Notes: generated by a model not told the origin, from the letters alone. A DNA stretch of 64,000 bases from Candidatus Binatia bacterium (GCA_035624785.1 DASPQV010000025.1:285323-349322), one strand, 5' to 3'; positions 1 to 64,000 are shown, counted from the first letter of the stretch. Numbers and translations are program-made.

Positions 1-133
1 CCTTACTAGCAGCCCCGCCCGGTGCTGTCAATCTTGGGTTCGCCAGGCGCTGTCGGGCCGCCAGGGGGCCAGCTCAGAGACGGCCGCGGGAAGCGCGACA
101 GGGAACCTCCACTGATGGGTGTAGGATCCGCCC

Positions 134-790
134 GTGGCTGTGACAGGCGCGGCGATGATCCCGCTGGTGGGGGGCCACCTCGCCATCGACCTGGTCAACA
201 CCGTGAGCCCGCGACTGCCCTTTCCCGGCGAGGACTTCCTGGCGACACCCGAGGATCTCCTGGTCTGGGCGGGACGCACCGGAATCCTGGGCCAGGCCGA
301 GGCGGCGTCGGTAGCCGTGGCGTGGCGGACCTCGGACGCGGCAGCAGCCCGGGCCCTCGCGGCGGTGAAGGAGACCCGGGAATCGCTCGCGGCGGTGCTT
401 TCAACGCTGGTGTCGGGAACCCCCCAGGAAGCGGTGCACATCGCGCTCCAGCACCTCGCCCTCGGCTGGGCCACGGCCGCGGCCCGCTCCCGCCTGGTGC
501 TGAGTGGAGAGCGAGGCGTGGCCGCCCACCGGGTCGTTGCCTCACCCGCCGAGCTCCTGATCCCCGACCGCATCGCCGACGCCGCCGTGCAGCTGCTCTG
601 CGACGTCGACCTCTCCACGCTCCGCATGTGCCCGCCTGAGCTGGGGGGGTGCGGCTGGCTCTTCATCGACCGCACCCGGAACGGCTCGCGGCGCTGGTGC
701 ACCGTGGACGTCTGCGGCAACGAGGCCAGGTCGCGCCGGCAGGCGGAGAGACGGCGGCTGCGGCGAGAAGCTCCCCAGCCCGTCGGTTGA
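134..790 (+). CDS. ABATE-domain protein with C-terminal CGNR zinc finger (putative stress-responsive regulator)
   Basis: C-terminal 'CPPELGGCGWLFIDRTRNGSRRWCTVDVCGNEAR' matches the CGNR zinc-finger pattern (C-x-C ... RRWC ... CGNR). High GC3 in this frame. Confidence 0.7.
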   Translation: MAVTGAAMIPLVGGHLAIDLVNTVSPRLPFPGEDFLATPEDLLVWAGRTGILGQAEAASVAVAWRTSDAAAARALAAVKETRESLAAVLSTLVSGTPQEAVHIALQHLALGWATAAARSRLVLSGERGVAAHRVVASPAELLIPDRIADAAVQLLCDVDLSTLRMCPPELGGCGWLFIDRTRNGSRRWCTVDVCGNEARSRRQAERRRLRREAPQPVG

Positions 791-901
791 GGAGCCCCGG
801 CGCCCGGTCCCGGCCGGGCTCGAGCCTGTGTGTCATGCTCTGGTGCCGAGGGCGCCGGGCGGACGGGCCGCCCCACCGGCGGTCGCAGGGAGGAGAGACA
901 G

Positions 902-1267
902 ATGGGTAAGGTCGTGCACTTCGAGATCACCGCCGACGACCTCGCTCGAGCCAGGAAGTTCTACGAGCTGTTCGGCTGGGAGATCAGTGACGCCGGGATG
1001 CCGGGGGCCGACTACTGGCTGGCCCACACCGGCCCGGACGGCGAGATGGGGACCAGCGGGGCCATCATGCCCCGCACCTACAACTCGCAGCCAGCGATCC
1101 TGTGGATCGGCGTGGACGACATAGACTCCATGATCGAGAGGGTCAAGTCGGGCGGCGGCAGCATCGCCGGCGAGAAGCAGACCGTGCCCGACGTGGGCAT
1201 CACCATCTACGCGAAGGACACCGAGGGCAACACGTTCGGCATGATCCAGCCGTTCCCCCGCGGCTGA
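902..1267 (+). CDS. VOC family protein (glyoxalase/bleomycin-resistance fold)
   Basis: 'MGKVVHFEI...GGSIAGEKQTVPDVGITIYAKDTEGNTFGMIQ' is a typical small VOC fold. Start taken at internal ATG 902, preceded by GGGAGGAGAGACAG. The track ORF starts at 830. Confidence 0.7.
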   Translation: MGKVVHFEITADDLARARKFYELFGWEISDAGMPGADYWLAHTGPDGEMGTSGAIMPRTYNSQPAILWIGVDDIDSMIERVKSGGGSIAGEKQTVPDVGITIYAKDTEGNTFGMIQPFPRG

Positions 1268-1387
1268 TCGCGGCCGGCTCAGCCGGAAGCCGGCGTCGGG
1301 GATGGCGCACCATGCGGGCAAGCCGAACTGACATCGCCGCACCTCGGGGGTGGCCATGAGCCCTGAACGCGCCCGGAGCGCCGCCGC

Positions 1388-2407
1388 GTGACGCCGCACA
1401 CGGTCCGCTGGGGCGTCCTCTCCACCGCCGACATCAACGCCTCGCTGATACCCGGCCTGCTCGCCGCCGATGGCTGCGCGCTGGAGGGGATCGCGTCACG
1501 CTCTCGCGACCGCGCCGAGGCGGCGGCGGCCCGCTGGGGCTGCCGGCCTTACGACTCCTACGAAGCGCTGCTCGGCGACCCCTCGATCGATGCCGTCTAC
1601 ATCCCCCTGCCCAACCACCTGCATGCCGAGTGGACCATCAAGGCGCTCGAGGCAGGCAAGCACGTCCTCTGCGAGAAGCCTGTGGCGCTCTCGGTGACCG
1701 AGGTCGACCGCATCGCGGCGGCGGCACAGCGCGCCGGCCGCCTGGTCCTCGAGGCCTTCATGTACCGCCACGCGCCGCGGTGGCGGCGGGCCGTCGCCCT
1801 GGTCGCCAGCGGGGCGATCGGGGAGCCACGCATCGTCAGAGTCGGCTTCGCGTTCTTCGTGGCCACCGATCTCGCCAACATCCGCTTCAGGCCGGAGGCC
1901 GGGGGAGGGATCGTCTGGGACATGGGCTGCTACGCCGCCAACATGGCGAGGGGAATGCTGCGCCAGGAGCCAGCCGAGGTCTTCGCCTTCGCCGAGTCGC
2001 GTGAGGGTGTGCCGGTGGAGACGACGGTCTCCGGGGTCATGCGCTTCCCGGGCAAGGTTGCCGCGCCGTTCTGGATCAGCTTCGACTTCGGCAACCCCTT
2101 CGCCCAGGTGGAGGTGGTCGGCAGCCACGGCTGGATCGCCCTCCCGGGCACCGGGTTCCGGCACGAGCCCCTGACCAAGCTTCTCCTCCACGAGGGCGGG
2201 GCCGAGGTGTACGCGGAAGGTGTCGAGCCCACCGTGGAGAGCTTCACCTTCGTCGACCCGTACCGCCTGGAGGTCGAGCATCTCTCCGATGCCATCCGCG
2301 GACGCTCTGGGCTGGACTACGGGCTGGCTGAGGCGCGCGCCAACACCGCGGCCCTCCAGGCGATGCACCGGTCGATCGCCGGCCGCAGGCCCGAGCCGGT
2401 AACGTGA
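1388..2407 (+). CDS. Gfo/Idh/MocA family NAD(P)-dependent oxidoreductase
   Basis: N-terminal Rossmann segment 'VRWGVLSTADINASLIPGL', 'EKPVALSVTEVDRIAAAAQRAGRLVLEAFMYRH' and a C-terminal alpha/beta domain. Confidence 0.8.
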   Translation: MTPHTVRWGVLSTADINASLIPGLLAADGCALEGIASRSRDRAEAAAARWGCRPYDSYEALLGDPSIDAVYIPLPNHLHAEWTIKALEAGKHVLCEKPVALSVTEVDRIAAAAQRAGRLVLEAFMYRHAPRWRRAVALVASGAIGEPRIVRVGFAFFVATDLANIRFRPEAGGGIVWDMGCYAANMARGMLRQEPAEVFAFAESREGVPVETTVSGVMRFPGKVAAPFWISFDFGNPFAQVEVVGSHGWIALPGTGFRHEPLTKLLLHEGGAEVYAEGVEPTVESFTFVDPYRLEVEHLSDAIRGRSGLDYGLAEARANTAALQAMHRSIAGRRPEPVT

Positions 2408-2408
2408 G

Positions 2409-2459
2409 GGTGCACACCCTCTCGCCAAATGCCCGGCTTTAGGCCAGCAATGGCCTAAA
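2409..2459. terminator. Two hairpins between convergent genes, putative bidirectional terminator
   Basis: First hairpin GAGGGT-gcac-ACCCTC. Second hairpin TTTAGGCCA-gcaa-TGGCCTAAA is a perfect 9-bp stem with a GNRA-type tetraloop and A/T runs on both sides. Both lie between the stop of the Gfo/Idh/MocA gene (2407) and the stop of the GT39 gene (2534). Confidence 0.4.
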
Positions 2460-2533
2460 CGGGGGGGCGAGGCCCACCAGACGCGGGGTGCCGCCTCGGG
2501 CTGGGAGCGGGGCCGACACCCTCTCCGCGGGGC

Positions 2534-4711
2534 TCAAGTTCCGTTGGACGGTGCGGTGAGGTCGTAGACGGTCGTGCCGTCCACCGTCGTGGACGAGAAG
2601 TGGGCCTCCACCCAGGCGATGATGGCGCTGGAAGCCGACGACCCGCCCACGCCGCCGCCGGGGATGAAGTAGTGGACCTTGCCCTCGCTCACCAGCTTCT
2701 CGAAGGCGCTGAGGGTCGGCCAGGGGTCGGTGCCGTTGAAGCCGCCGATCGCCATCACCGGGTCCCCGGTGGCCAGCTGGTAGCCGGCCGCGTTGTTGGC
2801 TCCGACCGTCGCCGCCACCCACTGGTACCTCGAGGCCTGCTTCTCCAGGGTGCTCACCACGGCGGCCGCGGGCGTGCCGGCGTTGAGCAGCCCGCCCCCG
2901 GCCCCTCCCGGAGCCCCCGCGCCGGAGCGGGAGCTCGGCGCGCCCGGAGGCTGGAAGGCACCACCGGTCCCCGGACCGGACGCCGACCCGCCGCCGCTGC
3001 CTCCGAGCCGCGGGCCGGCGGCTCCGCCGGGCCCGGCGCCGATGGCCGCACCGCCGCCGGCATTGCCACCGGCGGGAATCCCGTTGCCGCCAGCCGGGAG
3101 ACCAGAGGCACCGGCGGGGAGCGCCAGGGTCCCGCCTGGGAAGGCGCCTCCCGGTATGCCGCCCGCCCCCGCGCCGCCCGGTCCCGTGGCGGAAGCCACC
3201 ACCGGACCCGCCGAGGGAATCGCGCCGCTGTGCGGAGTCGCCACGGTGTCCAGGGTGTAGGCGACCGGCCCTGCCAGCGCCGCCAGCAGCGATGCGGCGG
3301 CGAGCCCCCCAAGCAGAATGGCGGCGGCGCGTTGCGAACCCGCCGCCAGCGATGCCATTACGCGCGGAAGCGCCAGCCAGGCAACCGCGCTGAGGGAGCC
3401 TGCGACGACGATCGAGGTCCGCAGCCAGGGGAGCCAGTCCGGGCTCCGCCCCAGCAGGGCGTAGGCCCAGACCGAGGTCGCCACGAGCGCCGCCGCGGCC
3501 ACGCCGCGCACCGCCAGCCGCCGGCGCTCCCGCCACAGCTCGACCCCGCCCATGCCCACCAGCGCTCCGATCGCCGGGGCCAGGGCGACCGTGTAATAGG
3601 GGTGGATGATGCCCTGGGCGAAGCTGAAGAGCAGGCCGGTGAGGACGAGCCAGCCACCCCAGAGCAGAGCGGCGGCGCGCCTGCCGTCCCGTCGCGGCGC
3701 CCGGCCCCGGAGCCAGATCACGGCAACGCTGACGACCAGCGCGGCCGGGATCAGCCAGCTCGCCTGGCCGCCGAACGAATCGTTGAACATCCGGAAGAGC
3801 CCGGTGGGCCCCCACCCGGACGGCCCGCCGACGCTTCCCGTCTCGCTGCCGGTGATGCGCCCGAAGCCGTTGTACCCGAAGATCAGGTTGAGGATGCTGT
3901 TGTCGCTGGAGCCGCCGATGTAGGGACGGTCGGCGGCGGGCCAGAGCGCGACCAGGGCGACCCACCAGCCCGCCGACAGCAGCACCGCGAGCCCGGCGCC
4001 GGCAAGGTGGGCCAATCGCCGGAGCAGCGTGACCGGTGCGGCGAGCAGGTAGACGCCGGCGAACACCGGCAGGACCACGAAGGCCTGGAGCATCTTGGTG
4101 AGAAAGCCGAGGCCCACCAGGACCCCGGCGAGCAGCAGCCAGCGGAACCTGCCGCGCTCGAGGGCCCGGGTCAGTGCATAGGCGCTGGCGACCAGGAGGA
4201 GGACGAGCAGGGCATCCGGGTTGTTGAACCGGAACATCAGCGCGGCCACCGGGGTGAGAGCGAACACCGCTCCGGCGACGAGTCCAGCGGCGTGGCCGAA
4301 GTCACGCCGGACGGTGGCGTAGAGAAGGCCAACCGCGGCCACCCCCTCGAGCGCCTGGGGAACCAGGATGCTCCAGGCGTTGACACCGAAGACGCGGGCC
4401 ACCAGCTCCATGACCCAGAGCGATGCCGGAGGCTTGTCGACGGTGATGAAGTTCGAAGCGTCGAAGGAGCCGAACAGGAAGGCCTTCCAGCTGCTCGCCC
4501 CGGCCTGCACCGCGGCCGAATAGAAGCTGTTGGCCCAGCCGGACGCCCCCAGGTCCCACAGGTAGAGGACCGCGGCGCCGGCGAGCAGAGCCAGCACGGT
4601 GAGCCGCTGGGGGGTGAAGAGGCGAGCCGCCTCGACGAGGCGCGAGCGGGCGCTCGAGCGCTCGACGACCGGGACCGGGAGTGGGATCGCGCTCGCGGGC
4701 AGGGTTGCCAT
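2534..4711 (-). CDS. Glycosyltransferase family 39 protein O-mannosyltransferase-like (Pmt/ArnT fold) with Gly-rich linker and C-terminal extracytoplasmic domain
   Basis: Polytopic N-terminal half with a GT39-like loop ('FGVNAWSILVPQALEGV', 'MFRFNNPDALL'). The long Gly/Ala/Pro low-complexity region is followed by 'GFNGTDPWPTLSAFEKLVSEGKVHYFI'. Start moved to internal ATG (residue 74 of the track ORF), which gives a divergent promoter region shared with the GT2 gene. Confidence 0.7.
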   Translation of the reverse strand: MATLPASAIPLPVPVVERSSARSRLVEAARLFTPQRLTVLALLAGAAVLYLWDLGASGWANSFYSAAVQAGASSWKAFLFGSFDASNFITVDKPPASLWVMELVARVFGVNAWSILVPQALEGVAAVGLLYATVRRDFGHAAGLVAGAVFALTPVAALMFRFNNPDALLVLLLVASAYALTRALERGRFRWLLLAGVLVGLGFLTKMLQAFVVLPVFAGVYLLAAPVTLLRRLAHLAGAGLAVLLSAGWWVALVALWPAADRPYIGGSSDNSILNLIFGYNGFGRITGSETGSVGGPSGWGPTGLFRMFNDSFGGQASWLIPAALVVSVAVIWLRGRAPRRDGRRAAALLWGGWLVLTGLLFSFAQGIIHPYYTVALAPAIGALVGMGGVELWRERRRLAVRGVAAAALVATSVWAYALLGRSPDWLPWLRTSIVVAGSLSAVAWLALPRVMASLAAGSQRAAAILLGGLAAASLLAALAGPVAYTLDTVATPHSGAIPSAGPVVASATGPGGAGAGGIPGGAFPGGTLALPAGASGLPAGGNGIPAGGNAGGGAAIGAGPGGAAGPRLGGSGGGSASGPGTGGAFQPPGAPSSRSGAGAPGGAGGGLLNAGTPAAAVVSTLEKQASRYQWVAATVGANNAAGYQLATGDPVMAIGGFNGTDPWPTLSAFEKLVSEGKVHYFIPGGGVGGSSASSAIIAWVEAHFSSTTVDGTTVYDLTAPSNGT

Positions 4712-4841
4712 GAGGGCAGCATCCCGGAGCCGGCGCAGAGGCTCCTGGGAGGCCGCTGGGATTCTGCTGTGAGCCCACTTCACATCGACCTCACAGGGAA
4801 TCCGGAGGGAGGGCTGAGCCGGGAGGGCGATCCTGGCCCTC

Positions 4842-6026
4842 ATGAGCGTCGCCGCCCCCCTTCGGGTCATCGCCCCCGAGCCCTCGCCGGCCGGTTCACC
4901 CCTCGTCGAGATCGTGATCCCGGTCCACAACGAGGAGCGCGACCTCGGTCCGAGCGTGCACCGGCTGCACGCCTACCTCGACGAGGCGTTCCCCTTCCCG
5001 ACGCGGATCACCATCGCCGACAACGCCAGCACCGACCGCACCCGCGCCATCGGGCTGCGGCTCGCCGACGAGCTGCCCGGCGTGGACTACGTGCGCCTGC
5101 AGGCCAAGGGCCGCGGCCTGGCGCTGGCCGCCACCTGGCTCGGCAGTGACGCCATGGTCCTGGCGTACATGGACGTCGACCTCTCCACCGACCTCGACGC
5201 TCTGCTGCCCCTGGTGGCTCCTCTTATCAGCGGCCACAGCGCGCTGGCGATCGGCAGCCGCCTGGCCAGAGGGGCGCGGGTGCGGCGGGGGGTGCGGCGC
5301 GAGCTGATCTCTCGGAGCTACAACCTGATCCTCCGGCTCACCCTCGGGGTGCGCTGCCGCGATGCGCAGTGCGGCTTCAAGGCGATCAGGGCGGACGTCG
5401 CGCGCCGCCTGGTGCCCCGAGTCAAGAACCGCAACTGGTTCTTCGACACCGAGCTCCTGGTGCTGGCGGAGCGGGAGGGGCTGCGCATCACCGAGCTGCC
5501 GGTGGACTGGACCGACGACACCGACTCGCGGGTGCGCGTCGCCGCCACCGCGATCGAGGACCTGCGGGGCGTCATCCGGCTGCTGGTGAGCCGGGGCGGT
5601 CCCCACCGCCTGCTGCGCTTCGCCGGGGTCGGCGGCCTCAGCACCCTCGCCTACGCCGGGCTGTACTGGTGGCTGCGCGGCGTGACCTCGGTGTCAGTGG
5701 CCAACGTGTCGGCACTGCTGGTCACGGCGGTGGCCAACACCGCGGTCAACCGGCGCTTCACCTTCGGGGTCAGCGGCCGGGCCGGCATCTGGAGCGACCA
5801 GGCGGCCGGCCTGATCGCCTTCGGCATCGCGCTGCTGATGACCGAGGCTGCGTCATGGCTGCTCAGCACCCTCGCCCCCCAGGCCGGCCGGCTCGTCGAG
5901 GTAGCGGTGCTGACCGCCGCCAACGTGGCCGCCACGCTGGTCCGCTTCCTGGTGTTGCGCGGCTGGCTCGGCAGCGAACGGCGCCGGCCGGTGCCGCCGG
6001 CCCGCGGCGCCGACGCCCCGCGCTGA
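4842..6026 (+). CDS. GT2 polyprenol-phosphate mannosyltransferase (Ppm1/DPM1-like) fused to a C-terminal GtrA-like 4-TM domain
   Basis: 'VEIVIPVHNEE', 'ITIADNASTDRT', 'YMDVDLSTD' and 'CGFKA' are GT2 DXD/QxxRW-type motifs. The C-terminal 130 aa form four hydrophobic helices typical of GtrA. Confidence 0.75.
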   Translation: MSVAAPLRVIAPEPSPAGSPLVEIVIPVHNEERDLGPSVHRLHAYLDEAFPFPTRITIADNASTDRTRAIGLRLADELPGVDYVRLQAKGRGLALAATWLGSDAMVLAYMDVDLSTDLDALLPLVAPLISGHSALAIGSRLARGARVRRGVRRELISRSYNLILRLTLGVRCRDAQCGFKAIRADVARRLVPRVKNRNWFFDTELLVLAEREGLRITELPVDWTDDTDSRVRVAATAIEDLRGVIRLLVSRGGPHRLLRFAGVGGLSTLAYAGLYWWLRGVTSVSVANVSALLVTAVANTAVNRRFTFGVSGRAGIWSDQAAGLIAFGIALLMTEAASWLLSTLAPQAGRLVEVAVLTAANVAATLVRFLVLRGWLGSERRRPVPPARGADAPR

Positions 6027-6038
6027 GATCCGGACACC

Positions 6039-7451
6039 TCAGCTCCGCAGCGGCAGCTCGATCCTGAAGGTGGCCCCGCCGCCTCGGGTTTCGCTGACAC
6101 CGACCCGGCCGCCATGGGCGGCGACCACCGCGGCGACGATGCTGAGCCCGAGCCCGCTCCCACCCTGGTCCCGGCTGCGCTCCGGGTCGACGCGGTGGAA
6201 CCTCTCGAAGATCCGGCCGCGCGCGGCGATAGGTATTCCGGGTCCGTGGTCGGCGACCTCGATCACCGCCCGGCCATCCTCCTGCCGCAGGGCCACGTCG
6301 ATGGGAGTACCGGGAGGCGTGTGCACCACCGCGTTGCGCAGCAGGTTGGCCATGACCTGGCGCAGCCGCGGCTCGTCCCCGGAGACGGTGAGCGGCGCCG
6401 CGGTACGGACCGTGACCGCCCGCCCCGGGTCGCTGACCCGCGCGTCGGCGCAGGCATCGGAGACCAGGGCCTCCAGGTCCACCGGCGCCCTCTCGAGCGG
6501 CCTGCCCTGGTCGAGCCGGGCCAGGAGCAGCAGGTCATCGACAAGCAGACCCATGCGCCGGGCCTCGTCCTCGATGCGCCGGATGGCCATCTCCAGCTCC
6601 TCCGGGCTCATCCCCGGATTTCGCCGCAGCAGCTCGGCATAGCCGCGCATCGAGGTGAGCGGCGTACGCAGCTCGTGGGACGCGTCCGAGACGAACTGGC
6701 GCAGCCGCTGCTCGACCGCCACCCGCTGGGCGAAGGCGGCCTCGAGCTGCTCGAGCATGGTGTTGAGAGCGAGGCCGAGGCGGCCCACCTCGCTCTCCTG
6801 GTCCGACGGGGTGACCCGCCTGCCCAGCTCACCGCCGGCGATCGCGTGGGCCGTCGCTGCCATGCGGTCGAGCGGGCGGAGCCCGCGGCGGACGATCAGC
6901 CACGCCGCCAGCACCAGCAGCACGACCACCGCCAAACCGACCAGCACCTCGAGGAGCAGCAGGTGGCCGAGGCTGGCGTCGTACGTGTCCATGGGGACGG
7001 CGGCGACCACCAGTTCGCCGCTCCCGTCGTCGGCCACCTGGCTGTAGACCAGGTAGCTCTGGTACTGGCCCGCCCCGCTGACCGTCAGGTAGCGCCCGGC
7101 GGAGGCGGCCAGGTCGGAGGGGAGCACGGGGTGGTTGGCGGTGGCGCTCAATCGGTCCGAGGAGGGGAAGCCAAGGAACTGGGGACTGGCCACCACCGCG
7201 CCCGACGCCGAGAGGACCTCGCCCCAGACGACCCCGGGCTGGGAGCCGGCGCCGGCCGGGCCACCTCCGGGCGGCCCTCCCGGGCCACCGAGAAAGGCGC
7301 TCTGCACCCAGCCCTGCGCGTTGGTGGCCTGCTCCTGGAGCTGACCGAAGAGGAACGACTGCTGATCCGCGTAGACCGCGGCGTCGGCAACCGCCAGGCA
7401 GAGGACGAAGAGAGGGACCAGGGCGAGGAGGAGACGTGCCCGCAGGGTCAT
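6039..7451 (-). CDS. Two-component sensor histidine kinase (HAMP-HisKA-HATPase_c)
   Basis: Two TM segments and H-box 'SHELRTPLTSMRGYAELL'. The HATPase_c region has G-box-like 'GSGLGLSIVAAVVAAHGG' and N-box-like 'LLRNAVVHTPPG'. The stop is adjacent to the start of the upstream response regulator gene. Confidence 0.85.
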   Translation of the reverse strand: MTLRARLLLALVPLFVLCLAVADAAVYADQQSFLFGQLQEQATNAQGWVQSAFLGGPGGPPGGGPAGAGSQPGVVWGEVLSASGAVVASPQFLGFPSSDRLSATANHPVLPSDLAASAGRYLTVSGAGQYQSYLVYSQVADDGSGELVVAAVPMDTYDASLGHLLLLEVLVGLAVVVLLVLAAWLIVRRGLRPLDRMAATAHAIAGGELGRRVTPSDQESEVGRLGLALNTMLEQLEAAFAQRVAVEQRLRQFVSDASHELRTPLTSMRGYAELLRRNPGMSPEELEMAIRRIEDEARRMGLLVDDLLLLARLDQGRPLERAPVDLEALVSDACADARVSDPGRAVTVRTAAPLTVSGDEPRLRQVMANLLRNAVVHTPPGTPIDVALRQEDGRAVIEVADHGPGIPIAARGRIFERFHRVDPERSRDQGGSGLGLSIVAAVVAAHGGRVGVSETRGGGATFRIELPLRS

Positions 7452-7452
7452 G

Positions 7453-8163
7453 TCAGCCGGGGCGAGGTGGCCGGAGCACGTAGCCGACCCCTCGGACGGT
7501 CTGGATCAGGGGTGGGTCGGCAAAGTCCACCTTGCGCCGCAGGTAGCTGATGTACGTCTCCAGGACGCCGGCGTCGCCCCCGAAGTCGTAGTCCCAGACG
7601 TGGTCGAGGATCTGGGCCCGGGAGAGAACACGGCGGGGGTTCGACAGCAGGTAGCGGAGCAGCCGGAACTCGGTGCGGGTCAGCTCCACCGGCTGGCCCG
7701 CCCGCCACACCTCATGGGTCTCCTCGTCGAGCTCGAGGTCGGCGCACACCAGGCGGCTGCTGGGCGCCGAGGGCCCGCCCTCGTAGCGCCTCAGCACGGC
7801 GCGGATCCGGGCCACCAGCTCCTCGATGCTGAAGGGCTTGGTGACGTAGTCGTCGCCCCCGACGGTGAGGCCGCGCACCTTCTCCTCGGTGGCGTCGCGG
7901 GCGGTGAGGAAGATCACGGGAACCCGAAGGCCATCGGCGCGGAGGCGCTGGGTCAGCTGGAAGCCGTCCTCGTCGGGGAGGCCGACGTCGAGGACGACGA
8001 GAGCCGGCCGCCTGTCGAGCACCGCCTGTCGCGCCTGGCGGGCGGTGGCCGCCGTGTCCACCGCGAAGCCCTCGTAGCGGAGGGCGAGCGCCACCAGGTC
8101 GGTGATGTTCCGCTCGTCGTCGACAACCAGCACTCGGGTCGGTTCCGCCGCGGTCGGGGCCAC
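7453..8163 (-). CDS. OmpR/PhoB-family response regulator
   Basis: Receiver domain 'RVLVVDDERNITDLV...VVLDVGLPDEDG...LTARD' plus a winged-helix C-terminus 'LTRTEFRLLRYL...VRGVGYVL'. Confidence 0.9.
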   Translation of the reverse strand: MAPTAAEPTRVLVVDDERNITDLVALALRYEGFAVDTAATARQARQAVLDRRPALVVLDVGLPDEDGFQLTQRLRADGLRVPVIFLTARDATEEKVRGLTVGGDDYVTKPFSIEELVARIRAVLRRYEGGPSAPSSRLVCADLELDEETHEVWRAGQPVELTRTEFRLLRYLLSNPRRVLSRAQILDHVWDYDFGGDAGVLETYISYLRRKVDFADPPLIQTVRGVGYVLRPPRPG

Positions 8164-8274
8164 AGCTCACCATGGTGGCAGCGATTCCTGGGAGTCTGCT
8201 CAGAGATTGCTGAGGGGCGGGTGGGCGGTAGACTGCGGCGGACGGGCAGCGGGTCGGGAAGCAAGGAGACGCCC

Positions 8275-8790
8275 ATGGCAAACGAGGTTTTCGAGGCGGC
8301 GCGGACCGTGCTCGCCGTCCGCGAGTTCGCGGATCGACCGGTGCCTGATGACGTGATCCGGCGTGTCGTCGAGGCGGGGCGTCTCTCCGCAAGCAGCATG
8401 AATCTCCAGCCCTGGCACTTCGTGGTGGTGCGGGATCGTGAACGCCTGCAGGAGCTGGGCAGGCTCGTGAAGACGGGGCCGTACAACGCCCAGGCCGCAT
8501 TTGCCGTCGTGGCGGCCTACCAGCGCTCCAGCCGCTTCGGCGTCTCCGACCTCAGCCGAGCCATCCAGACCATGATGCTGACCGCCTGGGCAGACGGCGT
8601 CGGGTCCAACTGGACCGGCTTCGGCGGGCTCGACGGCGTCCGGGAGTACGTGGGCCTGGACCCGAGCTACGAGGTGCTCGCGGTCGTGCCCTTCGGCTAC
8701 CCGGCCCGCCGGGTGGGGCTGGGCAAGAAGAACCGCAAGCCGGTCGGCGAGGTGGCCTCACTGGAGAGGGCGGGGTCGCCCTTCGCCTGA
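8275..8790 (+). CDS. Nitroreductase family protein
   Basis: 'RPVPDDVIRRVVEAGRLSASSMNLQPWHFVVV' is typical of nitroreductases. ATG 8275 is preceded by AAGGAGAC. The 5' part of the track ORF (7450-8274) is an antisense shadow of the response regulator. Confidence 0.8.
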   Translation: MANEVFEAARTVLAVREFADRPVPDDVIRRVVEAGRLSASSMNLQPWHFVVVRDRERLQELGRLVKTGPYNAQAAFAVVAAYQRSSRFGVSDLSRAIQTMMLTAWADGVGSNWTGFGGLDGVREYVGLDPSYEVLAVVPFGYPARRVGLGKKNRKPVGEVASLERAGSPFA

Positions 8791-8913
8791 TGGCCGCGCG
8801 GCGCAGCCGACGTCGCCGCCCTGGCAGATCGCGACTCCCGCGCATCGGATGTGTGCAGTCGCTTCGATGTGCTCGAGCCCATCGTCGACGGGTGGCACGC
8901 GTGCGCCACGCCA

Positions 8914-8937
8914 GTTATGGAATTCTCTGTCCATAAC
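8914..8937. promoter_or_regulatory. AT-rich inverted repeat GTTATGGA-N8-TCCATAAC (candidate operator)
   Basis: Perfect 8-bp arms in a strongly GC-rich background. Located in the 400-bp intergenic region about 255 bp upstream of the quinone-oxidoreductase start. Confidence 0.3.
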
Positions 8938-9189
8938 CCGGTGGATCACTCGCGGTGTCCGCCAGGCCCTGGCAACGCCCCTGGCATCGAGGGGAAGATC
9001 CGCGAGGCGAGCAATGCGGCGGCGCCGATGGTTGGGTGCGCGTCCGCCCACCCAGCCGCGAGCGGTGGGGGGGTCGGGGGCCGGGAGGGCGGGAGAGTGA
9101 TGGCGCTCCGAGGCGGCGGCCCGGCGTCACCGGAGGGGAGAATCACCGCTGACGCCCTGGGCGGCGGGGAGAAAAGCGGAGGAATCGCG

Positions 9190-10161
9190 ATGAGAGCGGT
9201 GATCTACGAGCGCCAGGGCCCGGCCCACGAGGTGCTGCGGGCCGTCGACATCCCCCGGCCCGACCCGGGACCGGGTGAGGTCCGGGTGCGGATCAGCCTC
9301 TCCGGCATCAACCCCACCGACTGGAAGTCGCGGAGCGGGGCCACACCGCGGGCGATCGGCGAGTTCCAGATCCCCCACCACGATGGGGCGGGGGTGATCG
9401 ACGCCGTGGGTCCGGGCGTCGATCAGGGTCGCGTGGGACAGCGGGTCTGGCTCTGGATGGCCGCGGCAGGCCGTCCCTGGGGCACTGCCGCGGAATGGTC
9501 GGTGGTTCCTGCTTACGCCGCCGTCCCGCTCCCCGATGGCGCCTCCATGGAGCTGGGGGCGTGCCTGGGGGTGCCCGCGCTCACCGCGCACCGCTGCCTT
9601 TACGCGGACGGGGATGTGGACGGCCGCACCGTCCTGGTCACCGGGGGAGCGGGAGCGGTTGGACACTTCGCCATCGAGCTCGCCAAGCACGGCGGTGCGC
9701 GGGTGGTCACCACCGTGAGCGGCGCGGAGAAGGCCGAGCTGGCCGGGGCCGCGGGCGCCGACCTGGTGGTCAACTATCGCGAGCCCGACGCCCTGGAGCG
9801 GATCCGCGGTTTCGCCGAGTGGGTCGACCGGGTGGTGGAGGTCAACATCGCCGCCAACCTCGCCCAGGACCTGGCCCTCGCCGGCCCGGGTACGGTGGTG
9901 GCCGCTTACGCCATCGACCAGCCGGATCCGGTCCTCCCGGTCAGGGCCTGCATGGCCGCCAACGTGACCCTCCGATTCGTGCTCCTCTACGGGGTGCCGG
10001 CGGCGGACCTGCTCCGAGGCGTGGAGGATGTGAGCCGGGCCCTGGCGGCGGGCGCCCTGACGGCGCTGCCGATCAGGAGGTTCCCGCTCGAGGAGTGCGC
10101 GGCGGCTCAGGAGGCGGTGCGGGAGGGCGCGGTCGGCAAGGTGGTCCTCGAGATCGGCTGA
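9190..10161 (+). CDS. MDR-superfamily zinc-binding alcohol dehydrogenase / NADPH:quinone oxidoreductase-like
   Basis: 'MRAVIYERQGPAHEVLRAVDIPRPDPGPGEVRVRI' is GroES-like. 'VLVTGGAGAVGHFAIELAKHGGARVV' is the Rossmann GxGxxG. The upstream 113 codons of the track ORF are low-complexity read-through. Confidence 0.8.
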   Translation: MRAVIYERQGPAHEVLRAVDIPRPDPGPGEVRVRISLSGINPTDWKSRSGATPRAIGEFQIPHHDGAGVIDAVGPGVDQGRVGQRVWLWMAAAGRPWGTAAEWSVVPAYAAVPLPDGASMELGACLGVPALTAHRCLYADGDVDGRTVLVTGGAGAVGHFAIELAKHGGARVVTTVSGAEKAELAGAAGADLVVNYREPDALERIRGFAEWVDRVVEVNIAANLAQDLALAGPGTVVAAYAIDQPDPVLPVRACMAANVTLRFVLLYGVPAADLLRGVEDVSRALAAGALTALPIRRFPLEECAAAQEAVREGAVGKVVLEIG

Positions 10162-11357
10162 GCCGCCCGCCCCAGCGGCCAGGCGACCGCGAAACGCGCC
10201 CCGCCCCCCTGCGCCGGGGAGACGTCCCAGCGGCCCCCGGAGCTCCGGACCACGGCATCCGCTATGGCCAGCCCGAGCCCGGCTCCCTCGCCGCGTGCGG
10301 TCGCCCGGTGGAAGCGGTCGAAGATGCGGGGAAGCTCGCTCTCCGAGATCCCCTCGCCGTCGTCGCTGACGGACATCTCCACCCGGCGCCCGGGGAGAGC
10401 GCGGACCCCGACGACGACCCGCGACCGGGCGTGCCGGCAGGCGTTGTCGAGCAGCACGCCGATGAGGCGTTCCAGCCAATCGGGCGGGATCGAGATGGGA
10501 AGGGTCAGCTCCGGGGATTCGACCTCGAGGCTCAACGACCGCGCCTGGGCAAGCGCCGCGAACCTCTCGACGGCCACCGCTGCCGCGGTGACCAGGTCGA
10601 TGTCGGCCGGCTCCGGGGGCTCAGGCTCGGAATCGAAGCGGGCCAGCCAGAGCAGGTCCTCGACGATCCGGCGCATCCGGCCGATCTCGCCGCTGACCCG
10701 GGTCAGGGCGGGACGGAGACTCCGGTCGCCACCGGCGAGGGCCACGTCGGTCTCCGCCTTGATGACGCTCAGCGGGGTCCGCAGCTCGTGCGAAGCATCG
10801 GCGGTGAAAGCCAGCTGGCGCTGCCGCATCCTTTCCACCGAACCCCCGACGCGGCTCCCGATGGCAAGCGAGCCGGCGAAGACGACGACCAGCAGCAACG
10901 GCCCGACCACGAGCTCAGCGAGCACCACGTCCGAGAGCTGACGCGACGCCGGCGCCAGGCTCTCACCGGCCACGGTCAATGCGCCGCTGGCGAGGCGCCG
11001 GCCCTCCACGCGGAACGGGATCCCGTTGACCGTCGCGCTGGCCGGACCGCCGGCGCTGCAGAGGCCGGACGGCAGCGCGGGGGCGTTGCCCACCGGGGTG
11101 CAGCGGCCGCCCGGCAGGGCGATCCAGGAGAGGATCGGGGCGTCGAAGTCACTGTCGGCGACGGCGGCATTCCCGCCGGCCCCCGCGACCTCGCCCATCC
11201 AGTCAGCCAAGCGCTGGTCGACAGCCGCGGTGAGGCTGTGCTCGACGATCAGGTCAGTGGCGGCGAGGACCGCCGCGAGGGCGGCCGCGACCAGGGCGGT
11301 GGAGACCGCGGCGGTGCGCAGGGCATGGCGGCGGAGGTCGGTTCCCGGCCGCCTCAT
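10107..11357 (-). CDS. Two-component sensor histidine kinase
   Basis: H-box 'SHELRTPLSVIKAETDVAL' and HATPase_c region 'LLDNACRHA...GAGLGLAIADAVV'. Its stop is adjacent to the start of the upstream response regulator. Confidence 0.85.
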   Translation of the reverse strand: MRRPGTDLRRHALRTAAVSTALVAAALAAVLAATDLIVEHSLTAAVDQRLADWMGEVAGAGGNAAVADSDFDAPILSWIALPGGRCTPVGNAPALPSGLCSAGGPASATVNGIPFRVEGRRLASGALTVAGESLAPASRQLSDVVLAELVVGPLLLVVVFAGSLAIGSRVGGSVERMRQRQLAFTADASHELRTPLSVIKAETDVALAGGDRSLRPALTRVSGEIGRMRRIVEDLLWLARFDSEPEPPEPADIDLVTAAAVAVERFAALAQARSLSLEVESPELTLPISIPPDWLERLIGVLLDNACRHARSRVVVGVRALPGRRVEMSVSDDGEGISESELPRIFDRFHRATARGEGAGLGLAIADAVVRSSGGRWDVSPAQGGGARFAVAWPLGRAAQPISRTTLPTAPSRTAS

Positions 11358-12019
11358 CGGCCGACCAGACGGTATCCGGTGCCCCGGATCGCGAGGATGG
11401 ACACCCCCGCATCACCTCCCAGCTTGGCCCTGAGGCGGGCCATGTGGGCCTCCATCGCATTCCAGCTGGCGTCGGCGTCGGGCCAGACGTGCTCGGCGAT
11501 GCTCTGACGGCTCACCACCGCTCCCGCGCGGCGAAGCAGCAGCTCGAGGATCGCGAACTCCCGTGGGGTCAGGTTCAGGACTCGGCCCCCGCTCCGTGCC
11601 TCGTGGGTGGCCGGATCGAGGCTCAGGCTGGCCAGCCGGAGGGTGGGCTCGGACGTCGGACCGCCGCGGCGCAGCAGCGCCCGCATCCGTGCCAGCAGCT
11701 CATCGAAGTCGAAGGGCTTGACCAGATAGTCGTCGGCCCCGGCATCGAGGCCGCGGACGCGATCCTGGGTGGTGTCGCGGGCGGTGAGCATCAGGATGGG
11801 CAGGCGAAGCCCGCGGCGGCGGGCCTCAGCGATGACCTGGGCACCGTCCAGCGCCGGCATCCTCCAATCGAGGACGGCCGCCGCGTACTCCCCGGTCATC
11901 AGCATGTGGAGAGCGTCGTCGCCACGGCCGGCGGTGTCCACCAGATACCCGGCCTGGAGCATTCCCCGCCGGAGCGCCGCGAGCAGCGGGGCGTCATCCT
12001 CGGCCACCAGGACCCGCAT
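11354..12019 (-). CDS. OmpR-family response regulator
   Basis: 'MRVLVAEDDAPLLAALRRGM...AAVLDWRMPALDG...LTARD' plus a winged-helix C-terminus. Start placed at the internal Met (residue 21). Confidence 0.85.
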   Translation of the reverse strand: MRVLVAEDDAPLLAALRRGMLQAGYLVDTAGRGDDALHMLMTGEYAAAVLDWRMPALDGAQVIAEARRRGLRLPILMLTARDTTQDRVRGLDAGADDYLVKPFDFDELLARMRALLRRGGPTSEPTLRLASLSLDPATHEARSGGRVLNLTPREFAILELLLRRAGAVVSRQSIAEHVWPDADASWNAMEAHMARLRAKLGGDAGVSILAIRGTGYRLVGR

Positions 12020-12228
12020 GCCCGCCACGCTAACGCTTCCCGTGCGGGTCCGGAGCAAGACTCCGCCGATGCCGAACACACTGGCTACGATGGCCCGCCC
12101 GGCTGACGCCGGCCTGACCGCGCGTCACCAGATGGGTGGGCGAGAGCGCTCCGGCGGTCCTCGCCCGCGGTGTCGACGGGCGCGGGCACCGTAAGGCATC
12201 CGTCAGGGGAGGGCCATAGGATCGCGGC

Positions 12229-13656
12229 ATGGTGCGCTTCCTCCCCACCGCGGCCACGCCGCCGCGCCCCCGGGCATCCGCCGTGCCGCCACCGCAACCC
12301 AGGCGCGCTGTCAGGTCTCCGCGCGCCTGGGGACTGCGGCCGGGCGATGCCGCGCTCATCGTCTTCGGCAACGCGCTCCTGATCGTCCTGATGTGGGTGC
12401 GCCACGGCCAGCTCCCCAACCTCGTGAGCCCGGCCGCGGACTTCACAGCCATCGGCCAGCTCGCCGCTCTGCTGGGGACATACTCGGCGCTGGTCCAGGT
12501 GGTGCTGATGTCTCGGAGCCCCTGGCTGGACAGCATCTGGGGAATCGACCGCATCGCGGGTTGGCACCGCTGGCTCGGCTTCGCCACCGTGTACCTGATC
12601 TGCGGCCACGTTTTCTTCACCACCGCCGGGTTCGCGCTCGCCGACGGCCGCAGCTTCGCCACCCAGACCTGGGTCTTCCTGACCACCTATCCCTACATGC
12701 TGATGGCCTATGTGGCGATCGCCCTCTTCATCCTCATCGCGGTGACCTCGATCCGGGCGGCACGCCGGCATGTCTCGCACGAGACCTGGCATCTCATTCA
12801 CTTCTACGTCTACCTGGCGATCGCGCTCGCCTTCGGCCACGAGGTGGCGGTGGGCACCGACTTCGTCCACGACCCGGTGGCGCTCGGCTACTGGATGGCC
12901 CTGTATGCCGCCGCCCTGCTCTGCATCGTCGCCTTCCGGATCGTCATCCCGATGCGGCTCGGGCTTCGTCACCGCCTCCACATCCAGAGCCTGGTCGCGG
13001 AATCGCCGCAGGTCACCTCCATCTACATCGGCGGCCGCGACCTCGCCGAGCTGCCGATGCGCGCCGGGCAGTTCTTCAAGTTCCGCTTCCTGGCCCGAGG
13101 CCGGTGGTGGCAGGTCCACCCCTTCTCCCTGTCGGCGGCTCCCAATGGCGAGTACCTGCGCATCACCGTCAAGGGGGTGGGCGAATTCAGCCGCTCGCTG
13201 GCCCTCCTCAGGCCGGGGACGCGGGTGCTCGTGGAGGGGCCGTACGGAGTCTTCACCTCGGTGCGGCGGCACCATCCACGGGCGCTGCTGATCGCCGGCG
13301 GGATCGGGATCACCCCGCTCCGCGCGCTCATCGAGGAGATGCCGCAGCGGAAGAACTCCATCGCGCTCCTGTACCGGGCGCGCACCTGGGCCGACGTCGT
13401 CTTCAAGGACGAGCTGGACCGCCTGGTGTCCGCCCGCGGCGGCGTCATTCACTACATCGTCGGGCGGCGGGGACGCGAGATCCACCCTCACCCATTCGCT
13501 CCCCGCCTGCTCGCCTCCGCGGTCCCCGACCTGCGCCAGCGCGACGTCTTCGTCTGCGGCCCGCGGGAGATGGTGGACGACGTCCTGGGCAGCCTTCACG
13601 CGCTCGGCCTGCCCGCGCGCCAGGTCCATGTCGAGCGCTTCGCGTTCCTGACCTGA
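12229..13656 (+). CDS. Ferric-reductase-like transmembrane (haem) domain fused to FAD- and NAD(P)-binding domains (NOX/FRE-type)
   Basis: Six hydrophobic helices with paired His ('GHVFFT', 'WHLIHFYVYLAIALAFGHEVA'), then 'HPFSLS', 'GPYG' and 'LLIAGGIGITP', the flavin/NAD motifs of the ferredoxin-reductase fold. The first ~35 codons are Arg/Pro-rich with lower GC3, so the start is uncertain. Confidence 0.7.
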   Translation: MVRFLPTAATPPRPRASAVPPPQPRRAVRSPRAWGLRPGDAALIVFGNALLIVLMWVRHGQLPNLVSPAADFTAIGQLAALLGTYSALVQVVLMSRSPWLDSIWGIDRIAGWHRWLGFATVYLICGHVFFTTAGFALADGRSFATQTWVFLTTYPYMLMAYVAIALFILIAVTSIRAARRHVSHETWHLIHFYVYLAIALAFGHEVAVGTDFVHDPVALGYWMALYAAALLCIVAFRIVIPMRLGLRHRLHIQSLVAESPQVTSIYIGGRDLAELPMRAGQFFKFRFLARGRWWQVHPFSLSAAPNGEYLRITVKGVGEFSRSLALLRPGTRVLVEGPYGVFTSVRRHHPRALLIAGGIGITPLRALIEEMPQRKNSIALLYRARTWADVVFKDELDRLVSARGGVIHYIVGRRGREIHPHPFAPRLLASAVPDLRQRDVFVCGPREMVDDVLGSLHALGLPARQVHVERFAFLT

Positions 13657-13668
13657 GAGGTACCCGGG

Positions 13669-14154
13669 ATGCCCGTGCGCGCCATCGTCAGCTTCGTCGC
13701 CACCGCGGTCGGCCTGATCCTGGTGTTCAGCTTCCGCACCCCGCCGGCGGCACCGGCCGCGGCGCTGACGCCCACCACCCCGCCGTCGACGGCGGCGCCG
13801 GCGGCGACCCCATCCGGAGCGCCTCCATCGGGAGGCGGCAGCCCGACTCCCACCCCGCAGTCCTCGACCGGCTTGAAGAACGGGACCTACACGGGCCAGA
13901 ACGCGGCCAACTTCTACGGGCCCGTGCAGGTGCAGGTGGTGATCTCCGGCGGCCGGATCACCGACGTCAAGATCGTGCAGCAGCCGAGCGACAACCCCCA
14001 GTCGGCGTACATCGCGTCGGTGGCCATCCCGTACCTGCGGCAGGAGGTACTCCAGGCCCAGAGCGCGCAGGTGCAGATCATCAGCGGGGCCACCTTCGAC
14101 AGCCAGAGCTACATGCAGTCGGTGCAGTCGGCGCTGGACCAGGCGCATGCCTGA
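13669..14154 (+). CDS. FMN_bind domain protein (single N-terminal TM, Pro/Thr-rich linker)
   Basis: C-terminal 'GRITDVKIVQQ...YLRQEVLQAQSAQVQIISGATFDSQSY' contains the [S/T]GAT flavinylation-site motif of NqrC/RnfG-type FMN_bind domains. Confidence 0.75.
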   Translation: MPVRAIVSFVATAVGLILVFSFRTPPAAPAAALTPTTPPSTAAPAATPSGAPPSGGGSPTPTPQSSTGLKNGTYTGQNAANFYGPVQVQVVISGGRITDVKIVQQPSDNPQSAYIASVAIPYLRQEVLQAQSAQVQIISGATFDSQSYMQSVQSALDQAHA

Positions 14155-14169
14155 CGAAACGATGAGAAG

Positions 14170-14958
14170 GTGATGGACGAAGGGTGGCCGCCGTCCCGCA
14201 CCGTGCGGGCCGAGCCGGTCATGGGCACGGTGATCACCGTCGACGTTCGCGAGGCGGGCGACTGGGCGGGTGCGATCGACAGCCTGTTCCGCTGGTTCGA
14301 CGAGGTGGATTCGCTCTTCAGCACCTTCAAGGCTGGAAGCGAGGTGAGCCGGCTCGCCCGCGGCGAGCTCACCGAGGGCCGATGCCAGCCTCAGGTCCGC
14401 GAGGTGCTCGCCCTCTGCGAGGAAGTGACCCGGCGGAGCCAGGGCGCCTTCGACATCCGGGCTGACGGCAGCCTCGATCCCTCCGGACTGGTGAAGGGGT
14501 GGTCGGTGGAGCGTGCCGCGGCGATGCTGCAGGCGGAGGGAGCCCGCAACTTCTTCATCGGCGCGGGCGGTGACATCGCGGCCCGCGGCGGCCCCGCCCC
14601 GGGCCAGCCCTGGCGCGTGGGGATCCGCCATCCTGAGATCGCCGGCAGGATGGCCGCGGTGCTGGAGATCGGCGACCTGGCGGTCGCCACCAGCGGCGCC
14701 TACGAGCGCGGCCAGCACATCGTCGATCCGCGCACCGGCCGGCCGCCGTCAGGTCTGCTCAGCATGACCGTGGCCGGACCCAGCCTCACCTACGCCGACG
14801 CCTACGCGACCGCGGCCTACGTCATGGGTGAGCCCGGTCCGGGCTGGGTCGCCGGCATCGACGGCTACGCCGCCCTGGCCATCACCGCCGACCGGCGCAC
14901 CGTCTGGACGGCGGGGATGGACGCGCTCCGGGTGCGGGACGGCGCCGCCGCCGTCTGA
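14170..14958 (+). CDS. apbE: FAD:protein FMN transferase (ApbE family)
   Basis: 'FDIRADGSLDPSGLVKGWSVERAAAML', 'NFFIGAGGDIAARG' and 'AVATSGAYERGQHIVDPRTGRP' match ApbE core motifs. No obvious signal peptide. Confidence 0.8.
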   Translation: MMDEGWPPSRTVRAEPVMGTVITVDVREAGDWAGAIDSLFRWFDEVDSLFSTFKAGSEVSRLARGELTEGRCQPQVREVLALCEEVTRRSQGAFDIRADGSLDPSGLVKGWSVERAAAMLQAEGARNFFIGAGGDIAARGGPAPGQPWRVGIRHPEIAGRMAAVLEIGDLAVATSGAYERGQHIVDPRTGRPPSGLLSMTVAGPSLTYADAYATAAYVMGEPGPGWVAGIDGYAALAITADRRTVWTAGMDALRVRDGAAAV

Positions 14959-15040
14959 GCACAGTCAGGGAGCCGCAAGCCGGTCGGGCTAGCCTCCCGG
15001 TTGTGGAGCGGGATCGCCAATCGATCGCAGCCGTGGCGGG

Positions 15041-15739
15041 GTGGAGCCGGTGAGCCCTCCCGTCGAAGAGGCCTCCGTCGCGGATCGCCTCGACGCTTCC
15101 ATCCACAGCTGGGCGGCTCCGCTCTCCGAGCTGGTCACCGGCCCATCGCACCGCCGCCTCGACGCGGCGCCGCGTGTCGAAGCCAACGCCCGGTTGACCG
15201 CGACCATCGGGATCGTGCTCCTGCTGCTGTTCGCGGCGGAGGGCATCACGGTGCTCTCGATCCACCGGCTCCTCCCCCTCCACGACGCCATCGGGCTGCT
15301 CCTGATCCCGCCCGTGCTGCTCAAGATGGCGAGCACCGGCCGCAGATTCGCCGCCTACTACCTCGGGGACCGCGAGTACCGCGCGGCCGGGCCACCCCCC
15401 ATCCTGCTCCGGCTGGCCGGACCGCTGGTGGTGATCCTGACGGCGGCGCTGCTCGGCACCGGCGTCGAGCTGTGGCTCTTCGGCCCCCGGTTCGGGAGCC
15501 TCTGGCTGACCGCGCACAAGGCGAGCTTCGTCCTCTGGCTCGGGGTGATGGCGATCCACGTCCTCGGCCACCTGGAGCGCGCTCCCCGGCTCGCCCTCCG
15601 CGACCTGGCTGGCCGGCCGGCGGTGGCCGGCAGCGGACGGCGCCGAGCCTGGCTGGCCGCCTCACTGCTGATGGGGCTGGCGCTGGCCGCCGCGGTCCTG
15701 CTCTACCACTCGCCCTTCATGGCGCCGCTGGAGCACTGA
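15041..15739 (+). CDS. Hypothetical polytopic membrane protein
   Basis: Very high GC3 in this frame and about five hydrophobic helices. It lies 83 nt downstream of apbE on the same strand. The start may be GTG. Confidence 0.55.
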   Translation: MEPVSPPVEEASVADRLDASIHSWAAPLSELVTGPSHRRLDAAPRVEANARLTATIGIVLLLLFAAEGITVLSIHRLLPLHDAIGLLLIPPVLLKMASTGRRFAAYYLGDREYRAAGPPPILLRLAGPLVVILTAALLGTGVELWLFGPRFGSLWLTAHKASFVLWLGVMAIHVLGHLERAPRLALRDLAGRPAVAGSGRRRAWLAASLLMGLALAAAVLLYHSPFMAPLEH

Positions 15740-15906
15740 CCTGACCGTCCCGCCCCTGGTGGGTCAGTGTGCCTCTCGATATACTCGGCGTGAGGCACCG
15801 GACTGACCGGCTCGGAGCGATGGCCCCTCGGGCCCAGGCTCTCCGCCCGGGGCCGTCCGGACCGGGAGCCGGGGATCCTCGTGAGCGGCGGCGGAGGGAG
15901 CAGGCG

Positions 15907-18072
15907 ATGTCGACACGAAGGCAATTCGCCCTCCTCGGCGCCTGGGCCGCGCTGCTGGCGATCGCCCTGGGCGTCTTCATCTGGGTCCGCCAGCCGCAGC
16001 CGCCCTACGCCAGCCTCGGCCAGCTCTTCCAGGCCGCCGACAGCAGCCATGCCGCCGGCATCCCTCCCCAGCAGCAGCTCTCCCTCGATCCCTCCCATCC
16101 CACCCTGATCGGGACCGACACCGTGACCTGGTGGGACGCGGCGGGCGGCGAGCACCGAACCCCCATCCCCGACCAGGACGTGGTCATCTCCACCCTGCAC
16201 CAGGACGGCTACGACAACATCGCGGTGGACACCGGCGTCCCCCTCAAGACGATCCTGCTGATCCTGGTCCCGACCCTGATCGTGGTCATGGTCATCGTCA
16301 TCCTCTACTGGCGCCAGGGGAGCTCCGGGGTGGCCCGGCTGCTCCGCTTCGGCCGGAGGAAGTCGGCAGGTGAGCGCCCGGCCACCCGCTTCTCGGATGT
16401 CGCCGCCTGCGAGGAGGCCAAGGTGGAGCTCGCCGAGGTGGTCGACTTCCTCCGCGATCCCAGCCGCTACCGGGAGCTGGGAGCCCGGGTCCCCCGGGGA
16501 GCGCTCCTGGTCGGACCTCCCGGGACCGGCAAGACCCTGCTCGCCCGCGCCGTCGCCGGTGAGGCGGACTGCGCCTTCCTGGCCCTCTCGGGCTCCGAGT
16601 TCGTGGAGATGTACGTGGGGGTCGGGGCGGCCCGGGTCCGGGACCTCTTCGCCCGAGCCCGCAAGTCGGCGCCCTGCATCGTCTTCATGGACGAGATCGA
16701 CGCCGTCGGCCGCCGCCGCGGCGGCAGCGGGGTCAACCCCGGTCACGAGGAGCGGGAGCAGACCCTCAACCAGCTCCTGGTGGAGCTGGACGGATTCGAC
16801 CAATCCTCGCGGATCGTGGTCCTGGCCGCCACCAACCGGCCTGACGTGCTCGACGAGGCACTGCTGCGGCCGGGGAGATTCGATCGCACCGTGACCGTCG
16901 ACGTGCCCGACGTCGCCGGCCGCCGGGCGATCCTGGAGCTGCACTCGCGGGACAAGCCCCTCGCTGCTGACGCGGACCTCACCCTGATCGCCCGGCGCAC
17001 CCCCGGTTTCACCGGCGCGGACCTGGCCAACCTGGTCAACGAGGCGGCGCTCCTCGCCGCTCGGGAGCGTGCCCCCACGATCGCCGTGGAGCACCTGGAG
17101 AGGGCGGTGGACCGGGTGCTCACCGGGCCCGAGCGCAAGGGCCGGCTGGTCAGCCTCGCCGAGCGGCGGATCATCGCCCACCACGAGATGGGCCACGCCC
17201 TGGTCCTGGCGGCACTGCCCGGCACCGACCCGGTGCGCCGGGTGAGCCTGGTGGGCCGCGGGCGATCCCTGGGTTGGACACTGACGGTCCCTGAGGACGA
17301 CCGCGTGCTGGGCTCGAAGTCGCAGCTCACCGCCCGGCTGACCGGGCTGCTCGGCGGGCGGGCGGCCGAGGAGATCCTGCTCGGTCCCGAGGACATCACC
17401 ACCGGCGGCGCGGACGACCTTCTCAAGGCGACCCAGCTGGCCCGGCAGATGGTCACCGAGCTGGGCATGTCGCGGGTCGGGCTTCGGGTGGTCGAGGCGG
17501 ATGGTGACCTGGGCCCGTCCCGTCCCCATTCGGACGAATTGGCGCGCCGTATCGACGCGGAGGTGGATCGCCTTCTCACCGAGGCGATGCAGCGGGCCGG
17601 CGAGATCCTGCTGGAGCGGCGCGACCTGCTCGAGGACCTGGCGGCGCGGCTGCTCGAGGTCGAGACGATGAGCGCGGAGGAGATGGGCGAGGTGATCGCT
17701 GCGCATCCCGCGGTGGAGCTGCGCGGCATGCGATCGGCCAGTCGCGAGAGGCCTGTGGTGGCGGCCGCGCCGCAGCGGGTCGAGGCCGCGTCCGCCCCGC
17801 TGGATGCGATCCCGGCTCCGGGCGTGACCATGGCGGCGCCCGCCGTGGCCGTGGCCCGGCGTGCCGCGGCGGCGATCCACCCGTCCCCCTCCGGGGTGGC
17901 GGTTGCAACCGGCCCGCTGCCGGCGACCTCGGAGCGGGCTGCCGTGGCCGCTGTGGCGGCCCCAGGGAGCCGTGCCGGCGTCGCCGCACCCGGGCGCCGG
18001 CTGCTGCGATCCGTGCTCCAGGCGGCGCAACGGGCCCTGAGGCGGCCTGGAACCGGCAACCCCTCGGGCTGA
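15907..18072 (+). CDS. ftsH: ATP-dependent zinc metalloprotease FtsH with Ala-rich C-terminal extension
   Basis: Walker A '[17 protein letters not shown]', Walker B '[10 protein letters not shown]', SRH '[19 protein letters not shown]' and zinc motif 'HEMGHAL'. ATG 15907 is preceded by GGAGGGAGCAGG. Confidence 0.9.
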
Positions 18073-18174
18073 GAGGCGGCTGGCGCTGCCTCGGGACGTG
18101 AGGGGAGAGCCCTGCCCCCGCGCTCGACCCCTTGTGGACGAAACTGTCAATAACAGGCACGGCGGCGTCAGCCG

Positions 18175-19578
18175 TCAGGCGCGTCGATCCGCCCGCTCGA
18201 GGACGAGGTCGAGAATGAGCACCAGCGCCGCCAGGACGGTCAGCGCCGGGCCGAGCCGGCTGAGCCCGGCGGCCTGGAGGACCACCCCGAGCAGGGCGGA
18301 CACGCCGGCCCCGCCGATGCCCGCGGCCGCCAGCTGCCAGCCGACGGCGTGGACCGCCAGCGACCGGCCGAGCCGGGAGGGGGTCAGCGTCATGAGGGCG
18401 GGGAAGATGGGTCCGAGGCCGAGCCCGATCACCGGCAGGGCGGCCACGGTGACCCACGCGCTGGCACCGAGCCACACCAGGACGGCGCCGGCGAGGCTGA
18501 CCGACGCCCCCATCCAGGCGGCCGTCTGTGCGGAAACCCGCGGGCCCAGCCCGGCCGCGGCGAGGCGGCCCGCGGTGAGCCCCGTCCAGTAGAGGAAGAC
18601 CGCGACGCCGGACAGGGCGGCCGAGAGCCCCAGCGAACCGCGCAGGTAGCTGGCCGCCCAGGACCCGACCGACGCCTCCAGCCCGGTGTAGCAGAAGAAG
18701 AGAGCGAGGCTGAGAGGCAGGAGCAGCCGGCGCCAGTCCGGGGGTCGAAGTGAGGGGGCCGGAGGCGGCGCCGGCAGCGCGGGCCGGGGCGCCGAGGACC
18801 GGGATGCGGCCGGCGGCTCGGCGGGGAGCGGGACCTCCGGCGGGGCAGGTTTCTCCCGGTCATGCCCGCGGGGTACCGGTGGGATGGAGCGGCGGCTGGC
18901 CATCCATACGGCCAGCAGGACGACCTCGAGGATGGCCAGGGCCGCATAGGCGCCGCGCCACGCGGAGCCGGCCGCGAGGGCGGCGGTCACCAGCAATGGT
19001 CCCAGGGCCGCCCCCACTCCATACGAGGCGTGGAGGAGGTTCATCAGGGTCGGCCGCCGGTTCAGGGAGACCACGGTGTTGAGCGCCGCGTCCAGGGCAC
19101 CCCCGGCGGTGCCCAGGAGCAGCGCCCCCGGGACCACCACCCCCCAGGCCGGAGCAGCGGCGATCAGTGCGGCGCCGGCCGCCGCGGCCACCGCCGCTGC
19201 CATCAGCAGGGCGGAGGTGCCGAGGGTGCGAAGCGCCGCTCCCGCCGTGATGGTGATGGCGAGGTAACCAGCCAGGGAGGCGAGGAGCAGTTCCCCCAGG
19301 CTGCCGAGCGGCTGGCCGAAACCAGCCCGCAGCGACGGCCAGGCCACCCCGAGCATCCCGTCGGGAAGCCCGAGGACGACGAAAGCGAAGAGCGATCCCG
19401 CGGCCGGGCCCAGCCCCGATCGGCTGGTGCGGGAGGCGGCGCCGGCGGTCACGGTTGGCAGCAACCGTGGATGGGACAGGCGGCGCCGGCGGTCACGGGT
19501 GGCAACGGTACGACCGGCGGCACTCTCCAGGCCCGGTCGGAGGCGCCGGCCCGAGGGCACCGCCGCGCTTGACATCAC
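18175..19578 (-). CDS. MFS transporter with Pro-rich central loop
   Basis: Twelve predicted TM helices in two halves separated by a ~50-aa Pro/Ala-rich loop ('PPVPRGHDREKPAPPEVPLPAEPPAA...'). Confidence 0.8.
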   Translation of the reverse strand: MMSSAAVPSGRRLRPGLESAAGRTVATRDRRRRLSHPRLLPTVTAGAASRTSRSGLGPAAGSLFAFVVLGLPDGMLGVAWPSLRAGFGQPLGSLGELLLASLAGYLAITITAGAALRTLGTSALLMAAAVAAAAGAALIAAAPAWGVVVPGALLLGTAGGALDAALNTVVSLNRRPTLMNLLHASYGVGAALGPLLVTAALAAGSAWRGAYAALAILEVVLLAVWMASRRSIPPVPRGHDREKPAPPEVPLPAEPPAASRSSAPRPALPAPPPAPSLRPPDWRRLLLPLSLALFFCYTGLEASVGSWAASYLRGSLGLSAALSGVAVFLYWTGLTAGRLAAAGLGPRVSAQTAAWMGASVSLAGAVLVWLGASAWVTVAALPVIGLGLGPIFPALMTLTPSRLGRSLAVHAVGWQLAAAGIGGAGVSALLGVVLQAAGLSRLGPALTVLAALVLILDLVLERADRRA

Positions 19579-19784
19579 CCATCGAGCTCATCAAGATATG
19601 GGGGCGGCGGCCGGCACAACCACTACATCTTGATTCCGGCTCGCGCCTTCTCCTTCGCCGGAGGCCCGGTCCTCGGGGGATCGGGCCTCTTTCAGCCGAG
19701 GATCACGGCAGGCGAGGGAGGGATGATCCGGAGAGTTCGGGCGGCCGCTGCGGTGGTGGGCCACCCGCCGGCCAGGGCGGTGCC

Positions 19785-20957
19785 TCAGCTGTCCGCCCAG
19801 GCGGGGGCGGCGGTCGCGTCCAGGTCGAGGTTGCTGGTGATCTGCCTGGGGTGACCCGGGACGGCGGCGGTGGCGCCCTTCAGGTACCAGAGCTGGAAGT
19901 ACCCGTCGCCGCCCTCCGGAGCCAGGTAGAGGAGATCCTGGCCATCCGGCGACCAGGTCGGAGAGGCGGCGAGCACCCCCGTGACCTGGCGCTGGAGCGG
20001 ACCGAGCGTGCCGGTTGCGGCATCGAAGCTGGCGACCACCAGGTCCGACTCGGCGCTGCTCGGAGCGCCGGCGACGACCGGGGTGCAGATCATGGCGATC
20101 TCGGTCTGATCGGGGTTGAGCGCCGGCTGGGCGCAGTCATCGCCGGGTTGGGTCAGCGCCGTCCCGTCCTCGCCCGGAGCGCAGGTGGCGGGGGAGCCTC
20201 CCTTGGGATCCAGGCGGATCTGGCTCACCTCGGTGCCCGGGACCGCGCCCGCCAGCGGCGTGCTCAGCTCACCGGTGTCGCCGTACGCCGATTCGTAATC
20301 GACGTAGACGAGACCGCCGCCCAGCAGCGGAACCGGGCTGACATCGCCGCCCGTGTAGTAGTTGGCCCAGCTCTGCTGGGTGATGTCCTTGCCCTTGACG
20401 ACGCCGGCCCGATCGATCTCGGTACCCAGCGTGGTGCTCCAGATCGAGTAGTCGACCTGGTAGCCGTTGCCCGGCTCGCAGACGCCGCCCTTGGGCCAGT
20501 CGTAGCTGAAGTACAGGGTGTCCCCCGGACCCACCGCCGGGTAGGCGATCCAGTCGTCGTTGCCCAGCTGGGTGGCCGTTACCTTGCCGGAGTCGTGGCT
20601 CAACTGCGACTCGATGCTGCCGTCGAGGTTCAGCTCGTAGAGGTCGGAGAAGTAGTTGGTGGTCACCTTGACCGCGAGCAGCGCGCTGCCGTCAGGGAGC
20701 AGCACCGGCTGCGTCCAGCCCTGCCCCGGGGGCTGGAGCTCGGTGATGGTGCTGCCGTGGAGGGAGTACAGCCCTCCGCCCGCCGCGAAGTAGATGGAGC
20801 CGGGCAGGGTGAATTGGGGGTGGAACTGGACGGGATTGTGGACGGGAGGAGCGTCGACCCGGCTGGACCGGCTCGCCAGGTAGCGGTTGACCCCGGCGCC
20901 GAAGCCGGCCATGAGGACCACGAGGATGGCGGCGGTGGCCGCCCGGCGGCGGCTCAT
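19785..20957 (-). CDS. TolB-like beta-propeller (PD40 repeat) protein, N-terminally membrane-anchored
   Basis: N-terminal TM 'AAILVVLMAGFGAGV' and PD40-like repeats ('LLPDGSALLAV', 'SPDGQDLLYLA'). Its start overlaps the LCP stop by 4 nt. The upstream 170 codons of the track ORF are a shadow of the LCP gene. Confidence 0.65.
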   Translation of the reverse strand: MSRRRAATAAILVVLMAGFGAGVNRYLASRSSRVDAPPVHNPVQFHPQFTLPGSIYFAAGGGLYSLHGSTITELQPPGQGWTQPVLLPDGSALLAVKVTTNYFSDLYELNLDGSIESQLSHDSGKVTATQLGNDDWIAYPAVGPGDTLYFSYDWPKGGVCEPGNGYQVDYSIWSTTLGTEIDRAGVVKGKDITQQSWANYYTGGDVSPVPLLGGGLVYVDYESAYGDTGELSTPLAGAVPGTEVSQIRLDPKGGSPATCAPGEDGTALTQPGDDCAQPALNPDQTEIAMICTPVVAGAPSSAESDLVVASFDAATGTLGPLQRQVTGVLAASPTWSPDGQDLLYLAPEGGDGYFQLWYLKGATAAVPGHPRQITSNLDLDATAAPAWADS

Positions 20958-22051
20958 GGCGCTGGGAAGTACTGGTGGACCACCCCGAGGATGGCGCTCA
21001 TGTCGGGGAGCTCGACGTCCTGGCTGTCCACGACACCCATGCTGAACTGGGTCAGGAAGACGTGCTGGATGCTTCCCGACTCGACGTCCTTGACCAGCCC
21101 GAGCAGGGTGGGGAGATTGGTGAGCGGCACGTCGGTGAGCACCTGGCCGCTGAGCGCCGAGGCGATGCCGTTGACGTCGGCGATGCTGAGCTGGGCCAGC
21201 TTCTGGCGGAGCGCGACCAGGACCTGCTGCTGCCGGACGGTGCGGCCCAGATCGCCGTTGAGGTCGTCGTGGCGGGAGCGCACGTACTCGAGGGCCTCGT
21301 AGCCGTCCATGTGCTGAGCGCCGGGAAGCACCGAGACCCGGTCGGCGGCGTTGGGGTTGGTGCTGCCGGCGACGTCGTAGGGGTAGTTGTCGTCCATCAC
21401 CGGGTGGCTGGCGACGATGTCGATGCCGCCGACCTCGTTGATGAGGTTGATCAGCCCCTCCAGCCCGATCCACACATAGTGGTCGACCGAGACCTGGAAG
21501 TCGCGCTCGATGGTTGCGATCTCGGCGCTGGCACCGTTGGTCCCGTCCGGTGGCGAGACGTCACCGAAAGCCTGGTCGACCTTGCCGGACCCCAGGGACG
21601 CGCCGGTCCCGCTGTAGAGGGGCACCCAGAAGTCACGGGGGATCGAGAGCATGGTGACGCTGGACGTGGAGGGGTCGACCCGCATCAGGATCAGGGACTG
21701 GGCGCAGCAGAAGATCGGAGTTCCCGCGCCGTTGGTGAACTTCTGGTCGTTGTCGGAACCCATCAGCAGGACCGTGAAGGCGGAGCCGGTGGGAGGCGCG
21801 GTCGACGGGGGGCTCGTGGCCGGACCACTGGTGGCGGTCGGATGCAGCGAGGGGATCGCGTTCTGCCCCGTCGCCCCCACCGCCGCGGTGATGGTGGGCC
21901 AGAAGAAGCTGACCACGCCGCCCACCCCGGCGAGCAGGAAGCCGAGCACGATCAGGGCGATCCAGCGCAGCCGGGGCAACCTGAGAGTGTGGCGTGAGCG
22001 GCGCCGCCGCCGCCGCGGCTCCGGCCCCCTCTGAGGACGGGTGTCGCTCAT
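20954..22051 (-). CDS. LCP (LytR-CpsA-Psr) family cell-envelope glycopolymer transferase
   Basis: Charged N-terminus then a TM segment, followed by 'FTVLLMGSDND...ILMRVDPSTSSVTMLSIPRDFWV...VDHYVWIGLEGLINLIN'. Start set at the internal Met (residue 134). Confidence 0.8.
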   Translation of the reverse strand: MSDTRPQRGPEPRRRRRRSRHTLRLPRLRWIALIVLGFLLAGVGGVVSFFWPTITAAVGATGQNAIPSLHPTATSGPATSPPSTAPPTGSAFTVLLMGSDNDQKFTNGAGTPIFCCAQSLILMRVDPSTSSVTMLSIPRDFWVPLYSGTGASLGSGKVDQAFGDVSPPDGTNGASAEIATIERDFQVSVDHYVWIGLEGLINLINEVGGIDIVASHPVMDDNYPYDVAGSTNPNAADRVSVLPGAQHMDGYEALEYVRSRHDDLNGDLGRTVRQQQVLVALRQKLAQLSIADVNGIASALSGQVLTDVPLTNLPTLLGLVKDVESGSIQHVFLTQFSMGVVDSQDVELPDMSAILGVVHQYFPAP

Positions 22052-22344
22052 CTCATCCGGACTCTGGCCGCCGCCCCGGGCCGCGGGGACCATCCGGCCT
22101 CCCGGCGCTGGGGAGCGAGCGCGGCCTCCACATCCCGTGTGGCCGAGCCGTACGCCGCCGGGTGCGGCACGCCGGCATCGGCAACTCCTTCTCCTGTCAC
22201 AAGGCGAGACCGCTCCCCGACGGACCGCCAACGGCCGGATGATAGCCGACCGGGCGAGAGGTCGCCCCGAAGGCTCGGCCGACACGTTGCGCGACCCACC
22301 GGCACGGCGACGGGAAAGGGTGCGGGGTTGCCTACTCTTGATCC

Positions 22345-23595
22345 ATGCGGCGGGAGCGGATCGACGCCGACCAGGCCCTCTTCTCCGAGCGGCTGGCGGG
22401 CCGGCCGGCCGGGCTGCGCCGGAGCCTGGCGCGAGCGGCCGCCCTAGCACCCCACCTGGGGGTCGACCTCGCGGCCTGGCGCGCCCGGCCTCAGCGGGTC
22501 CTGATCGTGGTCGGCTCCAAGGGCAAGGGGACCGCGGCCACCTACGCCTCCGCCACCCTGGCGGCGGCCGGCCTCAGGGTGGGAACGCTCACCAGCCCGG
22601 GGCTGCGCAGCAACCGGGAGCGCATCCGGGTGGGGGGGACGGCGATCGACCGTCTCGGCTACGAGCGTCTGGTCGGTGACGTCGCCTCGACCGTCCGCAG
22701 TAGGGGCCCCCAGCTGCCCGACGGCGGTTACCTGTCACCCAGCGGGCTCTTCCTGCTGGCGGCGATCCGGCACTTCTCGGATCGCGGCTGCGATGCCGTG
22801 GTGCTGGAGGCGGGGATGGGCGGGCGCTCTGACGAGGTCGCCCTGCTCTGGCCCGGGGTCGTCGCCATCACCGCCGTCATCGAGGAGCACGTCGGTGTTC
22901 TTGGGGACAGCGTCACCGAGATCGCCGCCGAGAAGGCCGGGGTCGTCACCGCGGCGACCAGCGCCCTGGTCAGCGCGCCCCAGCCGTTCGCGGAGGCGGA
23001 TCGCGTCGTCGTCGAGGAGGCGCGAAGACACGGGGCCGAGCTGATCCGGGTCGACCGGACATCGACCGTGCCCGGCGACAGCGAGCTTTCCCCCGGCCTG
23101 GGCCGGGTCAACGCGCTGGCCGGGGTGACCGCGGCCCTGCGCCTGCTCGACACCGGTCGATGGACGCCGCCACCGCCGGCGACGCTTCGGACGGTGCTCG
23201 ACGGGGTGCAGCTGCCGGGTAGGTTGAGCCATCACCGCCTCGGCTCCCAGCACTGGATCATCGACTGCGCCACCAACCCGGAGGCGATCGCCGGTGCCGT
23301 TGCCCACGCCACCGAGACGATGGGACGGCCTACCGCGGTGCTCAGCTACGTCCCCCGCCTTCGCGACGACGGTCCGCTCCTGGAGGCCATGGGCGAGCTG
23401 ACGGTGGTGCGGGTGCCGGGTGGGTCCTCGACCGGACCACCCGGGAGGGGAGCGGTGATGCACCTGGACCAGGTGGACCTCGACGCCCTGGGGCCGCGGG
23501 TGCTCGCCGTCGGTCCCGCCTACTTCGCCGGCGAGCTGCTGGCCACCCTCGACGTGGACTGCGAGCGCAGCTTCGGGCCGCCTCCCCCGACCTGA
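22345..23595 (+). CDS. Mur-ligase family protein, FolC-like (possible folylpolyglutamate synthase paralogue)
   Basis: P-loop 'VVGSKGKGTAATY' and 'VGTLTSPGL' resemble the FolC 'GTNGKGS ... TSPHL' motifs. Middle and C-terminal Mur-ligase-like regions are present. Confidence 0.55.
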   Translation: MRRERIDADQALFSERLAGRPAGLRRSLARAAALAPHLGVDLAAWRARPQRVLIVVGSKGKGTAATYASATLAAAGLRVGTLTSPGLRSNRERIRVGGTAIDRLGYERLVGDVASTVRSRGPQLPDGGYLSPSGLFLLAAIRHFSDRGCDAVVLEAGMGGRSDEVALLWPGVVAITAVIEEHVGVLGDSVTEIAAEKAGVVTAATSALVSAPQPFAEADRVVVEEARRHGAELIRVDRTSTVPGDSELSPGLGRVNALAGVTAALRLLDTGRWTPPPPATLRTVLDGVQLPGRLSHHRLGSQHWIIDCATNPEAIAGAVAHATETMGRPTAVLSYVPRLRDDGPLLEAMGELTVVRVPGGSSTGPPGRGAVMHLDQVDLDALGPRVLAVGPAYFAGELLATLDVDCERSFGPPPPT

Positions 23596-23627
23596 GACGC
23601 CCACCGAGACGCGCTACGCGCTCGCCT

Positions 23628-24281
23628 CTACCAGCGGTGGTCGCCGGCGGGAAGGTGTGAGGTGTCGTTCCAGCGCCAGATGATCGGGGCGTCCCGGTCG
23701 GAGCCGAGGATGGAGATGGCGCCCGCCGAGAAGGCCAGGTGCTCGCCGGCCACCGGCGGCAGGTCGCACCAGCGGGCGGCCAGGATGCGCAGCAGGTGGC
23801 CATGGGCGAAGAGCGCCACGTCGCCGCCGGCGGCACGGACGCTGGCGAGGACGCTCTCAGCACGCCGGGCGACGTCCTCAGCGGTCTCGCCGCCGACCAC
23901 CCCGTCGCGCCAGATGGTCCAGCCGGGACGCTGCTCGCGGATCTCCTCCGCGGTCCTCCCTTCGTAGCTTCCGTAGTCCCATTCCTGGAGATCCGGTTCG
24001 ACGCGGGCAGCGCGCCCGAAGCCGGCGATGTCACAGGTCTTCCGGGCCCTGCGGAGCGGGCTGACCATCACGGTCGCGAAGCGCCACTCGCGGAGCCGGT
24101 GGCGCAACCACCTGGCCTGAGCCTCCCCCTCGGGATCGAGGGCGATGTCGCTGCGGCCGGTGTGGCGACCACTGCGGCTCCACTCGGTCTCGCCATGGCG
24201 GACCAGGACGACCAGGGGAGCGGCGCCGCCCGGAGACCCACCCAGGGAGATGGCCTCCCGGCCGGTGCCACCCGGCGTCAT
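23628..24281 (-). CDS. Histidine phosphatase family protein (phosphoglycerate-mutase-like)
   Basis: 'LVVLVRHGETEWS' is the RHG catalytic motif. A downstream 'FAHGHLLR' region is also present. Start set at the internal Met (residue 74). It overlaps the upstream GlsB gene by 4 nt. Confidence 0.75.
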   Translation of the reverse strand: MTPGGTGREAISLGGSPGGAAPLVVLVRHGETEWSRSGRHTGRSDIALDPEGEAQARWLRHRLREWRFATVMVSPLRRARKTCDIAGFGRAARVEPDLQEWDYGSYEGRTAEEIREQRPGWTIWRDGVVGGETAEDVARRAESVLASVRAAGGDVALFAHGHLLRILAARWCDLPPVAGEHLAFSAGAISILGSDRDAPIIWRWNDTSHLPAGDHRW

Positions 24282-24646
24282 CGGGGAAGGAGGCGCCTTT
24301 TCCTGCCACCCGTCAGGCGGCGTTTGGGAGACACGAGCCGGGCCACACCGAGGACGACCACGGCTCCGAGGAAGGCGACGATGATGTCCTGGATCAGCCC
24401 CAGGACTCCCCCCGCCCTCAGCAGTGACGGGGCCACGTAGTGGATGACCAGACCGCCGAGGAGGGCCCCGGCCAGCCCGAAGACCAGGTCCATCAGGCAC
24501 CCCATGCCGCGGCCCTGGACGACCCGGCTGGCCAGTGCCCCGGCGATGAGGCCCACGATCACCCAGGTGAGGAGGTGGCCAATCACGGCGAGCAGCCCCC
24601 AGACGACCAGGATGACCAGGAGGATGAGGACGATCGCGATCAGCAT
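24278..24646 (-). CDS. GlsB/YeaQ/YmgE family small membrane protein
   Basis: 'MLIAIVLILLVILVVWGL...GLIAGALA...GLAGALLGGLV' is the transglycosylase-associated family pattern. Start at the internal Met (residue 30). Confidence 0.7.
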   Translation of the reverse strand: MLIAIVLILLVILVVWGLLAVIGHLLTWVIVGLIAGALASRVVQGRGMGCLMDLVFGLAGALLGGLVIHYVAPSLLRAGGVLGLIQDIIVAFLGAVVVLGVARLVSPKRRLTGGRKRRLLPR

Positions 24647-24656
24647 GTGGGTAACC

Positions 24657-25730
24657 CTACCCCGCGCCGCGGTCGTCCCGCAGCGATGCATCGGCCGCCC
24701 CGGCGTGCTCCGCCACGGGGGCAGCAGCGGCATCCCTGAGCCGCCGGGCGATCTCGGCCCACGGGGCGGAGGGCTCGACCGCGTAGGGCATGAGGCGGCC
24801 GGCCCGGGTCCCGTAGCGCCGGAGCAGCGCCGCTGGCAGCTCGTCCCAGGTGGCGGTGGTGCAGACCGAGTCCAGCAACGCGTCGTCGACCTCCGCCGGC
24901 ATCTCGGGCCATCGGCCCTGGACGCTGAGCCGGTGGAGGCGGTCCGCGATCTCCCCCTGACCCTCGAGCTCGAGGACCGGCCGGTAGGTGGGCGTGGAGG
25001 CGTAGAAGGCGACCTGGGCTCGCAGCGGTCCGCGGGCCGCGGCAGCCTCGTCCGCGGTGCGCCCGGTGGCGATCATGGCCGGCACGGCGAGGGTGACCTG
25101 GTCGGGATCGCGGCCTGACGCCGACGCCGCACCACGGACGAGCGGCCGCACCACGGTGTCGAGGTAGCGCTCGGTGTGGAGCGGGTGGACGTGGACGCCG
25201 TCCGCCTCGCCGCCCGCGACCCGGAGCATTGCCTCCCCCACCGCGGCCAGGAAGATCAGAGGTGCCGGCACGTCCAGGGGTCCGGGGTTGAAGAAGGGCG
25301 GCAGCAGGCTCAGCGAATAGAACTCGCCGCTGTGCCGGAGCGGGGTCCCCTCCTGGAAGCTCCGCCAGATCGCCCGGATCGCCCGGATGAGGTCGCGCAT
25401 CCGAGCCGCGGGCCGGTCGGCCGGGACCGAGTAGCGCCTCTCATTGTGGGCGCGGACCTGGGCCCCGAGCCCGAGGATGAATCGTCCGCGTGAGGCTCGC
25501 TGGAGATCCCAGGCCGCCTGGGCGTGGACCATGGGGCTGCGCGGAAAGGCGACCGCGATGGCGGTCCCCAGGGTGATCCGCTGTGTAGCCAGCGCGGCGG
25601 GGAGGAGCGGCAGGTAGGGATCGTGGCCAGTCTCGGCGGACCAGACCCCGTCGAGCCCGTCCGCCTCCGCGGTGGCCGCCAGGCTTGCCGAGTCAGCGCC
25701 GGTGAAGCCAAGGGGCAGATCGAACAGCAC
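24657..25730 (-). CDS. LLM-class (luciferase-like) flavin/F420-dependent oxidoreductase
   Basis: TIM-barrel LLM pattern 'RFILGLGAQVRAHNERRYSV'. Length and motifs are typical of actinobacterial F420-dependent LLM proteins. Confidence 0.7.
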   Translation of the reverse strand: MLFDLPLGFTGADSASLAATAEADGLDGVWSAETGHDPYLPLLPAALATQRITLGTAIAVAFPRSPMVHAQAAWDLQRASRGRFILGLGAQVRAHNERRYSVPADRPAARMRDLIRAIRAIWRSFQEGTPLRHSGEFYSLSLLPPFFNPGPLDVPAPLIFLAAVGEAMLRVAGGEADGVHVHPLHTERYLDTVVRPLVRGAASASGRDPDQVTLAVPAMIATGRTADEAAAARGPLRAQVAFYASTPTYRPVLELEGQGEIADRLHRLSVQGRWPEMPAEVDDALLDSVCTTATWDELPAALLRRYGTRAGRLMPYAVEPSAPWAEIARRLRDAAAAPVAEHAGAADASLRDDRGAG

Positions 25731-25808
25731 CGTCGTGATTATCCGCGCGACCGCCGCACGCCCGAGGGTTCGCTAAGCGCGGGCTCGGCACACTACGATC
25801 GCGCCTGG

Positions 25809-26516
25809 ATGCTGTTCGCCGCTGCGGCTCCCACCCCCTCGCCCGGCCCCAGCCTGCAGGGCTGCCAGAACAACCCGATCCGGGGGGTCTGCACCGCTCT
25901 CGGTGGCGACAGCAGCGCCATCGGGCCGCTGGTGCAGCGGGTCCTCGGGGCGCTGATCATCTTCGCGCTGGTGCTGATCGCCGGCTACGTGGTGCGGAGG
26001 ATCATCACCGGCGCCGCCGACCGCGCCGTCGGCGATGCCCAGGTCCGGGGCCTGGCCCGCAACGTCATCACCATCCTGACCTGGCTGCTCGCGGTGATCG
26101 GCGGCCTGGTCGCCGGCGGCCTGGACGCGGCCTACGTCTTCACCTTCGGGGGCATCTTCAGCCTGGCCATCGGGCTCGCCTTCCAGGACCTGCTCCGCAA
26201 CGTGCTGGCGGGGATCTTCATCCTCATCGAGAAGCCGTTCCAGATCGGTGACCGGATAACGGTGACCGAGCAGGCGGGCATTGTCCACGACATAGCCCTG
26301 CGCACCACGGTGCTCCACACCGACGACGGGCGGATCGCGGTGGTGCCCAACCTGCTGGTATTCCAGAACGCCGTCCTGGTCGGCCAGGAGCCGCCGCCCC
26401 CCTCGGTGCCCGCCCCCGATGCCGGGGAACCCGGGCCCCACTCCGAAGTCCTCCCCCAGCAGGCCTCAAGCTCGACTCCGCCACGGGGGCGGCTGCGCCG
26501 GCGCCCGCGGGGCTGA
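25809..26516 (+). CDS. Small-conductance mechanosensitive channel (MscS family)
   Basis: TM helices followed by 'FGGIFSLAIGLAFQDLLRNVLAGIFILIEKPFQIGDRITV...GIVHDIALRTTVLHTDDGRIAVVPN', the MscS beta-domain. Start at the internal ATG (residue 96). Confidence 0.75.
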   Translation: MLFAAAAPTPSPGPSLQGCQNNPIRGVCTALGGDSSAIGPLVQRVLGALIIFALVLIAGYVVRRIITGAADRAVGDAQVRGLARNVITILTWLLAVIGGLVAGGLDAAYVFTFGGIFSLAIGLAFQDLLRNVLAGIFILIEKPFQIGDRITVTEQAGIVHDIALRTTVLHTDDGRIAVVPNLLVFQNAVLVGQEPPPPSVPAPDAGEPGPHSEVLPQQASSSTPPRGRLRRRPRG

Positions 26517-26982
26517 CCCGGACTTTCCAGCCGCGCGCCCGGGGATCCGGCACCTGTTCGCGGCGGTCCGTGTCGATGTCCGGCGGGGCTCCTCGCGGGC
26601 GCGTCCGTGACCGATGACCGCTGCGAGGGGCCGGCGCCATCGCCGCAGATGCGGCCGCGGCGTCCGGGTGCGGCGGCCCGGAGCGCGCGCCCGCCGCCGC
26701 AGGCTGACCGCTCGCCTGGTGGGCACGCCGGCCAGCGAGAACGGAGGCCCCCCTCCAGGGGCGTCCCGGGGGCGGCTCGGACGCGTCGAGCGCCTCGCCG
26801 CACGTCCCAATGGTAAGGAGCCGGAACCCCGCCGGCCAGCCCGTCGGTGGACCGTGAAGCGTTGTCGTGCCTGCGCCAGGAGTTGTTGCGTCCGCTGCAG
26901 CGGCGTGCCGCCAGCGTGGCAGGGACGCGAAAGCTGGCGGCCGACCAGAGGTGGCGCCGACAGGGCGACGGGATGGGGCGGG

Positions 26983-27624
26983 TCAGGCCTCCGGCTCGGG
27001 CGCCGGCTCGGCGGCAGCCTCCGCCTCGGCGGCTGCGGGAGCCTCCTCCGGGATGGCCAGGCGGAGTGCCGCGATCTTGGCGACGACCTCATCCGGGTCG
27101 ATGTGGCCGGCGAGCTCCACACCCCGAGGAAGCTGGATGTCACGGACCCGGACCGACTGGTCGATCTCGTCCAAGCCGCTGACATCCACGCTGAGATGAG
27201 CGGGCAGATCGCCGGGCAGGGCCTCGATGCGGAGGGTCGACACCACCTGCTGGAGCAGCCCGATCTTGAGCTGGCTGACGGCGGGGGGATCGCCGACGGG
27301 GAGCACGGGGACGTCCACCTGGAGCCGCTCCCGGAGGTTGACGGCCAGGAAGTCCACGTGGAGGGGGCGGGCGCTTCGCGGGTCGATCTGGAAGTCTCGG
27401 ATGAGCACCTTGCGCGGCCGCTCGCCGCCGAGCTTGAGATCGACGAGACGGGTGCGGCCGGCTCGCTCCCAGACCCGGCTGAGAGCCGAGGCCTCGGCGC
27501 TTATCGCCACCGGCTCGAGGTCGCGCCCGTAGAGGACGGCGGGGACCCGCCCGCCGCGGCGCAGCGCACGGACGTGCCTGCCCCGCTCGGGACGCGGTTC
27601 TGCGCTCAGCGACAGGTCTGCCAC
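26983..27624 (-). CDS. rplY: 50S ribosomal protein L25 / general stress protein Ctc (long form)
   Basis: 'RGGRVPAVLYGRDLEPVAIS...VDLKLGGERPRKVLIRDFQIDP' plus an acidic Ala/Glu/Pro tail typical of Ctc-type L25. Confidence 0.85.
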   Translation of the reverse strand: MADLSLSAEPRPERGRHVRALRRGGRVPAVLYGRDLEPVAISAEASALSRVWERAGRTRLVDLKLGGERPRKVLIRDFQIDPRSARPLHVDFLAVNLRERLQVDVPVLPVGDPPAVSQLKIGLLQQVVSTLRIEALPGDLPAHLSVDVSGLDEIDQSVRVRDIQLPRGVELAGHIDPDEVVAKIAALRLAIPEEAPAAAEAEAAAEPAPEPEA

Positions 27625-27679
27625 GAGGCCAGGACTCTAACAGGGAGCCGGACCGGACCAGGTCCCGGCAGCCATTTCA

Positions 27680-28111
27680 CTAGCTGCGGGCGGCGGCTCC
27701 GAACCGCTGGGTGACCCAGTCCACCACCTCACCGAGGGATGCCCCGGGGGTGAAGATCCGGGCCACCCCCAATCTCTCGAGCTCCCGCACGTCGCTGTCG
27801 GGCACGATCCCGCCCCCGAAGACGACGATGTCGCTGGCGCCCCGCTCCCTGAGCAGGCGGACGATCTCGGGGAAGAGGGTCATGTGGGCACCGCTCAGGA
27901 TGCTGATGCCGATGCCGTCCACGTCCTCCTGGATGGCGGCGTCGACCACCATCTCGGGGGTCTGGTGGAGACCGGTGTAGATGACCTCGACCCCCGCGTC
28001 ACGAAGGGCCCGCGAGATCACCTTGATCCCGCGATCGTGCCCGTCCAGGCCCACCTTGGCGGTGAGGATCCGGATCCGCCGACCCGGCCGGCCGATCTCC
28101 GACATCGTCAC
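27680..28111 (-). CDS. Cobalamin (B12)-binding domain protein (methylmalonyl-CoA-mutase C-terminal-domain-like)
   Basis: '[36 protein letters not shown]...[15 protein letters not shown]' contains the DxHxxG B12-binding signature. Confidence 0.8.
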
Positions 28112-28210
28112 CGCCAGTGTACTGAGCCCGGGCGCTGACCACGGTGAGTCGGGATCGGATGGCGGCGCGAGGCAGGAGGGCCGGGCAACCGTGGACAGCC
28201 CGTAGGGTCC

Positions 28211-28936
28211 TCAGGCGGGCTGGGGAGCGGGAGGCTCTGAGGGGGACCCGGGGCCGGCCGCGCCGCCAGCCACGGAAGCCACGGCGGCAGCCAGCTCCAC
28301 CGCCCGCTGACCGTGAGGCAGGGACGATCGCAGGGCGTCGTCGATGCCGGCACTGCCCAGGTGGGCTCCGGCGAGCGCACCCGCCAGGCTCACCGCCGCC
28401 CGCCGCCCGGGAGCCGTCGCCGCGCGGACCGCTGCCTCGACCTGGTCGGCGGAGCCCATCGCGGCGACCGCCAGCTGGAGTGCGGCGCCGGGGTCGTCGT
28501 CGTGTTCGGGCAGCTCGGCCGGACCAGTGCGGAGCCGGTCGAGCAGCGCCATGGGGGCATCCTCGAGGAGTGACTGGCGCACCCTGACGGCCGCGGTCAC
28601 CGGGTCGAACCGGGTGAGGTCCGCGGCCAGGAGCGCGGCGGCGACTGCGGCGACCGCGGTGGCCTCGTCGGCTCCGGCGAGGGCGGCGACCCGGTAGGCG
28701 TCGCGGCGGATCCGGGGGCGGTCCCAAGGCGAGAGGAGCCCAAAGGGAACCGCTCGTAGCAGCAGGCCGGCGGGGCCCGCCTGAGACGACCCGGTCAGCC
28801 CCCGGCGGCGGAGGTCCTCTGCGTCGAAGCCGCCGACGCCGGCGATCGAGGCCGCAACCTCGAGCAGGTCCCCGGCTGCCGCCGGCGCCTGGGCGGCGCG
28901 CTCCCCGGCCAGGGCACCGAGGAAGGCGGCCTCCAC
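28211..28936 (-). CDS. Hypothetical protein, weakly ADP-ribosylglycohydrolase-like (degenerate)
   Basis: High GC3 in the minus frame over 28211-28900. 'VEAAFLGALAGERAAQ' and 'RRAAVSLAGALAGAHLGSAGI' resemble ARH N- and C-terminal helices but lack the GGDTDT motif. Start (GTG ~28936) is uncertain. The upstream half of the track ORF (to 29515) is rejected because the opposite strand is coding there. Confidence 0.35.
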   Translation of the reverse strand: MEAAFLGALAGERAAQAPAAAGDLLEVAASIAGVGGFDAEDLRRRGLTGSSQAGPAGLLLRAVPFGLLSPWDRPRIRRDAYRVAALAGADEATAVAAVAAALLAADLTRFDPVTAAVRVRQSLLEDAPMALLDRLRTGPAELPEHDDDPGAALQLAVAAMGSADQVEAAVRAATAPGRRAAVSLAGALAGAHLGSAGIDDALRSSLPHGQRAVELAAAVASVAGGAAGPGSPSEPPAPQPA

Positions 28937-29113
28937 CCGGCCGGCGTGGGAGGAGAGCTCGCCCGGAGGTGGCCAGTGCCGGACCGGCGGGGCCGTGCTC
29001 TCGGCGACCTCAGCGGCCGCCGAAGCCTCGGCGGCGGGGGGAGGCTGCGAGGGAGCGGGTGCGGCGTCTCCCTGCTCCTCGGCGTCCACGCCCGAACGGT
29101 ATCCTGTCGGGTC

Positions 29114-29500
29114 ATGGCATCGCTGGCCCCGCTGCGCCATCTCCGCCAGCCCCTGGAGCGGGTCGTCGTGCGCAGCGCCACCCGGCTGGTCGCGGTGCCC
29201 CGCCACCCCATGGCACCGGCGGCGGTCCGGGTGGAGCGGACCAGGGCGAGGCGGGGCGGTGAGACGGCGGAGCAGACCGCCATCACCCTCTGGTTCCAGG
29301 AGGGCCCTCAGCTCCCCAGCCCCAGCCTGTCGCGGTCGCCATGGCGGGTCGCGGCCGGTGTGGGAGTCACCCTGGTGGGTGCCGCCGCGGTGGCGGTGGC
29401 CTCCAGCCTCGCGGCCCAGCGCGAGGAGCAGCGGCGCATCCAGGCGGTGCGCCCGGTGCGGACCATCGCAGCGCCCGCAACCGCCGGCGCCGCCGACTGA
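29114..29500 (+). CDS. Hypothetical small single-TM protein
   Basis: About 92% GC3 over 128 codons in this frame. One hydrophobic helix 'WRVAAGVGVTLVGAAAVAVASSLAA'. Hidden under a longer antisense ORF in the track. Confidence 0.5.
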   Translation: MASLAPLRHLRQPLERVVVRSATRLVAVPRHPMAPAAVRVERTRARRGGETAEQTAITLWFQEGPQLPSPSLSRSPWRVAAGVGVTLVGAAAVAVASSLAAQREEQRRIQAVRPVRTIAAPATAGAAD

Positions 29501-29608
29501 GATCACACCAGGCACCGGCGATGCGGGCGGGGTGATCTCGCCGGGGGCCGGCTCCTCTCCGCGTGATGAAGGACCGAGGTGCTTGGGCCGCGGGCTCCTG
29601 ATCGCCGG

Positions 29609-30457
29609 TCAGCCGCGGAGCCAGCCGAGCAGCTCGAAGCCGTGACGCCGCGGCCGGCTCTCCACCTCGCGCAGCGAGCTGCCATCGGTGATCAGCAGGT
29701 CCCGGGAGACCGGGTTCATCGCCTCCCGCCACTCGCGCACCACCCGCATCCGGAACCGGCCGGCGCTGGGCAGCGAGGCCGGCAGGGCCAGCACCAGGGA
29801 TCGGTCTGGGACGGCCAGCAGGACCTCGCCTCCCGCCCGCTCCGCGAAGGCAGCCAGCACCTCGGGGACGGTGATCACGCTGCCCTGGAAGAGCCCGTCG
29901 CTGCTCATCCGCCAGCCGTCGGCTGGGATCCGGTCCGCGGCTCGGATTCGCTCCGGCAGCGCCGCGAAGCGCGCCCCGGTGTTGACGCTGGCCCGCTCGC
30001 CGGCGGTGGCCGGGTCGAGGCCGGCCGACTCCAGGTCACCGGCGGCGAGGCCGCGCATCACCGAGCCGGGCAGGACCTCGGCGATGAAGGCGACCACGGA
30101 GGCGCCGAGCGAGCGCGTCACCAGCTCCGCGGCGCGGCTCAAACCCTCGAGGTAGCGCTGGCTCCGGACGCACCAGAGCAGCCGGCTGGGGTTCACCTCC
30201 ATCCCGGTGCGCGGGCTCAGCTGCCGCTCCGCCCGGCGCACGAAGTCGGCGATCAGGCTGGCGCTCCGCCCCGGCTCCCGCAGGCAGGCGTGGTGGAGGG
30301 GCGCCAGCGGCAGGGTGCTCTCGGCCCCGGCGGCGCGCACCGTCAGCGCGAAGGCGACACCGTCGATGCCCACCTCGATGCCGCGGTACCGCGACCGCAG
30401 CTGGAGCCGGAGCCGCTCCGCGAAGGCGCTGCGGTCATCGAGAGGCGCATCGGACAT
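29609..30457 (-). CDS. Hypothetical protein (possibly DUF1444/YtpQ-like)
   Basis: Good GC3 and non-low-complexity sequence. It is the last gene of the long minus-strand MoxR-VWA-ABC gene string. Confidence 0.5.
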   Translation of the reverse strand: MSDAPLDDRSAFAERLRLQLRSRYRGIEVGIDGVAFALTVRAAGAESTLPLAPLHHACLREPGRSASLIADFVRRAERQLSPRTGMEVNPSRLLWCVRSQRYLEGLSRAAELVTRSLGASVVAFIAEVLPGSVMRGLAAGDLESAGLDPATAGERASVNTGARFAALPERIRAADRIPADGWRMSSDGLFQGSVITVPEVLAAFAERAGGEVLLAVPDRSLVLALPASLPSAGRFRMRVVREWREAMNPVSRDLLITDGSSLREVESRPRRHGFELLGWLRG

Positions 30458-30550
30458 TCGACCCAGTGTGCGCCAGGGGTGAGAGCTCGCGCCAACTGGC
30501 GGTTGGTGCGATGCGCCGCTCAGTCCGACGAGGTCAAGGAAGCGCCTCGC

Positions 30551-33085
30551 CTATTCGATGGTGATGGCGCGGAGGACGTCAACCCGCGAGGCGCGGATCG
30601 CCGGGAAGATGGCGGCGAGGATCCCGAAGAGCCCGGCCGCGCACGCGTAGATGATCAGGTTGCCGCCGGGCACCGAGGTCTGGCTGATCCCGTCAGCATG
30701 CAGGGAGACCACCAGGGCGATGCCCATCCCGGCGCCCACGCCGAGACCAAGGACGGCGCCGAGCAGGGCGATGATCACCGACTCCCAGGCCACCATCTCG
30801 CGCGTCTGGGTTCGGGTCATGCCCAGAGCCCGGAGCAGGCCGATCTCGCGGGTGCGCTCGAGCACGCTCAGGGCAAGGGTGTTGATGATGCCGACCACGG
30901 CGATGATGATGGCCAGCCCGAGCAGCACGTAGATGAGGTTCAGGAAGCTGTTGAGGCCAGTGCTGACCAGGTCCTTGTACTCCGCCTTGGTCATGGCGGT
31001 GAGCACGGGGAAGCTCTGCAGGTCGTGGAGCAGTGACGCCTGAGCGGTGCTCAGGCTGACCCCGGACGCGGGATTGACCAGCACGGCGTCGTCCTGCTGG
31101 CTCACCACGTGGGGCGCCAGGGTGGCCAGTGAGACGAGGTAGCCGTTGATCAGGGCGTCGGGAGAGTAAATCCCCCCGACCACGGCGTTGATCCGGTCTC
31201 CACGGGGGAAGGTCATGGCCACCCGGCTGCCCAGCTGCAACCCGTCGGCGGCCGCGGTGGTGGAGTCCACCACGGCCGTGTTCTGGGTGGCGATGCTGGC
31301 CGCGCTGCCTGTGGTCATGCTGAGGTCGAGCACCCGCGAGAGCTGGCTCGGATCGAGGGCGAGCAGCGACGTCGAGACGTTGCCGACCAGGACATCGCTG
31401 CTCCGCAGCTCGGCGATGTCGGTCAGCCGCGGATCCTGGCGGAGGGTGCTGGCGATGTCGGGGGTGAAGCCGCCCCCGCCGCGCTGGTCCAGGACGACCA
31501 GCTGGGCCCTCACGCTGCCGTCGATGGCGGCGTCGATGCTCGCCTCCACGGACTCGGTGAGCACCGCGACCGCGGTCACCAGGGCGAGACCGATCATCAG
31601 CGCCGAGGCGGTGAGCGCGGTGCGGCGGGGGTTCCGCCGCGCGTTCTCGCCGGCGAGCCGGCCCGGGGCGCCCCGCAGCCGCCGCGCCGGCCAGCCCAGC
31701 ACCGCCGCGACCGGCCTCACCAGGCCGGGGGCGAGCAGGGCCATGCCCAGGAAGATGGCGAGCACCGAGAGGCCGAGGATCGCCAGGTTCGGCCCGGTGT
31801 TGACATTGGCCGTGAAGAGCGTGCCCAGGAGCCCGGCGACACCGGCGGCCAGGACCAGCGACCCTGCCGCGATCCGGCCCCGCGGCAGGTCGTGGGTCTC
31901 GGGGACGGCCTCGCGAAGCGCCGCCACCGGCGGGATGTGGGTGGCTCTCCGAGCCGGGAAGGCGGCGGCGACCACGGTGACCACGGTGCCGATGACCAGG
32001 GACCAGATCAGGGCGTCGGCACCCACGCTGAGCGTCGCCGTCGAGCTGAAGATGCGCACCAGCACCCGGGCGACCAGGAGGCCGAGCACGAAGCCGAGCA
32101 GGGAGGCCACCACCCCGGTGATCGCGGCCTCGGTGACGACCTCGCTGAACACCTGGCCGCGGGTCGCTCCCACGGCTCGGAGCAGAGCCAGCTCCTGGGT
32201 GCGCTGCGCCACCAGGATGCTGAAGGTGTTGACGATCAGGAAGCTGCCGACGAAGACGGCGATCAAGGCAAAGACCAGGAGCGGGGTGCCCACGAAATTG
32301 TTGATCGTGGTCACCGCGGTCTGCTCGGCCTGGGACGCGGCCTGCTGGCCGGTCTGAACGGTCACCGCGTCCCCGCTCAGGGCGCTGGAGATGCGGGTCC
32401 GAAGCTGGAGGGCGGTGACCCCGGACTGGACGCTGGCGTCGATGGCGTTGTAGGTGCCGCCGGCCTGGAGCAGGGTCTCCGCGGTCGGCTCGGTGAAGAG
32501 GGCGAAGGACGCCCCGGCCACGCTGGTCTGGTTGCCGAACTCGGCGATCCCGCTGATCCGGAAGGACTGGGCGGGTCCGCCCTTGAAGGAGACCTCGACC
32601 TGGTCCCCGACGGCGAGGTGCTGGCGAGTGGCGGTGGCCTGGTCGATGACCATGTCGTCGGCCGCCTGGGGCGGGCTCCCCGAGGCCAGCCGGTAGGGGG
32701 AGAGCTGTTGGTCGGCGATCCAGTTGCCACCCAGCGTGGCCACCCCGACCCGTCCGGTGATCACCTTGCCGTTCTCGATCAGGGCGATGCCCCGGGTGCT
32801 GACCAGGCCGACGGCGTCCTGCACTCCCGAGACCGCCCTGATCGTGGCGAGCAGCGAGGTGGGCACCGGCAGGTAGGAGCTGGTCTCGCCGACCAGTGGC
32901 CTGCCGCGAACCTCCACCGCAACCCCCCGGTCCACGTTGCTCAGCACGCCCTGGAAGGTGTTTCGGATGGTGTCGGTCAGGATCAGGGTGCCGGCCACGA
33001 AGGTGACCCCGAGCACGATGGCGGTGGCGGTGAGGGCCAGCCGGAGCTTGTGGCTGAGGAGGCTGCGCAGGCTGACCTTCAGCAT
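30551..33085 (-). CDS. ABC transporter permease, MacB/FtsX-type with two FtsX domains
   Basis: 844 aa. Contains two 4-TM FtsX modules, each preceded by a large extracytoplasmic domain, with 'LRALGATRGQV' and 'LRALGMTRTQT' motifs. Confidence 0.85.
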   Translation of the reverse strand: MLKVSLRSLLSHKLRLALTATAIVLGVTFVAGTLILTDTIRNTFQGVLSNVDRGVAVEVRGRPLVGETSSYLPVPTSLLATIRAVSGVQDAVGLVSTRGIALIENGKVITGRVGVATLGGNWIADQQLSPYRLASGSPPQAADDMVIDQATATRQHLAVGDQVEVSFKGGPAQSFRISGIAEFGNQTSVAGASFALFTEPTAETLLQAGGTYNAIDASVQSGVTALQLRTRISSALSGDAVTVQTGQQAASQAEQTAVTTINNFVGTPLLVFALIAVFVGSFLIVNTFSILVAQRTQELALLRAVGATRGQVFSEVVTEAAITGVVASLLGFVLGLLVARVLVRIFSSTATLSVGADALIWSLVIGTVVTVVAAAFPARRATHIPPVAALREAVPETHDLPRGRIAAGSLVLAAGVAGLLGTLFTANVNTGPNLAILGLSVLAIFLGMALLAPGLVRPVAAVLGWPARRLRGAPGRLAGENARRNPRRTALTASALMIGLALVTAVAVLTESVEASIDAAIDGSVRAQLVVLDQRGGGGFTPDIASTLRQDPRLTDIAELRSSDVLVGNVSTSLLALDPSQLSRVLDLSMTTGSAASIATQNTAVVDSTTAAADGLQLGSRVAMTFPRGDRINAVVGGIYSPDALINGYLVSLATLAPHVVSQQDDAVLVNPASGVSLSTAQASLLHDLQSFPVLTAMTKAEYKDLVSTGLNSFLNLIYVLLGLAIIIAVVGIINTLALSVLERTREIGLLRALGMTRTQTREMVAWESVIIALLGAVLGLGVGAGMGIALVVSLHADGISQTSVPGGNLIIYACAAGLFGILAAIFPAIRASRVDVLRAITIE

Positions 33086-33103
33086 GGCGGGCCTAGTGCA
33101 TCC

Positions 33104-33883
33104 TCATTCGCCCAGGTGCCGCACGACTTCCAGGATGGTGTCGGCGGTGGGCGAGCGCAGCTCCCGGACCACCCGGCCGTCGGCGAGGAAGATCACCCGG
33201 TCGGCGTGAGCGGCAGCGAAGGCGTCATGGGTGACCATGACGATGGTCTGCCCCAGGTCCGTCACCGCCCGGCGCAGGAACGCGAGGAGCTCGCCGCCGC
33301 TGTGGGAGTCCAGGTTGCCGGTGGGCTCGTCGGCGAAGATGATCTCGGGGCGGCTGACCAGCGCTCGAGCCGCCGCCACCCGCTGCTGCTGGCCGCCGGA
33401 GAGCTCACCGGGCCGGTGGCGGAGCCGGTCCCCCATCCCGGTGATGCGCACCACCGACTCCAGGAACATCGGGTCCGGCTTCCGGCCGGCGATCGTCAGG
33501 GGGAGCACGATGTTCTCCAGGGCATCGAGCGTCGCCACCAGGTTGAGGGACTGGAAGATGAAGCCGACCTTGTCGCGCCGGAGCAGGGTGAGCTGACGAT
33601 CGCCCAGCGAGCCCAGCTCCACCTCGCCGATGAAGCTGTGCCCCGAGGTGAGCCGGTCGAGCCCGGCGAGGCAGTGGAGCAGTGTCGACTTGCCCGACCC
33701 GGACGCGCCCATGATGGCGGTGAACTCGCGCGCGCCGAAGGCCGCGCTGATCCCGTCCAGGGCGCGCACTGCGGTGTCACCGTGGCCGTAGATCTTGACC
33801 GCGTCCACCGCACGGGCGGCGGCCACCGGCATCGCCAGGGGCGGCGGCGGAACCGGGGCGGAGGCGGGTTGGCTGAGGCTCAT
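33104..33883 (-). CDS. ABC transporter ATP-binding protein (MacB/LolD-type)
   Basis: Walker A 'GASGSGKST', signature 'LSGGQQQRVAAARAL', Walker B 'IIFADEPTGNLD' and H-loop 'VTHD'. Confidence 0.9.
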   Translation of the reverse strand: MSLSQPASAPVPPPPLAMPVAAARAVDAVKIYGHGDTAVRALDGISAAFGAREFTAIMGASGSGKSTLLHCLAGLDRLTSGHSFIGEVELGSLGDRQLTLLRRDKVGFIFQSLNLVATLDALENIVLPLTIAGRKPDPMFLESVVRITGMGDRLRHRPGELSGGQQQRVAAARALVSRPEIIFADEPTGNLDSHSGGELLAFLRRAVTDLGQTIVMVTHDAFAAAHADRVIFLADGRVVRELRSPTADTILEVVRHLGE

Positions 33884-33953
33884 CCCCGGCGAGGGTAACA
33901 GGCGGACCGGCGCTGGCGGCGGCGTGAAGCTTGCGGCTGCGACGGCGCGAAGC

Positions 33954-36074
33954 TCAGGCCGCGGAGGCGCGCCTCGACTTCACATAGTCGACGAGCACGT
34001 AGTCACCGAGGCGGTCCGGGCTGATGAAGAAGGCCCGACCTCGATTGAGCCGGGTCATCTGGTTGACGAAGCGCACCAGGTGATGGTTGGACTCGAGCAT
34101 GAAGGTGTTGATCACGATGTTCTCGAGAGTGCAACGGCGCACCTCGACCAGGGTCTTGGCGAAGGTCTCGGGAAGCGGCGGATAGTAGAAGACCGGACGG
34201 CCGTTCTCGATGTGGGCGGTGGGCTCGCCGTCGCTCACGATGATCACCTGCTTGTTCTCGGCGTGGCTGCGTCCGAGGATGCGGCGGGCCAGCATGAGGG
34301 CGTGCTGCAGGTTGGTGCCGTACACGTACTCGTTGACGGAGAGCTGGGGCAGGGCGCGCGATGGGATCTCCCGGGCCAGGTCGCTGAAGCCGACCACCGT
34401 CAGGGCATCGCGCGGGTACTGGCTGCGGATCAGCGAATCCAGGGCGAGCGCCACCTTCTTGGCCGCATAGAAGTAGCCGCGCAGGGGCATGGACCGGCTC
34501 ATGTCCAGCATCAGAACGGTGGCGCATCGGGTCATCGACTCGGTGCGGTGAACCTCGAAGTCACCCGCGTCCAGGCGGGGCACCCGCCGGCCCCGCACCG
34601 GGATATCGGCGCCGGGCTCGGGGCCCTCGGGTTCGCGGCCCTGCGGTGGCGGACCGGTGCGACCGGCGGGCGGCGGTGCCTCGAGCTCGCGGTCACCCTG
34701 AGCCTCGCGGGTCACCGCGTTCATGATCGTCCGCTGCACATCGAGGTCGAACGGGTCGCCGAACTCGTATCCCTTGCTGTCGTCGCCACGGTCGCCGCCG
34801 ACCCCGAGCCGGAGCAGGTCGTGCTCTCCGAAGCGATCCCGGCTCAAGCGGGCAAAGAGATCGCCGAGCGCCTTCTGCCCGATCTTGCGCATGCCGCGAG
34901 CGGTCAGCTGCATGCCCTCGGCACTGCGCTCGACGAGGCCCCGGCCCTCGAGCTCCTGGACCAGGCGCTGCATCTCGTCCAGGCTCTGCGCCGCCTCGCC
35001 TCCGAGCAGCTGGTCGAGGAGTCCCCGCGCCTCGGGATCCATGGCCTCACCGCGACCGATCCCGCGCAGCTTCCGCTCCAGCTCCTCCATCGACTGCAGG
35101 CCGTCCATGAGGCCCATGGCCTCCTCGAGCGACACCTCCTCGTCGCCGAAGAAGCCGTAGCGGCTGCCCAATCGCGAGCGGGGCGAGAGCAGGTCGAGGG
35201 TGCCGGCCAGGTCGGCCAGGGTGGCCTGGAGCTCGGGGTCGTCGAACACCGACTCGATCACCGACTGCAGCTCCCGGCGCATCTCCGGGGAGAGCGACTG
35301 GAGCAGCGAATCCATGCGGGCCATCTGGCGCATCAGCTGCTCGATGAACTCGTCGACGGAGGCCGGCGCGTTGGGGAACATCCGTCCCCAGCGCTGCAGG
35401 AAGGACTCGTAGCTGCGCTGCCGCTGCGCCGGCGGGACGCCCTCGAGCTTCTGGCGCAGCAGGGCGTTGAGGTCCTTGGCCATGGCGCGCAGCTGGGCCA
35501 TCTCCTCGCCGGTCATGGCCCGCATCGCCTGGGTCATCTCCTTGAAGTGGGCATCGACGACCTGTTTGCGGATCTCGTCGAGGAGGCGCTGGAACGCCGC
35601 TTCGGCCTGCGGGTCCATGAACTCGTAGTCGCGCAGCTTGCGGATCGCCCCGCCGGGGTCGGGCGGCAGGGCATCCAGCTGCCCCCGCCGCTGCTTGGCG
35701 ACCCGCTCGAGGAGCGGGCGCGCCTCGTCAGGCGCTTGGTCCAACCTCTCCTGGATCCCCCTGCGCTCCTGGGAGATGACCCGGTCGAGCTTCTCCCGCA
35801 TGTCCTGGAAGACCGAGTTGAGGTTGAATCTCTCGAGCTGGGCCTGCCGCCGCCGACCGAGCTGCTCCAGCATCTCCTCCATTCCCATGAGGTGGCGGCC
35901 TCGCCGGTCGTGCCAGCCCTGGCTGAGCAGGCGCCGCAGCGCGGTCTCGAAGTCCCAGCCGTGGAAGACGTCCTCGCTCAATCGGTCGAAGAGTTCCTCC
36001 AGGTCCGGGCCGAGCGGGTCCTGCGTCCCGTCCCAGGCGGAGAAGCGGTGCCGCGGCGCGGGCGAGGGCGCCAT
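33954..36074 (-). CDS. VWA-domain protein, partner of the MoxR-like ATPase (Rv0959-like conserved actinobacterial protein)
   Basis: C-terminal VWA fold 'ATVLMLDMSRSM...ALTVVGFSD...VIIVSDGEPT' carrying the MIDAS D-x-S-x-S. Long helical N-terminal region. Confidence 0.8.
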   Translation of the reverse strand: MAPSPAPRHRFSAWDGTQDPLGPDLEELFDRLSEDVFHGWDFETALRRLLSQGWHDRRGRHLMGMEEMLEQLGRRRQAQLERFNLNSVFQDMREKLDRVISQERRGIQERLDQAPDEARPLLERVAKQRRGQLDALPPDPGGAIRKLRDYEFMDPQAEAAFQRLLDEIRKQVVDAHFKEMTQAMRAMTGEEMAQLRAMAKDLNALLRQKLEGVPPAQRQRSYESFLQRWGRMFPNAPASVDEFIEQLMRQMARMDSLLQSLSPEMRRELQSVIESVFDDPELQATLADLAGTLDLLSPRSRLGSRYGFFGDEEVSLEEAMGLMDGLQSMEELERKLRGIGRGEAMDPEARGLLDQLLGGEAAQSLDEMQRLVQELEGRGLVERSAEGMQLTARGMRKIGQKALGDLFARLSRDRFGEHDLLRLGVGGDRGDDSKGYEFGDPFDLDVQRTIMNAVTREAQGDRELEAPPPAGRTGPPPQGREPEGPEPGADIPVRGRRVPRLDAGDFEVHRTESMTRCATVLMLDMSRSMPLRGYFYAAKKVALALDSLIRSQYPRDALTVVGFSDLAREIPSRALPQLSVNEYVYGTNLQHALMLARRILGRSHAENKQVIIVSDGEPTAHIENGRPVFYYPPLPETFAKTLVEVRRCTLENIVINTFMLESNHHLVRFVNQMTRLNRGRAFFISPDRLGDYVLVDYVKSRRASAA

Positions 36075-36084
36075 CGCGGCCGGT

Positions 36085-37485
36085 CTAGCCGCCGTACACC
36101 GACGTGCTCTCCAAGGCGGTCTTGTTGAGCCGCTTGCTCAGGTGCAGGCCCTCGAGGACGAATTCCAGAACCGCGGCCATCGAAGGCAGCCCCGGCGGCT
36201 CGTCCAGCTTCTGGCGCGCCCGGTCGAGCCCGGGGAGCTCGGCGATCGCCTGTGCATAGCTCTCCGCCGGCACCAGCGGGCCGACCTCCACGGTGAAGCC
36301 GCCACGGTCGAAGCGCTGCACCATGTCGGCGAGCTCGTGAGCGTTGAAGTGGCGCCGGAAGACATTGCTGCAGGAGGTGCGCACCAGCTTGTCGAGAACC
36401 TGCTCGTCGTCGTTGTCGTCCCAGGTGTCCAGCTCGACCTTGCCGGCGGTCGAGGCGCTGACGGCGACCAGGTCGCTGACCCTGGCCACCGCCTCCTTCT
36501 CCCCGGTGATCAGGGCCCGGCGGAGCGCATTGCTGGCCAGGCTCTCGTAGTTGGCGGTGGTGACCCGAACCGACACCCCACTTCGCTGGTTGATCTGGGG
36601 GTGGCGGCGGGCCAGGTGGGTGATCTCGACCGCGATCTCCTTCATGTGCTGGGGCACCCGCACCGGCACCGGCATCTCGTCGAAGACCACCCGCTCCTGC
36701 TCGGCGATGGCGATCTCGTCCTCGGCGGTGCGCGGGTAATGGGTGCGGACCTGGGCTCCGAAGCGGTCCTTGAGAGGGGTGATGATCCTGCCGCGGTTGG
36801 TGTAGTCCTCGGGGTTGGCGGTGGCCACCACGAAGACGTCCAGGGGCAGCCGGATCCGGAAGCCGCGGATCTGGACGTCGCGCTCCTCGATGATGTTGAG
36901 CAGGCCTACCTGGATCCTCTCGGCGAGGTCGGGGAGCTCGTTGATGGCGAAGATGCCGCGGTTGGTCCTGGGCACCAGGCCGTAGTGGATGACCAGCTCG
37001 TCAGAGAGGTACCGGCCCTCGGCCACCTTGATGGGGTCGACCTCGCCGATCAGGTCGGCGATGGAGGTGTCGGGTGTCGCCAGCTTCTCGCCGTAGCGGT
37101 CCTCGGGCTCGAGCCAGGCGATCGGGCTGTCCTCGCCCAGCTCGCCGACCAGCTCGCGACAGCGCCGGCAGATGGGGGCGTAAGGGTTGTCGTTGATCTC
37201 GCAACCGGCGATCGCGGGCACCGCCTCATCGAGGAGCGAGGTGAGGGAGCGAACCAGCCTCGACTTGGCCTGGCCGCGCTCGCCAAGCAGCACCACGTCC
37301 TGGCCGGCCAGGATCGCGTTCTCCAGCTGGGGGATGACGGAGTCGGCGTAGCCGACGATGCCGGGGAAGAGGGGCTCCCCGGCCTGGAGCTTGCGGATGA
37401 GGTTGCGGCGCAGCTCCGACTTGATGGGGCGCACCAGGTACTCGGAACGGCGAAGCTCGCCGATGGTGTGGGCCTCGGGCTTCAA
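36085..37485 (-). CDS. MoxR/BchI-like AAA+ ATPase ('magnesium chelatase-like', Rv0958-like)
   Basis: Walker A variant 'VLLGERGQAKS', Walker B 'IFAINELPD' and 'VVATANPEDYTNRGRIITPLKDRF', which carries the sensor/arginine finger. It sits 10 nt upstream of the VWA gene. Confidence 0.8.
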   Translation of the reverse strand: MKPEAHTIGELRRSEYLVRPIKSELRRNLIRKLQAGEPLFPGIVGYADSVIPQLENAILAGQDVVLLGERGQAKSRLVRSLTSLLDEAVPAIAGCEINDNPYAPICRRCRELVGELGEDSPIAWLEPEDRYGEKLATPDTSIADLIGEVDPIKVAEGRYLSDELVIHYGLVPRTNRGIFAINELPDLAERIQVGLLNIIEERDVQIRGFRIRLPLDVFVVATANPEDYTNRGRIITPLKDRFGAQVRTHYPRTAEDEIAIAEQERVVFDEMPVPVRVPQHMKEIAVEITHLARRHPQINQRSGVSVRVTTANYESLASNALRRALITGEKEAVARVSDLVAVSASTAGKVELDTWDDNDDEQVLDKLVRTSCSNVFRRHFNAHELADMVQRFDRGGFTVEVGPLVPAESYAQAIAELPGLDRARQKLDEPPGLPSMAAVLEFVLEGLHLSKRLNKTALESTSVYGG

Positions 37486-37499
37486 GGCACCAGCGTACC

Positions 37500-37523
37500 C
37501 CCATCGGCGCGAGCGCCGATGGG
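37500..37523. promoter_or_regulatory. GC-rich perfect palindrome CCCATCGGCGC-GA-GCGCCGATGGG
   Basis: 11-bp arms with a 2-bp spacer, starting ~15 nt upstream of the MoxR-like ATPase start codon. Candidate operator or 5'-leader hairpin. Confidence 0.3.
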
Positions 37524-37726
37524 ATCCCTCGTCTCTTCGGGGGGCAGTGCCGCCCCCCTCGCCGCGGATGGCAAAGCCACACGTGGCTCACCCCCCCAGC
37601 ACGGCGCCGTTCGGCGCCGGGTCGCGCTCGCTCCTGTCAGGGGCTCGCCGCCCCTCGGCCGCCGGGCCCAGCCGGGCTGGCCCCACCCCGCCGGCCAGGG
37701 CTGGCCACATCCATCTGACAGATCGC

Positions 37727-37755
37727 TTGCAAACCTGTAACGGGTCTGATATGGT
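37727..37755 (+). promoter_or_regulatory. Putative sigma-70-type promoter TTGCAA-N17-TATGGT
   Basis: Located in the AT-richer divergent region between the MoxR-like gene and the S33 peptidase gene. Would give a ~140-nt leader to ATG 37905. Confidence 0.3.
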
Positions 37756-37904
37756 CGATCGCGCCGATCGGTTCTGATGAATCAGCCCGATCGCCGGGGA
37801 GGAGAGGCCCCGAGGGGGGATGGGGCCGGCCCGGCGCGGCGCCGAGCCGGCCCTCTAACGTTTTGCCGAGACCCGGCGACCGCCGCAGCGGGATACTTCG
37901 GCGG

Positions 37905-39509
37905 ATGCGCGCCCGCCCTGGACGCCTGAGCACCGCCGGGCTGGCCGCCCTGATCCTCGCCGGCTGCGGACTCGCCTGGCCGATCGCGCCCGGCACATCG
38001 GCCGGCGGCGGGCGGCCCGGCGCTCCCGGCGCTGCACCGGGCACGACGACGCCGGTGGCGGGCCTGGCCACCGCGACGGCCACGGCCTCCCCGCTGGCGG
38101 GGCCGGCCTCCCCCATATCGCATCCGCCCGGCCTCGAGCCGGCGACCTGCGACCCCCAGGCGCCACGCGGCGCCCGCTGCTCGACACTCTGGGTGCCCCT
38201 CGACTACTCCAACCCGAACCGCGGGACGATCCCCACAACGGTGCTGGTCATGCCCGCGCTGGACCGGGCAGAACGGATCGGTTCGCTGCTGGTCAACCCG
38301 GGAGGGCCGGGGGAATCCGGGGTCCAGTTCGTCGAGGAGGCGTACTCGATACTCGAGCCTCTGAACCAGCGGTTCGACATCGTGGGCTTCGATCCCCGCG
38401 GGACCACCGGCTCGGCCGCGGTGTCCTGCGAGACCACCCAGGGATTGGACCATGACCTCGGCGTCGATCCCGACGCGCTGGGCTCTCCGCCCCGCGAGGC
38501 TGACCTGGTCGCCACCAGCCTCGCCTTCGCGGACGCCTGCGAGCTGCACGACGGCTGGCTCCTCCCCTACGTCGGCACCGCCGATGCCGCCCGCGACATG
38601 GACGCGCTGCGGGCCGGGCTCGGAGACGCCAAGCTCGACTACCTCGGCTTCTCCTACGGCACCGCCCTCGGCGCCGAGTACGCCAGCCTGTTCCCCACCC
38701 GCATCCGGGCCATGGTGCTGGACGGCGACCTGGACCCGTCGATCAGCTTCGCCGAGGAGTCGATCCAGCAGGGCGCCAGCTTCGAGGCGAGCTACCAGCG
38801 GTTCATCAGCCAGTGCGCCGCCAAGAGCGGCTGCCCCCTGGGCGCCAACCCCGACGCCGCCGTCAGCTCCCTGCTCACCTCCCTGGCGGCGCAGCCGGTT
38901 CAGCTGCCTGACGGGCGCACGGTGGGCCGGGGGCTCGCCCTCACGGCGCTGGCGGCGGCGATGTACGACCCCACCTCGTGGAGCCTCTTCTACACCGCAT
39001 TCGCCCAGGCGGTGGCCGGGGACGTGACCGCGCTGGTGGCGGCCGCGGACCAGCTCGAGGGCCGCGGGCCCAACGGCTACGACCACAGCATGGAGGCCAA
39101 TGCCGCGATCAACTGCGCCGACCACGCGGTCCCGGAGAGCCTTTCCAGCTACGACCAGATGGCCAGCTCCATCGAGGCGGCACAGCCGCGCTTCGGACAG
39201 AGCGAGGTCTACTCCCTGCTCACCTGCGCGTACTGGCCGGTCCGGGGGGCGCAGCCGGCTCCGCTCCACGTCACCAGCGCACCGCACATCCTGCTGGTGG
39301 GGGCGACCCACGACCCGGCCACACCCTACGCGTGGTCGCAGAGCCTGGAGAAGCAGCTGAGCGGCTCGGTCCTGCTCACCCGGGACGGCTACGGCCACAC
39401 CTCATACCTCTTCAGCGCCTGCGTTCGCTCGGCGGTCAACGCCTACCTCACCGGCCTCACCCTGCCGGCCGCTGGCACCGTCTGCCCGACCGATTCACCG
39501 GCGGCCTAA
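37905..39509 (+). CDS. Secreted alpha/beta-hydrolase lipoprotein, S33-family tripeptidyl aminopeptidase-like
   Basis: Lipoprotein signal 'LAALILAGC', nucleophile elbow 'GFSYGT', 'HDPATPY' and a Cys-rich cap typical of Streptomyces Tap-like S33 peptidases. Confidence 0.8.
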   Translation: MRARPGRLSTAGLAALILAGCGLAWPIAPGTSAGGGRPGAPGAAPGTTTPVAGLATATATASPLAGPASPISHPPGLEPATCDPQAPRGARCSTLWVPLDYSNPNRGTIPTTVLVMPALDRAERIGSLLVNPGGPGESGVQFVEEAYSILEPLNQRFDIVGFDPRGTTGSAAVSCETTQGLDHDLGVDPDALGSPPREADLVATSLAFADACELHDGWLLPYVGTADAARDMDALRAGLGDAKLDYLGFSYGTALGAEYASLFPTRIRAMVLDGDLDPSISFAEESIQQGASFEASYQRFISQCAAKSGCPLGANPDAAVSSLLTSLAAQPVQLPDGRTVGRGLALTALAAAMYDPTSWSLFYTAFAQAVAGDVTALVAAADQLEGRGPNGYDHSMEANAAINCADHAVPESLSSYDQMASSIEAAQPRFGQSEVYSLLTCAYWPVRGAQPAPLHVTSAPHILLVGATHDPATPYAWSQSLEKQLSGSVLLTRDGYGHTSYLFSACVRSAVNAYLTGLTLPAAGTVCPTDSPAA

Positions 39510-39770
39510 TGCCCCGGGCCAGGGCAGAGCGGGCAGAGGCCAGCTCGGGGGAAGGGGCCTGCCCGCGCCTGGACCGACCCGAACCCGAAGCCGACATGCG
39601 CATCTTCGTCGCCCCCGACCGCCGCAGCGACGGCGGCGGACCGCGACGCCGCCTCACCGACTGGGTGCCCGGCGCCGTCCCCGGTCCGGCGCCACCTCAC
39701 GAGCGGCGCGGTGCCGTGGTGGTGCCCATGGTCGCCGAGACGGGCGGCCAGGAGCGCGACGCGAGGGCAA

Positions 39771-39794
39771 GTTAGAGTCGATTTTGTCTCTAAC
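39771..39794. promoter_or_regulatory. AT-rich inverted repeat GTTAGAG-N10-CTCTAAC (candidate operator)
   Basis: Perfect 7-bp arms, 23-46 nt upstream of ATG 39817, overlapping a TAGAGT -10-like hexamer. Confidence 0.3.
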
Positions 39795-39816
39795 ACGGGC
39801 TGCCGCCGAAGTGGCC

Positions 39817-41247
39817 ATGGCGCCTCTTCTATCCCCGGCGGCGGCTTGGCCGGCCGGCCCCGTGCTCGGGGCCTCTGCCCGTATGCTCGGAGCCGTGACC
39901 GCGCTCTCCTGGGCCGGCTTCGCGGTCGGCATCGCCATCCTGGTGCTGACCGCCTCCAGCGTCCTGGGCACGCTGGTGGTCCCCCGGGCGACCGCGCCGC
40001 GGCTGACCGTGCTGATCACCCGGGTGGTGCACGGCGCCTTCCAGCTGATCACCGACCGGATCGACGACTACCGGCAGCGGGACCGGCTCGCGGCCCTCGG
40101 CGGCCCCGCCCTGCTTGCGATCCTGCTGCTCGCCTGGGTGGCGCTGACCTACGCCAGCTACGCCCTCCTCTTCTGGCCTTTCACCGGCAACTTCGTGCCG
40201 GCGCTGGTGATCACCGGCTCCTCGATGTTCACCCTGGGCTTCGCCGCGCCGCTGGGGGCGGTCCCGACCGCGCTCACCTTCCTCTGCGCCATGAGCGGGC
40301 TGGTGATCGTGGCCCTGCAGATCGCCTACCTGCCAACGCTGTACGCGGCCTTCAACCGCCGGGAGACCCTGGTCACCATGCTGGAGTTCCTGGGTGGCGT
40401 CCCGGCGTGGGGGCCCGAGGTCCTGATCCGCCAGGAGCTGATCGACAACACCGAGCGGCTGGGCTGGCTCTACGAGCGCTGGACCGAGTGGGCGGCGGAC
40501 GTGTCGGAGTCCCACACCACCTACCCCCAGCTCCTCTACTTCCGCTCCCCGAACCCCTTCCGCTCCTGGGTCATCGGGCTGCTCGCGGTCATGGACGCCG
40601 CCGCGCTCCACCTCAGCCTCTCCCCGATCTCGGCGCCGGCGTCGGCCCGGCCGATGCTGCGGATGGGTTACACGGCCCTCTGGCAGCTGGCGGCCGCGGT
40701 GAGGATACGGGTGGACACCGACCCCGACCCGGCGGACCCCATCCAGCTCACCCGCTCCGACTACGACGACGCGGTGGAAAGGCTCCGCGATGTCGGATGG
40801 AGGATCGAGCGCGACCCGGAGGACGCCTGGCCCCACTTCCGCGGCTGGAGGGTGAACTACGAGGCCGCCGCCTACGGCCTCGCCCTCTATCTCGACGCCC
40901 CGCCCGCCCTCTGGTCCGGGCCGCGCCGGGGCGGCCGCGACGAGATCATCCGTCCGGCCCGGCCGGCCCACCGGGTTCCGCTGGTCGACGAGCGAGCCAA
41001 GCTCATCAAGGTCCGGGACAAGCGCCGGGCGGCTCGTGCGGCCGCTGAGGAGGCCGCCAACGACCACCAGCACCCGGAGCGAAGCGAGGTCGAGGAGCAG
41101 GTCCGAGGCCGGCCGGCGAGGGTGGGGAGCTCCCGGAGAGCGGCGCCAACCGGTCGGGGGGATGCCCCGCGCCGCGGCGGCACCCCTGAGGCGGTCGGAG
41201 AGGGCGGCGTCGAGGCGGCCAGGGCAACCGAGCCGCCCCGGAGTTAG
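39817..41247 (+). CDS. Hypothetical polytopic membrane protein with charged C-terminal tail
   Basis: About six TM helices in the first 200 aa, then a soluble region and an Arg/Glu/Ala-rich tail. High GC3. ATG 39817 chosen over the TTG at 39784. Confidence 0.55.
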   Translation: MAPLLSPAAAWPAGPVLGASARMLGAVTALSWAGFAVGIAILVLTASSVLGTLVVPRATAPRLTVLITRVVHGAFQLITDRIDDYRQRDRLAALGGPALLAILLLAWVALTYASYALLFWPFTGNFVPALVITGSSMFTLGFAAPLGAVPTALTFLCAMSGLVIVALQIAYLPTLYAAFNRRETLVTMLEFLGGVPAWGPEVLIRQELIDNTERLGWLYERWTEWAADVSESHTTYPQLLYFRSPNPFRSWVIGLLAVMDAAALHLSLSPISAPASARPMLRMGYTALWQLAAAVRIRVDTDPDPADPIQLTRSDYDDAVERLRDVGWRIERDPEDAWPHFRGWRVNYEAAAYGLALYLDAPPALWSGPRRGGRDEIIRPARPAHRVPLVDERAKLIKVRDKRRAARAAAEEAANDHQHPERSEVEEQVRGRPARVGSSRRAAPTGRGDAPRRGGTPEAVGEGGVEAARATEPPRS

Positions 41248-41999
41248 CGCAGGGCGGCGAGCACCCGGTCGTCGAGGTGCTGCCAGAGGGCGCCCACCTC
41301 GCGGAACCCAGCCTCCCTCAGCGCCGCCTCGTGGATCATCAGGCTGGGGGCCTGGCCGTGCATCTGGGGGTGGCCGTGGTCCCGGCGGGCCCGCTCGGCG
41401 AGCGCGGCGGCGAACCCCGGCTCTCTCTCGACCGCCCGCCACCAGCCTTTCCAGGTGCCGGGGTCGGCCGGGTCGTCCATCACCTCCGGCTCGAGGCGGT
41501 GGCGAACCACGCTGGCCAGGTCGTCCAGCTCCGACCCGCCAGCGAGCCGGTCGCCGTTCAGGAAGATCCCGCCTGGACGGAGCATCGCGGCCAGGCTGCG
41601 GTACAGCTGGCGGAGCGGCTCCGGGCGCAGCCAGTGGAGGGCCGTCGTGGACACCGCGGCGTCGAAATCGCTGCCCAGCTGGATGAGGTCGGGATCGCCC
41701 AGGTCGGCGTCGACGAAGCGGATCCGGCCCTCGCCGGCCAGCGCCCGCCGGCCCAGCTCGAGGAGCAGCGGGTCGCGGTCGATCGCCAGCACCCGCGCGG
41801 CGGGGATGGCCTCCACCAGCCGGAGGGAGAGGGATCCCGGGCCCGCACCGAGGTCGAGCACCCGAGGGTCAGCCCCGCAGTGGCTGCGCACCGCCTGGAC
41901 GATGACCAGGAAGCGCTCCTCGCGGCGCGGATTGTGACGGCCCTGCTGGGCTTCCCAGCTGGCGAGCCAGGCCTTCCAGTCGATCGCGGCGGTGGTCAC
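41244..41999 (-). CDS. Class I SAM-dependent methyltransferase
   Basis: Motif I 'VLDLGAGPGSLSL' and post-I 'AIDRDP'. Confidence 0.75.
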   Translation of the reverse strand: MTTAAIDWKAWLASWEAQQGRHNPRREERFLVIVQAVRSHCGADPRVLDLGAGPGSLSLRLVEAIPAARVLAIDRDPLLLELGRRALAGEGRIRFVDADLGDPDLIQLGSDFDAAVSTTALHWLRPEPLRQLYRSLAAMLRPGGIFLNGDRLAGGSELDDLASVVRHRLEPEVMDDPADPGTWKGWWRAVEREPGFAAALAERARRDHGHPQMHGQAPSLMIHEAALREAGFREVGALWQHLDDRVLAALR

Positions 42000-42009
42000 G
42001 GTCTGGAAA

Positions 42010-42759
42010 TCATTCCGGACCCGAGGCCTGCCTCACAACCCCGCGGCTGGGGATCGCACTCTCGGGCTGGCGCGATGTGCTTCGGCTCGCATCCCCCGGG
42101 GCGGGATCCGTGGGCGGCAGCCACACGGAGAGGAGCTCGCGCAGTCCGGTGCGGCAGCGGGCCGCTCCGCCGTGGGAGGGATGGCGGATCACCGGAACCT
42201 CGCCGAGGACGCCGGCCGCAACCCTGCCGATGGCGGCGACGTGGCGCGGCCGGACGATGTCGAGCAGAGCGAACAGGAAGCGCGAGCCCTCGACCGCCTC
42301 GGCGTGGGTGGGCCGGCGGTTGGAGTGCGGCGTGGGGCCGGCGGGATGGCTGGGCACGACGTTGAACAGCAGCACCCTCCCGTTCCACCCACCCTCCCGG
42401 AGGACCCCTTGGACCACCGCCGCGGACGGCTCTGCCCAGCCTCTCGGGTGGTTGGAGCTGCGCTGGTAGCCGTCCGGGTCCTCCGGCGAGGCCGCGAACT
42501 GCCGCTCGGAGAGCAGGCAGAGCCCCGAGTACCGCGCCCCGCGCCAACCCGCCGCCTCGGCGGCGACGAGGACGGGCGCCCGCTGGCGCTGGGCGAGGTA
42601 GCGGAGCAGGTTCTGGCGCCTGATCGCGGGCGCCTCACGGCTCACGTCGTCGCCTCCGGTTTCCCGGTACTGGTTGAAGGTGTCTCCGATGCGGGCGGCG
42701 GCGAGCCCCTCGAGCAGCCGCACCATCCGGAGCCAGCGATCGGACGAGGCGCTCGGCAT
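42010..42759 (-). CDS. Uracil-DNA glycosylase superfamily protein (divergent motif A)
   Basis: 'VAAEAAGWRGARYSG' in place of the GE[AG]PG motif, and 'VIRHPSH' matching the family 4/5 HPS motif B. Length ~250 aa. Confidence 0.55.
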   Translation of the reverse strand: MPSASSDRWLRMVRLLEGLAAARIGDTFNQYRETGGDDVSREAPAIRRQNLLRYLAQRQRAPVLVAAEAAGWRGARYSGLCLLSERQFAASPEDPDGYQRSSNHPRGWAEPSAAVVQGVLREGGWNGRVLLFNVVPSHPAGPTPHSNRRPTHAEAVEGSRFLFALLDIVRPRHVAAIGRVAAGVLGEVPVIRHPSHGGAARCRTGLRELLSVWLPPTDPAPGDASRSTSRQPESAIPSRGVVRQASGPE

Positions 42760-42867
42760 GCCCGTATCGTGGGTCGCGCCCTGCCGCCGGCGACTCCATG
42801 CTGAGGCGTGCCGTCAAGGCTCCATGAACGCCGACAATCCAGGCCCGCTCCCGACTACTCTGCTGCC

Positions 42868-43326
42868 ATGCCGCGCCGGGCCGCGTTCCCCCAGGTGGAG
42901 CGCCCCATCGAGCCAGCGACCTCCTCAAGTCGCCGGACCCGATGGGTGGTCGGACTGGCGATCGCGGCGGTGCTCATCGTCGAGACTCTGGTCATCGTCA
43001 TGGTCCAGCCGTGGCCCGGGCCGTCCAGGGAGTCAGGGATGACGGCCACGCTGGTGGTTGCCGGGGGTCCCCCCGGTGCCTTGTTCGATGCGACCGTCAC
43101 CCTGGTCGTGGCCACCCCCAATCCGGAGACCGTTATCACCACCCGCACCGTGACGGCCTCAGCCGGCGGGACGATCGTGAGCGTGCCTCTGCAGCCCGGC
43201 CTCTACCAGGTGGAGCTGTGGATGGGCGATCCCAACGCGCCGGGCAACACCCCCTGCGAGAGCCAGTCGGTCCAGGTCCCGGACGGGAAGCTCCTCCCCC
43301 TGACCCTGAGCTGCGAGGTCCCCTGA
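42868..43326 (+). CDS. Hypothetical membrane-anchored or secreted protein
   Basis: N-terminal hydrophobic segment 'WVVGLAIAAVLIVETLVIVMV' followed by a beta-rich domain with Cys at both ends. Confidence 0.45.
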   Translation: MPRRAAFPQVERPIEPATSSSRRTRWVVGLAIAAVLIVETLVIVMVQPWPGPSRESGMTATLVVAGGPPGALFDATVTLVVATPNPETVITTRTVTASAGGTIVSVPLQPGLYQVELWMGDPNAPGNTPCESQSVQVPDGKLLPLTLSCEVP

Positions 43327-43330
43327 CAGC

Positions 43331-45097
43331 TCAGCCGGCCACCGCCGGAACCGTGGCGAGGACCTCGGCGGCGGGCTCGGCCGCGGCCGCAGCACCCCGC
43401 GCCGGGCGCAGATCCCGGAGCCGGGCGCGCACCCGCAGCTGCCCCTGCCAGGCATCCAGCCCCAGCCCGAAGCAGATGTCGATCCGGCGGCCGCGTGGCA
43501 GGTGGCCGGCCAGGCCGGGCTTGTTGAAGGCGATGGCCTCGACGATGCCGCCGCCCCCGTCCCGCAACGCCACCCTGAGGTGCTGGCCGTCACCGCCGAA
43601 GGGCTGGGCGGAGAGCACCTCGCAGTCCCGCAGCACCAGGAGAGGCTGAGGGTTGCCGACCCCGCAGGGCTCGATGGCCTCGAGCTGGCGGCACAGCTCC
43701 GGGGTCGCATCGGCACCGCGGATCTCACCGTCGACCCGGAACACCCGCTCCCTGGGCCGCCCGCCGAGCTGCTCGGCGCACGCCTCGGAGACCTGATCCC
43801 GGAAGCGCTCCAGGTCGTCCGCTCTGAGGCTGAATCCGGCCGCCGCGGCGTGGCCGCCATACCGGAGGAGGGTTCCGGCGGCGCGGTCGAGGGCACGCAC
43901 GATGTGCACCCCGGCGACCGAGCGCCCGGACCCCTTGGCCTCCCGCGGGTCGAGGCAGACCACAAAGGCGGGGACCGCATACCGCTCCATCAGCCGGCCG
44001 GCGACCAGCCCCACGATGCCCATCAGCCAGCCGGGGTCGCCGAGCACGATCGCCGGCGCATCATCACGAATGTCGGCGACCCGGCTCTCGGCCTCCTCGA
44101 GCGCCGTCGCCACCGCGTCCTGGCGGCTGCGGTTCTGCTCGTCGAGCCAGCGCGCCAGCTCCCGGGCCCGCTCCTGATCGTCGGTGAGACAGAGCTCCAG
44201 GGCGAGCCGGGCATCCTCCATGCGACCGGCCGCATTGATCCTCGGGGCGATGCCGAAGGCGATGTCCGAGGCCGCCAGGGGAGCGTCCAGGCCGGCCTGC
44301 TGCGCCAGCGCACTCAAGCCCGGGGATGCCAGGATCGTGCCCAGCCCGCGGTGGACGATGGTCCGGTTCTCCCCGGTGAGCGGCATCATGTCGGCGATGG
44401 TGCCCAGGGCGGCGAGCCCGATTGCGGCCTCGGCCTGGCCCGCAGGCACGATGCCCTCGGCCTCCAGCGCGCAGAGCAGCTTCCAGGCCACCCCGGCGCC
44501 GGCCAGGCCGTCGAAGCCGTAGCCGTCGCCGGGCTGCTTGGGGTTGATGAGGGCGTCGGCGGGGGCGAGCCGGGCGGGGCTGCCGTCCGGCGCCAGGGGC
44601 AGGTGGTGGTCGGTGACGATCAGGGCCATCCCCTGGGGCCGGCCCGCCGCAACCTCCTCCGAGCTGGTGCCACAGTCCACGGTGACCACGCAGCGCACGC
44701 CCCGGCCGGCAAGCTCCTCGAGGGCGGCCGCGTGGAGCCCGTAGCCCTCGGTCATGCGGTTCGGGATGTACGGAACCACGTCTGCCCCGCCTGCCCTGAG
44801 GGCCCGGGTGAGCATGGCGCAGGCGGTCACCCCGTCGGCGTCGTAGTCCCCATAGACGGCGATCCGGTGGCCCTCGCCGACCGCCACCCCCAGGGTGACC
44901 ACGGCGTCGGCCATCCCCTCGAGGCCAAAGGGATCGAGGAGCTCGATCCCGCCGCGGAGAAAGTCCGACGCCGCCTCCATGTCCAGTCCCCGGCCAGCCA
45001 GGAGCCGGCCGAGGATCGGCGGCTGCCCGTCGAGGGGCACCGCGTCGCAGATCTCCCAACGCCGGGGAGCGGGTTTCACGGAGCCTCCGTGGCGCAC
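43331..45097 (-). CDS. recJ: Single-stranded-DNA-specific exonuclease RecJ
   Basis: DHH motifs 'IAVYGDYDADGVT' and 'LIVTDHH', DHHA1 'GGHAAAAGFSL' and a C-terminal OB-like region. Confidence 0.9.
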   Translation of the reverse strand: MRHGGSVKPAPRRWEICDAVPLDGQPPILGRLLAGRGLDMEAASDFLRGGIELLDPFGLEGMADAVVTLGVAVGEGHRIAVYGDYDADGVTACAMLTRALRAGGADVVPYIPNRMTEGYGLHAAALEELAGRGVRCVVTVDCGTSSEEVAAGRPQGMALIVTDHHLPLAPDGSPARLAPADALINPKQPGDGYGFDGLAGAGVAWKLLCALEAEGIVPAGQAEAAIGLAALGTIADMMPLTGENRTIVHRGLGTILASPGLSALAQQAGLDAPLAASDIAFGIAPRINAAGRMEDARLALELCLTDDQERARELARWLDEQNRSRQDAVATALEEAESRVADIRDDAPAIVLGDPGWLMGIVGLVAGRLMERYAVPAFVVCLDPREAKGSGRSVAGVHIVRALDRAAGTLLRYGGHAAAAGFSLRADDLERFRDQVSEACAEQLGGRPRERVFRVDGEIRGADATPELCRQLEAIEPCGVGNPQPLLVLRDCEVLSAQPFGGDGQHLRVALRDGGGGIVEAIAFNKPGLAGHLPRGRRIDICFGLGLDAWQGQLRVRARLRDLRPARGAAAAAEPAAEVLATVPAVAG

Positions 45098-45533
45098 GGA
45101 TGTTCGAGATTGCCAGGGAGTCTAGCCCGCAGCCGGGAGCTGTGGCAAGGGCTGCACCTTGACGCTGTGAGTGTTCCGAGAACACGTCCTCGCTAGGAGT
45201 TCTGTGACTTTGTCCTCCCATGGAGGATTCGGTCACTTTGAACCAACCCGAGCAGCAGCGCCTTCGACCCGATCGCCCACCACCGGGGACCTCCCTTCTC
45301 AGCGGGGGTGCCTTTGGGCCAATCGTGGCCTAAACCGGGTCTAGCAGAATACAGGGCCCACCGGTGCCAACCCAGAGCCCGACCCCAGCCCAGGTATCCA
45401 TCCGGCTTCCCACGGCGCACCGCCCGTCCGCCCGACCCGGCCGGCACCCGAGGTCGAAGGTCGAAGAATGGGCGCCTCCAGGCTGGCAGAGCCGTTCGGC
45501 CCTGGTCGCCGTCTGCGGCAGCGGCTGACCGCC

Positions 45534-46289
45534 TCAGGCGGACGCTCTGCCCGTCCTGGAGCGCCCCCCTGCGCGATCCACGAAAGTCGTGAAGAGGGCG
45601 CGCGCCCAGGCGTGCTCGGCGGTCAGCTCCTCGGGGTGGCACTGCACGGTCACGATCAGCCCGTCCGCTGACTCCAGGCCCTCGACCACCCCATCGGGGG
45701 CGCGGGCGTTTACCCGGAGCCCGGGGGCCACCGCCTTCACCGCCTGGTGATGGAGGCTGTTGACCATCAGGGGTCCCGGTCCCGTGACGCGGGCCAGCTT
45801 CGAGCCGGGCTCCACCGCCACCGGATGAGCCAGGGAGTTGCGGGGGCGGTCGTGGAGGTCGTGGCCGTCCACGTGCTGGTGCAGGGTCCCGCCGAGGGCG
45901 ACGTTGACCATCTGCTGGCCGCGGCAGATTCCGAACACCGGCACGCCGACCCTTGCGGCGGACCGCGTCAGCGCGATCTCGATGCGGTCGAGGGCCGGAT
46001 CGATTTGGTCGCCGACACTACCGGGGGCCTCCCCGTACACCTGGGGCTCGATGTCCCAGCCGCCCGGCAGGAGAAGGGCCTCCAGCTCCCGCAGGAGCCG
46101 GAAACGAGCTTGCTCGCCGGTGCCCGAGCCGGGCGGGAGCTGGAGGTGAGCCTGCTCGCCGATGTCGGAACCCGGCGGCGTCAGGCGCACGACCGTCGCC
46201 CCCGCGGCCTCCAGCGCCCTCAGGTACGGGTCGGTGTAGTCGGGCGGTCTCAGCCCGCTGCAGGTGATGCCGATCCGTGGCCCGGGCAT
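45534..46289 (-). CDS. Class I glutamine-amidotransferase-like hydrolase (peptidase C26, gamma-glutamyl-GABA hydrolase family)
   Basis: 'LLLPGGWDIEP', the nucleophile elbow 'GICRGQQ' and a C-terminal 'HHQ' His. Confidence 0.75.
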   Translation of the reverse strand: MPGPRIGITCSGLRPPDYTDPYLRALEAAGATVVRLTPPGSDIGEQAHLQLPPGSGTGEQARFRLLRELEALLLPGGWDIEPQVYGEAPGSVGDQIDPALDRIEIALTRSAARVGVPVFGICRGQQMVNVALGGTLHQHVDGHDLHDRPRNSLAHPVAVEPGSKLARVTGPGPLMVNSLHHQAVKAVAPGLRVNARAPDGVVEGLESADGLIVTVQCHPEELTAEHAWARALFTTFVDRAGGRSRTGRASA

Positions 46290-46356
46290 CAGGAAACCTC
46301 AGCAGTCCTGGCGCGCTGCGACCGAGAGGCCGAGCCGTCGCAGCGCCACCAGGCTC

Positions 46357-49197
<2,841 letters not shown>

Positions 49198-49321
49198 GGC
49201 CTGCTCACCTCCCAACCCTGATGACGTTCTCCATGGTGCGACTCGCGGCCGACACGCCGCACCCGCCTTGGGTGGCTCGGCTCGCCGGTGGTCCGCGGCT
49301 CCCGCCCCGGCCGGCTGTATT

Positions 49322-49340
49322 TAGATAGTCTAACTATCTA
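49322..49340. promoter_or_regulatory. AT-rich 19-bp palindrome TAGATAGT-cta-ACTATCTA
   Basis: Perfect 8-bp arms, 125-143 bp upstream of the acnA start, in an otherwise GC-rich intergenic region. Confidence 0.3.
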
Positions 49341-49547
49341 TCGGGGCGGTGTCCAGAGCCGGCGGGGCTGTCCCCGGGATCCCCGGCGCGACCCCCTTTC
49401 GCAGCCGGGTTGCCAGCTGGTTCGATGGGAGCGCGGCCCGAGCTCGTCAGACGCCGTGAGCTCGGGGCGACCATCATGTCCGCCGGAGTGGTTGTGGACT
49501 TTGTTGGCAAGAACAGGGAGCCGCGGAAAGTGCGATCCCGCCCCGCG

Positions 49548-50429
49548 TCAGCCCACCAGTGGGATCCCCTGCGCGATCAGCACCCACTGGCCGGACCAGA
49601 CGCCGCCGTGAGCCGTGTTGGCGGTGTACCAGGCGGTGAAGTCGTTCCAGCTCATGGTCCTGGTGCCGTCGGAGCCGGCCGGCGGGCTGCCACCGACCCC
49701 GAAGGCGAGCGGGTTGGCGACCTTGACCTGGACCGGCGGGGCATCGGCGCCGCTGCTGCTCAGGGTCACGCCGGTGACCAGCACGTAGTGGGTGCCGCCT
49801 CCGACCATCACGATCACCGGCTGGTGCTGCACCGCCAGGCTGTTCGAGATCACCACCCCGGCGGCGTCAGCCGACGGCTGAGGCGCGTCGCCGATGTCGC
49901 TCCAACCGCCGTAGTCGTCGAGAGTGACGGCGACCGCGTAAGGTGAGGCGTTCCACTCGCTGATGGTGTAGCCGTCGTTGTTGTCCGTCTCGTAGCTCCA
50001 GAACGCCTGCTGGACGTCGTAGTCGTCGGAGGCGGGCAGGGGTATCCCGTCAGCCTGGAGCCACATCTCGATGTCCGCTGGGTCGCACCAATCCGGGTCC
50101 TGCTGGGCGTGGTAGGTCACGGCAACCTCGCCCCCCAGGGGCGCGAGCGGGGGAGGGGTGGGCGCGGCAGCGACAGCAGGGGTCGCGCGTGACCCGGAGA
50201 GCGCCTCCGCCAGCGCCCCCGTCGCCGCCCCGTCGCCATCGAGCGTGGCGGCCGCTGCCACGGTTCCAGTTCCGGCGGCCGATCCCGTCGACGGGGTCGA
50301 TCCTGTCGTGGCAGCCAGCCCCGGGGAGGCGACCACCCCGGCGTCCCACGGGCTGAGCAGCGCCATGCCGGCGACGGCGAGGCCCATGGCAGTCACCCCC
50401 CCGAGCACGGTAGCCCGGCGGCGACTCAT
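49548..50429 (-). CDS. Hypothetical secreted protein
   Basis: Signal peptide 'VLGGVTAMGLAVAGMALLSPWDAG' then a Gly/Thr/Ala-rich linker and a C-terminal ~180-aa domain rich in Trp/Tyr/Asp. High GC3. Confidence 0.55.
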   Translation of the reverse strand: MSRRRATVLGGVTAMGLAVAGMALLSPWDAGVVASPGLAATTGSTPSTGSAAGTGTVAAAATLDGDGAATGALAEALSGSRATPAVAAAPTPPPLAPLGGEVAVTYHAQQDPDWCDPADIEMWLQADGIPLPASDDYDVQQAFWSYETDNNDGYTISEWNASPYAVAVTLDDYGGWSDIGDAPQPSADAAGVVISNSLAVQHQPVIVMVGGGTHYVLVTGVTLSSSGADAPPVQVKVANPLAFGVGGSPPAGSDGTRTMSWNDFTAWYTANTAHGGVWSGQWVLIAQGIPLVG

Positions 50430-50704
50430 GGGCCTGAGGCTACCCGCTCAAGGTTTCGATTCGATGAGAGCAACCTGATGGTTCCCTGAGACGAGGCTGA
50501 GAGCCCAGTGAAGGGCGAGCCGGTGGGGCGCGGGGGGCCAGGCGGCCGGGGCCGGGCCCGCTCGGCGTCCGTCTCCCCGTGGACGGTTGCAGCAGAGGGA
50601 GAGGGTCATCCGCGGTGAGCCCGTGTCAGCCCGCCAACGTTTTAGCCATAGTCGTCCACAACTACGACCGGGAGGAGACGGCGACTGAGCTGTGCCGAGT
50701 CCTG

Positions 50705-50805
50705 TCCGGGCTACGCGGACCGCAGAGGTATGGTGGAGTCCGGTGCGGGCTACGCGGACCGCCGAGGTATGGCGGAGTCCGGTGCCGGCTACGCCGCCGC
50801 CGAGG
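50705..50805. repeat. Tandem repeat, ~40-bp unit x 2.5
   Basis: GGGCTACGCGGACCGCAGAGGTATGGTGGAGTCCGGTGC, then a near-identical second copy and a partial third. The third copy overlaps the last codons of the HNH gene. Confidence 0.6.
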
Positions 50806-51316
50806 CGCAGAAGGCGTCGTAGGCGGCCTTCAGCGCCGGGTAGCGCAGAAAGATGATGTGGGCGTATTCCTGGGTCAGGGGCTGGGGCGAACGGATCAGG
50901 TGCATGCCCACCTCGATGGGCAGATGGTCGGCCTTCCGCCAGTTGCAGCGCTTGCAGGCGACCACCACGTTCTCCCAGCTGTCCGGCGAGCCACCCCGGG
51001 AGACCGGCACCACGTGGTCCACGGTCAGGTCCGCGGGAGCGGCGACCAAGCCGCAGTACTGGCAGGTGCTGTCGTCACGGAGCAGCAGGTTGCGCCGGTT
51101 GGGGCGGAGCACGCGGCGTGGCACGTGGATGTTGCGGAGCAAGCGGACGATCACCACGTCCTCCGGCAGCCGGCGGTCCTGGAGGGCGGCCATCGCCCGG
51201 ATCTGGGCCTCCTCATCGAGGAAGGCGACCCGCTCCTTGCTCAGCAGCACGACCAGCCTCCGATGGCTGATCACGTTGAGCGGCTGTAGTGAGGCATTGA
51301 GGAGCAGGACTGCCAT
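50789..51316 (-). CDS. HNH endonuclease (175 aa)
   Basis: 'CQYCG...DLTVDHVVPVSRGGSPDSWENVVVACKRCNWRK' is the canonical HNH/Zn-ribbon motif. The upstream 125 codons of the track ORF are repeat-derived or low-complexity. Confidence 0.8.
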   Translation of the reverse strand: MAVLLLNASLQPLNVISHRRLVVLLSKERVAFLDEEAQIRAMAALQDRRLPEDVVIVRLLRNIHVPRRVLRPNRRNLLLRDDSTCQYCGLVAAPADLTVDHVVPVSRGGSPDSWENVVVACKRCNWRKADHLPIEVGMHLIRSPQPLTQEYAHIIFLRYPALKAAYDAFCASAAA

Positions 51317-51424
51317 GGCGGAATTGTATGGCCGGAACGAAAAGCGGCGGTGGCCGAGCCCCGCCCGTCCGGGCCGAGCCCAGCGCGGCGAGCGAGCAGG
51401 ACCGCGACCAGCCGCGGTGGCGGC

Positions 51425-51522
51425 GGGGAGCAGCGGGCTGGCGGTGGGAGCAGCCGAGGTCGTGGCGGGGAGCAGCGGGCTGGCGGCAGGGAGCAGCCGG
51501 GCTGGCGGTGGGGAGCTGGCGC
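51425..51522. repeat. Tandem repeat, ~21-bp unit x 4.5
   Basis: GGGGAGCAGCGGGCTGGCGGT and variants, repeated head-to-tail between the HNH start and the ligD stop. Confidence 0.6.
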
Positions 51523-51596
51523 CGAGACCGGGCCGGTCAGCGGCGGGCCCGACCGCGCGCGGCCGGGTGCGTCGCGGTCCCGGCGGCGGCCGCCGG

Positions 51597-54551
51597 CTAC
51601 CCGGGCAGGTCCTGGTCGCCCAGGAGCACCCCGCTGAAGAGGTCGCCCACCTCGGCCAGGCGGTCCCAGATGGTCGCGATCGTCCAGCCATCGGGGCGGA
51701 TGCGGCGGTCGTCGAGCTCCTCCCAGTGGAGCGGCGTCGACACCGGGGCGCCCGGGGCGGGGCGCAGCGAGTAGGGGGCGGCCAGCGTCTTGTTGATTAT
51801 GTTCTGGGTGTAGTCGATCCGGATCTTGCCGGCCCGGCGGCTCACCGTCCACTCCCAGCTGATCCGGTCGGGCTCCACCTTGCCGATGGCCCGCGCGACC
51901 TCCTCGACCCAGCCCCGCACCTGGTCGTAGTCGGGGCCGCGGCGAACCGGCACGTAGATCTGCAGACCGGTCTGCCCGCTGGTCTTGAGCAGCCCGCGCA
52001 GACCCAGATGGTCCAGGGCGGCCTTGACCAGGCGGGCGATGTCCCGCACGTCGTCGAAGGTGGCCGGCTCGAAGGGGTCGAGGTCGAAGACGGCCCAGTC
52101 CGGCTGCTCCGGAGCATCGATCCGCGAGTGCCAGGGATGGAGATCGATGACCCCCGCATTGGCGACCCAGGCGAGGGTGGCCGGCTCCCGGACGACGATC
52201 CAGCTCTTGGTTCCCCCTTCGCCGGGGAAGACCCAGGAGTCGATCCAATCCGGGGCGTGGGCCGGCTTGTCCTTGCGCCAGAAGGAGTGCCCGGTGATCC
52301 CGTCGGGAAACACCTGAGTGGAGAGCGGACGGTCGCGCAGGTAGGGGATGAGCAGCGGTGATATCCGGACGTAGTAGTCGATCATCTGGCGCTTGGTGAT
52401 CACCGGGGTGGGCCAGAGCGGCTTGTCGAGGTGGGTGAGGCGGAGCCGCCGCGAGCCGATCCGCCACCAGTCGTCGGGGCGAAGGCGGGGCAGGGCTTCG
52501 AGAGCCTCGGCGACCTCGGGTGGCAGCTCGAGCCCCGGCGCCATCGAGGGGGAGGGCCCGGTCTTTCGCCTCGCGGCCCCCGGTCCGGCCTTCCGGCCAG
52601 GGCCCCCGGCCGCTGACGAGAGGCCCGCCGGGCCGGCCGAGCTGGGCGCCGCGGACTGGCCCGCCTCGCCCCGGGCGGCCCCTTGACCCGAGGCTCGAAC
52701 CGCGCCTTCGGCGCCCTCCGGGTCAGAGCCGTGCCTCGGAACCTGGCGATCCCCCGGTTCGGAGGCCGGGAGCGCCGCCTCGACGTCGGCCGCCTCCTCG
52801 GGGATGCAGTCCTCCGGGCCGAGGTCGGAGCGCAGGCCCAGGAAGGCGGGGTGGCGGAGAGCTCCCGCCCGGGTCCAGCCGGCATGGCGGACCTCGCAGA
52901 CCAGCTCGGGTTCCACCCAGGTGACCGGCTCGGCCAGCTTCGGAGCCGGCTGGAAGACCGGGGTGGGACGGCGGAATGGCTCCATGCGGCGGAGCAGGTC
53001 GGTGATCGAGGAATCACTGAAGCCGGTGCCCACCTCACCGGCGTGGTCCCAGTGGGGCTGGGGGGCGGCCTCTGGCCCGGAGCGGCGGACGGCCAGGACC
53101 AGGGCGCCCAGGTGCCCGCGCCGGCCATGGCCCTGGGTCCAGCCGGCGATCGCGCACGTCTGGGTGCGCCAGGCCTTCACCTTGAGCCAGTCGGCGCTGC
53201 GCCGGCCCGCCTGGTAAACGGAGTCGGCCCGCTTGCCGACCATCCCCTCCAGTCCCTGTTCCCGGAGGGCCTCGAACAGGGCCTCACCGTCGGTCTCGAG
53301 ATGGTCGGCGTAGAGCAGCGGGCCGGGCGGCCCGACGATCTCGGCGAGCGTCTTCTTGCGGATCCGGAGCGACGTTCGGGTCAGATCGCGGCCGTCCAGG
53401 GCCAGCAGGTCGAATGCCACGAACGTCACCGTGGCCCGCTCCGCCGCCCTTCCGACCTCGGCACGCCCGTCCACGTTGATCCGGGACTGCAGCCGCTCGA
53501 AGTCGGGGCGCCCCCTCTCGTCGAAGGCCACGATCTCGCAATCCAGGATGGCGCTCTCGGCCCTCAGCTGGGTGGGGATGGCCTGCGCCTCGGGGTAACG
53601 GGCGGTCTCGTCCCGGCCGTGCCGGCCCACCACCCGAACGGCCTCCCCGGCCACCGCCACGATCGCCCGGACGCCGTCGTACTTGAGCTCGAAGAGCCAG
53701 CCCGGCCGGGAGAAGGGCCGGTCGACAGGCGTGGCGAGCATCGGGAGGGGGAGCCGGCTGGGCAGAGCCGCAGGCGGCGAGCCAGGCCCGCCCGGGGCCG
53801 GCCTGCCCCGAGAGGGCGCCACGCCACCCGAACTGCGGGACGCCCCATCCCGGGTCTGAGCCGGGGACTGAGCCTGCATCCGCTCCCGAGCCGTGCGCTG
53901 CCGGCGCGCCTCGCGTGGATCGCCGCCCTCCGCCGCCGCGATCTCGTCCAGGGAGCGGCCGCTCTTGACCGAGCCATCGTGGTCGGCGGCATCCCAACCC
54001 GCCATCGAGACCTCGTCCCGCTTCTTGATCAGCAGGTAGTTTCGGTCGGCCTCGCCGCTGCCGCCGTAGCGCCGGCCGCGCTCCCCAATCCGCACCAGGG
54101 CGAACTCGCCGGACAGCTTCTGCCCCGCCAGCCGGAACTTGATGTCCCCCTTGGCGATCTGGCGGTCCGGGTCCGCAGCCGACTCCCTGACCCACTCGAA
54201 GGTCCCGGCGTCCCAGAGCTCGACCGTTCCCATCCCGTAGCCGGAGGGGATCACCCCCTCGAAGTCCCCGTAGTCCAGGGGATGGTCCTCGGTCTGCACC
54301 GCCAGGCGGCGGCTGGCGGGGTCGAGTGACGGGCCGCGCGGGATTGCCCAGGAGAGCAGGACGCCTCCGTGCTCCAGCCGGAAGTCGTAGTGGAGGCGGG
54401 TGGCGCGGTGAAGCTGGACGCAGAACCGCGGCCCCGCCGCGAGCCGCGCCCACAGCCCCTCATCGGCGGTCGAGCCCGCCGCCGGGCCATCGCCGCTCGG
54501 CTCCGGGGTATGACTGAAATCCCGCTTTCGGCGGTACTCGTCGAGGGGCAC
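51597..54551 (-). CDS. ligD: Multidomain ATP-dependent DNA ligase LigD (phosphoesterase - ligase - polymerase/primase order)
   Basis: N-terminal PE domain 'HYDFRLE', ligase adenylation motif I 'ELKYDGVR', a Pro/Gly/Ala-rich linker, and a C-terminal LigD polymerase domain ('HSFWRK...VIDLHPW'). Confidence 0.9.
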   Translation of the reverse strand: MPLDEYRRKRDFSHTPEPSGDGPAAGSTADEGLWARLAAGPRFCVQLHRATRLHYDFRLEHGGVLLSWAIPRGPSLDPASRRLAVQTEDHPLDYGDFEGVIPSGYGMGTVELWDAGTFEWVRESAADPDRQIAKGDIKFRLAGQKLSGEFALVRIGERGRRYGGSGEADRNYLLIKKRDEVSMAGWDAADHDGSVKSGRSLDEIAAAEGGDPREARRQRTARERMQAQSPAQTRDGASRSSGGVAPSRGRPAPGGPGSPPAALPSRLPLPMLATPVDRPFSRPGWLFELKYDGVRAIVAVAGEAVRVVGRHGRDETARYPEAQAIPTQLRAESAILDCEIVAFDERGRPDFERLQSRINVDGRAEVGRAAERATVTFVAFDLLALDGRDLTRTSLRIRKKTLAEIVGPPGPLLYADHLETDGEALFEALREQGLEGMVGKRADSVYQAGRRSADWLKVKAWRTQTCAIAGWTQGHGRRGHLGALVLAVRRSGPEAAPQPHWDHAGEVGTGFSDSSITDLLRRMEPFRRPTPVFQPAPKLAEPVTWVEPELVCEVRHAGWTRAGALRHPAFLGLRSDLGPEDCIPEEAADVEAALPASEPGDRQVPRHGSDPEGAEGAVRASGQGAARGEAGQSAAPSSAGPAGLSSAAGGPGRKAGPGAARRKTGPSPSMAPGLELPPEVAEALEALPRLRPDDWWRIGSRRLRLTHLDKPLWPTPVITKRQMIDYYVRISPLLIPYLRDRPLSTQVFPDGITGHSFWRKDKPAHAPDWIDSWVFPGEGGTKSWIVVREPATLAWVANAGVIDLHPWHSRIDAPEQPDWAVFDLDPFEPATFDDVRDIARLVKAALDHLGLRGLLKTSGQTGLQIYVPVRRGPDYDQVRGWVEEVARAIGKVEPDRISWEWTVSRRAGKIRIDYTQNIINKTLAAPYSLRPAPGAPVSTPLHWEELDDRRIRPDGWTIATIWDRLAEVGDLFSGVLLGDQDLPG

Positions 54552-54781
54552 TCATCAAGCCTAGCGAAGCGAGCCTTTGGGCTCCGGCTGTCAGCGCTGC
54601 TCCGCCCTCTGAGCAGCGCGGCTTCGCTGGCAAGCGCGCAGCCCCGGGCGGCGCTTGGCATGCACCCTTAGCTGGTAAAATCAATTGTGAAATCACGACC
54701 ACGAGCCGTCGTCCACGCCTACGCGCCGCCGCCCCAGCCAGGGTCCGCAACTCGGTCCCTGCGCGGCCTGGTCAGGACTGA

Positions 54782-56782
<2,001 letters not shown>

Positions 56783-56968
56783 CACGCCTGCGGCGGGCCA
56801 GCGGAGAGGAGCTGTCACGATTTCGGACGCGCATGTGCGGGGCGCGGTTGGAAGGAGCGGGCCCGTGACTGCTGTCGAACAGCCTGGGTTCGACCCCGCG
56901 CCTCGCGGCGCGGTGGGCTCGCGGCGGGATCGCTTGCTGACGGTGTCCCTGGTGGAGAGGCTGCGCTG

Positions 56969-58147
56969 ATGCCCGCCCCGATCCGGGTCGCCGTGGACGT
57001 GATGAGCGGGGAGAATGACCCCCGGGCCGCGGTCTGGGGCGCCCTGGAGGTGGTGGCCGACGGCGACGCCCACGCTCTCCTGGTCGGCGTCACCGAGCGC
57101 ATCCAGGCCGAGTTCGACGCCTGGCGGGCAGCCCATCCCAGCGCCGCCCAGAGGGCTGGCCAGCGGCTGCGGTCAGAGGTGGAGATCGTCCCCGCCGCAG
57201 ACGTCATTGGCATGGACGAGCACCCCGCTCAGGCCGTCCGCGGCAAGCGGGACGCCAGCGTCGTGGTGGCCACCAGGCTGGTCCGCGAGGGCCGGGCCTC
57301 GGCGGCGGTCTCGGCCGGCAACAGCGGCGCCACCTTCGCGGCCGCGCTCTTCACGGTGGGGCGCGTCGCGGGGGTCGACCGGCCCGCGATCGGCACCGAT
57401 CTGCCCACTCCCACCGCGACCACGTTCCTGATCGATGCCGGCACCAATGCCGACTGCCGCCCGGAGTGGCTCCTCCAGTTCGGGATCATGGGCGCGGTCT
57501 ACGCCCGCCTCATGAAAGGGGTGGAGCGGCCCCGGGTCGCCCTGCTCAGCAACGGGGAGGAGCCCGACAAGGGATCTCGCCTGGTCCAGGAAGCGCACCG
57601 CCTCCTCCTCGGCTCGCCGCTGGAGTTCACCGGCAACGTCGAGGGACACAGCCTCCTCACCGGGATCTGCGACGTGGCGGTCACCGACGGGTTCACCGGC
57701 AACGTGGTTCTGAAGACGGCGGAGGGGGTCGCCGAGTTCCTCTTCGGAGCGATCTCCCGCGAGGCCCGGAGCTCGCTGACCGGCAGGGCCGGCGGAGCGC
57801 TGCTCAAGCCCCGGCTCCGGCCTCTGCGCGACCGGGTCGACTATCGGAAGACCGGCGGGGCGCTGCTCCTGGGAGTGGCCGGAGAGGTGGTGATAGCCCA
57901 CGGGAGGAGTGACGCCGAGGCGATGGCCAACGCCATCCGGGTGGCGGTCAGAGCCTCCCGCCAGGGCCTGTCGGCCCAGATCGCCGAGGCCCTCCGCGCT
58001 CTGCCGGGCGAGCGGCCGGGAGACCCGGAAGGTGGAGGTCGGGGCGGAGGCGCCGCCGATGGAGGGGGCTCGACGGCCCCGGTGGCGCGCCGGCGATCCC
58101 CGGCCGGCTCCAGGCGGACCGGCGCCTCGAGGAGCACCACCGCATGA
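56969..58147 (+). CDS. plsX: Phosphate acyltransferase PlsX with low-complexity C-terminal tail
   Basis: '[14 protein letters not shown]', '[11 protein letters not shown]' and '[13 protein letters not shown]' PlsX motifs. Its stop TGA overlaps the gyrA ATG (ATGA). Confidence 0.85.
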
Positions 58148-60606
58148 GCGTCTTCCACGCCGGCGACATCCGTCCCGTCGACATCGAGCAGGAGATGCGG
58201 CAGAGCTACCTGGACTACGCGATGAGCGTGATCATCAGCCGGGCCCTGCCGGATGTCCGGGACGGCCTCAAGCCGGTGCAGCGCCGCATCCTCTACGCGA
58301 TGCTCCAGGAGGGCATCACCGCGGGGGCCAAGACCAAGAAGTCGGCCTCGATCGTCGGCGAGGTGATGAAGAACTACCACCCTCACGGCGACCAGGCGAT
58401 CTACGACACGCTGGCCCGGCTGGTCCAACCCTGGGTGATGCGCTACCCGCTGGTGGTCGGGCAGGGCAACTTCGGCTCGGTCGACGGCGACCCGCCGGCG
58501 GCGCAGCGCTACACCGAGGCCCGGATGTCAGCGGTCGCGATGACCCTGGTGGAGGACATCGACAAGGACACCGTCGACATGGAGGAGACCTATCTCGCCG
58601 ACCCGGCGATCCTCCAGCCGGCCGTCGTCCCCGCCCTCCTGCCCAACCTCCTGGTCAACGGGGCCAGCGGGATCGCGGTCGGCATGGCCACCAACATCCC
58701 GCCCCACAACCTCGGAGAGGTCTGCGAGGCCCTGGTCCGGCTCATCGACGAGCCCGAGATGACCACCGAGGACCTGGTCAAGATCATCCCCGGCCCCGAC
58801 TTCCCGACCGGCGGGCTGATCTACAGCCGAGACCTGGCCCAGGTCTACGGCACCGGCCACGGCCGGATCGTGATGCGGGCCCAGGTGGAGTTCGAGGAGT
58901 CCAAGACCGGGCGAGAGCAGATCATCGTCCGCGAGCTCCCCTACCAGGTCAACAAGGCACGCCTCCTGGCCAGCATCGCCGAGCTGGTCAACGACAAGAA
59001 GCTGGAGGGGATCGCCGCGCTCCGGGACGAGTCGGGGCGCTCGGAGAGCACCCGGATCGTCATCGAGCTCAAGACCAACGCCCGCCCCCACACGGTGCTC
59101 AACAACCTTTTCAAGCACACCCAGCTCCAGTACACCTTCGGGGCGCTGATGCTGGCCCTGGTCGACGGCCGTCCTCAGATCCTCGGCCTGAAGGCCATCC
59201 TGGAGCACTTCGTCGACTTCCGGCGCCGGGTGGTGACCCGGCGGACCCGGTTCCTGCTCACCCGAGCCCGGGAGCGAGCCCACATTCTCGAGGGCCTGCT
59301 CAAGTGCCTCGACCACATCGACGAGGTGATCGCCCTGATCCGCGCTGCCCAGGACGAGAAGGCAGCCCAGTCAGCCCTCGAGGAGCGCTTCCAGCTCACC
59401 GAGCGGCAGTCCAAGGCGATCGTCGACCTCCGCCTGGGCCGGCTCACCCGCTTGGAGTCGGGGAAGATCCGCGACGAGTACGAGGACCTGATCAAGGAGA
59501 TCGCGCGCTACGAGGACATCCTAGCCAACCCGCGGCTGGTGGACCAGCTCATCAAGGACGAGCTGGCCGACCTCCGCAAGCGGTTCGCCGACCCCCGCCG
59601 GACCGAGATCCGAACCACCGAGGTGGAGATCTCCGAGGAGGACCTGATCCCCCGCGAGAAGGTCTTCGTCACGCTCACCCACCGCGGCTACGTCAAGCGG
59701 ATCCCGCTGGACAGCTACCGGGCCCAGCACCGTGGTGGGCGCGGAGTGGTGGGCGCCAAGCGCTCCACCGAGCAGGACTACGTCGAGCACTCGACAACCG
59801 CCTCGACCCACAGCGACATGCTCTTCTTCACCAACCGAGGACGGGTATTCCGGCTGCGCACCCACGAGATCCCGGACGTCAAGCGCCAGGCCAAGGGCCT
59901 GCCGGTGATCAATCTGATCGAGATCGACCAGGGCGAACGGATCACCGCGCTGATCGCCGTGGAGGGATTCTCGGACGAGCAGTACCTGGTCATGGTCACC
60001 AAGCTGGGCCAGATCAAGAAGACGCCCTCGGCGTCGTACTCCTCGGTGCGGCGCAACGGGCTGATCGCCATCAACCTGCAGGCCGATGACGAGCTGGACT
60101 GGGTCCGCATCTCGAGTGGCGGCGACGAGTTGCTGGTGGTGACCAGGCACGGCAAGGGGGCGCGGTTCTCCGAGAAGGAGGTGCGGCCCATGGGCCGCGA
60201 CACCATGGGGGTGGGGGCGATCCGGCTCCGCCCCGGCGACGAGGTGGCCGGGTTCGACGTGGTCAACCCGCGCGGCCACGTCCTGGTGGTGACACAGCTC
60301 GGCTACGGCAAGCTGACCCCGATGGAGGACTACCCGCTCAAGAGCCGCAACATCCAGGGCGTCTACACCATGGATCAGAACGCCATCCCCAAGGTCGGTG
60401 AGATCGTCGGGATGCGGGTGGTCGAGGATCGCACCGAGGAGCTGATGGTGATCTCGACCATGGGCCAGGTGATCCGCATCCCGCTCGAGCAGGTACGGGT
60501 GTCGGGGCGTCAGACCCGCGGGGTCATCATCATGCGGCTCGCCGAGGGGGACCAGGTCGGCTCCATCGCCGGGGTGGCCCGCGCCGGCGACCTGGAGGCG
60601 GATTGA
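58144..60606 (+). CDS. gyrA: DNA gyrase subunit A
   Basis: Active-site region '[10 protein letters not shown]', QRDR-like '[11 protein letters not shown]' and the C-terminal beta-pinwheel repeats. Confidence 0.95.
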
Positions 60607-61067
60607 CCCTCCCGACCCGGGTCCGGGTCACCAGCGATCCGGCCGGCATCGACCTGCGCCTCGCTCACCGCTGGATCGCCGGCAGCTACTGGGCTGCCGG
60701 GATCCCCTGGGAGACCTTTGAGCGAGCTTGCGCCCACAGCCTGTGCTTCGCGGCCATGGTGGGCCAGGAGCAGGTGGGCTTCGCCCGCGTGGTGACCGAC
60801 CAGGCGACCTTCGCCTGGCTTGCCGACGTCTACGTCGCCGAGGGCGCCCGCGGACGGGGCGTGGGCGCTCGCCTGGTCGCGGCGGTCACCGACGATCCGC
60901 GGCTTCAGGGGCTGCGCCGCTTCATCCTGGCGACCGCGGACGCCCATGGCCTGTATGAGCGATTCGGCTTCCAGCGCGTCGGCGACGCAAACGGCCGGTT
61001 GATGAGCATCACCCGCTCCGCGACCCAGGTGTATGGAGACGCGGAGCGGGCTGCCCAGGGATCCTGA
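60603..61067 (+). CDS. GNAT family N-acetyltransferase
   Basis: '[13 protein letters not shown]' and 'GLYERFGF' are acetyl-CoA binding motifs A and B. Probable TTG start overlapping the gyrA stop. Confidence 0.65.
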
Positions 61068-61076
61068 GGGTCTGCC

Positions 61077-61223
61077 TCAGGACTTGCCGATCTTGAAGAT
61101 CTTGGTGCCGCAGGTGGGGCAGGTGCCGGTGGTCGCCGGCTTGCCGTTCTTCATGGTGATCGCCTGGGCATCTTTGATCTCGGTCTGCTTCTTGCACTTC
61201 AGGCAGTAGCCGGTGACAGCCAT
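61077..61223 (-). CDS. DUF5679-like zinc-ribbon mini-protein (48 aa), absent from the six-frame track
   Basis: Translation 'MAVTGYCLKCKKQTEIKDAQAITMKNGKPATTGTCPTCGTKIFKIGKS' has CxxC...CPxCG pairs and 44 of 47 codons ending in G/C. Coordinates are +/- 2 nt. Confidence 0.6.
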   Translation of the reverse strand: MAVTGYCLKCKKQTEIKDAQAITMKNGKPATTGTCPTCGTKIFKIGKS

Positions 61224-61649
61224 CGTCTTCGTCTCCTGGGAACCGGGAGGGACTCGGGACCGGGTCTGCCCGAGCTTCGCCGGGGATTGTAAGCAGATGC
61301 CAGGGGAGGTCGGTTGAATTCAGCCCCAATTCGCGGTAGGGGCGCTCCGACCAGGCCATACGCGCCACACGGGTGGCGGCCGTAACCTTTCCGACCCCCT
61401 CCGCGTACAAAGGGCATGCTGCGCACCCACCCGTCGCCGCCCGGCTTCGCCTCCGGATACGGCACCGCCAGCCGCCGGGCGATCGTCCTCGCCGTCCTCG
61501 CCCTCGCCGGGGTCGCGATGCTGATGGTCTGGGCGCTCGCCTTCGCGGGCTTCTGAGCTCGCCGGCTCCGGGTCGACGCGCCAGGGATGCCCGGCGCGCG
61601 GCTTCCGCTGGGCGCGGGCTCCCCGGTTGGAGGGGGAGGCTGTGAGGAC

Positions 61650-62069
61650 TCAGCCCTCGGCGCCGACCATGGCAATCGACCCGTTGAAGGTGGCGCCGTC
61701 CTCGACGTGGAGCTTGGCCACCCGGATGTTGCCCTGGAGGTAGCCGGAACCGGCGAGGCGAAGACGCTGCTGCGCGCTCACGTCGCCCTCGACCCGCCCG
61801 CGAATGGTGACGTTGCGGCACTCCAGCCTGGCCTTGACCGTGCCACCACCCTCGACCGTGATGTCGCCGGCGGTGATGACCTCACCCTCCACGGTGCCAT
61901 GAACGACGAGATCGCTTCGGATGATGAGCTTCCCCTCGAGGCGATCGTCGACTCCCAGGGTCACGGTACCGCCGCTAGAGTTCTCGCCAGCACGCTGGCG
62001 GTCTGGCTTCGGGGCCACCGCCGCCTCTTTAACCTCGGGGTTCGCGTTCATCTTCTCTGCAGTCTCCAT
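61650..62069 (-). CDS. Bactofilin (polymer-forming cytoskeletal protein)
   Basis: Repetitive beta-helix pattern 'HGTVEGEVITAGDITVEGGGTVKARLECRNVTIRGRVEGDVSAQ...GNIRVAKLHVEDGATFNGSI'. Start at the internal Met (residue 41). Confidence 0.75.
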   Translation of the reverse strand: METAEKMNANPEVKEAAVAPKPDRQRAGENSSGGTVTLGVDDRLEGKLIIRSDLVVHGTVEGEVITAGDITVEGGGTVKARLECRNVTIRGRVEGDVSAQQRLRLAGSGYLQGNIRVAKLHVEDGATFNGSIAMVGAEG

Positions 62070-62123
62070 GTGGCTGAACCCTTCATCACCAACAGCGCAC
62101 AGGCCCGAGAGTCTACCGCTCGG

Positions 62124-62993
62124 ATGACACCCCCGGCCCTCGACGCCGCGGACTGGGAGTGGCCGTCGGCGACTCGTTACGCCCGCCATCTCGCCTCCTT
62201 CTACGACGCCGTGACCGGCGCTTACGACGACTGGTCGTCAGGGGTCCACCGCCGGGTGGCCGCCCGACTGGTCGAGATCGCCTCGCCGGTCCCTGGCGAG
62301 CGCGTCCTCGACGTCGGGTGTGGAACTGGGCTGGTCACCCAGATGGCGGCCGAATGGGTGGGAGCGTCCGGGGAGGTGATCGGCGTCGACATCGCCGGCC
62401 GGCTGCTGGAGGTGGCCCGGCGGCGGGCGTCGCCTCGGGTGCGCTTCCTCCACGTCCCCGCCGAGGCGCTGGTGTTCAGCGACCTGACCTTCGACGTGGT
62501 CACGGTCGGCGATGCCCTCCCCTACCTGGCCGACCCGGTCCGGGCCCTCAGCGAGGCCCGGCGGGTGCTGCGCCGAGGCGCCAGGATCGCCGTCTCGGTG
62601 CTGGATCGCGCCCTGGACACGCCGGCGCAGGCCGTCTACCAGGAGCTGCTGCTCGCCCTCGAGAGACGCCACCCCATCGCGGTTCCTCGGCCCCCGGGCG
62701 ATCGCAGCCGCTTCGGCGAGCCCGAGGTGGTGGGCCGCCTGCTCGGCGCGGCGGGCTTCACGAACGTGGTGACGACCATGATGGTGACCGGCGGCAGGGT
62801 CACGACGGCGCGCGAGTGGACCGACCTGATGATGGGCTCAGGACCCTCATCCCACGCCCTGCTCTCGGTCCTCGGCCCCGCCATCCGGCAGGGGTTCGAG
62901 GCCGAGCTGACCGAGCGCATGAGCGAACTGGGCGAGGACGAGGCCTTCCGCTACCACCACCCCTTCACCTTCGCCGCCGCCGTCCGTTCCTGA
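62124..62993 (+). CDS. Class I SAM-dependent methyltransferase
   Basis: Motif I 'VLDVGCGTGLVTQ', post-I 'GVDIA' and motif II 'FDVVTVGDAL'. Start at the internal ATG (residue 180 of the track ORF). Confidence 0.75.
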   Translation: MTPPALDAADWEWPSATRYARHLASFYDAVTGAYDDWSSGVHRRVAARLVEIASPVPGERVLDVGCGTGLVTQMAAEWVGASGEVIGVDIAGRLLEVARRRASPRVRFLHVPAEALVFSDLTFDVVTVGDALPYLADPVRALSEARRVLRRGARIAVSVLDRALDTPAQAVYQELLLALERRHPIAVPRPPGDRSRFGEPEVVGRLLGAAGFTNVVTTMMVTGGRVTTAREWTDLMMGSGPSSHALLSVLGPAIRQGFEAELTERMSELGEDEAFRYHHPFTFAAAVRS

Positions 62994-63074
62994 GGGAGGC
63001 GCCAGTGCGGCGGGGACCCCGGGGCGCCTCGCCCGGAGGAGGGGGCGGCCGGCCCGCCGGCGGCCGAGGTGGGA

Positions 63075-64000
63075 TCAGGCGGTGGCCGGGGCGTGCTCCT
63101 TCTGATGAGCTTCGATCAGCTGCTGGGCGATCGGCGCTGGCACCTCCTCGTAGTGGGAGAACTCGGTCGAATAGCGGCCGCGGCCCTGGGTCAGGGCCCG
63201 CAGGTCGATCGGGAAGGTGAACATCTCCGCCTGGGGCACCTGAGCGGCGACCTCCGAGCGGCCGTCGCCGAGTGGGTTCATCCCCGCCACCCGGCCGCGA
63301 CGGGCGTTGAACAGGCCGATGACATCCCCGGTGAACCGGTCGGGAGCGATCACCTTGACGATCGCGATCGGCTCCAGGAGGACCGGCGAAGCCCTCTGGA
63401 CAGCCTCGCGCATCGCCATGGAGCCGGCGAGCTGGAAGGCGATGTCCTTGCCGTCGACGGGATGGGTGGAGCCGTCGACCAGCCTCACCCGGATGTCGAC
63501 CACCGGATGCCCGCTGATCGCACCCTGCTCCATGGTCTGACGCACCCCCTTCTCCACCGAGGGCCGGAACTGCTGGGGAATGGCTCCCCCGAAGATCTTG
63601 TCCTCCCACTCGTAGCCGCCGCCCCGGGGCAGCGGCTCGATCTCGATGGTGGCGTCTCCGTAGAGCCCGGCGCCGCCCGACTGCTTCTTGTAGCGATGCT
63701 GGACCCGGGCGGTGCCGTTGATGGTCTCCCGATAGGGGATGCGGGGCGCCTGGAGCTTGGCCTCCACGCCGTATTTGCGGCGCATCTTCTCCAGGACCAC
63801 GTCCAGGTGGACGTCGCCGAGCCCATGGGCGATCACCTCGTGGGTCACCTCGTCCCGGTCCACCGAGAAGGTGGGGTCCTCCTCGCCGAGGCGGGCCAGC
63901 GACTGCATGATCTTGTCCTCGTCCCCCTTGCTCCGGGCGCTGATGGCGGCCGCGTAACCGGCGGCGGGCAGGACGATGGGAGGAAGGGTCACCGGCGTCC
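63075..64000 (-). CDS. Elongation factor G paralogue, C-terminal domains III-V (partial; 5' end beyond window)
   Basis: 'RIPYRETI...HRYKKQSGGAGLYGD', 'YEWEDKIFGGAIPQQF' and 'GRVAGMNPLGDG' align with EF-G domains IV and V. The ORF runs off the right edge. Confidence 0.8.
   Translation of the reverse strand, partial: TPVTLPPIVLPAAGYAAAISARSKGDEDKIMQSLARLGEEDPTFSVDRDEVTHEVIAHGLGDVHLDVVLEKMRRKYGVEAKLQAPRIPYRETINGTARVQHRYKKQSGGAGLYGDATIEIEPLPRGGGYEWEDKIFGGAIPQQFRPSVEKGVRQTMEQGAISGHPVVDIRVRLVDGSTHPVDGKDIAFQLAGSMAMREAVQRASPVLLEPIAIVKVIAPDRFTGDVIGLFNARRGRVAGMNPLGDGRSEVAAQVPQAEMFTFPIDLRALTQGRGRYSTEFSHYEEVPAPIAQQLIEAHQKEHAPATA

Follow-up and report, generated by a model that had tools for sequence, protein, structure and literature searches.

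The window, a 64-kb stretch of DNA, holds four co-directional open reading frames on the plus strand, at the coordinates given in an earlier reading of the sequence alone (hereafter the sequence-only reading). They encode a NOX-type flavocytochrome b (protein 1, 12229..13656; called from Pfam, invariant residues and PDB matches), a membrane-anchored FMN_bind protein (protein 2, 13669..14154; Pfam and the match to 8p2a), a leaderless ApbE-family FAD:protein FMN transferase (protein 3, 14170..14958; Pfam and the alignment to 6nxi) and an accessory membrane protein of no known family (protein 4, 15041..15739; alignment A2 and an AF2 model). The gaps between these genes are 12, 15 and 82 nt, respectively; the short spacing described earlier holds, while the values then given (13-16 and 83 nt) were off by one. 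We looked for consensus promoters and intrinsic terminators between the operon genes and found neither. The locus is a real four-gene operon. Upstream of it, on the minus strand and divergent from the operon, lie the genes for a sensor histidine kinase (10107..11357) and an OmpR/PhoB-type response regulator (11354..12019), which overlap by 4 nt.

Protein 1 matches the Pfam families Ferric_reduct (1.6e-14), FAD_binding_8 (4.2e-7) and NAD_binding_1 (5.7e-10), so that HMM searches recover every domain of the 6-TM haem protein with FAD/NAD(P) domains that had been read from the sequence. Its six hydrophobic segments correspond to six transmembrane (TM) helices that obey the positive-inside rule, by which the N-terminus and the dehydrogenase domain are predicted to be inside. 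The predicted haem ligands are His113 and His127 in TM3 (His113-X13-His127) and His191 and His204 in TM5 (His191-X12-His204), all four invariant in alignment A1. Also invariant in A1 are HPFSL at 297-301, which includes the FAD motif HPFS (297-300), and GIGITP at 358-363 within the NAD(P)H motif GGIGITP (357-363). A CGP motif is found at 443-445. Bacterial NOX proteins have been filtered by the FAD motif H[PSA]F[TS][LIMV], two His-X12/14-His pairs in separate TM helices and 3-7 predicted TM helices (PMC5676040, Hajjar 2017), and protein 1 passes every sequence filter of that study with its FAD motif, GIGITP, His pairs and TM count.

Both by sequence and by fold, the best full-length PDB match of protein 1 is SpNOX of Streptococcus pneumoniae (PDB 8qq7/8qt6), with a fold match of TM 0.68 and E 6.5e-16 for an AF2 model of moderate confidence (pLDDT 67). 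The two proteins share the 6-TM bis-haem domain joined to an FAD/NADPH domain, the His spacing and the FAD/NADPH motifs, at an identity of ~20%. However, SpNOX acts alone, converting O2 to superoxide with neither the flavinylated partner nor the ApbE of the window operon, and we know of no two-component system linked to it. By sequence, protein 1 is thus a NOX-family protein, an assignment that does not imply NAD(P)H-dependent superoxide production.

Protein 2 (Pfam FMN_bind, 4.3e-9) agrees with the single-TM protein with a Pro/Thr-rich linker proposed from the sequence: a hydrophobic N-terminal segment (residues 3-21), which could score as a signal peptide or as an anchor, is connected to the FMN_bind domain by a Pro/Thr/Ser/Ala linker. 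The ISGAT site reported in this domain is found as IISGAT, in which Thr142 (codon 14092-14094) is the predicted flavinylation site. Protein 2 therefore has both PF04205 and the [S/T]GA[T/S]-type site of ApbE-flavinylated FMN_bind proteins; at position -6 of the site it has Gln where Asp is usual. Its nearest solved relative is SaFMN3 of Streptomyces azureus (8p2a, SaFMN3-D2; E 1.1e-16), with the SGAT motifs and their Thr aligned, and SaFMN3-D2 is experimentally flavinylated (PMC10339131). SaFMN3, too, is anchored by its N-terminus and flanked by apbE, but contains three FMN_bind repeats compared to one in the window protein. Among the related loci, some Streptomyces orthologues have two or three such repeats. 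Based on the motif and this alignment, covalent FMN on Thr142 is presumed.

Anchor and motif are kept in ~78 FMN_bind orthologues, which share a basic N-terminus (KR, RR or KK ahead of the hydrophobic segment), the hydrophobic anchor, an S/T/P-rich linker and [ST/G]GA[TS]. The conservation of the SGAT Thr, on which the flavinylation proposal had been made to depend, is seen as Thr (or Ser) in all complete orthologues. The window protein has only one Arg on each flank of its anchor, and its orientation consequently rests mainly on the orthologues.

Protein 3 matches Pfam ApbE (4.1e-49), in line with the FAD:protein FMN transferase proposed for this gene. It has the PF02424 fold with MGT18, ATSG173, HIVDP183 and ADAYAT209, and the catalytic motifs (ATSG, H-I-x-D-P and A-D-x-x-A-T) are retained in the alignment to V. 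cholerae ApbE (6nxi). With 69 bits it stays under the NCBIfam equivalog cut-off of 498 bits and is therefore a divergent, shorter member of the family. Characterised ApbE members typically have a lipoprotein or secretion signal, a feature that is not strictly defining. We searched protein 3 along its length for a hydrophobic segment and found none, hence no lipoprotein or secretion signal, and a longer N-terminus is precluded by a stop codon in frame, 14170 being the first start codon that follows it. The missing signal peptide, an oddity of the sequence-only reading, is thus genuine.

The same leaderless form is found in ~70 related loci and across the best 150 cluster representatives. As judged from these sequences, the lack of a signal peptide is a conserved trait of a large clade and not an annotation error; it is family-wide rather than peculiar to the window locus. 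The mismatch with an outward-facing FMN domain is therefore real.

The gene triad (NOX, FMN_bind, ApbE) is syntenic in 71 of 80 related loci from three phyla, Dormibacterota, Chloroflexota and Actinomycetota, and the FMN_bind partner is conserved in 78 of the 80. Of the four-gene neighbourhood that the sequence-only reading had put forward for comparison among relatives, it is the triad that persists, while the fourth gene is found only in some Dormibacterota. This gene is an accessory operon member of that subclade, not a core partner; in the relatives L082 and L084 it overlaps the upstream gene by 4 nt. Its product, the polytopic membrane protein noticed after the ApbE gene, has no match to Pfam or NCBIfam families, and each of its ~580 homologues is annotated 'hypothetical'. 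Protein 4 (AF2 model pLDDT 88.7) consists of an N-terminal helix and five long helices, is His-rich with conserved His81, His159, His173 and His177 (~90%, alignment A2), and carries a GPPP motif. Cytochrome b561 / DUF4405-type membrane cytochromes, recognised by a significant profile match or by four His arranged for two haems in a bundle of 4-6 TM helices, were considered as a possible family for it.

When the neighbouring genes were scanned against Pfam, none came out as an acceptor, an iron transporter or a reductase partner. In Chloroflexota loci the operon is immediately preceded, on its own strand, by a gene for an HtrA-like protease; in the window, as in L001, L003, L012 and L084, a gene for an FtsH-like protease follows immediately. 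These protease neighbours differ between phyla and their presence may be a coincidence.

By its sequence features, the window locus is an MsrQ-like flavinylation-associated system, an already-known class of which, to our knowledge, no member has been characterised experimentally. The fit to ApbE-associated extracytosolic redox systems suggested earlier can thereby be given a name: the class was described explicitly as the 'MsrQ-like system' by genome analysis (Méheust et al. 2021, eLife; PMC8238504), where membership requires PF01794 (Ferric_reduct) to be encoded no more than five genes away from ApbE or FMN_bind. At the window locus, the corresponding Pfam matches fall on adjacent genes. A C-terminal PF00175, frequent but not obligatory in the class, is present in protein 1 as the NAD_binding_1 match; 1,437 of the 1,797 MsrQ-like clusters have a fused NAD-binding domain (PMC8238504). 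The window thus shares with these clusters the gene set (a PF01794 protein with fused PF00175, an FMN_bind gene and apbE) and the proposed path from NAD(P)H to an extracytosolic flavin (PMC8238504). The class was described as mainly actinobacterial (PMC8238504), whereas the host of the window copy is most likely a Dormibacterota MAG and not an actinobacterium. The sections of that paper used here make no mention of a conserved two-component system with its repeat, a leaderless ApbE or a fourth gene (PMC8238504).

The divergent OmpR/HK pair placed at 10107-12019 is recovered by Pfam as Response_reg plus Trans_reg_C and HisKA plus HATPase_c. The likely start of the regulator is the ATG at 12019 (MRVLVAEDD), Response_reg beginning at residue 23 of the longer ORF, and its orthologues in L002, L004, L005, L007 and L015 are 68-83% identical. 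The kinase has two TM segments and an outward-facing domain of ~105 aa, followed by HisKA and HATPase_c; a HAMP domain is absent from the window kinase. The outward domain contains Cys86 and Cys100, a CX13C pair that is invariant in six Dormibacterota orthologues. Actinobacterial kinases have HAMP and one external conserved Cys, whereas those of Dormibacterota have no HAMP and two Cys, so the sensed signal may differ. In Streptomyces, the activity of CutS is controlled by an extracellular Cys pair (PMC12802291).

A divergent OmpR-type two-component system is found upstream in 42 related loci, and 37 of these 42 carry a CG[AT]CAG-N5-CG[AT]CAG direct repeat in the intergenic region. The repeat is ~490-fold enriched there (37 sites in 12.6 kb of intergenic sequence compared to 4 sites in 664 kb elsewhere). 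When one mismatch is tolerated, the pattern occurs exactly twice in the 64 kb of the window, both times in the 209-bp intergenic region. One of these copies, CGTAAGgcatcCGTCAG (12190..12206, plus strand, 11-bp period), ends 10 nt upstream of a candidate -10-like hexamer, TAGGAT (12217..12222, plus strand), and is a candidate response-regulator binding site overlapping the -35 position of the operon promoter. The hexamer stands 6 nt ahead of the ATG at 12229, which implies a leaderless operon mRNA; this spacing is kept in L002, L004 and L015 (7 nt there, 6 nt in the window), and the start codon of the operon is apparently leaderless. The second copy, GGTCAGgccggCGTCAG (12103..12119, minus strand, found by pattern match), faces the regulator gene and is a candidate autoregulation site; it recurs exactly in L005 and in degenerate form in L002 and L015. 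At the sequence level, the locus has the features of OmpR/PhoB-type regulation: a regulator with receiver and winged-helix domains, a kinase with HisKA, and a direct repeat of ~11-bp period at the candidate target promoter.

We consider it likely that the operon is a one-way NAD(P)H-driven electron exporter. Cytoplasmic NAD(P)H would reduce FAD in the C-terminal dehydrogenase domain of protein 1, and electrons would then cross the membrane via two b-haems, the inner one held by His113/His191 and the outer one by His127/His204. The outer haem would pass them to FMN bound covalently on Thr142 of the FMN_bind protein, which would be tethered to the outer face by its N-terminal anchor and flexible Pro/Thr linker, and the FMN would deliver them to an external acceptor that the locus itself does not encode. 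ApbE would install the FMN, most likely on the cytoplasmic FMN_bind polypeptide before or during Sec-dependent translocation. Installation in the cytoplasm is favoured because the ApbE belongs to a clade without any export signal, and it is the weakest step of the proposed mechanism. The OmpR-type regulator would probably switch the operon on by binding the 11-bp-spaced repeat at -35 of the leaderless promoter, itself controlled by the kinase, whose conserved outward-facing Cys pair suggests that the signal is one of redox state or stress in the envelope. The product of the fourth gene may be an optional membrane partner, possibly haem-binding. Against the exporter count the absence of an export signal from ApbE, whose presumed substrate is on the outer side, the only moderate confidence of the AF2 model of protein 1, the charge balance of the window anchor, the lack of an acceptor, iron transporter or reductase gene among the scanned neighbours, and the difference between the Dormibacterota and actinobacterial kinases.

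Like Ndh2/EetAB/PplA/FmnB of Listeria, an example of flavin-based extracellular electron transfer in a cell without outer membrane, such an exporter would send NADH electrons to a surface-tethered protein with ApbE-installed FMN. However, Listeria uses a type-II NADH dehydrogenase and quinone instead of a haem protein, and FmnB, unlike the leaderless ApbE of the window, is an exported lipoprotein provided with FAD by a dedicated ECF transporter, whereas no flavin exporter is linked at the window locus. In E. coli MsrPQ, similarly, a haem membrane protein of the MsrQ family supplies electrons to a redox partner outside the cytoplasm, and the OmpR-type two-component system beside it, HprSR (YedVW), senses oxidants. 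MsrQ differs in that a dehydrogenase is not fused to it; it works with the molybdoenzyme MsrP instead of a flavinylated protein, and there is no ApbE. We considered a methionine-sulfoxide reductase system of the MsrPQ type for the window and rejected it, the molybdopterin protein MsrP being absent from the operon and the Pfam-scanned neighbours, where thioredoxin-like and DsbD-like genes are not found either.

Other uses of exported electrons can be envisaged. Exported reducing power may repair or protect envelope components, with the kinase sensing extracytoplasmic thiol oxidation. The outward-facing Cys pair of the kinase, for which CutS sets a precedent (PMC12802291), the HtrA-like and FtsH-like protease neighbours and the MsrQ homology of protein 1 are consistent with such a redox-repair or stress module, whose logic would be analogous to MsrPQ with HprSR. 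We regard it as possible but doubtful, given that MsrP, thioredoxin-like and DsbD-like partners are missing from operon and scanned neighbours, that the proteases vary by phylum and that actinobacterial kinases conserve a single external Cys. Alternatively, the external FMN might serve iron uptake by reducing Fe(III) or ferric siderophores, in the manner of the yeast FRE enzymes. Protein 1 belongs to the NOX/FRE family, and reduced flavins, free or bound, reduce Fe(III), both of which speak for an assimilatory ferric reductase. Iron reduction has also been proposed for 153 MsrQ-like clusters with VIT1 (PMC8238504). Nevertheless, we think this role unlikely: there is no iron transporter, siderophore gene or VIT1 among the Pfam-scanned neighbours and no IdeR/DmdR-type iron box anywhere in the 64-kb window, the operon is tied to a two-component system across phyla, and iron reduction by SpNOX is only indirect, via superoxide (PMC5676040).

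That SpNOX, the closest solved relative, is a constitutive superoxide producer raises the question of a true NADPH oxidase, in which O2 would be the terminal acceptor, yielding extracellular superoxide or H2O2, and the FMN protein would reduce O2 or be bypassed. Reduced SaFMN3 does consume O2 (PMC10339131, PMC12052999), but its reported O2 reactivity is low (PMC10339131), and direct O2 reduction at the outer haem would make superfluous a flavinylated partner that is kept in 78 of 80 loci; we judge an oxidase improbable. A different solution to the compartment mismatch would place the FMN_bind domain in the cytoplasm beside the leaderless ApbE, where it would not be an external acceptor but could, for example, feed electrons to the haem domain. 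In favour of this, the whole ApbE clade is leaderless, a cytoplasmic ApbE with cytoplasmic FMN_bind substrates exists, e.g. in K. pneumoniae (PMC12052999), and the window anchor has one Arg per side. Against this topology, the orthologues look like proteins with an N-in, C-out anchor, having KR, RR or KK ahead of the hydrophobic segment and a long linker rich in S/T/P behind it; a cytoplasmic electron input is already supplied by the fused FAD/NAD domain, and SaFMN3 is also predicted to be anchored outside (PMC10339131). We find it very unlikely.

Returning to the electron exporter, we tentatively raise the possibility that the leaderless ApbE clade represents a distinct maturation route, in which the FMN_bind protein is flavinylated in the cytoplasm and exported with its flavin attached, probably via Sec as an unfolded but modified chain. 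A FAD exporter would then be unnecessary. In Klebsiella pneumoniae, a cytoplasmic ApbE that likewise has no signal peptide is active in flavin transfer, but its substrate is a soluble cytoplasmic fumarate reductase, unlike the window substrate, which is predicted to face outward. If true, cytoplasmic flavinylation would be a new way of assembling extracytoplasmic flavoproteins in Actinomycetota, Chloroflexota and Dormibacterota.

The locus is largely an ordinary example of its class and does not overturn current understanding. New here are the conservation count of the triad, the regulator-linked repeat, the clade-wide leaderless ApbE and the accessory fourth gene. Systems of this kind, abundant in soil Actinomycetota, are thought to link cytoplasmic NAD(P)H to outside chemistry such as iron reduction, redox repair or electron disposal, and the locus is evidence that the module reaches the uncultured phylum Dormibacterota. 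It also brings out that, throughout the family, a flavin transferase of the cytoplasm is paired with a substrate that faces outward, and the conserved regulator site together with the Cys-bearing sensor may offer a way to find the signal that induces these systems and, from it, what they do.

Four co-directional open reading frames on the forward strand, separated by gaps of 12, 15 and 82 nt, make up the operon: a NOX-type gene (12229-13656; Pfam Ferric_reduct 1.6e-14, FAD_binding_8 4.2e-7 and NAD_binding_1 5.7e-10), an FMN_bind gene (13669-14154; FMN_bind 4.3e-9), apbE (14170-14958; ApbE 4.1e-49) and a fourth gene (15041-15739) without a Pfam match. We refer to their products as proteins 1 to 4. 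Upstream, on the reverse strand, lie the genes of a response regulator (11354-12019; Response_reg/Trans_reg_C) and a histidine kinase (10107-11357; HisKA/HATPase_c). Coordinates and Pfam matches agree with the sequence-only reading, whose gap lengths differ by a single nucleotide only and which accurately described a four-gene operon with a divergent two-component system. Beyond Pfam, NCBIfam gave only sub-threshold matches for the proteins of the locus. A search between the four genes found no consensus promoter or intrinsic terminator, and genes 2 and 3 are each preceded by a short Shine-Dalgarno-like run. The G+C content is about 72% across the entire window, and an Arg/Gly-rich antisense frame of 877 codons spanning the operon (12085-14718, reverse strand) is a spurious long ORF typical of such DNA and not a gene.

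Protein 1 is a NOX-type flavocytochrome, as had been proposed from its bis-His haem domain with six transmembrane segments and its FAD/NAD(P)-binding domains. In an alignment of 12 homologues (55-100% identity), His113, His127, His191 and His204 are invariant, with i+14 and i+13 spacing, and so are the motifs HPFS (297-300), GGIGITP (357-363) and CG (443-444). Six hydrophobic segments are present; basic residues number 8 in the N-terminal tail and 3 in each of the even-numbered loops, compared with 0-1 in the odd-numbered loops, a distribution that puts the dehydrogenase domain, like the N-terminus, on the cytoplasmic side. By sequence, the only full-length PDB relatives are entries of the Streptococcus pneumoniae NADPH oxidase SpNOX (E about 4e-12). 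SpNOX is also the best match of the moderately confident AF2 model (pLDDT 67; E 6.5e-16, TM 0.68); human NOX2, NOX5 and DUOX1 rank next.

Protein 2 is predicted to be a membrane-anchored flavinylation substrate. Its FMN_bind domain aligns to PDB 8p2a (1.1e-16), with IISGATFDS opposite AVSGATYTS; this structure is domain 2 of Streptomyces azureus SaFMN3 (PMC10339131). When SaFMN3 was co-expressed with ApbE, FMN was shown on the corresponding threonines; the protein's midpoint potential is -184 mV, and its reaction with O2 is slow (PMC10339131; PMC12052999). About 78 orthologues share a basic N-terminus (KR, RR or KK, with just one R in Dormibacterota), a run of some 19 hydrophobic residues, a linker rich in Ser, Thr, Pro and Ala, and the motif [S/T/G]GA[T/S], which is the pattern expected of an N-in, C-out anchor. 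The alignment and the orthologues thus bear out the proposed single-TM protein with a Pro/Thr-rich linker and an ISGAT site. The motif reads GGAT in the orthologues of four loci (L001, L006, L012, L026; L-numbers denote relatives' loci around NOX-gene homologues) and ends in Ser (SGAS) in four others (L013, L018, L023, L031); the modified hydroxyl residue is kept in every variant. Eight Streptomyces loci (L043, L044, L052, L058, L060, L065, L066, L071) encode a protein with FMN_bind repeats in tandem, two or three in number and all with TVSGAT, and these orthologues resemble SaFMN3, itself a three-flavin protein.

Méheust et al. 2021 name exactly such an arrangement the 'MsrQ-like system' (PMC8238504). 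They count 1,797 clusters in 1,468 genomes, call the system 'broadly conserved in Actinobacteria', and describe clusters that typically carry an FMN_bind gene as well as apbE; a PF00175 domain is fused to the membrane protein in 1,437 of them, and NAD(P)H is proposed as the cytosolic donor (PMC8238504). A follow-up structural study adds AlphaFold comparisons of the haem site only (PMC11334425). The locus therefore belongs to a published class of which no member is known to have been studied experimentally, and the 2021 description supports its reading as an ApbE-associated extracytosolic redox system. By homology, NAD(P)H would reduce FAD in the dehydrogenase domain of protein 1, and electrons would then pass to the inner haem (His113/His191), the outer haem (His127/His204), the FMN that tethered protein 2 would carry on Thr142 and finally an external acceptor. 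No acceptor gene was found among the scanned neighbours of the operon (second two-component system, nitroreductase, zinc-type dehydrogenase, FtsH-like protease, MFS transporter and cell-wall enzymes).

The neighbourhood is conserved in relatives. We counted synteny in 80 genome loci by tblastn, having dropped GC3-based gene calling as noisy in high-GC loci. Of these, 78 have an FMN_bind gene after the NOX gene, 72 have ApbE following, and 71 carry the complete triad. A divergent OmpR-type regulator lies within 900 bp in 42/80 loci, and any regulator within 6 kb in 54/80. L084 has the same gene order as the window; the closest relatives (L001, L003, L012) have neither the two-component system nor the fourth gene. 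In some Chloroflexota loci, regulator, kinase, HtrA-like protease, NOX, FMN_bind and ApbE genes follow one another on a single strand.

The nearest relatives of protein 1 (70-77% identity) belong to MAGs of Dormibacteria or Dormibacterota; next come those of Limnocylindria (Chloroflexota), Acidimicrobiales, Streptomyces, Amycolatopsis and Lentzea. Dormibacterota is the most likely source of the window. A protein identical to protein 1 (P0001) sits under a MAG labelled 'Candidatus Binatia bacterium'; as all close relatives are Dormibacteria/Dormibacterota bins, this label may be wrong.

The polytopic membrane protein noted downstream is without a Pfam family, and its confident AF2 model (pLDDT 88.7) has an N-terminal helix and five long helices. 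Protein 4 has about 580 homologues, all 'hypothetical', in Dormibacterota and Acidimicrobiales; they share a conserved GPPP loop and an invariant His81, His159 and His173, with His177 almost invariant. The fourth gene has a 4-nt overlap with apbE in L084 and, in L082 and L083, a 4-nt overlap with the FMN_bind gene, and a 51%-identical homologue occurs in an unrelated context. Hence the fourth gene is an accessory operon member in one subclade. Some Dormibacterota operons (L082 and L083, 5060-7717; L007) consist of NOX, FMN_bind and fourth genes at a locus without apbE, so the flavin transferase is either encoded elsewhere in those genomes or dispensable.

The sequence-only reading had found it odd that this ApbE has no signal peptide or lipobox, and the oddity holds. 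Protein 3 looks functional, as its ATSG, H-I-V-D-P and A-D-A-Y-A-T motifs align to Vibrio cholerae ApbE. No hydrophobic segment was found in it, and the reading frame is closed directly upstream. Across about 70 related loci, the sequence upstream of the conserved apbE R-V-E-x-[VI]-M-G motif is Arg-rich, out of frame and overlapping the FMN_bind gene, and a signal peptide upstream of this motif is absent throughout. Searching 1.84 billion cluster representatives gave 460 ApbE relatives below 1e-30; among the best 150 of these, nearly all have 240-290 residues and matches beginning near residue 1-25. Seven longer relatives were inspected, and their N-termini are Pro/Ala-rich stretches or Arg-rich ones that were mis-called, none hydrophobic. 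Cytoplasmic ApbE enzymes are known and act on cytoplasmic substrates (PMC12052999). With the enzyme leaderless across the family, we therefore consider the predicted compartment mismatch between ApbE and FMN_bind to be real and general. Nothing on a leaderless ApbE with an outward-facing substrate was found in the literature searched.

How the FMN_bind protein matures can be read in several ways. ApbE could be exported by some other route, or a second, exported ApbE could be encoded elsewhere in the genome; both are possible, as is an FMN domain that faces inward, set against the N-in, C-out pattern of the anchor. We favour, speculatively, flavinylation in the cytoplasm before or during export, because ApbE is leaderless clade-wide, apbE and the gene of its substrate are tightly coupled, and the locus has no linked flavin exporter. 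Export through Tat of an FMN_bind protein already carrying its flavin was considered and is unlikely as a general route, since the dibasic N-terminus varies among orthologues (RR, KR, KK, single R) and no twin-arginine signal is conserved.

When the DNA between the regulator and NOX genes was aligned for the Dormibacterota relatives, a conserved direct repeat emerged; its sequence in the window is CGTAAGgcatcCGTCAG (12190-12206). A -10-like hexamer, TAGGAT (12217-12222), lies 10 nt downstream of it and 6 nt before the ATG at 12229 (7 nt in relatives L002, L004 and L015). This gap is too short for a ribosome-binding site, suggesting that the mRNA of the NOX gene is probably leaderless. With at most one mismatch, the repeat pattern occurs twice in the 64-kb window, both times inside the 209-bp intergenic region; the second copy (12103-12119) faces the regulator gene. 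The equivalent repeat in actinobacterial loci is CGACAG-N5-CGACAG. Of the 42 loci whose regulator is divergent, 37 have exact CG[AT]CAG-N5-CG[AT]CAG in the intergenic region; the 12.6 kb of intergenic sequence contains 37 sites, compared with 4 in 664 kb elsewhere (about 490-fold enrichment). Direct repeats spaced by 11 bp at the -35 position are the textbook arrangement for activation by OmpR/PhoB-type regulators, and we infer that the repeat is a candidate OmpR/PhoB-type control site of the operon. An IdeR/DmdR-type box was sought in the window as a sign of iron control, and none was found.

The Dormibacterota kinases have no HAMP domain and carry an invariant CX13C pair in the outward-facing domain (Cys86 and Cys100 in the window); in the actinobacterial kinases a HAMP domain is present and a single external Cys is conserved. 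By analogy with Streptomyces CutS, in which an external Cys pair controls activity (PMC12802291), envelope redox sensing by the kinase is no more than a reasonable guess. Identity of the neighbouring system with Streptomyces CutRS/CssRS was rejected: those kinases have two conserved external Cys, and the operon-adjacent actinobacterial kinases have one. The literature on CutRS and a review of S. coelicolor two-component systems do not mention the operon, and nothing relevant was found on Streptomyces ApbE with two-component systems or on Dormibacterota flavin.

A second two-component system (HAMP kinase, 6039-7451; regulator, 7453-8163; both reverse strand) adjoins a nitroreductase-family domain at about 8300-8790 (forward strand); the ORF at 7450-8790 is antisense to that regulator, so its 5' part is probably non-coding. 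Directly downstream of the operon, on the same strand, is a gene for an FtsH-like AAA/M41 protease with a long Ala/Pro-rich C-terminal tail (15769-18072); relatives align only from residue 47, which puts the true start probably near 15907, and the gene's position is retained in L001, L003, L012 and L084. An HtrA-like serine protease (PDZ) gene lies beside the NOX gene, on the same strand, in L010, L016, L017, L020, L021, L027, L035 and L039 (Chloroflexota and some others), often after the regulator-kinase pair, a hint that the system may be tied to the quality control of envelope proteins. Envelope-glycosylation and wall-attachment genes flank the region (2534-4930 and 20954-22450, reverse strand; 4842-6026, forward strand), with PMT_2/YkcB-like mannosyltransferase, GT2 with GtrA domain and LytR-CpsA-Psr ligase families, which would fit a host with a Gram-positive-type wall.

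What the analysis adds to the MsrQ-like class is a candidate regulatory element found across phyla, the generality of the leaderless ApbE and an accessory membrane protein.
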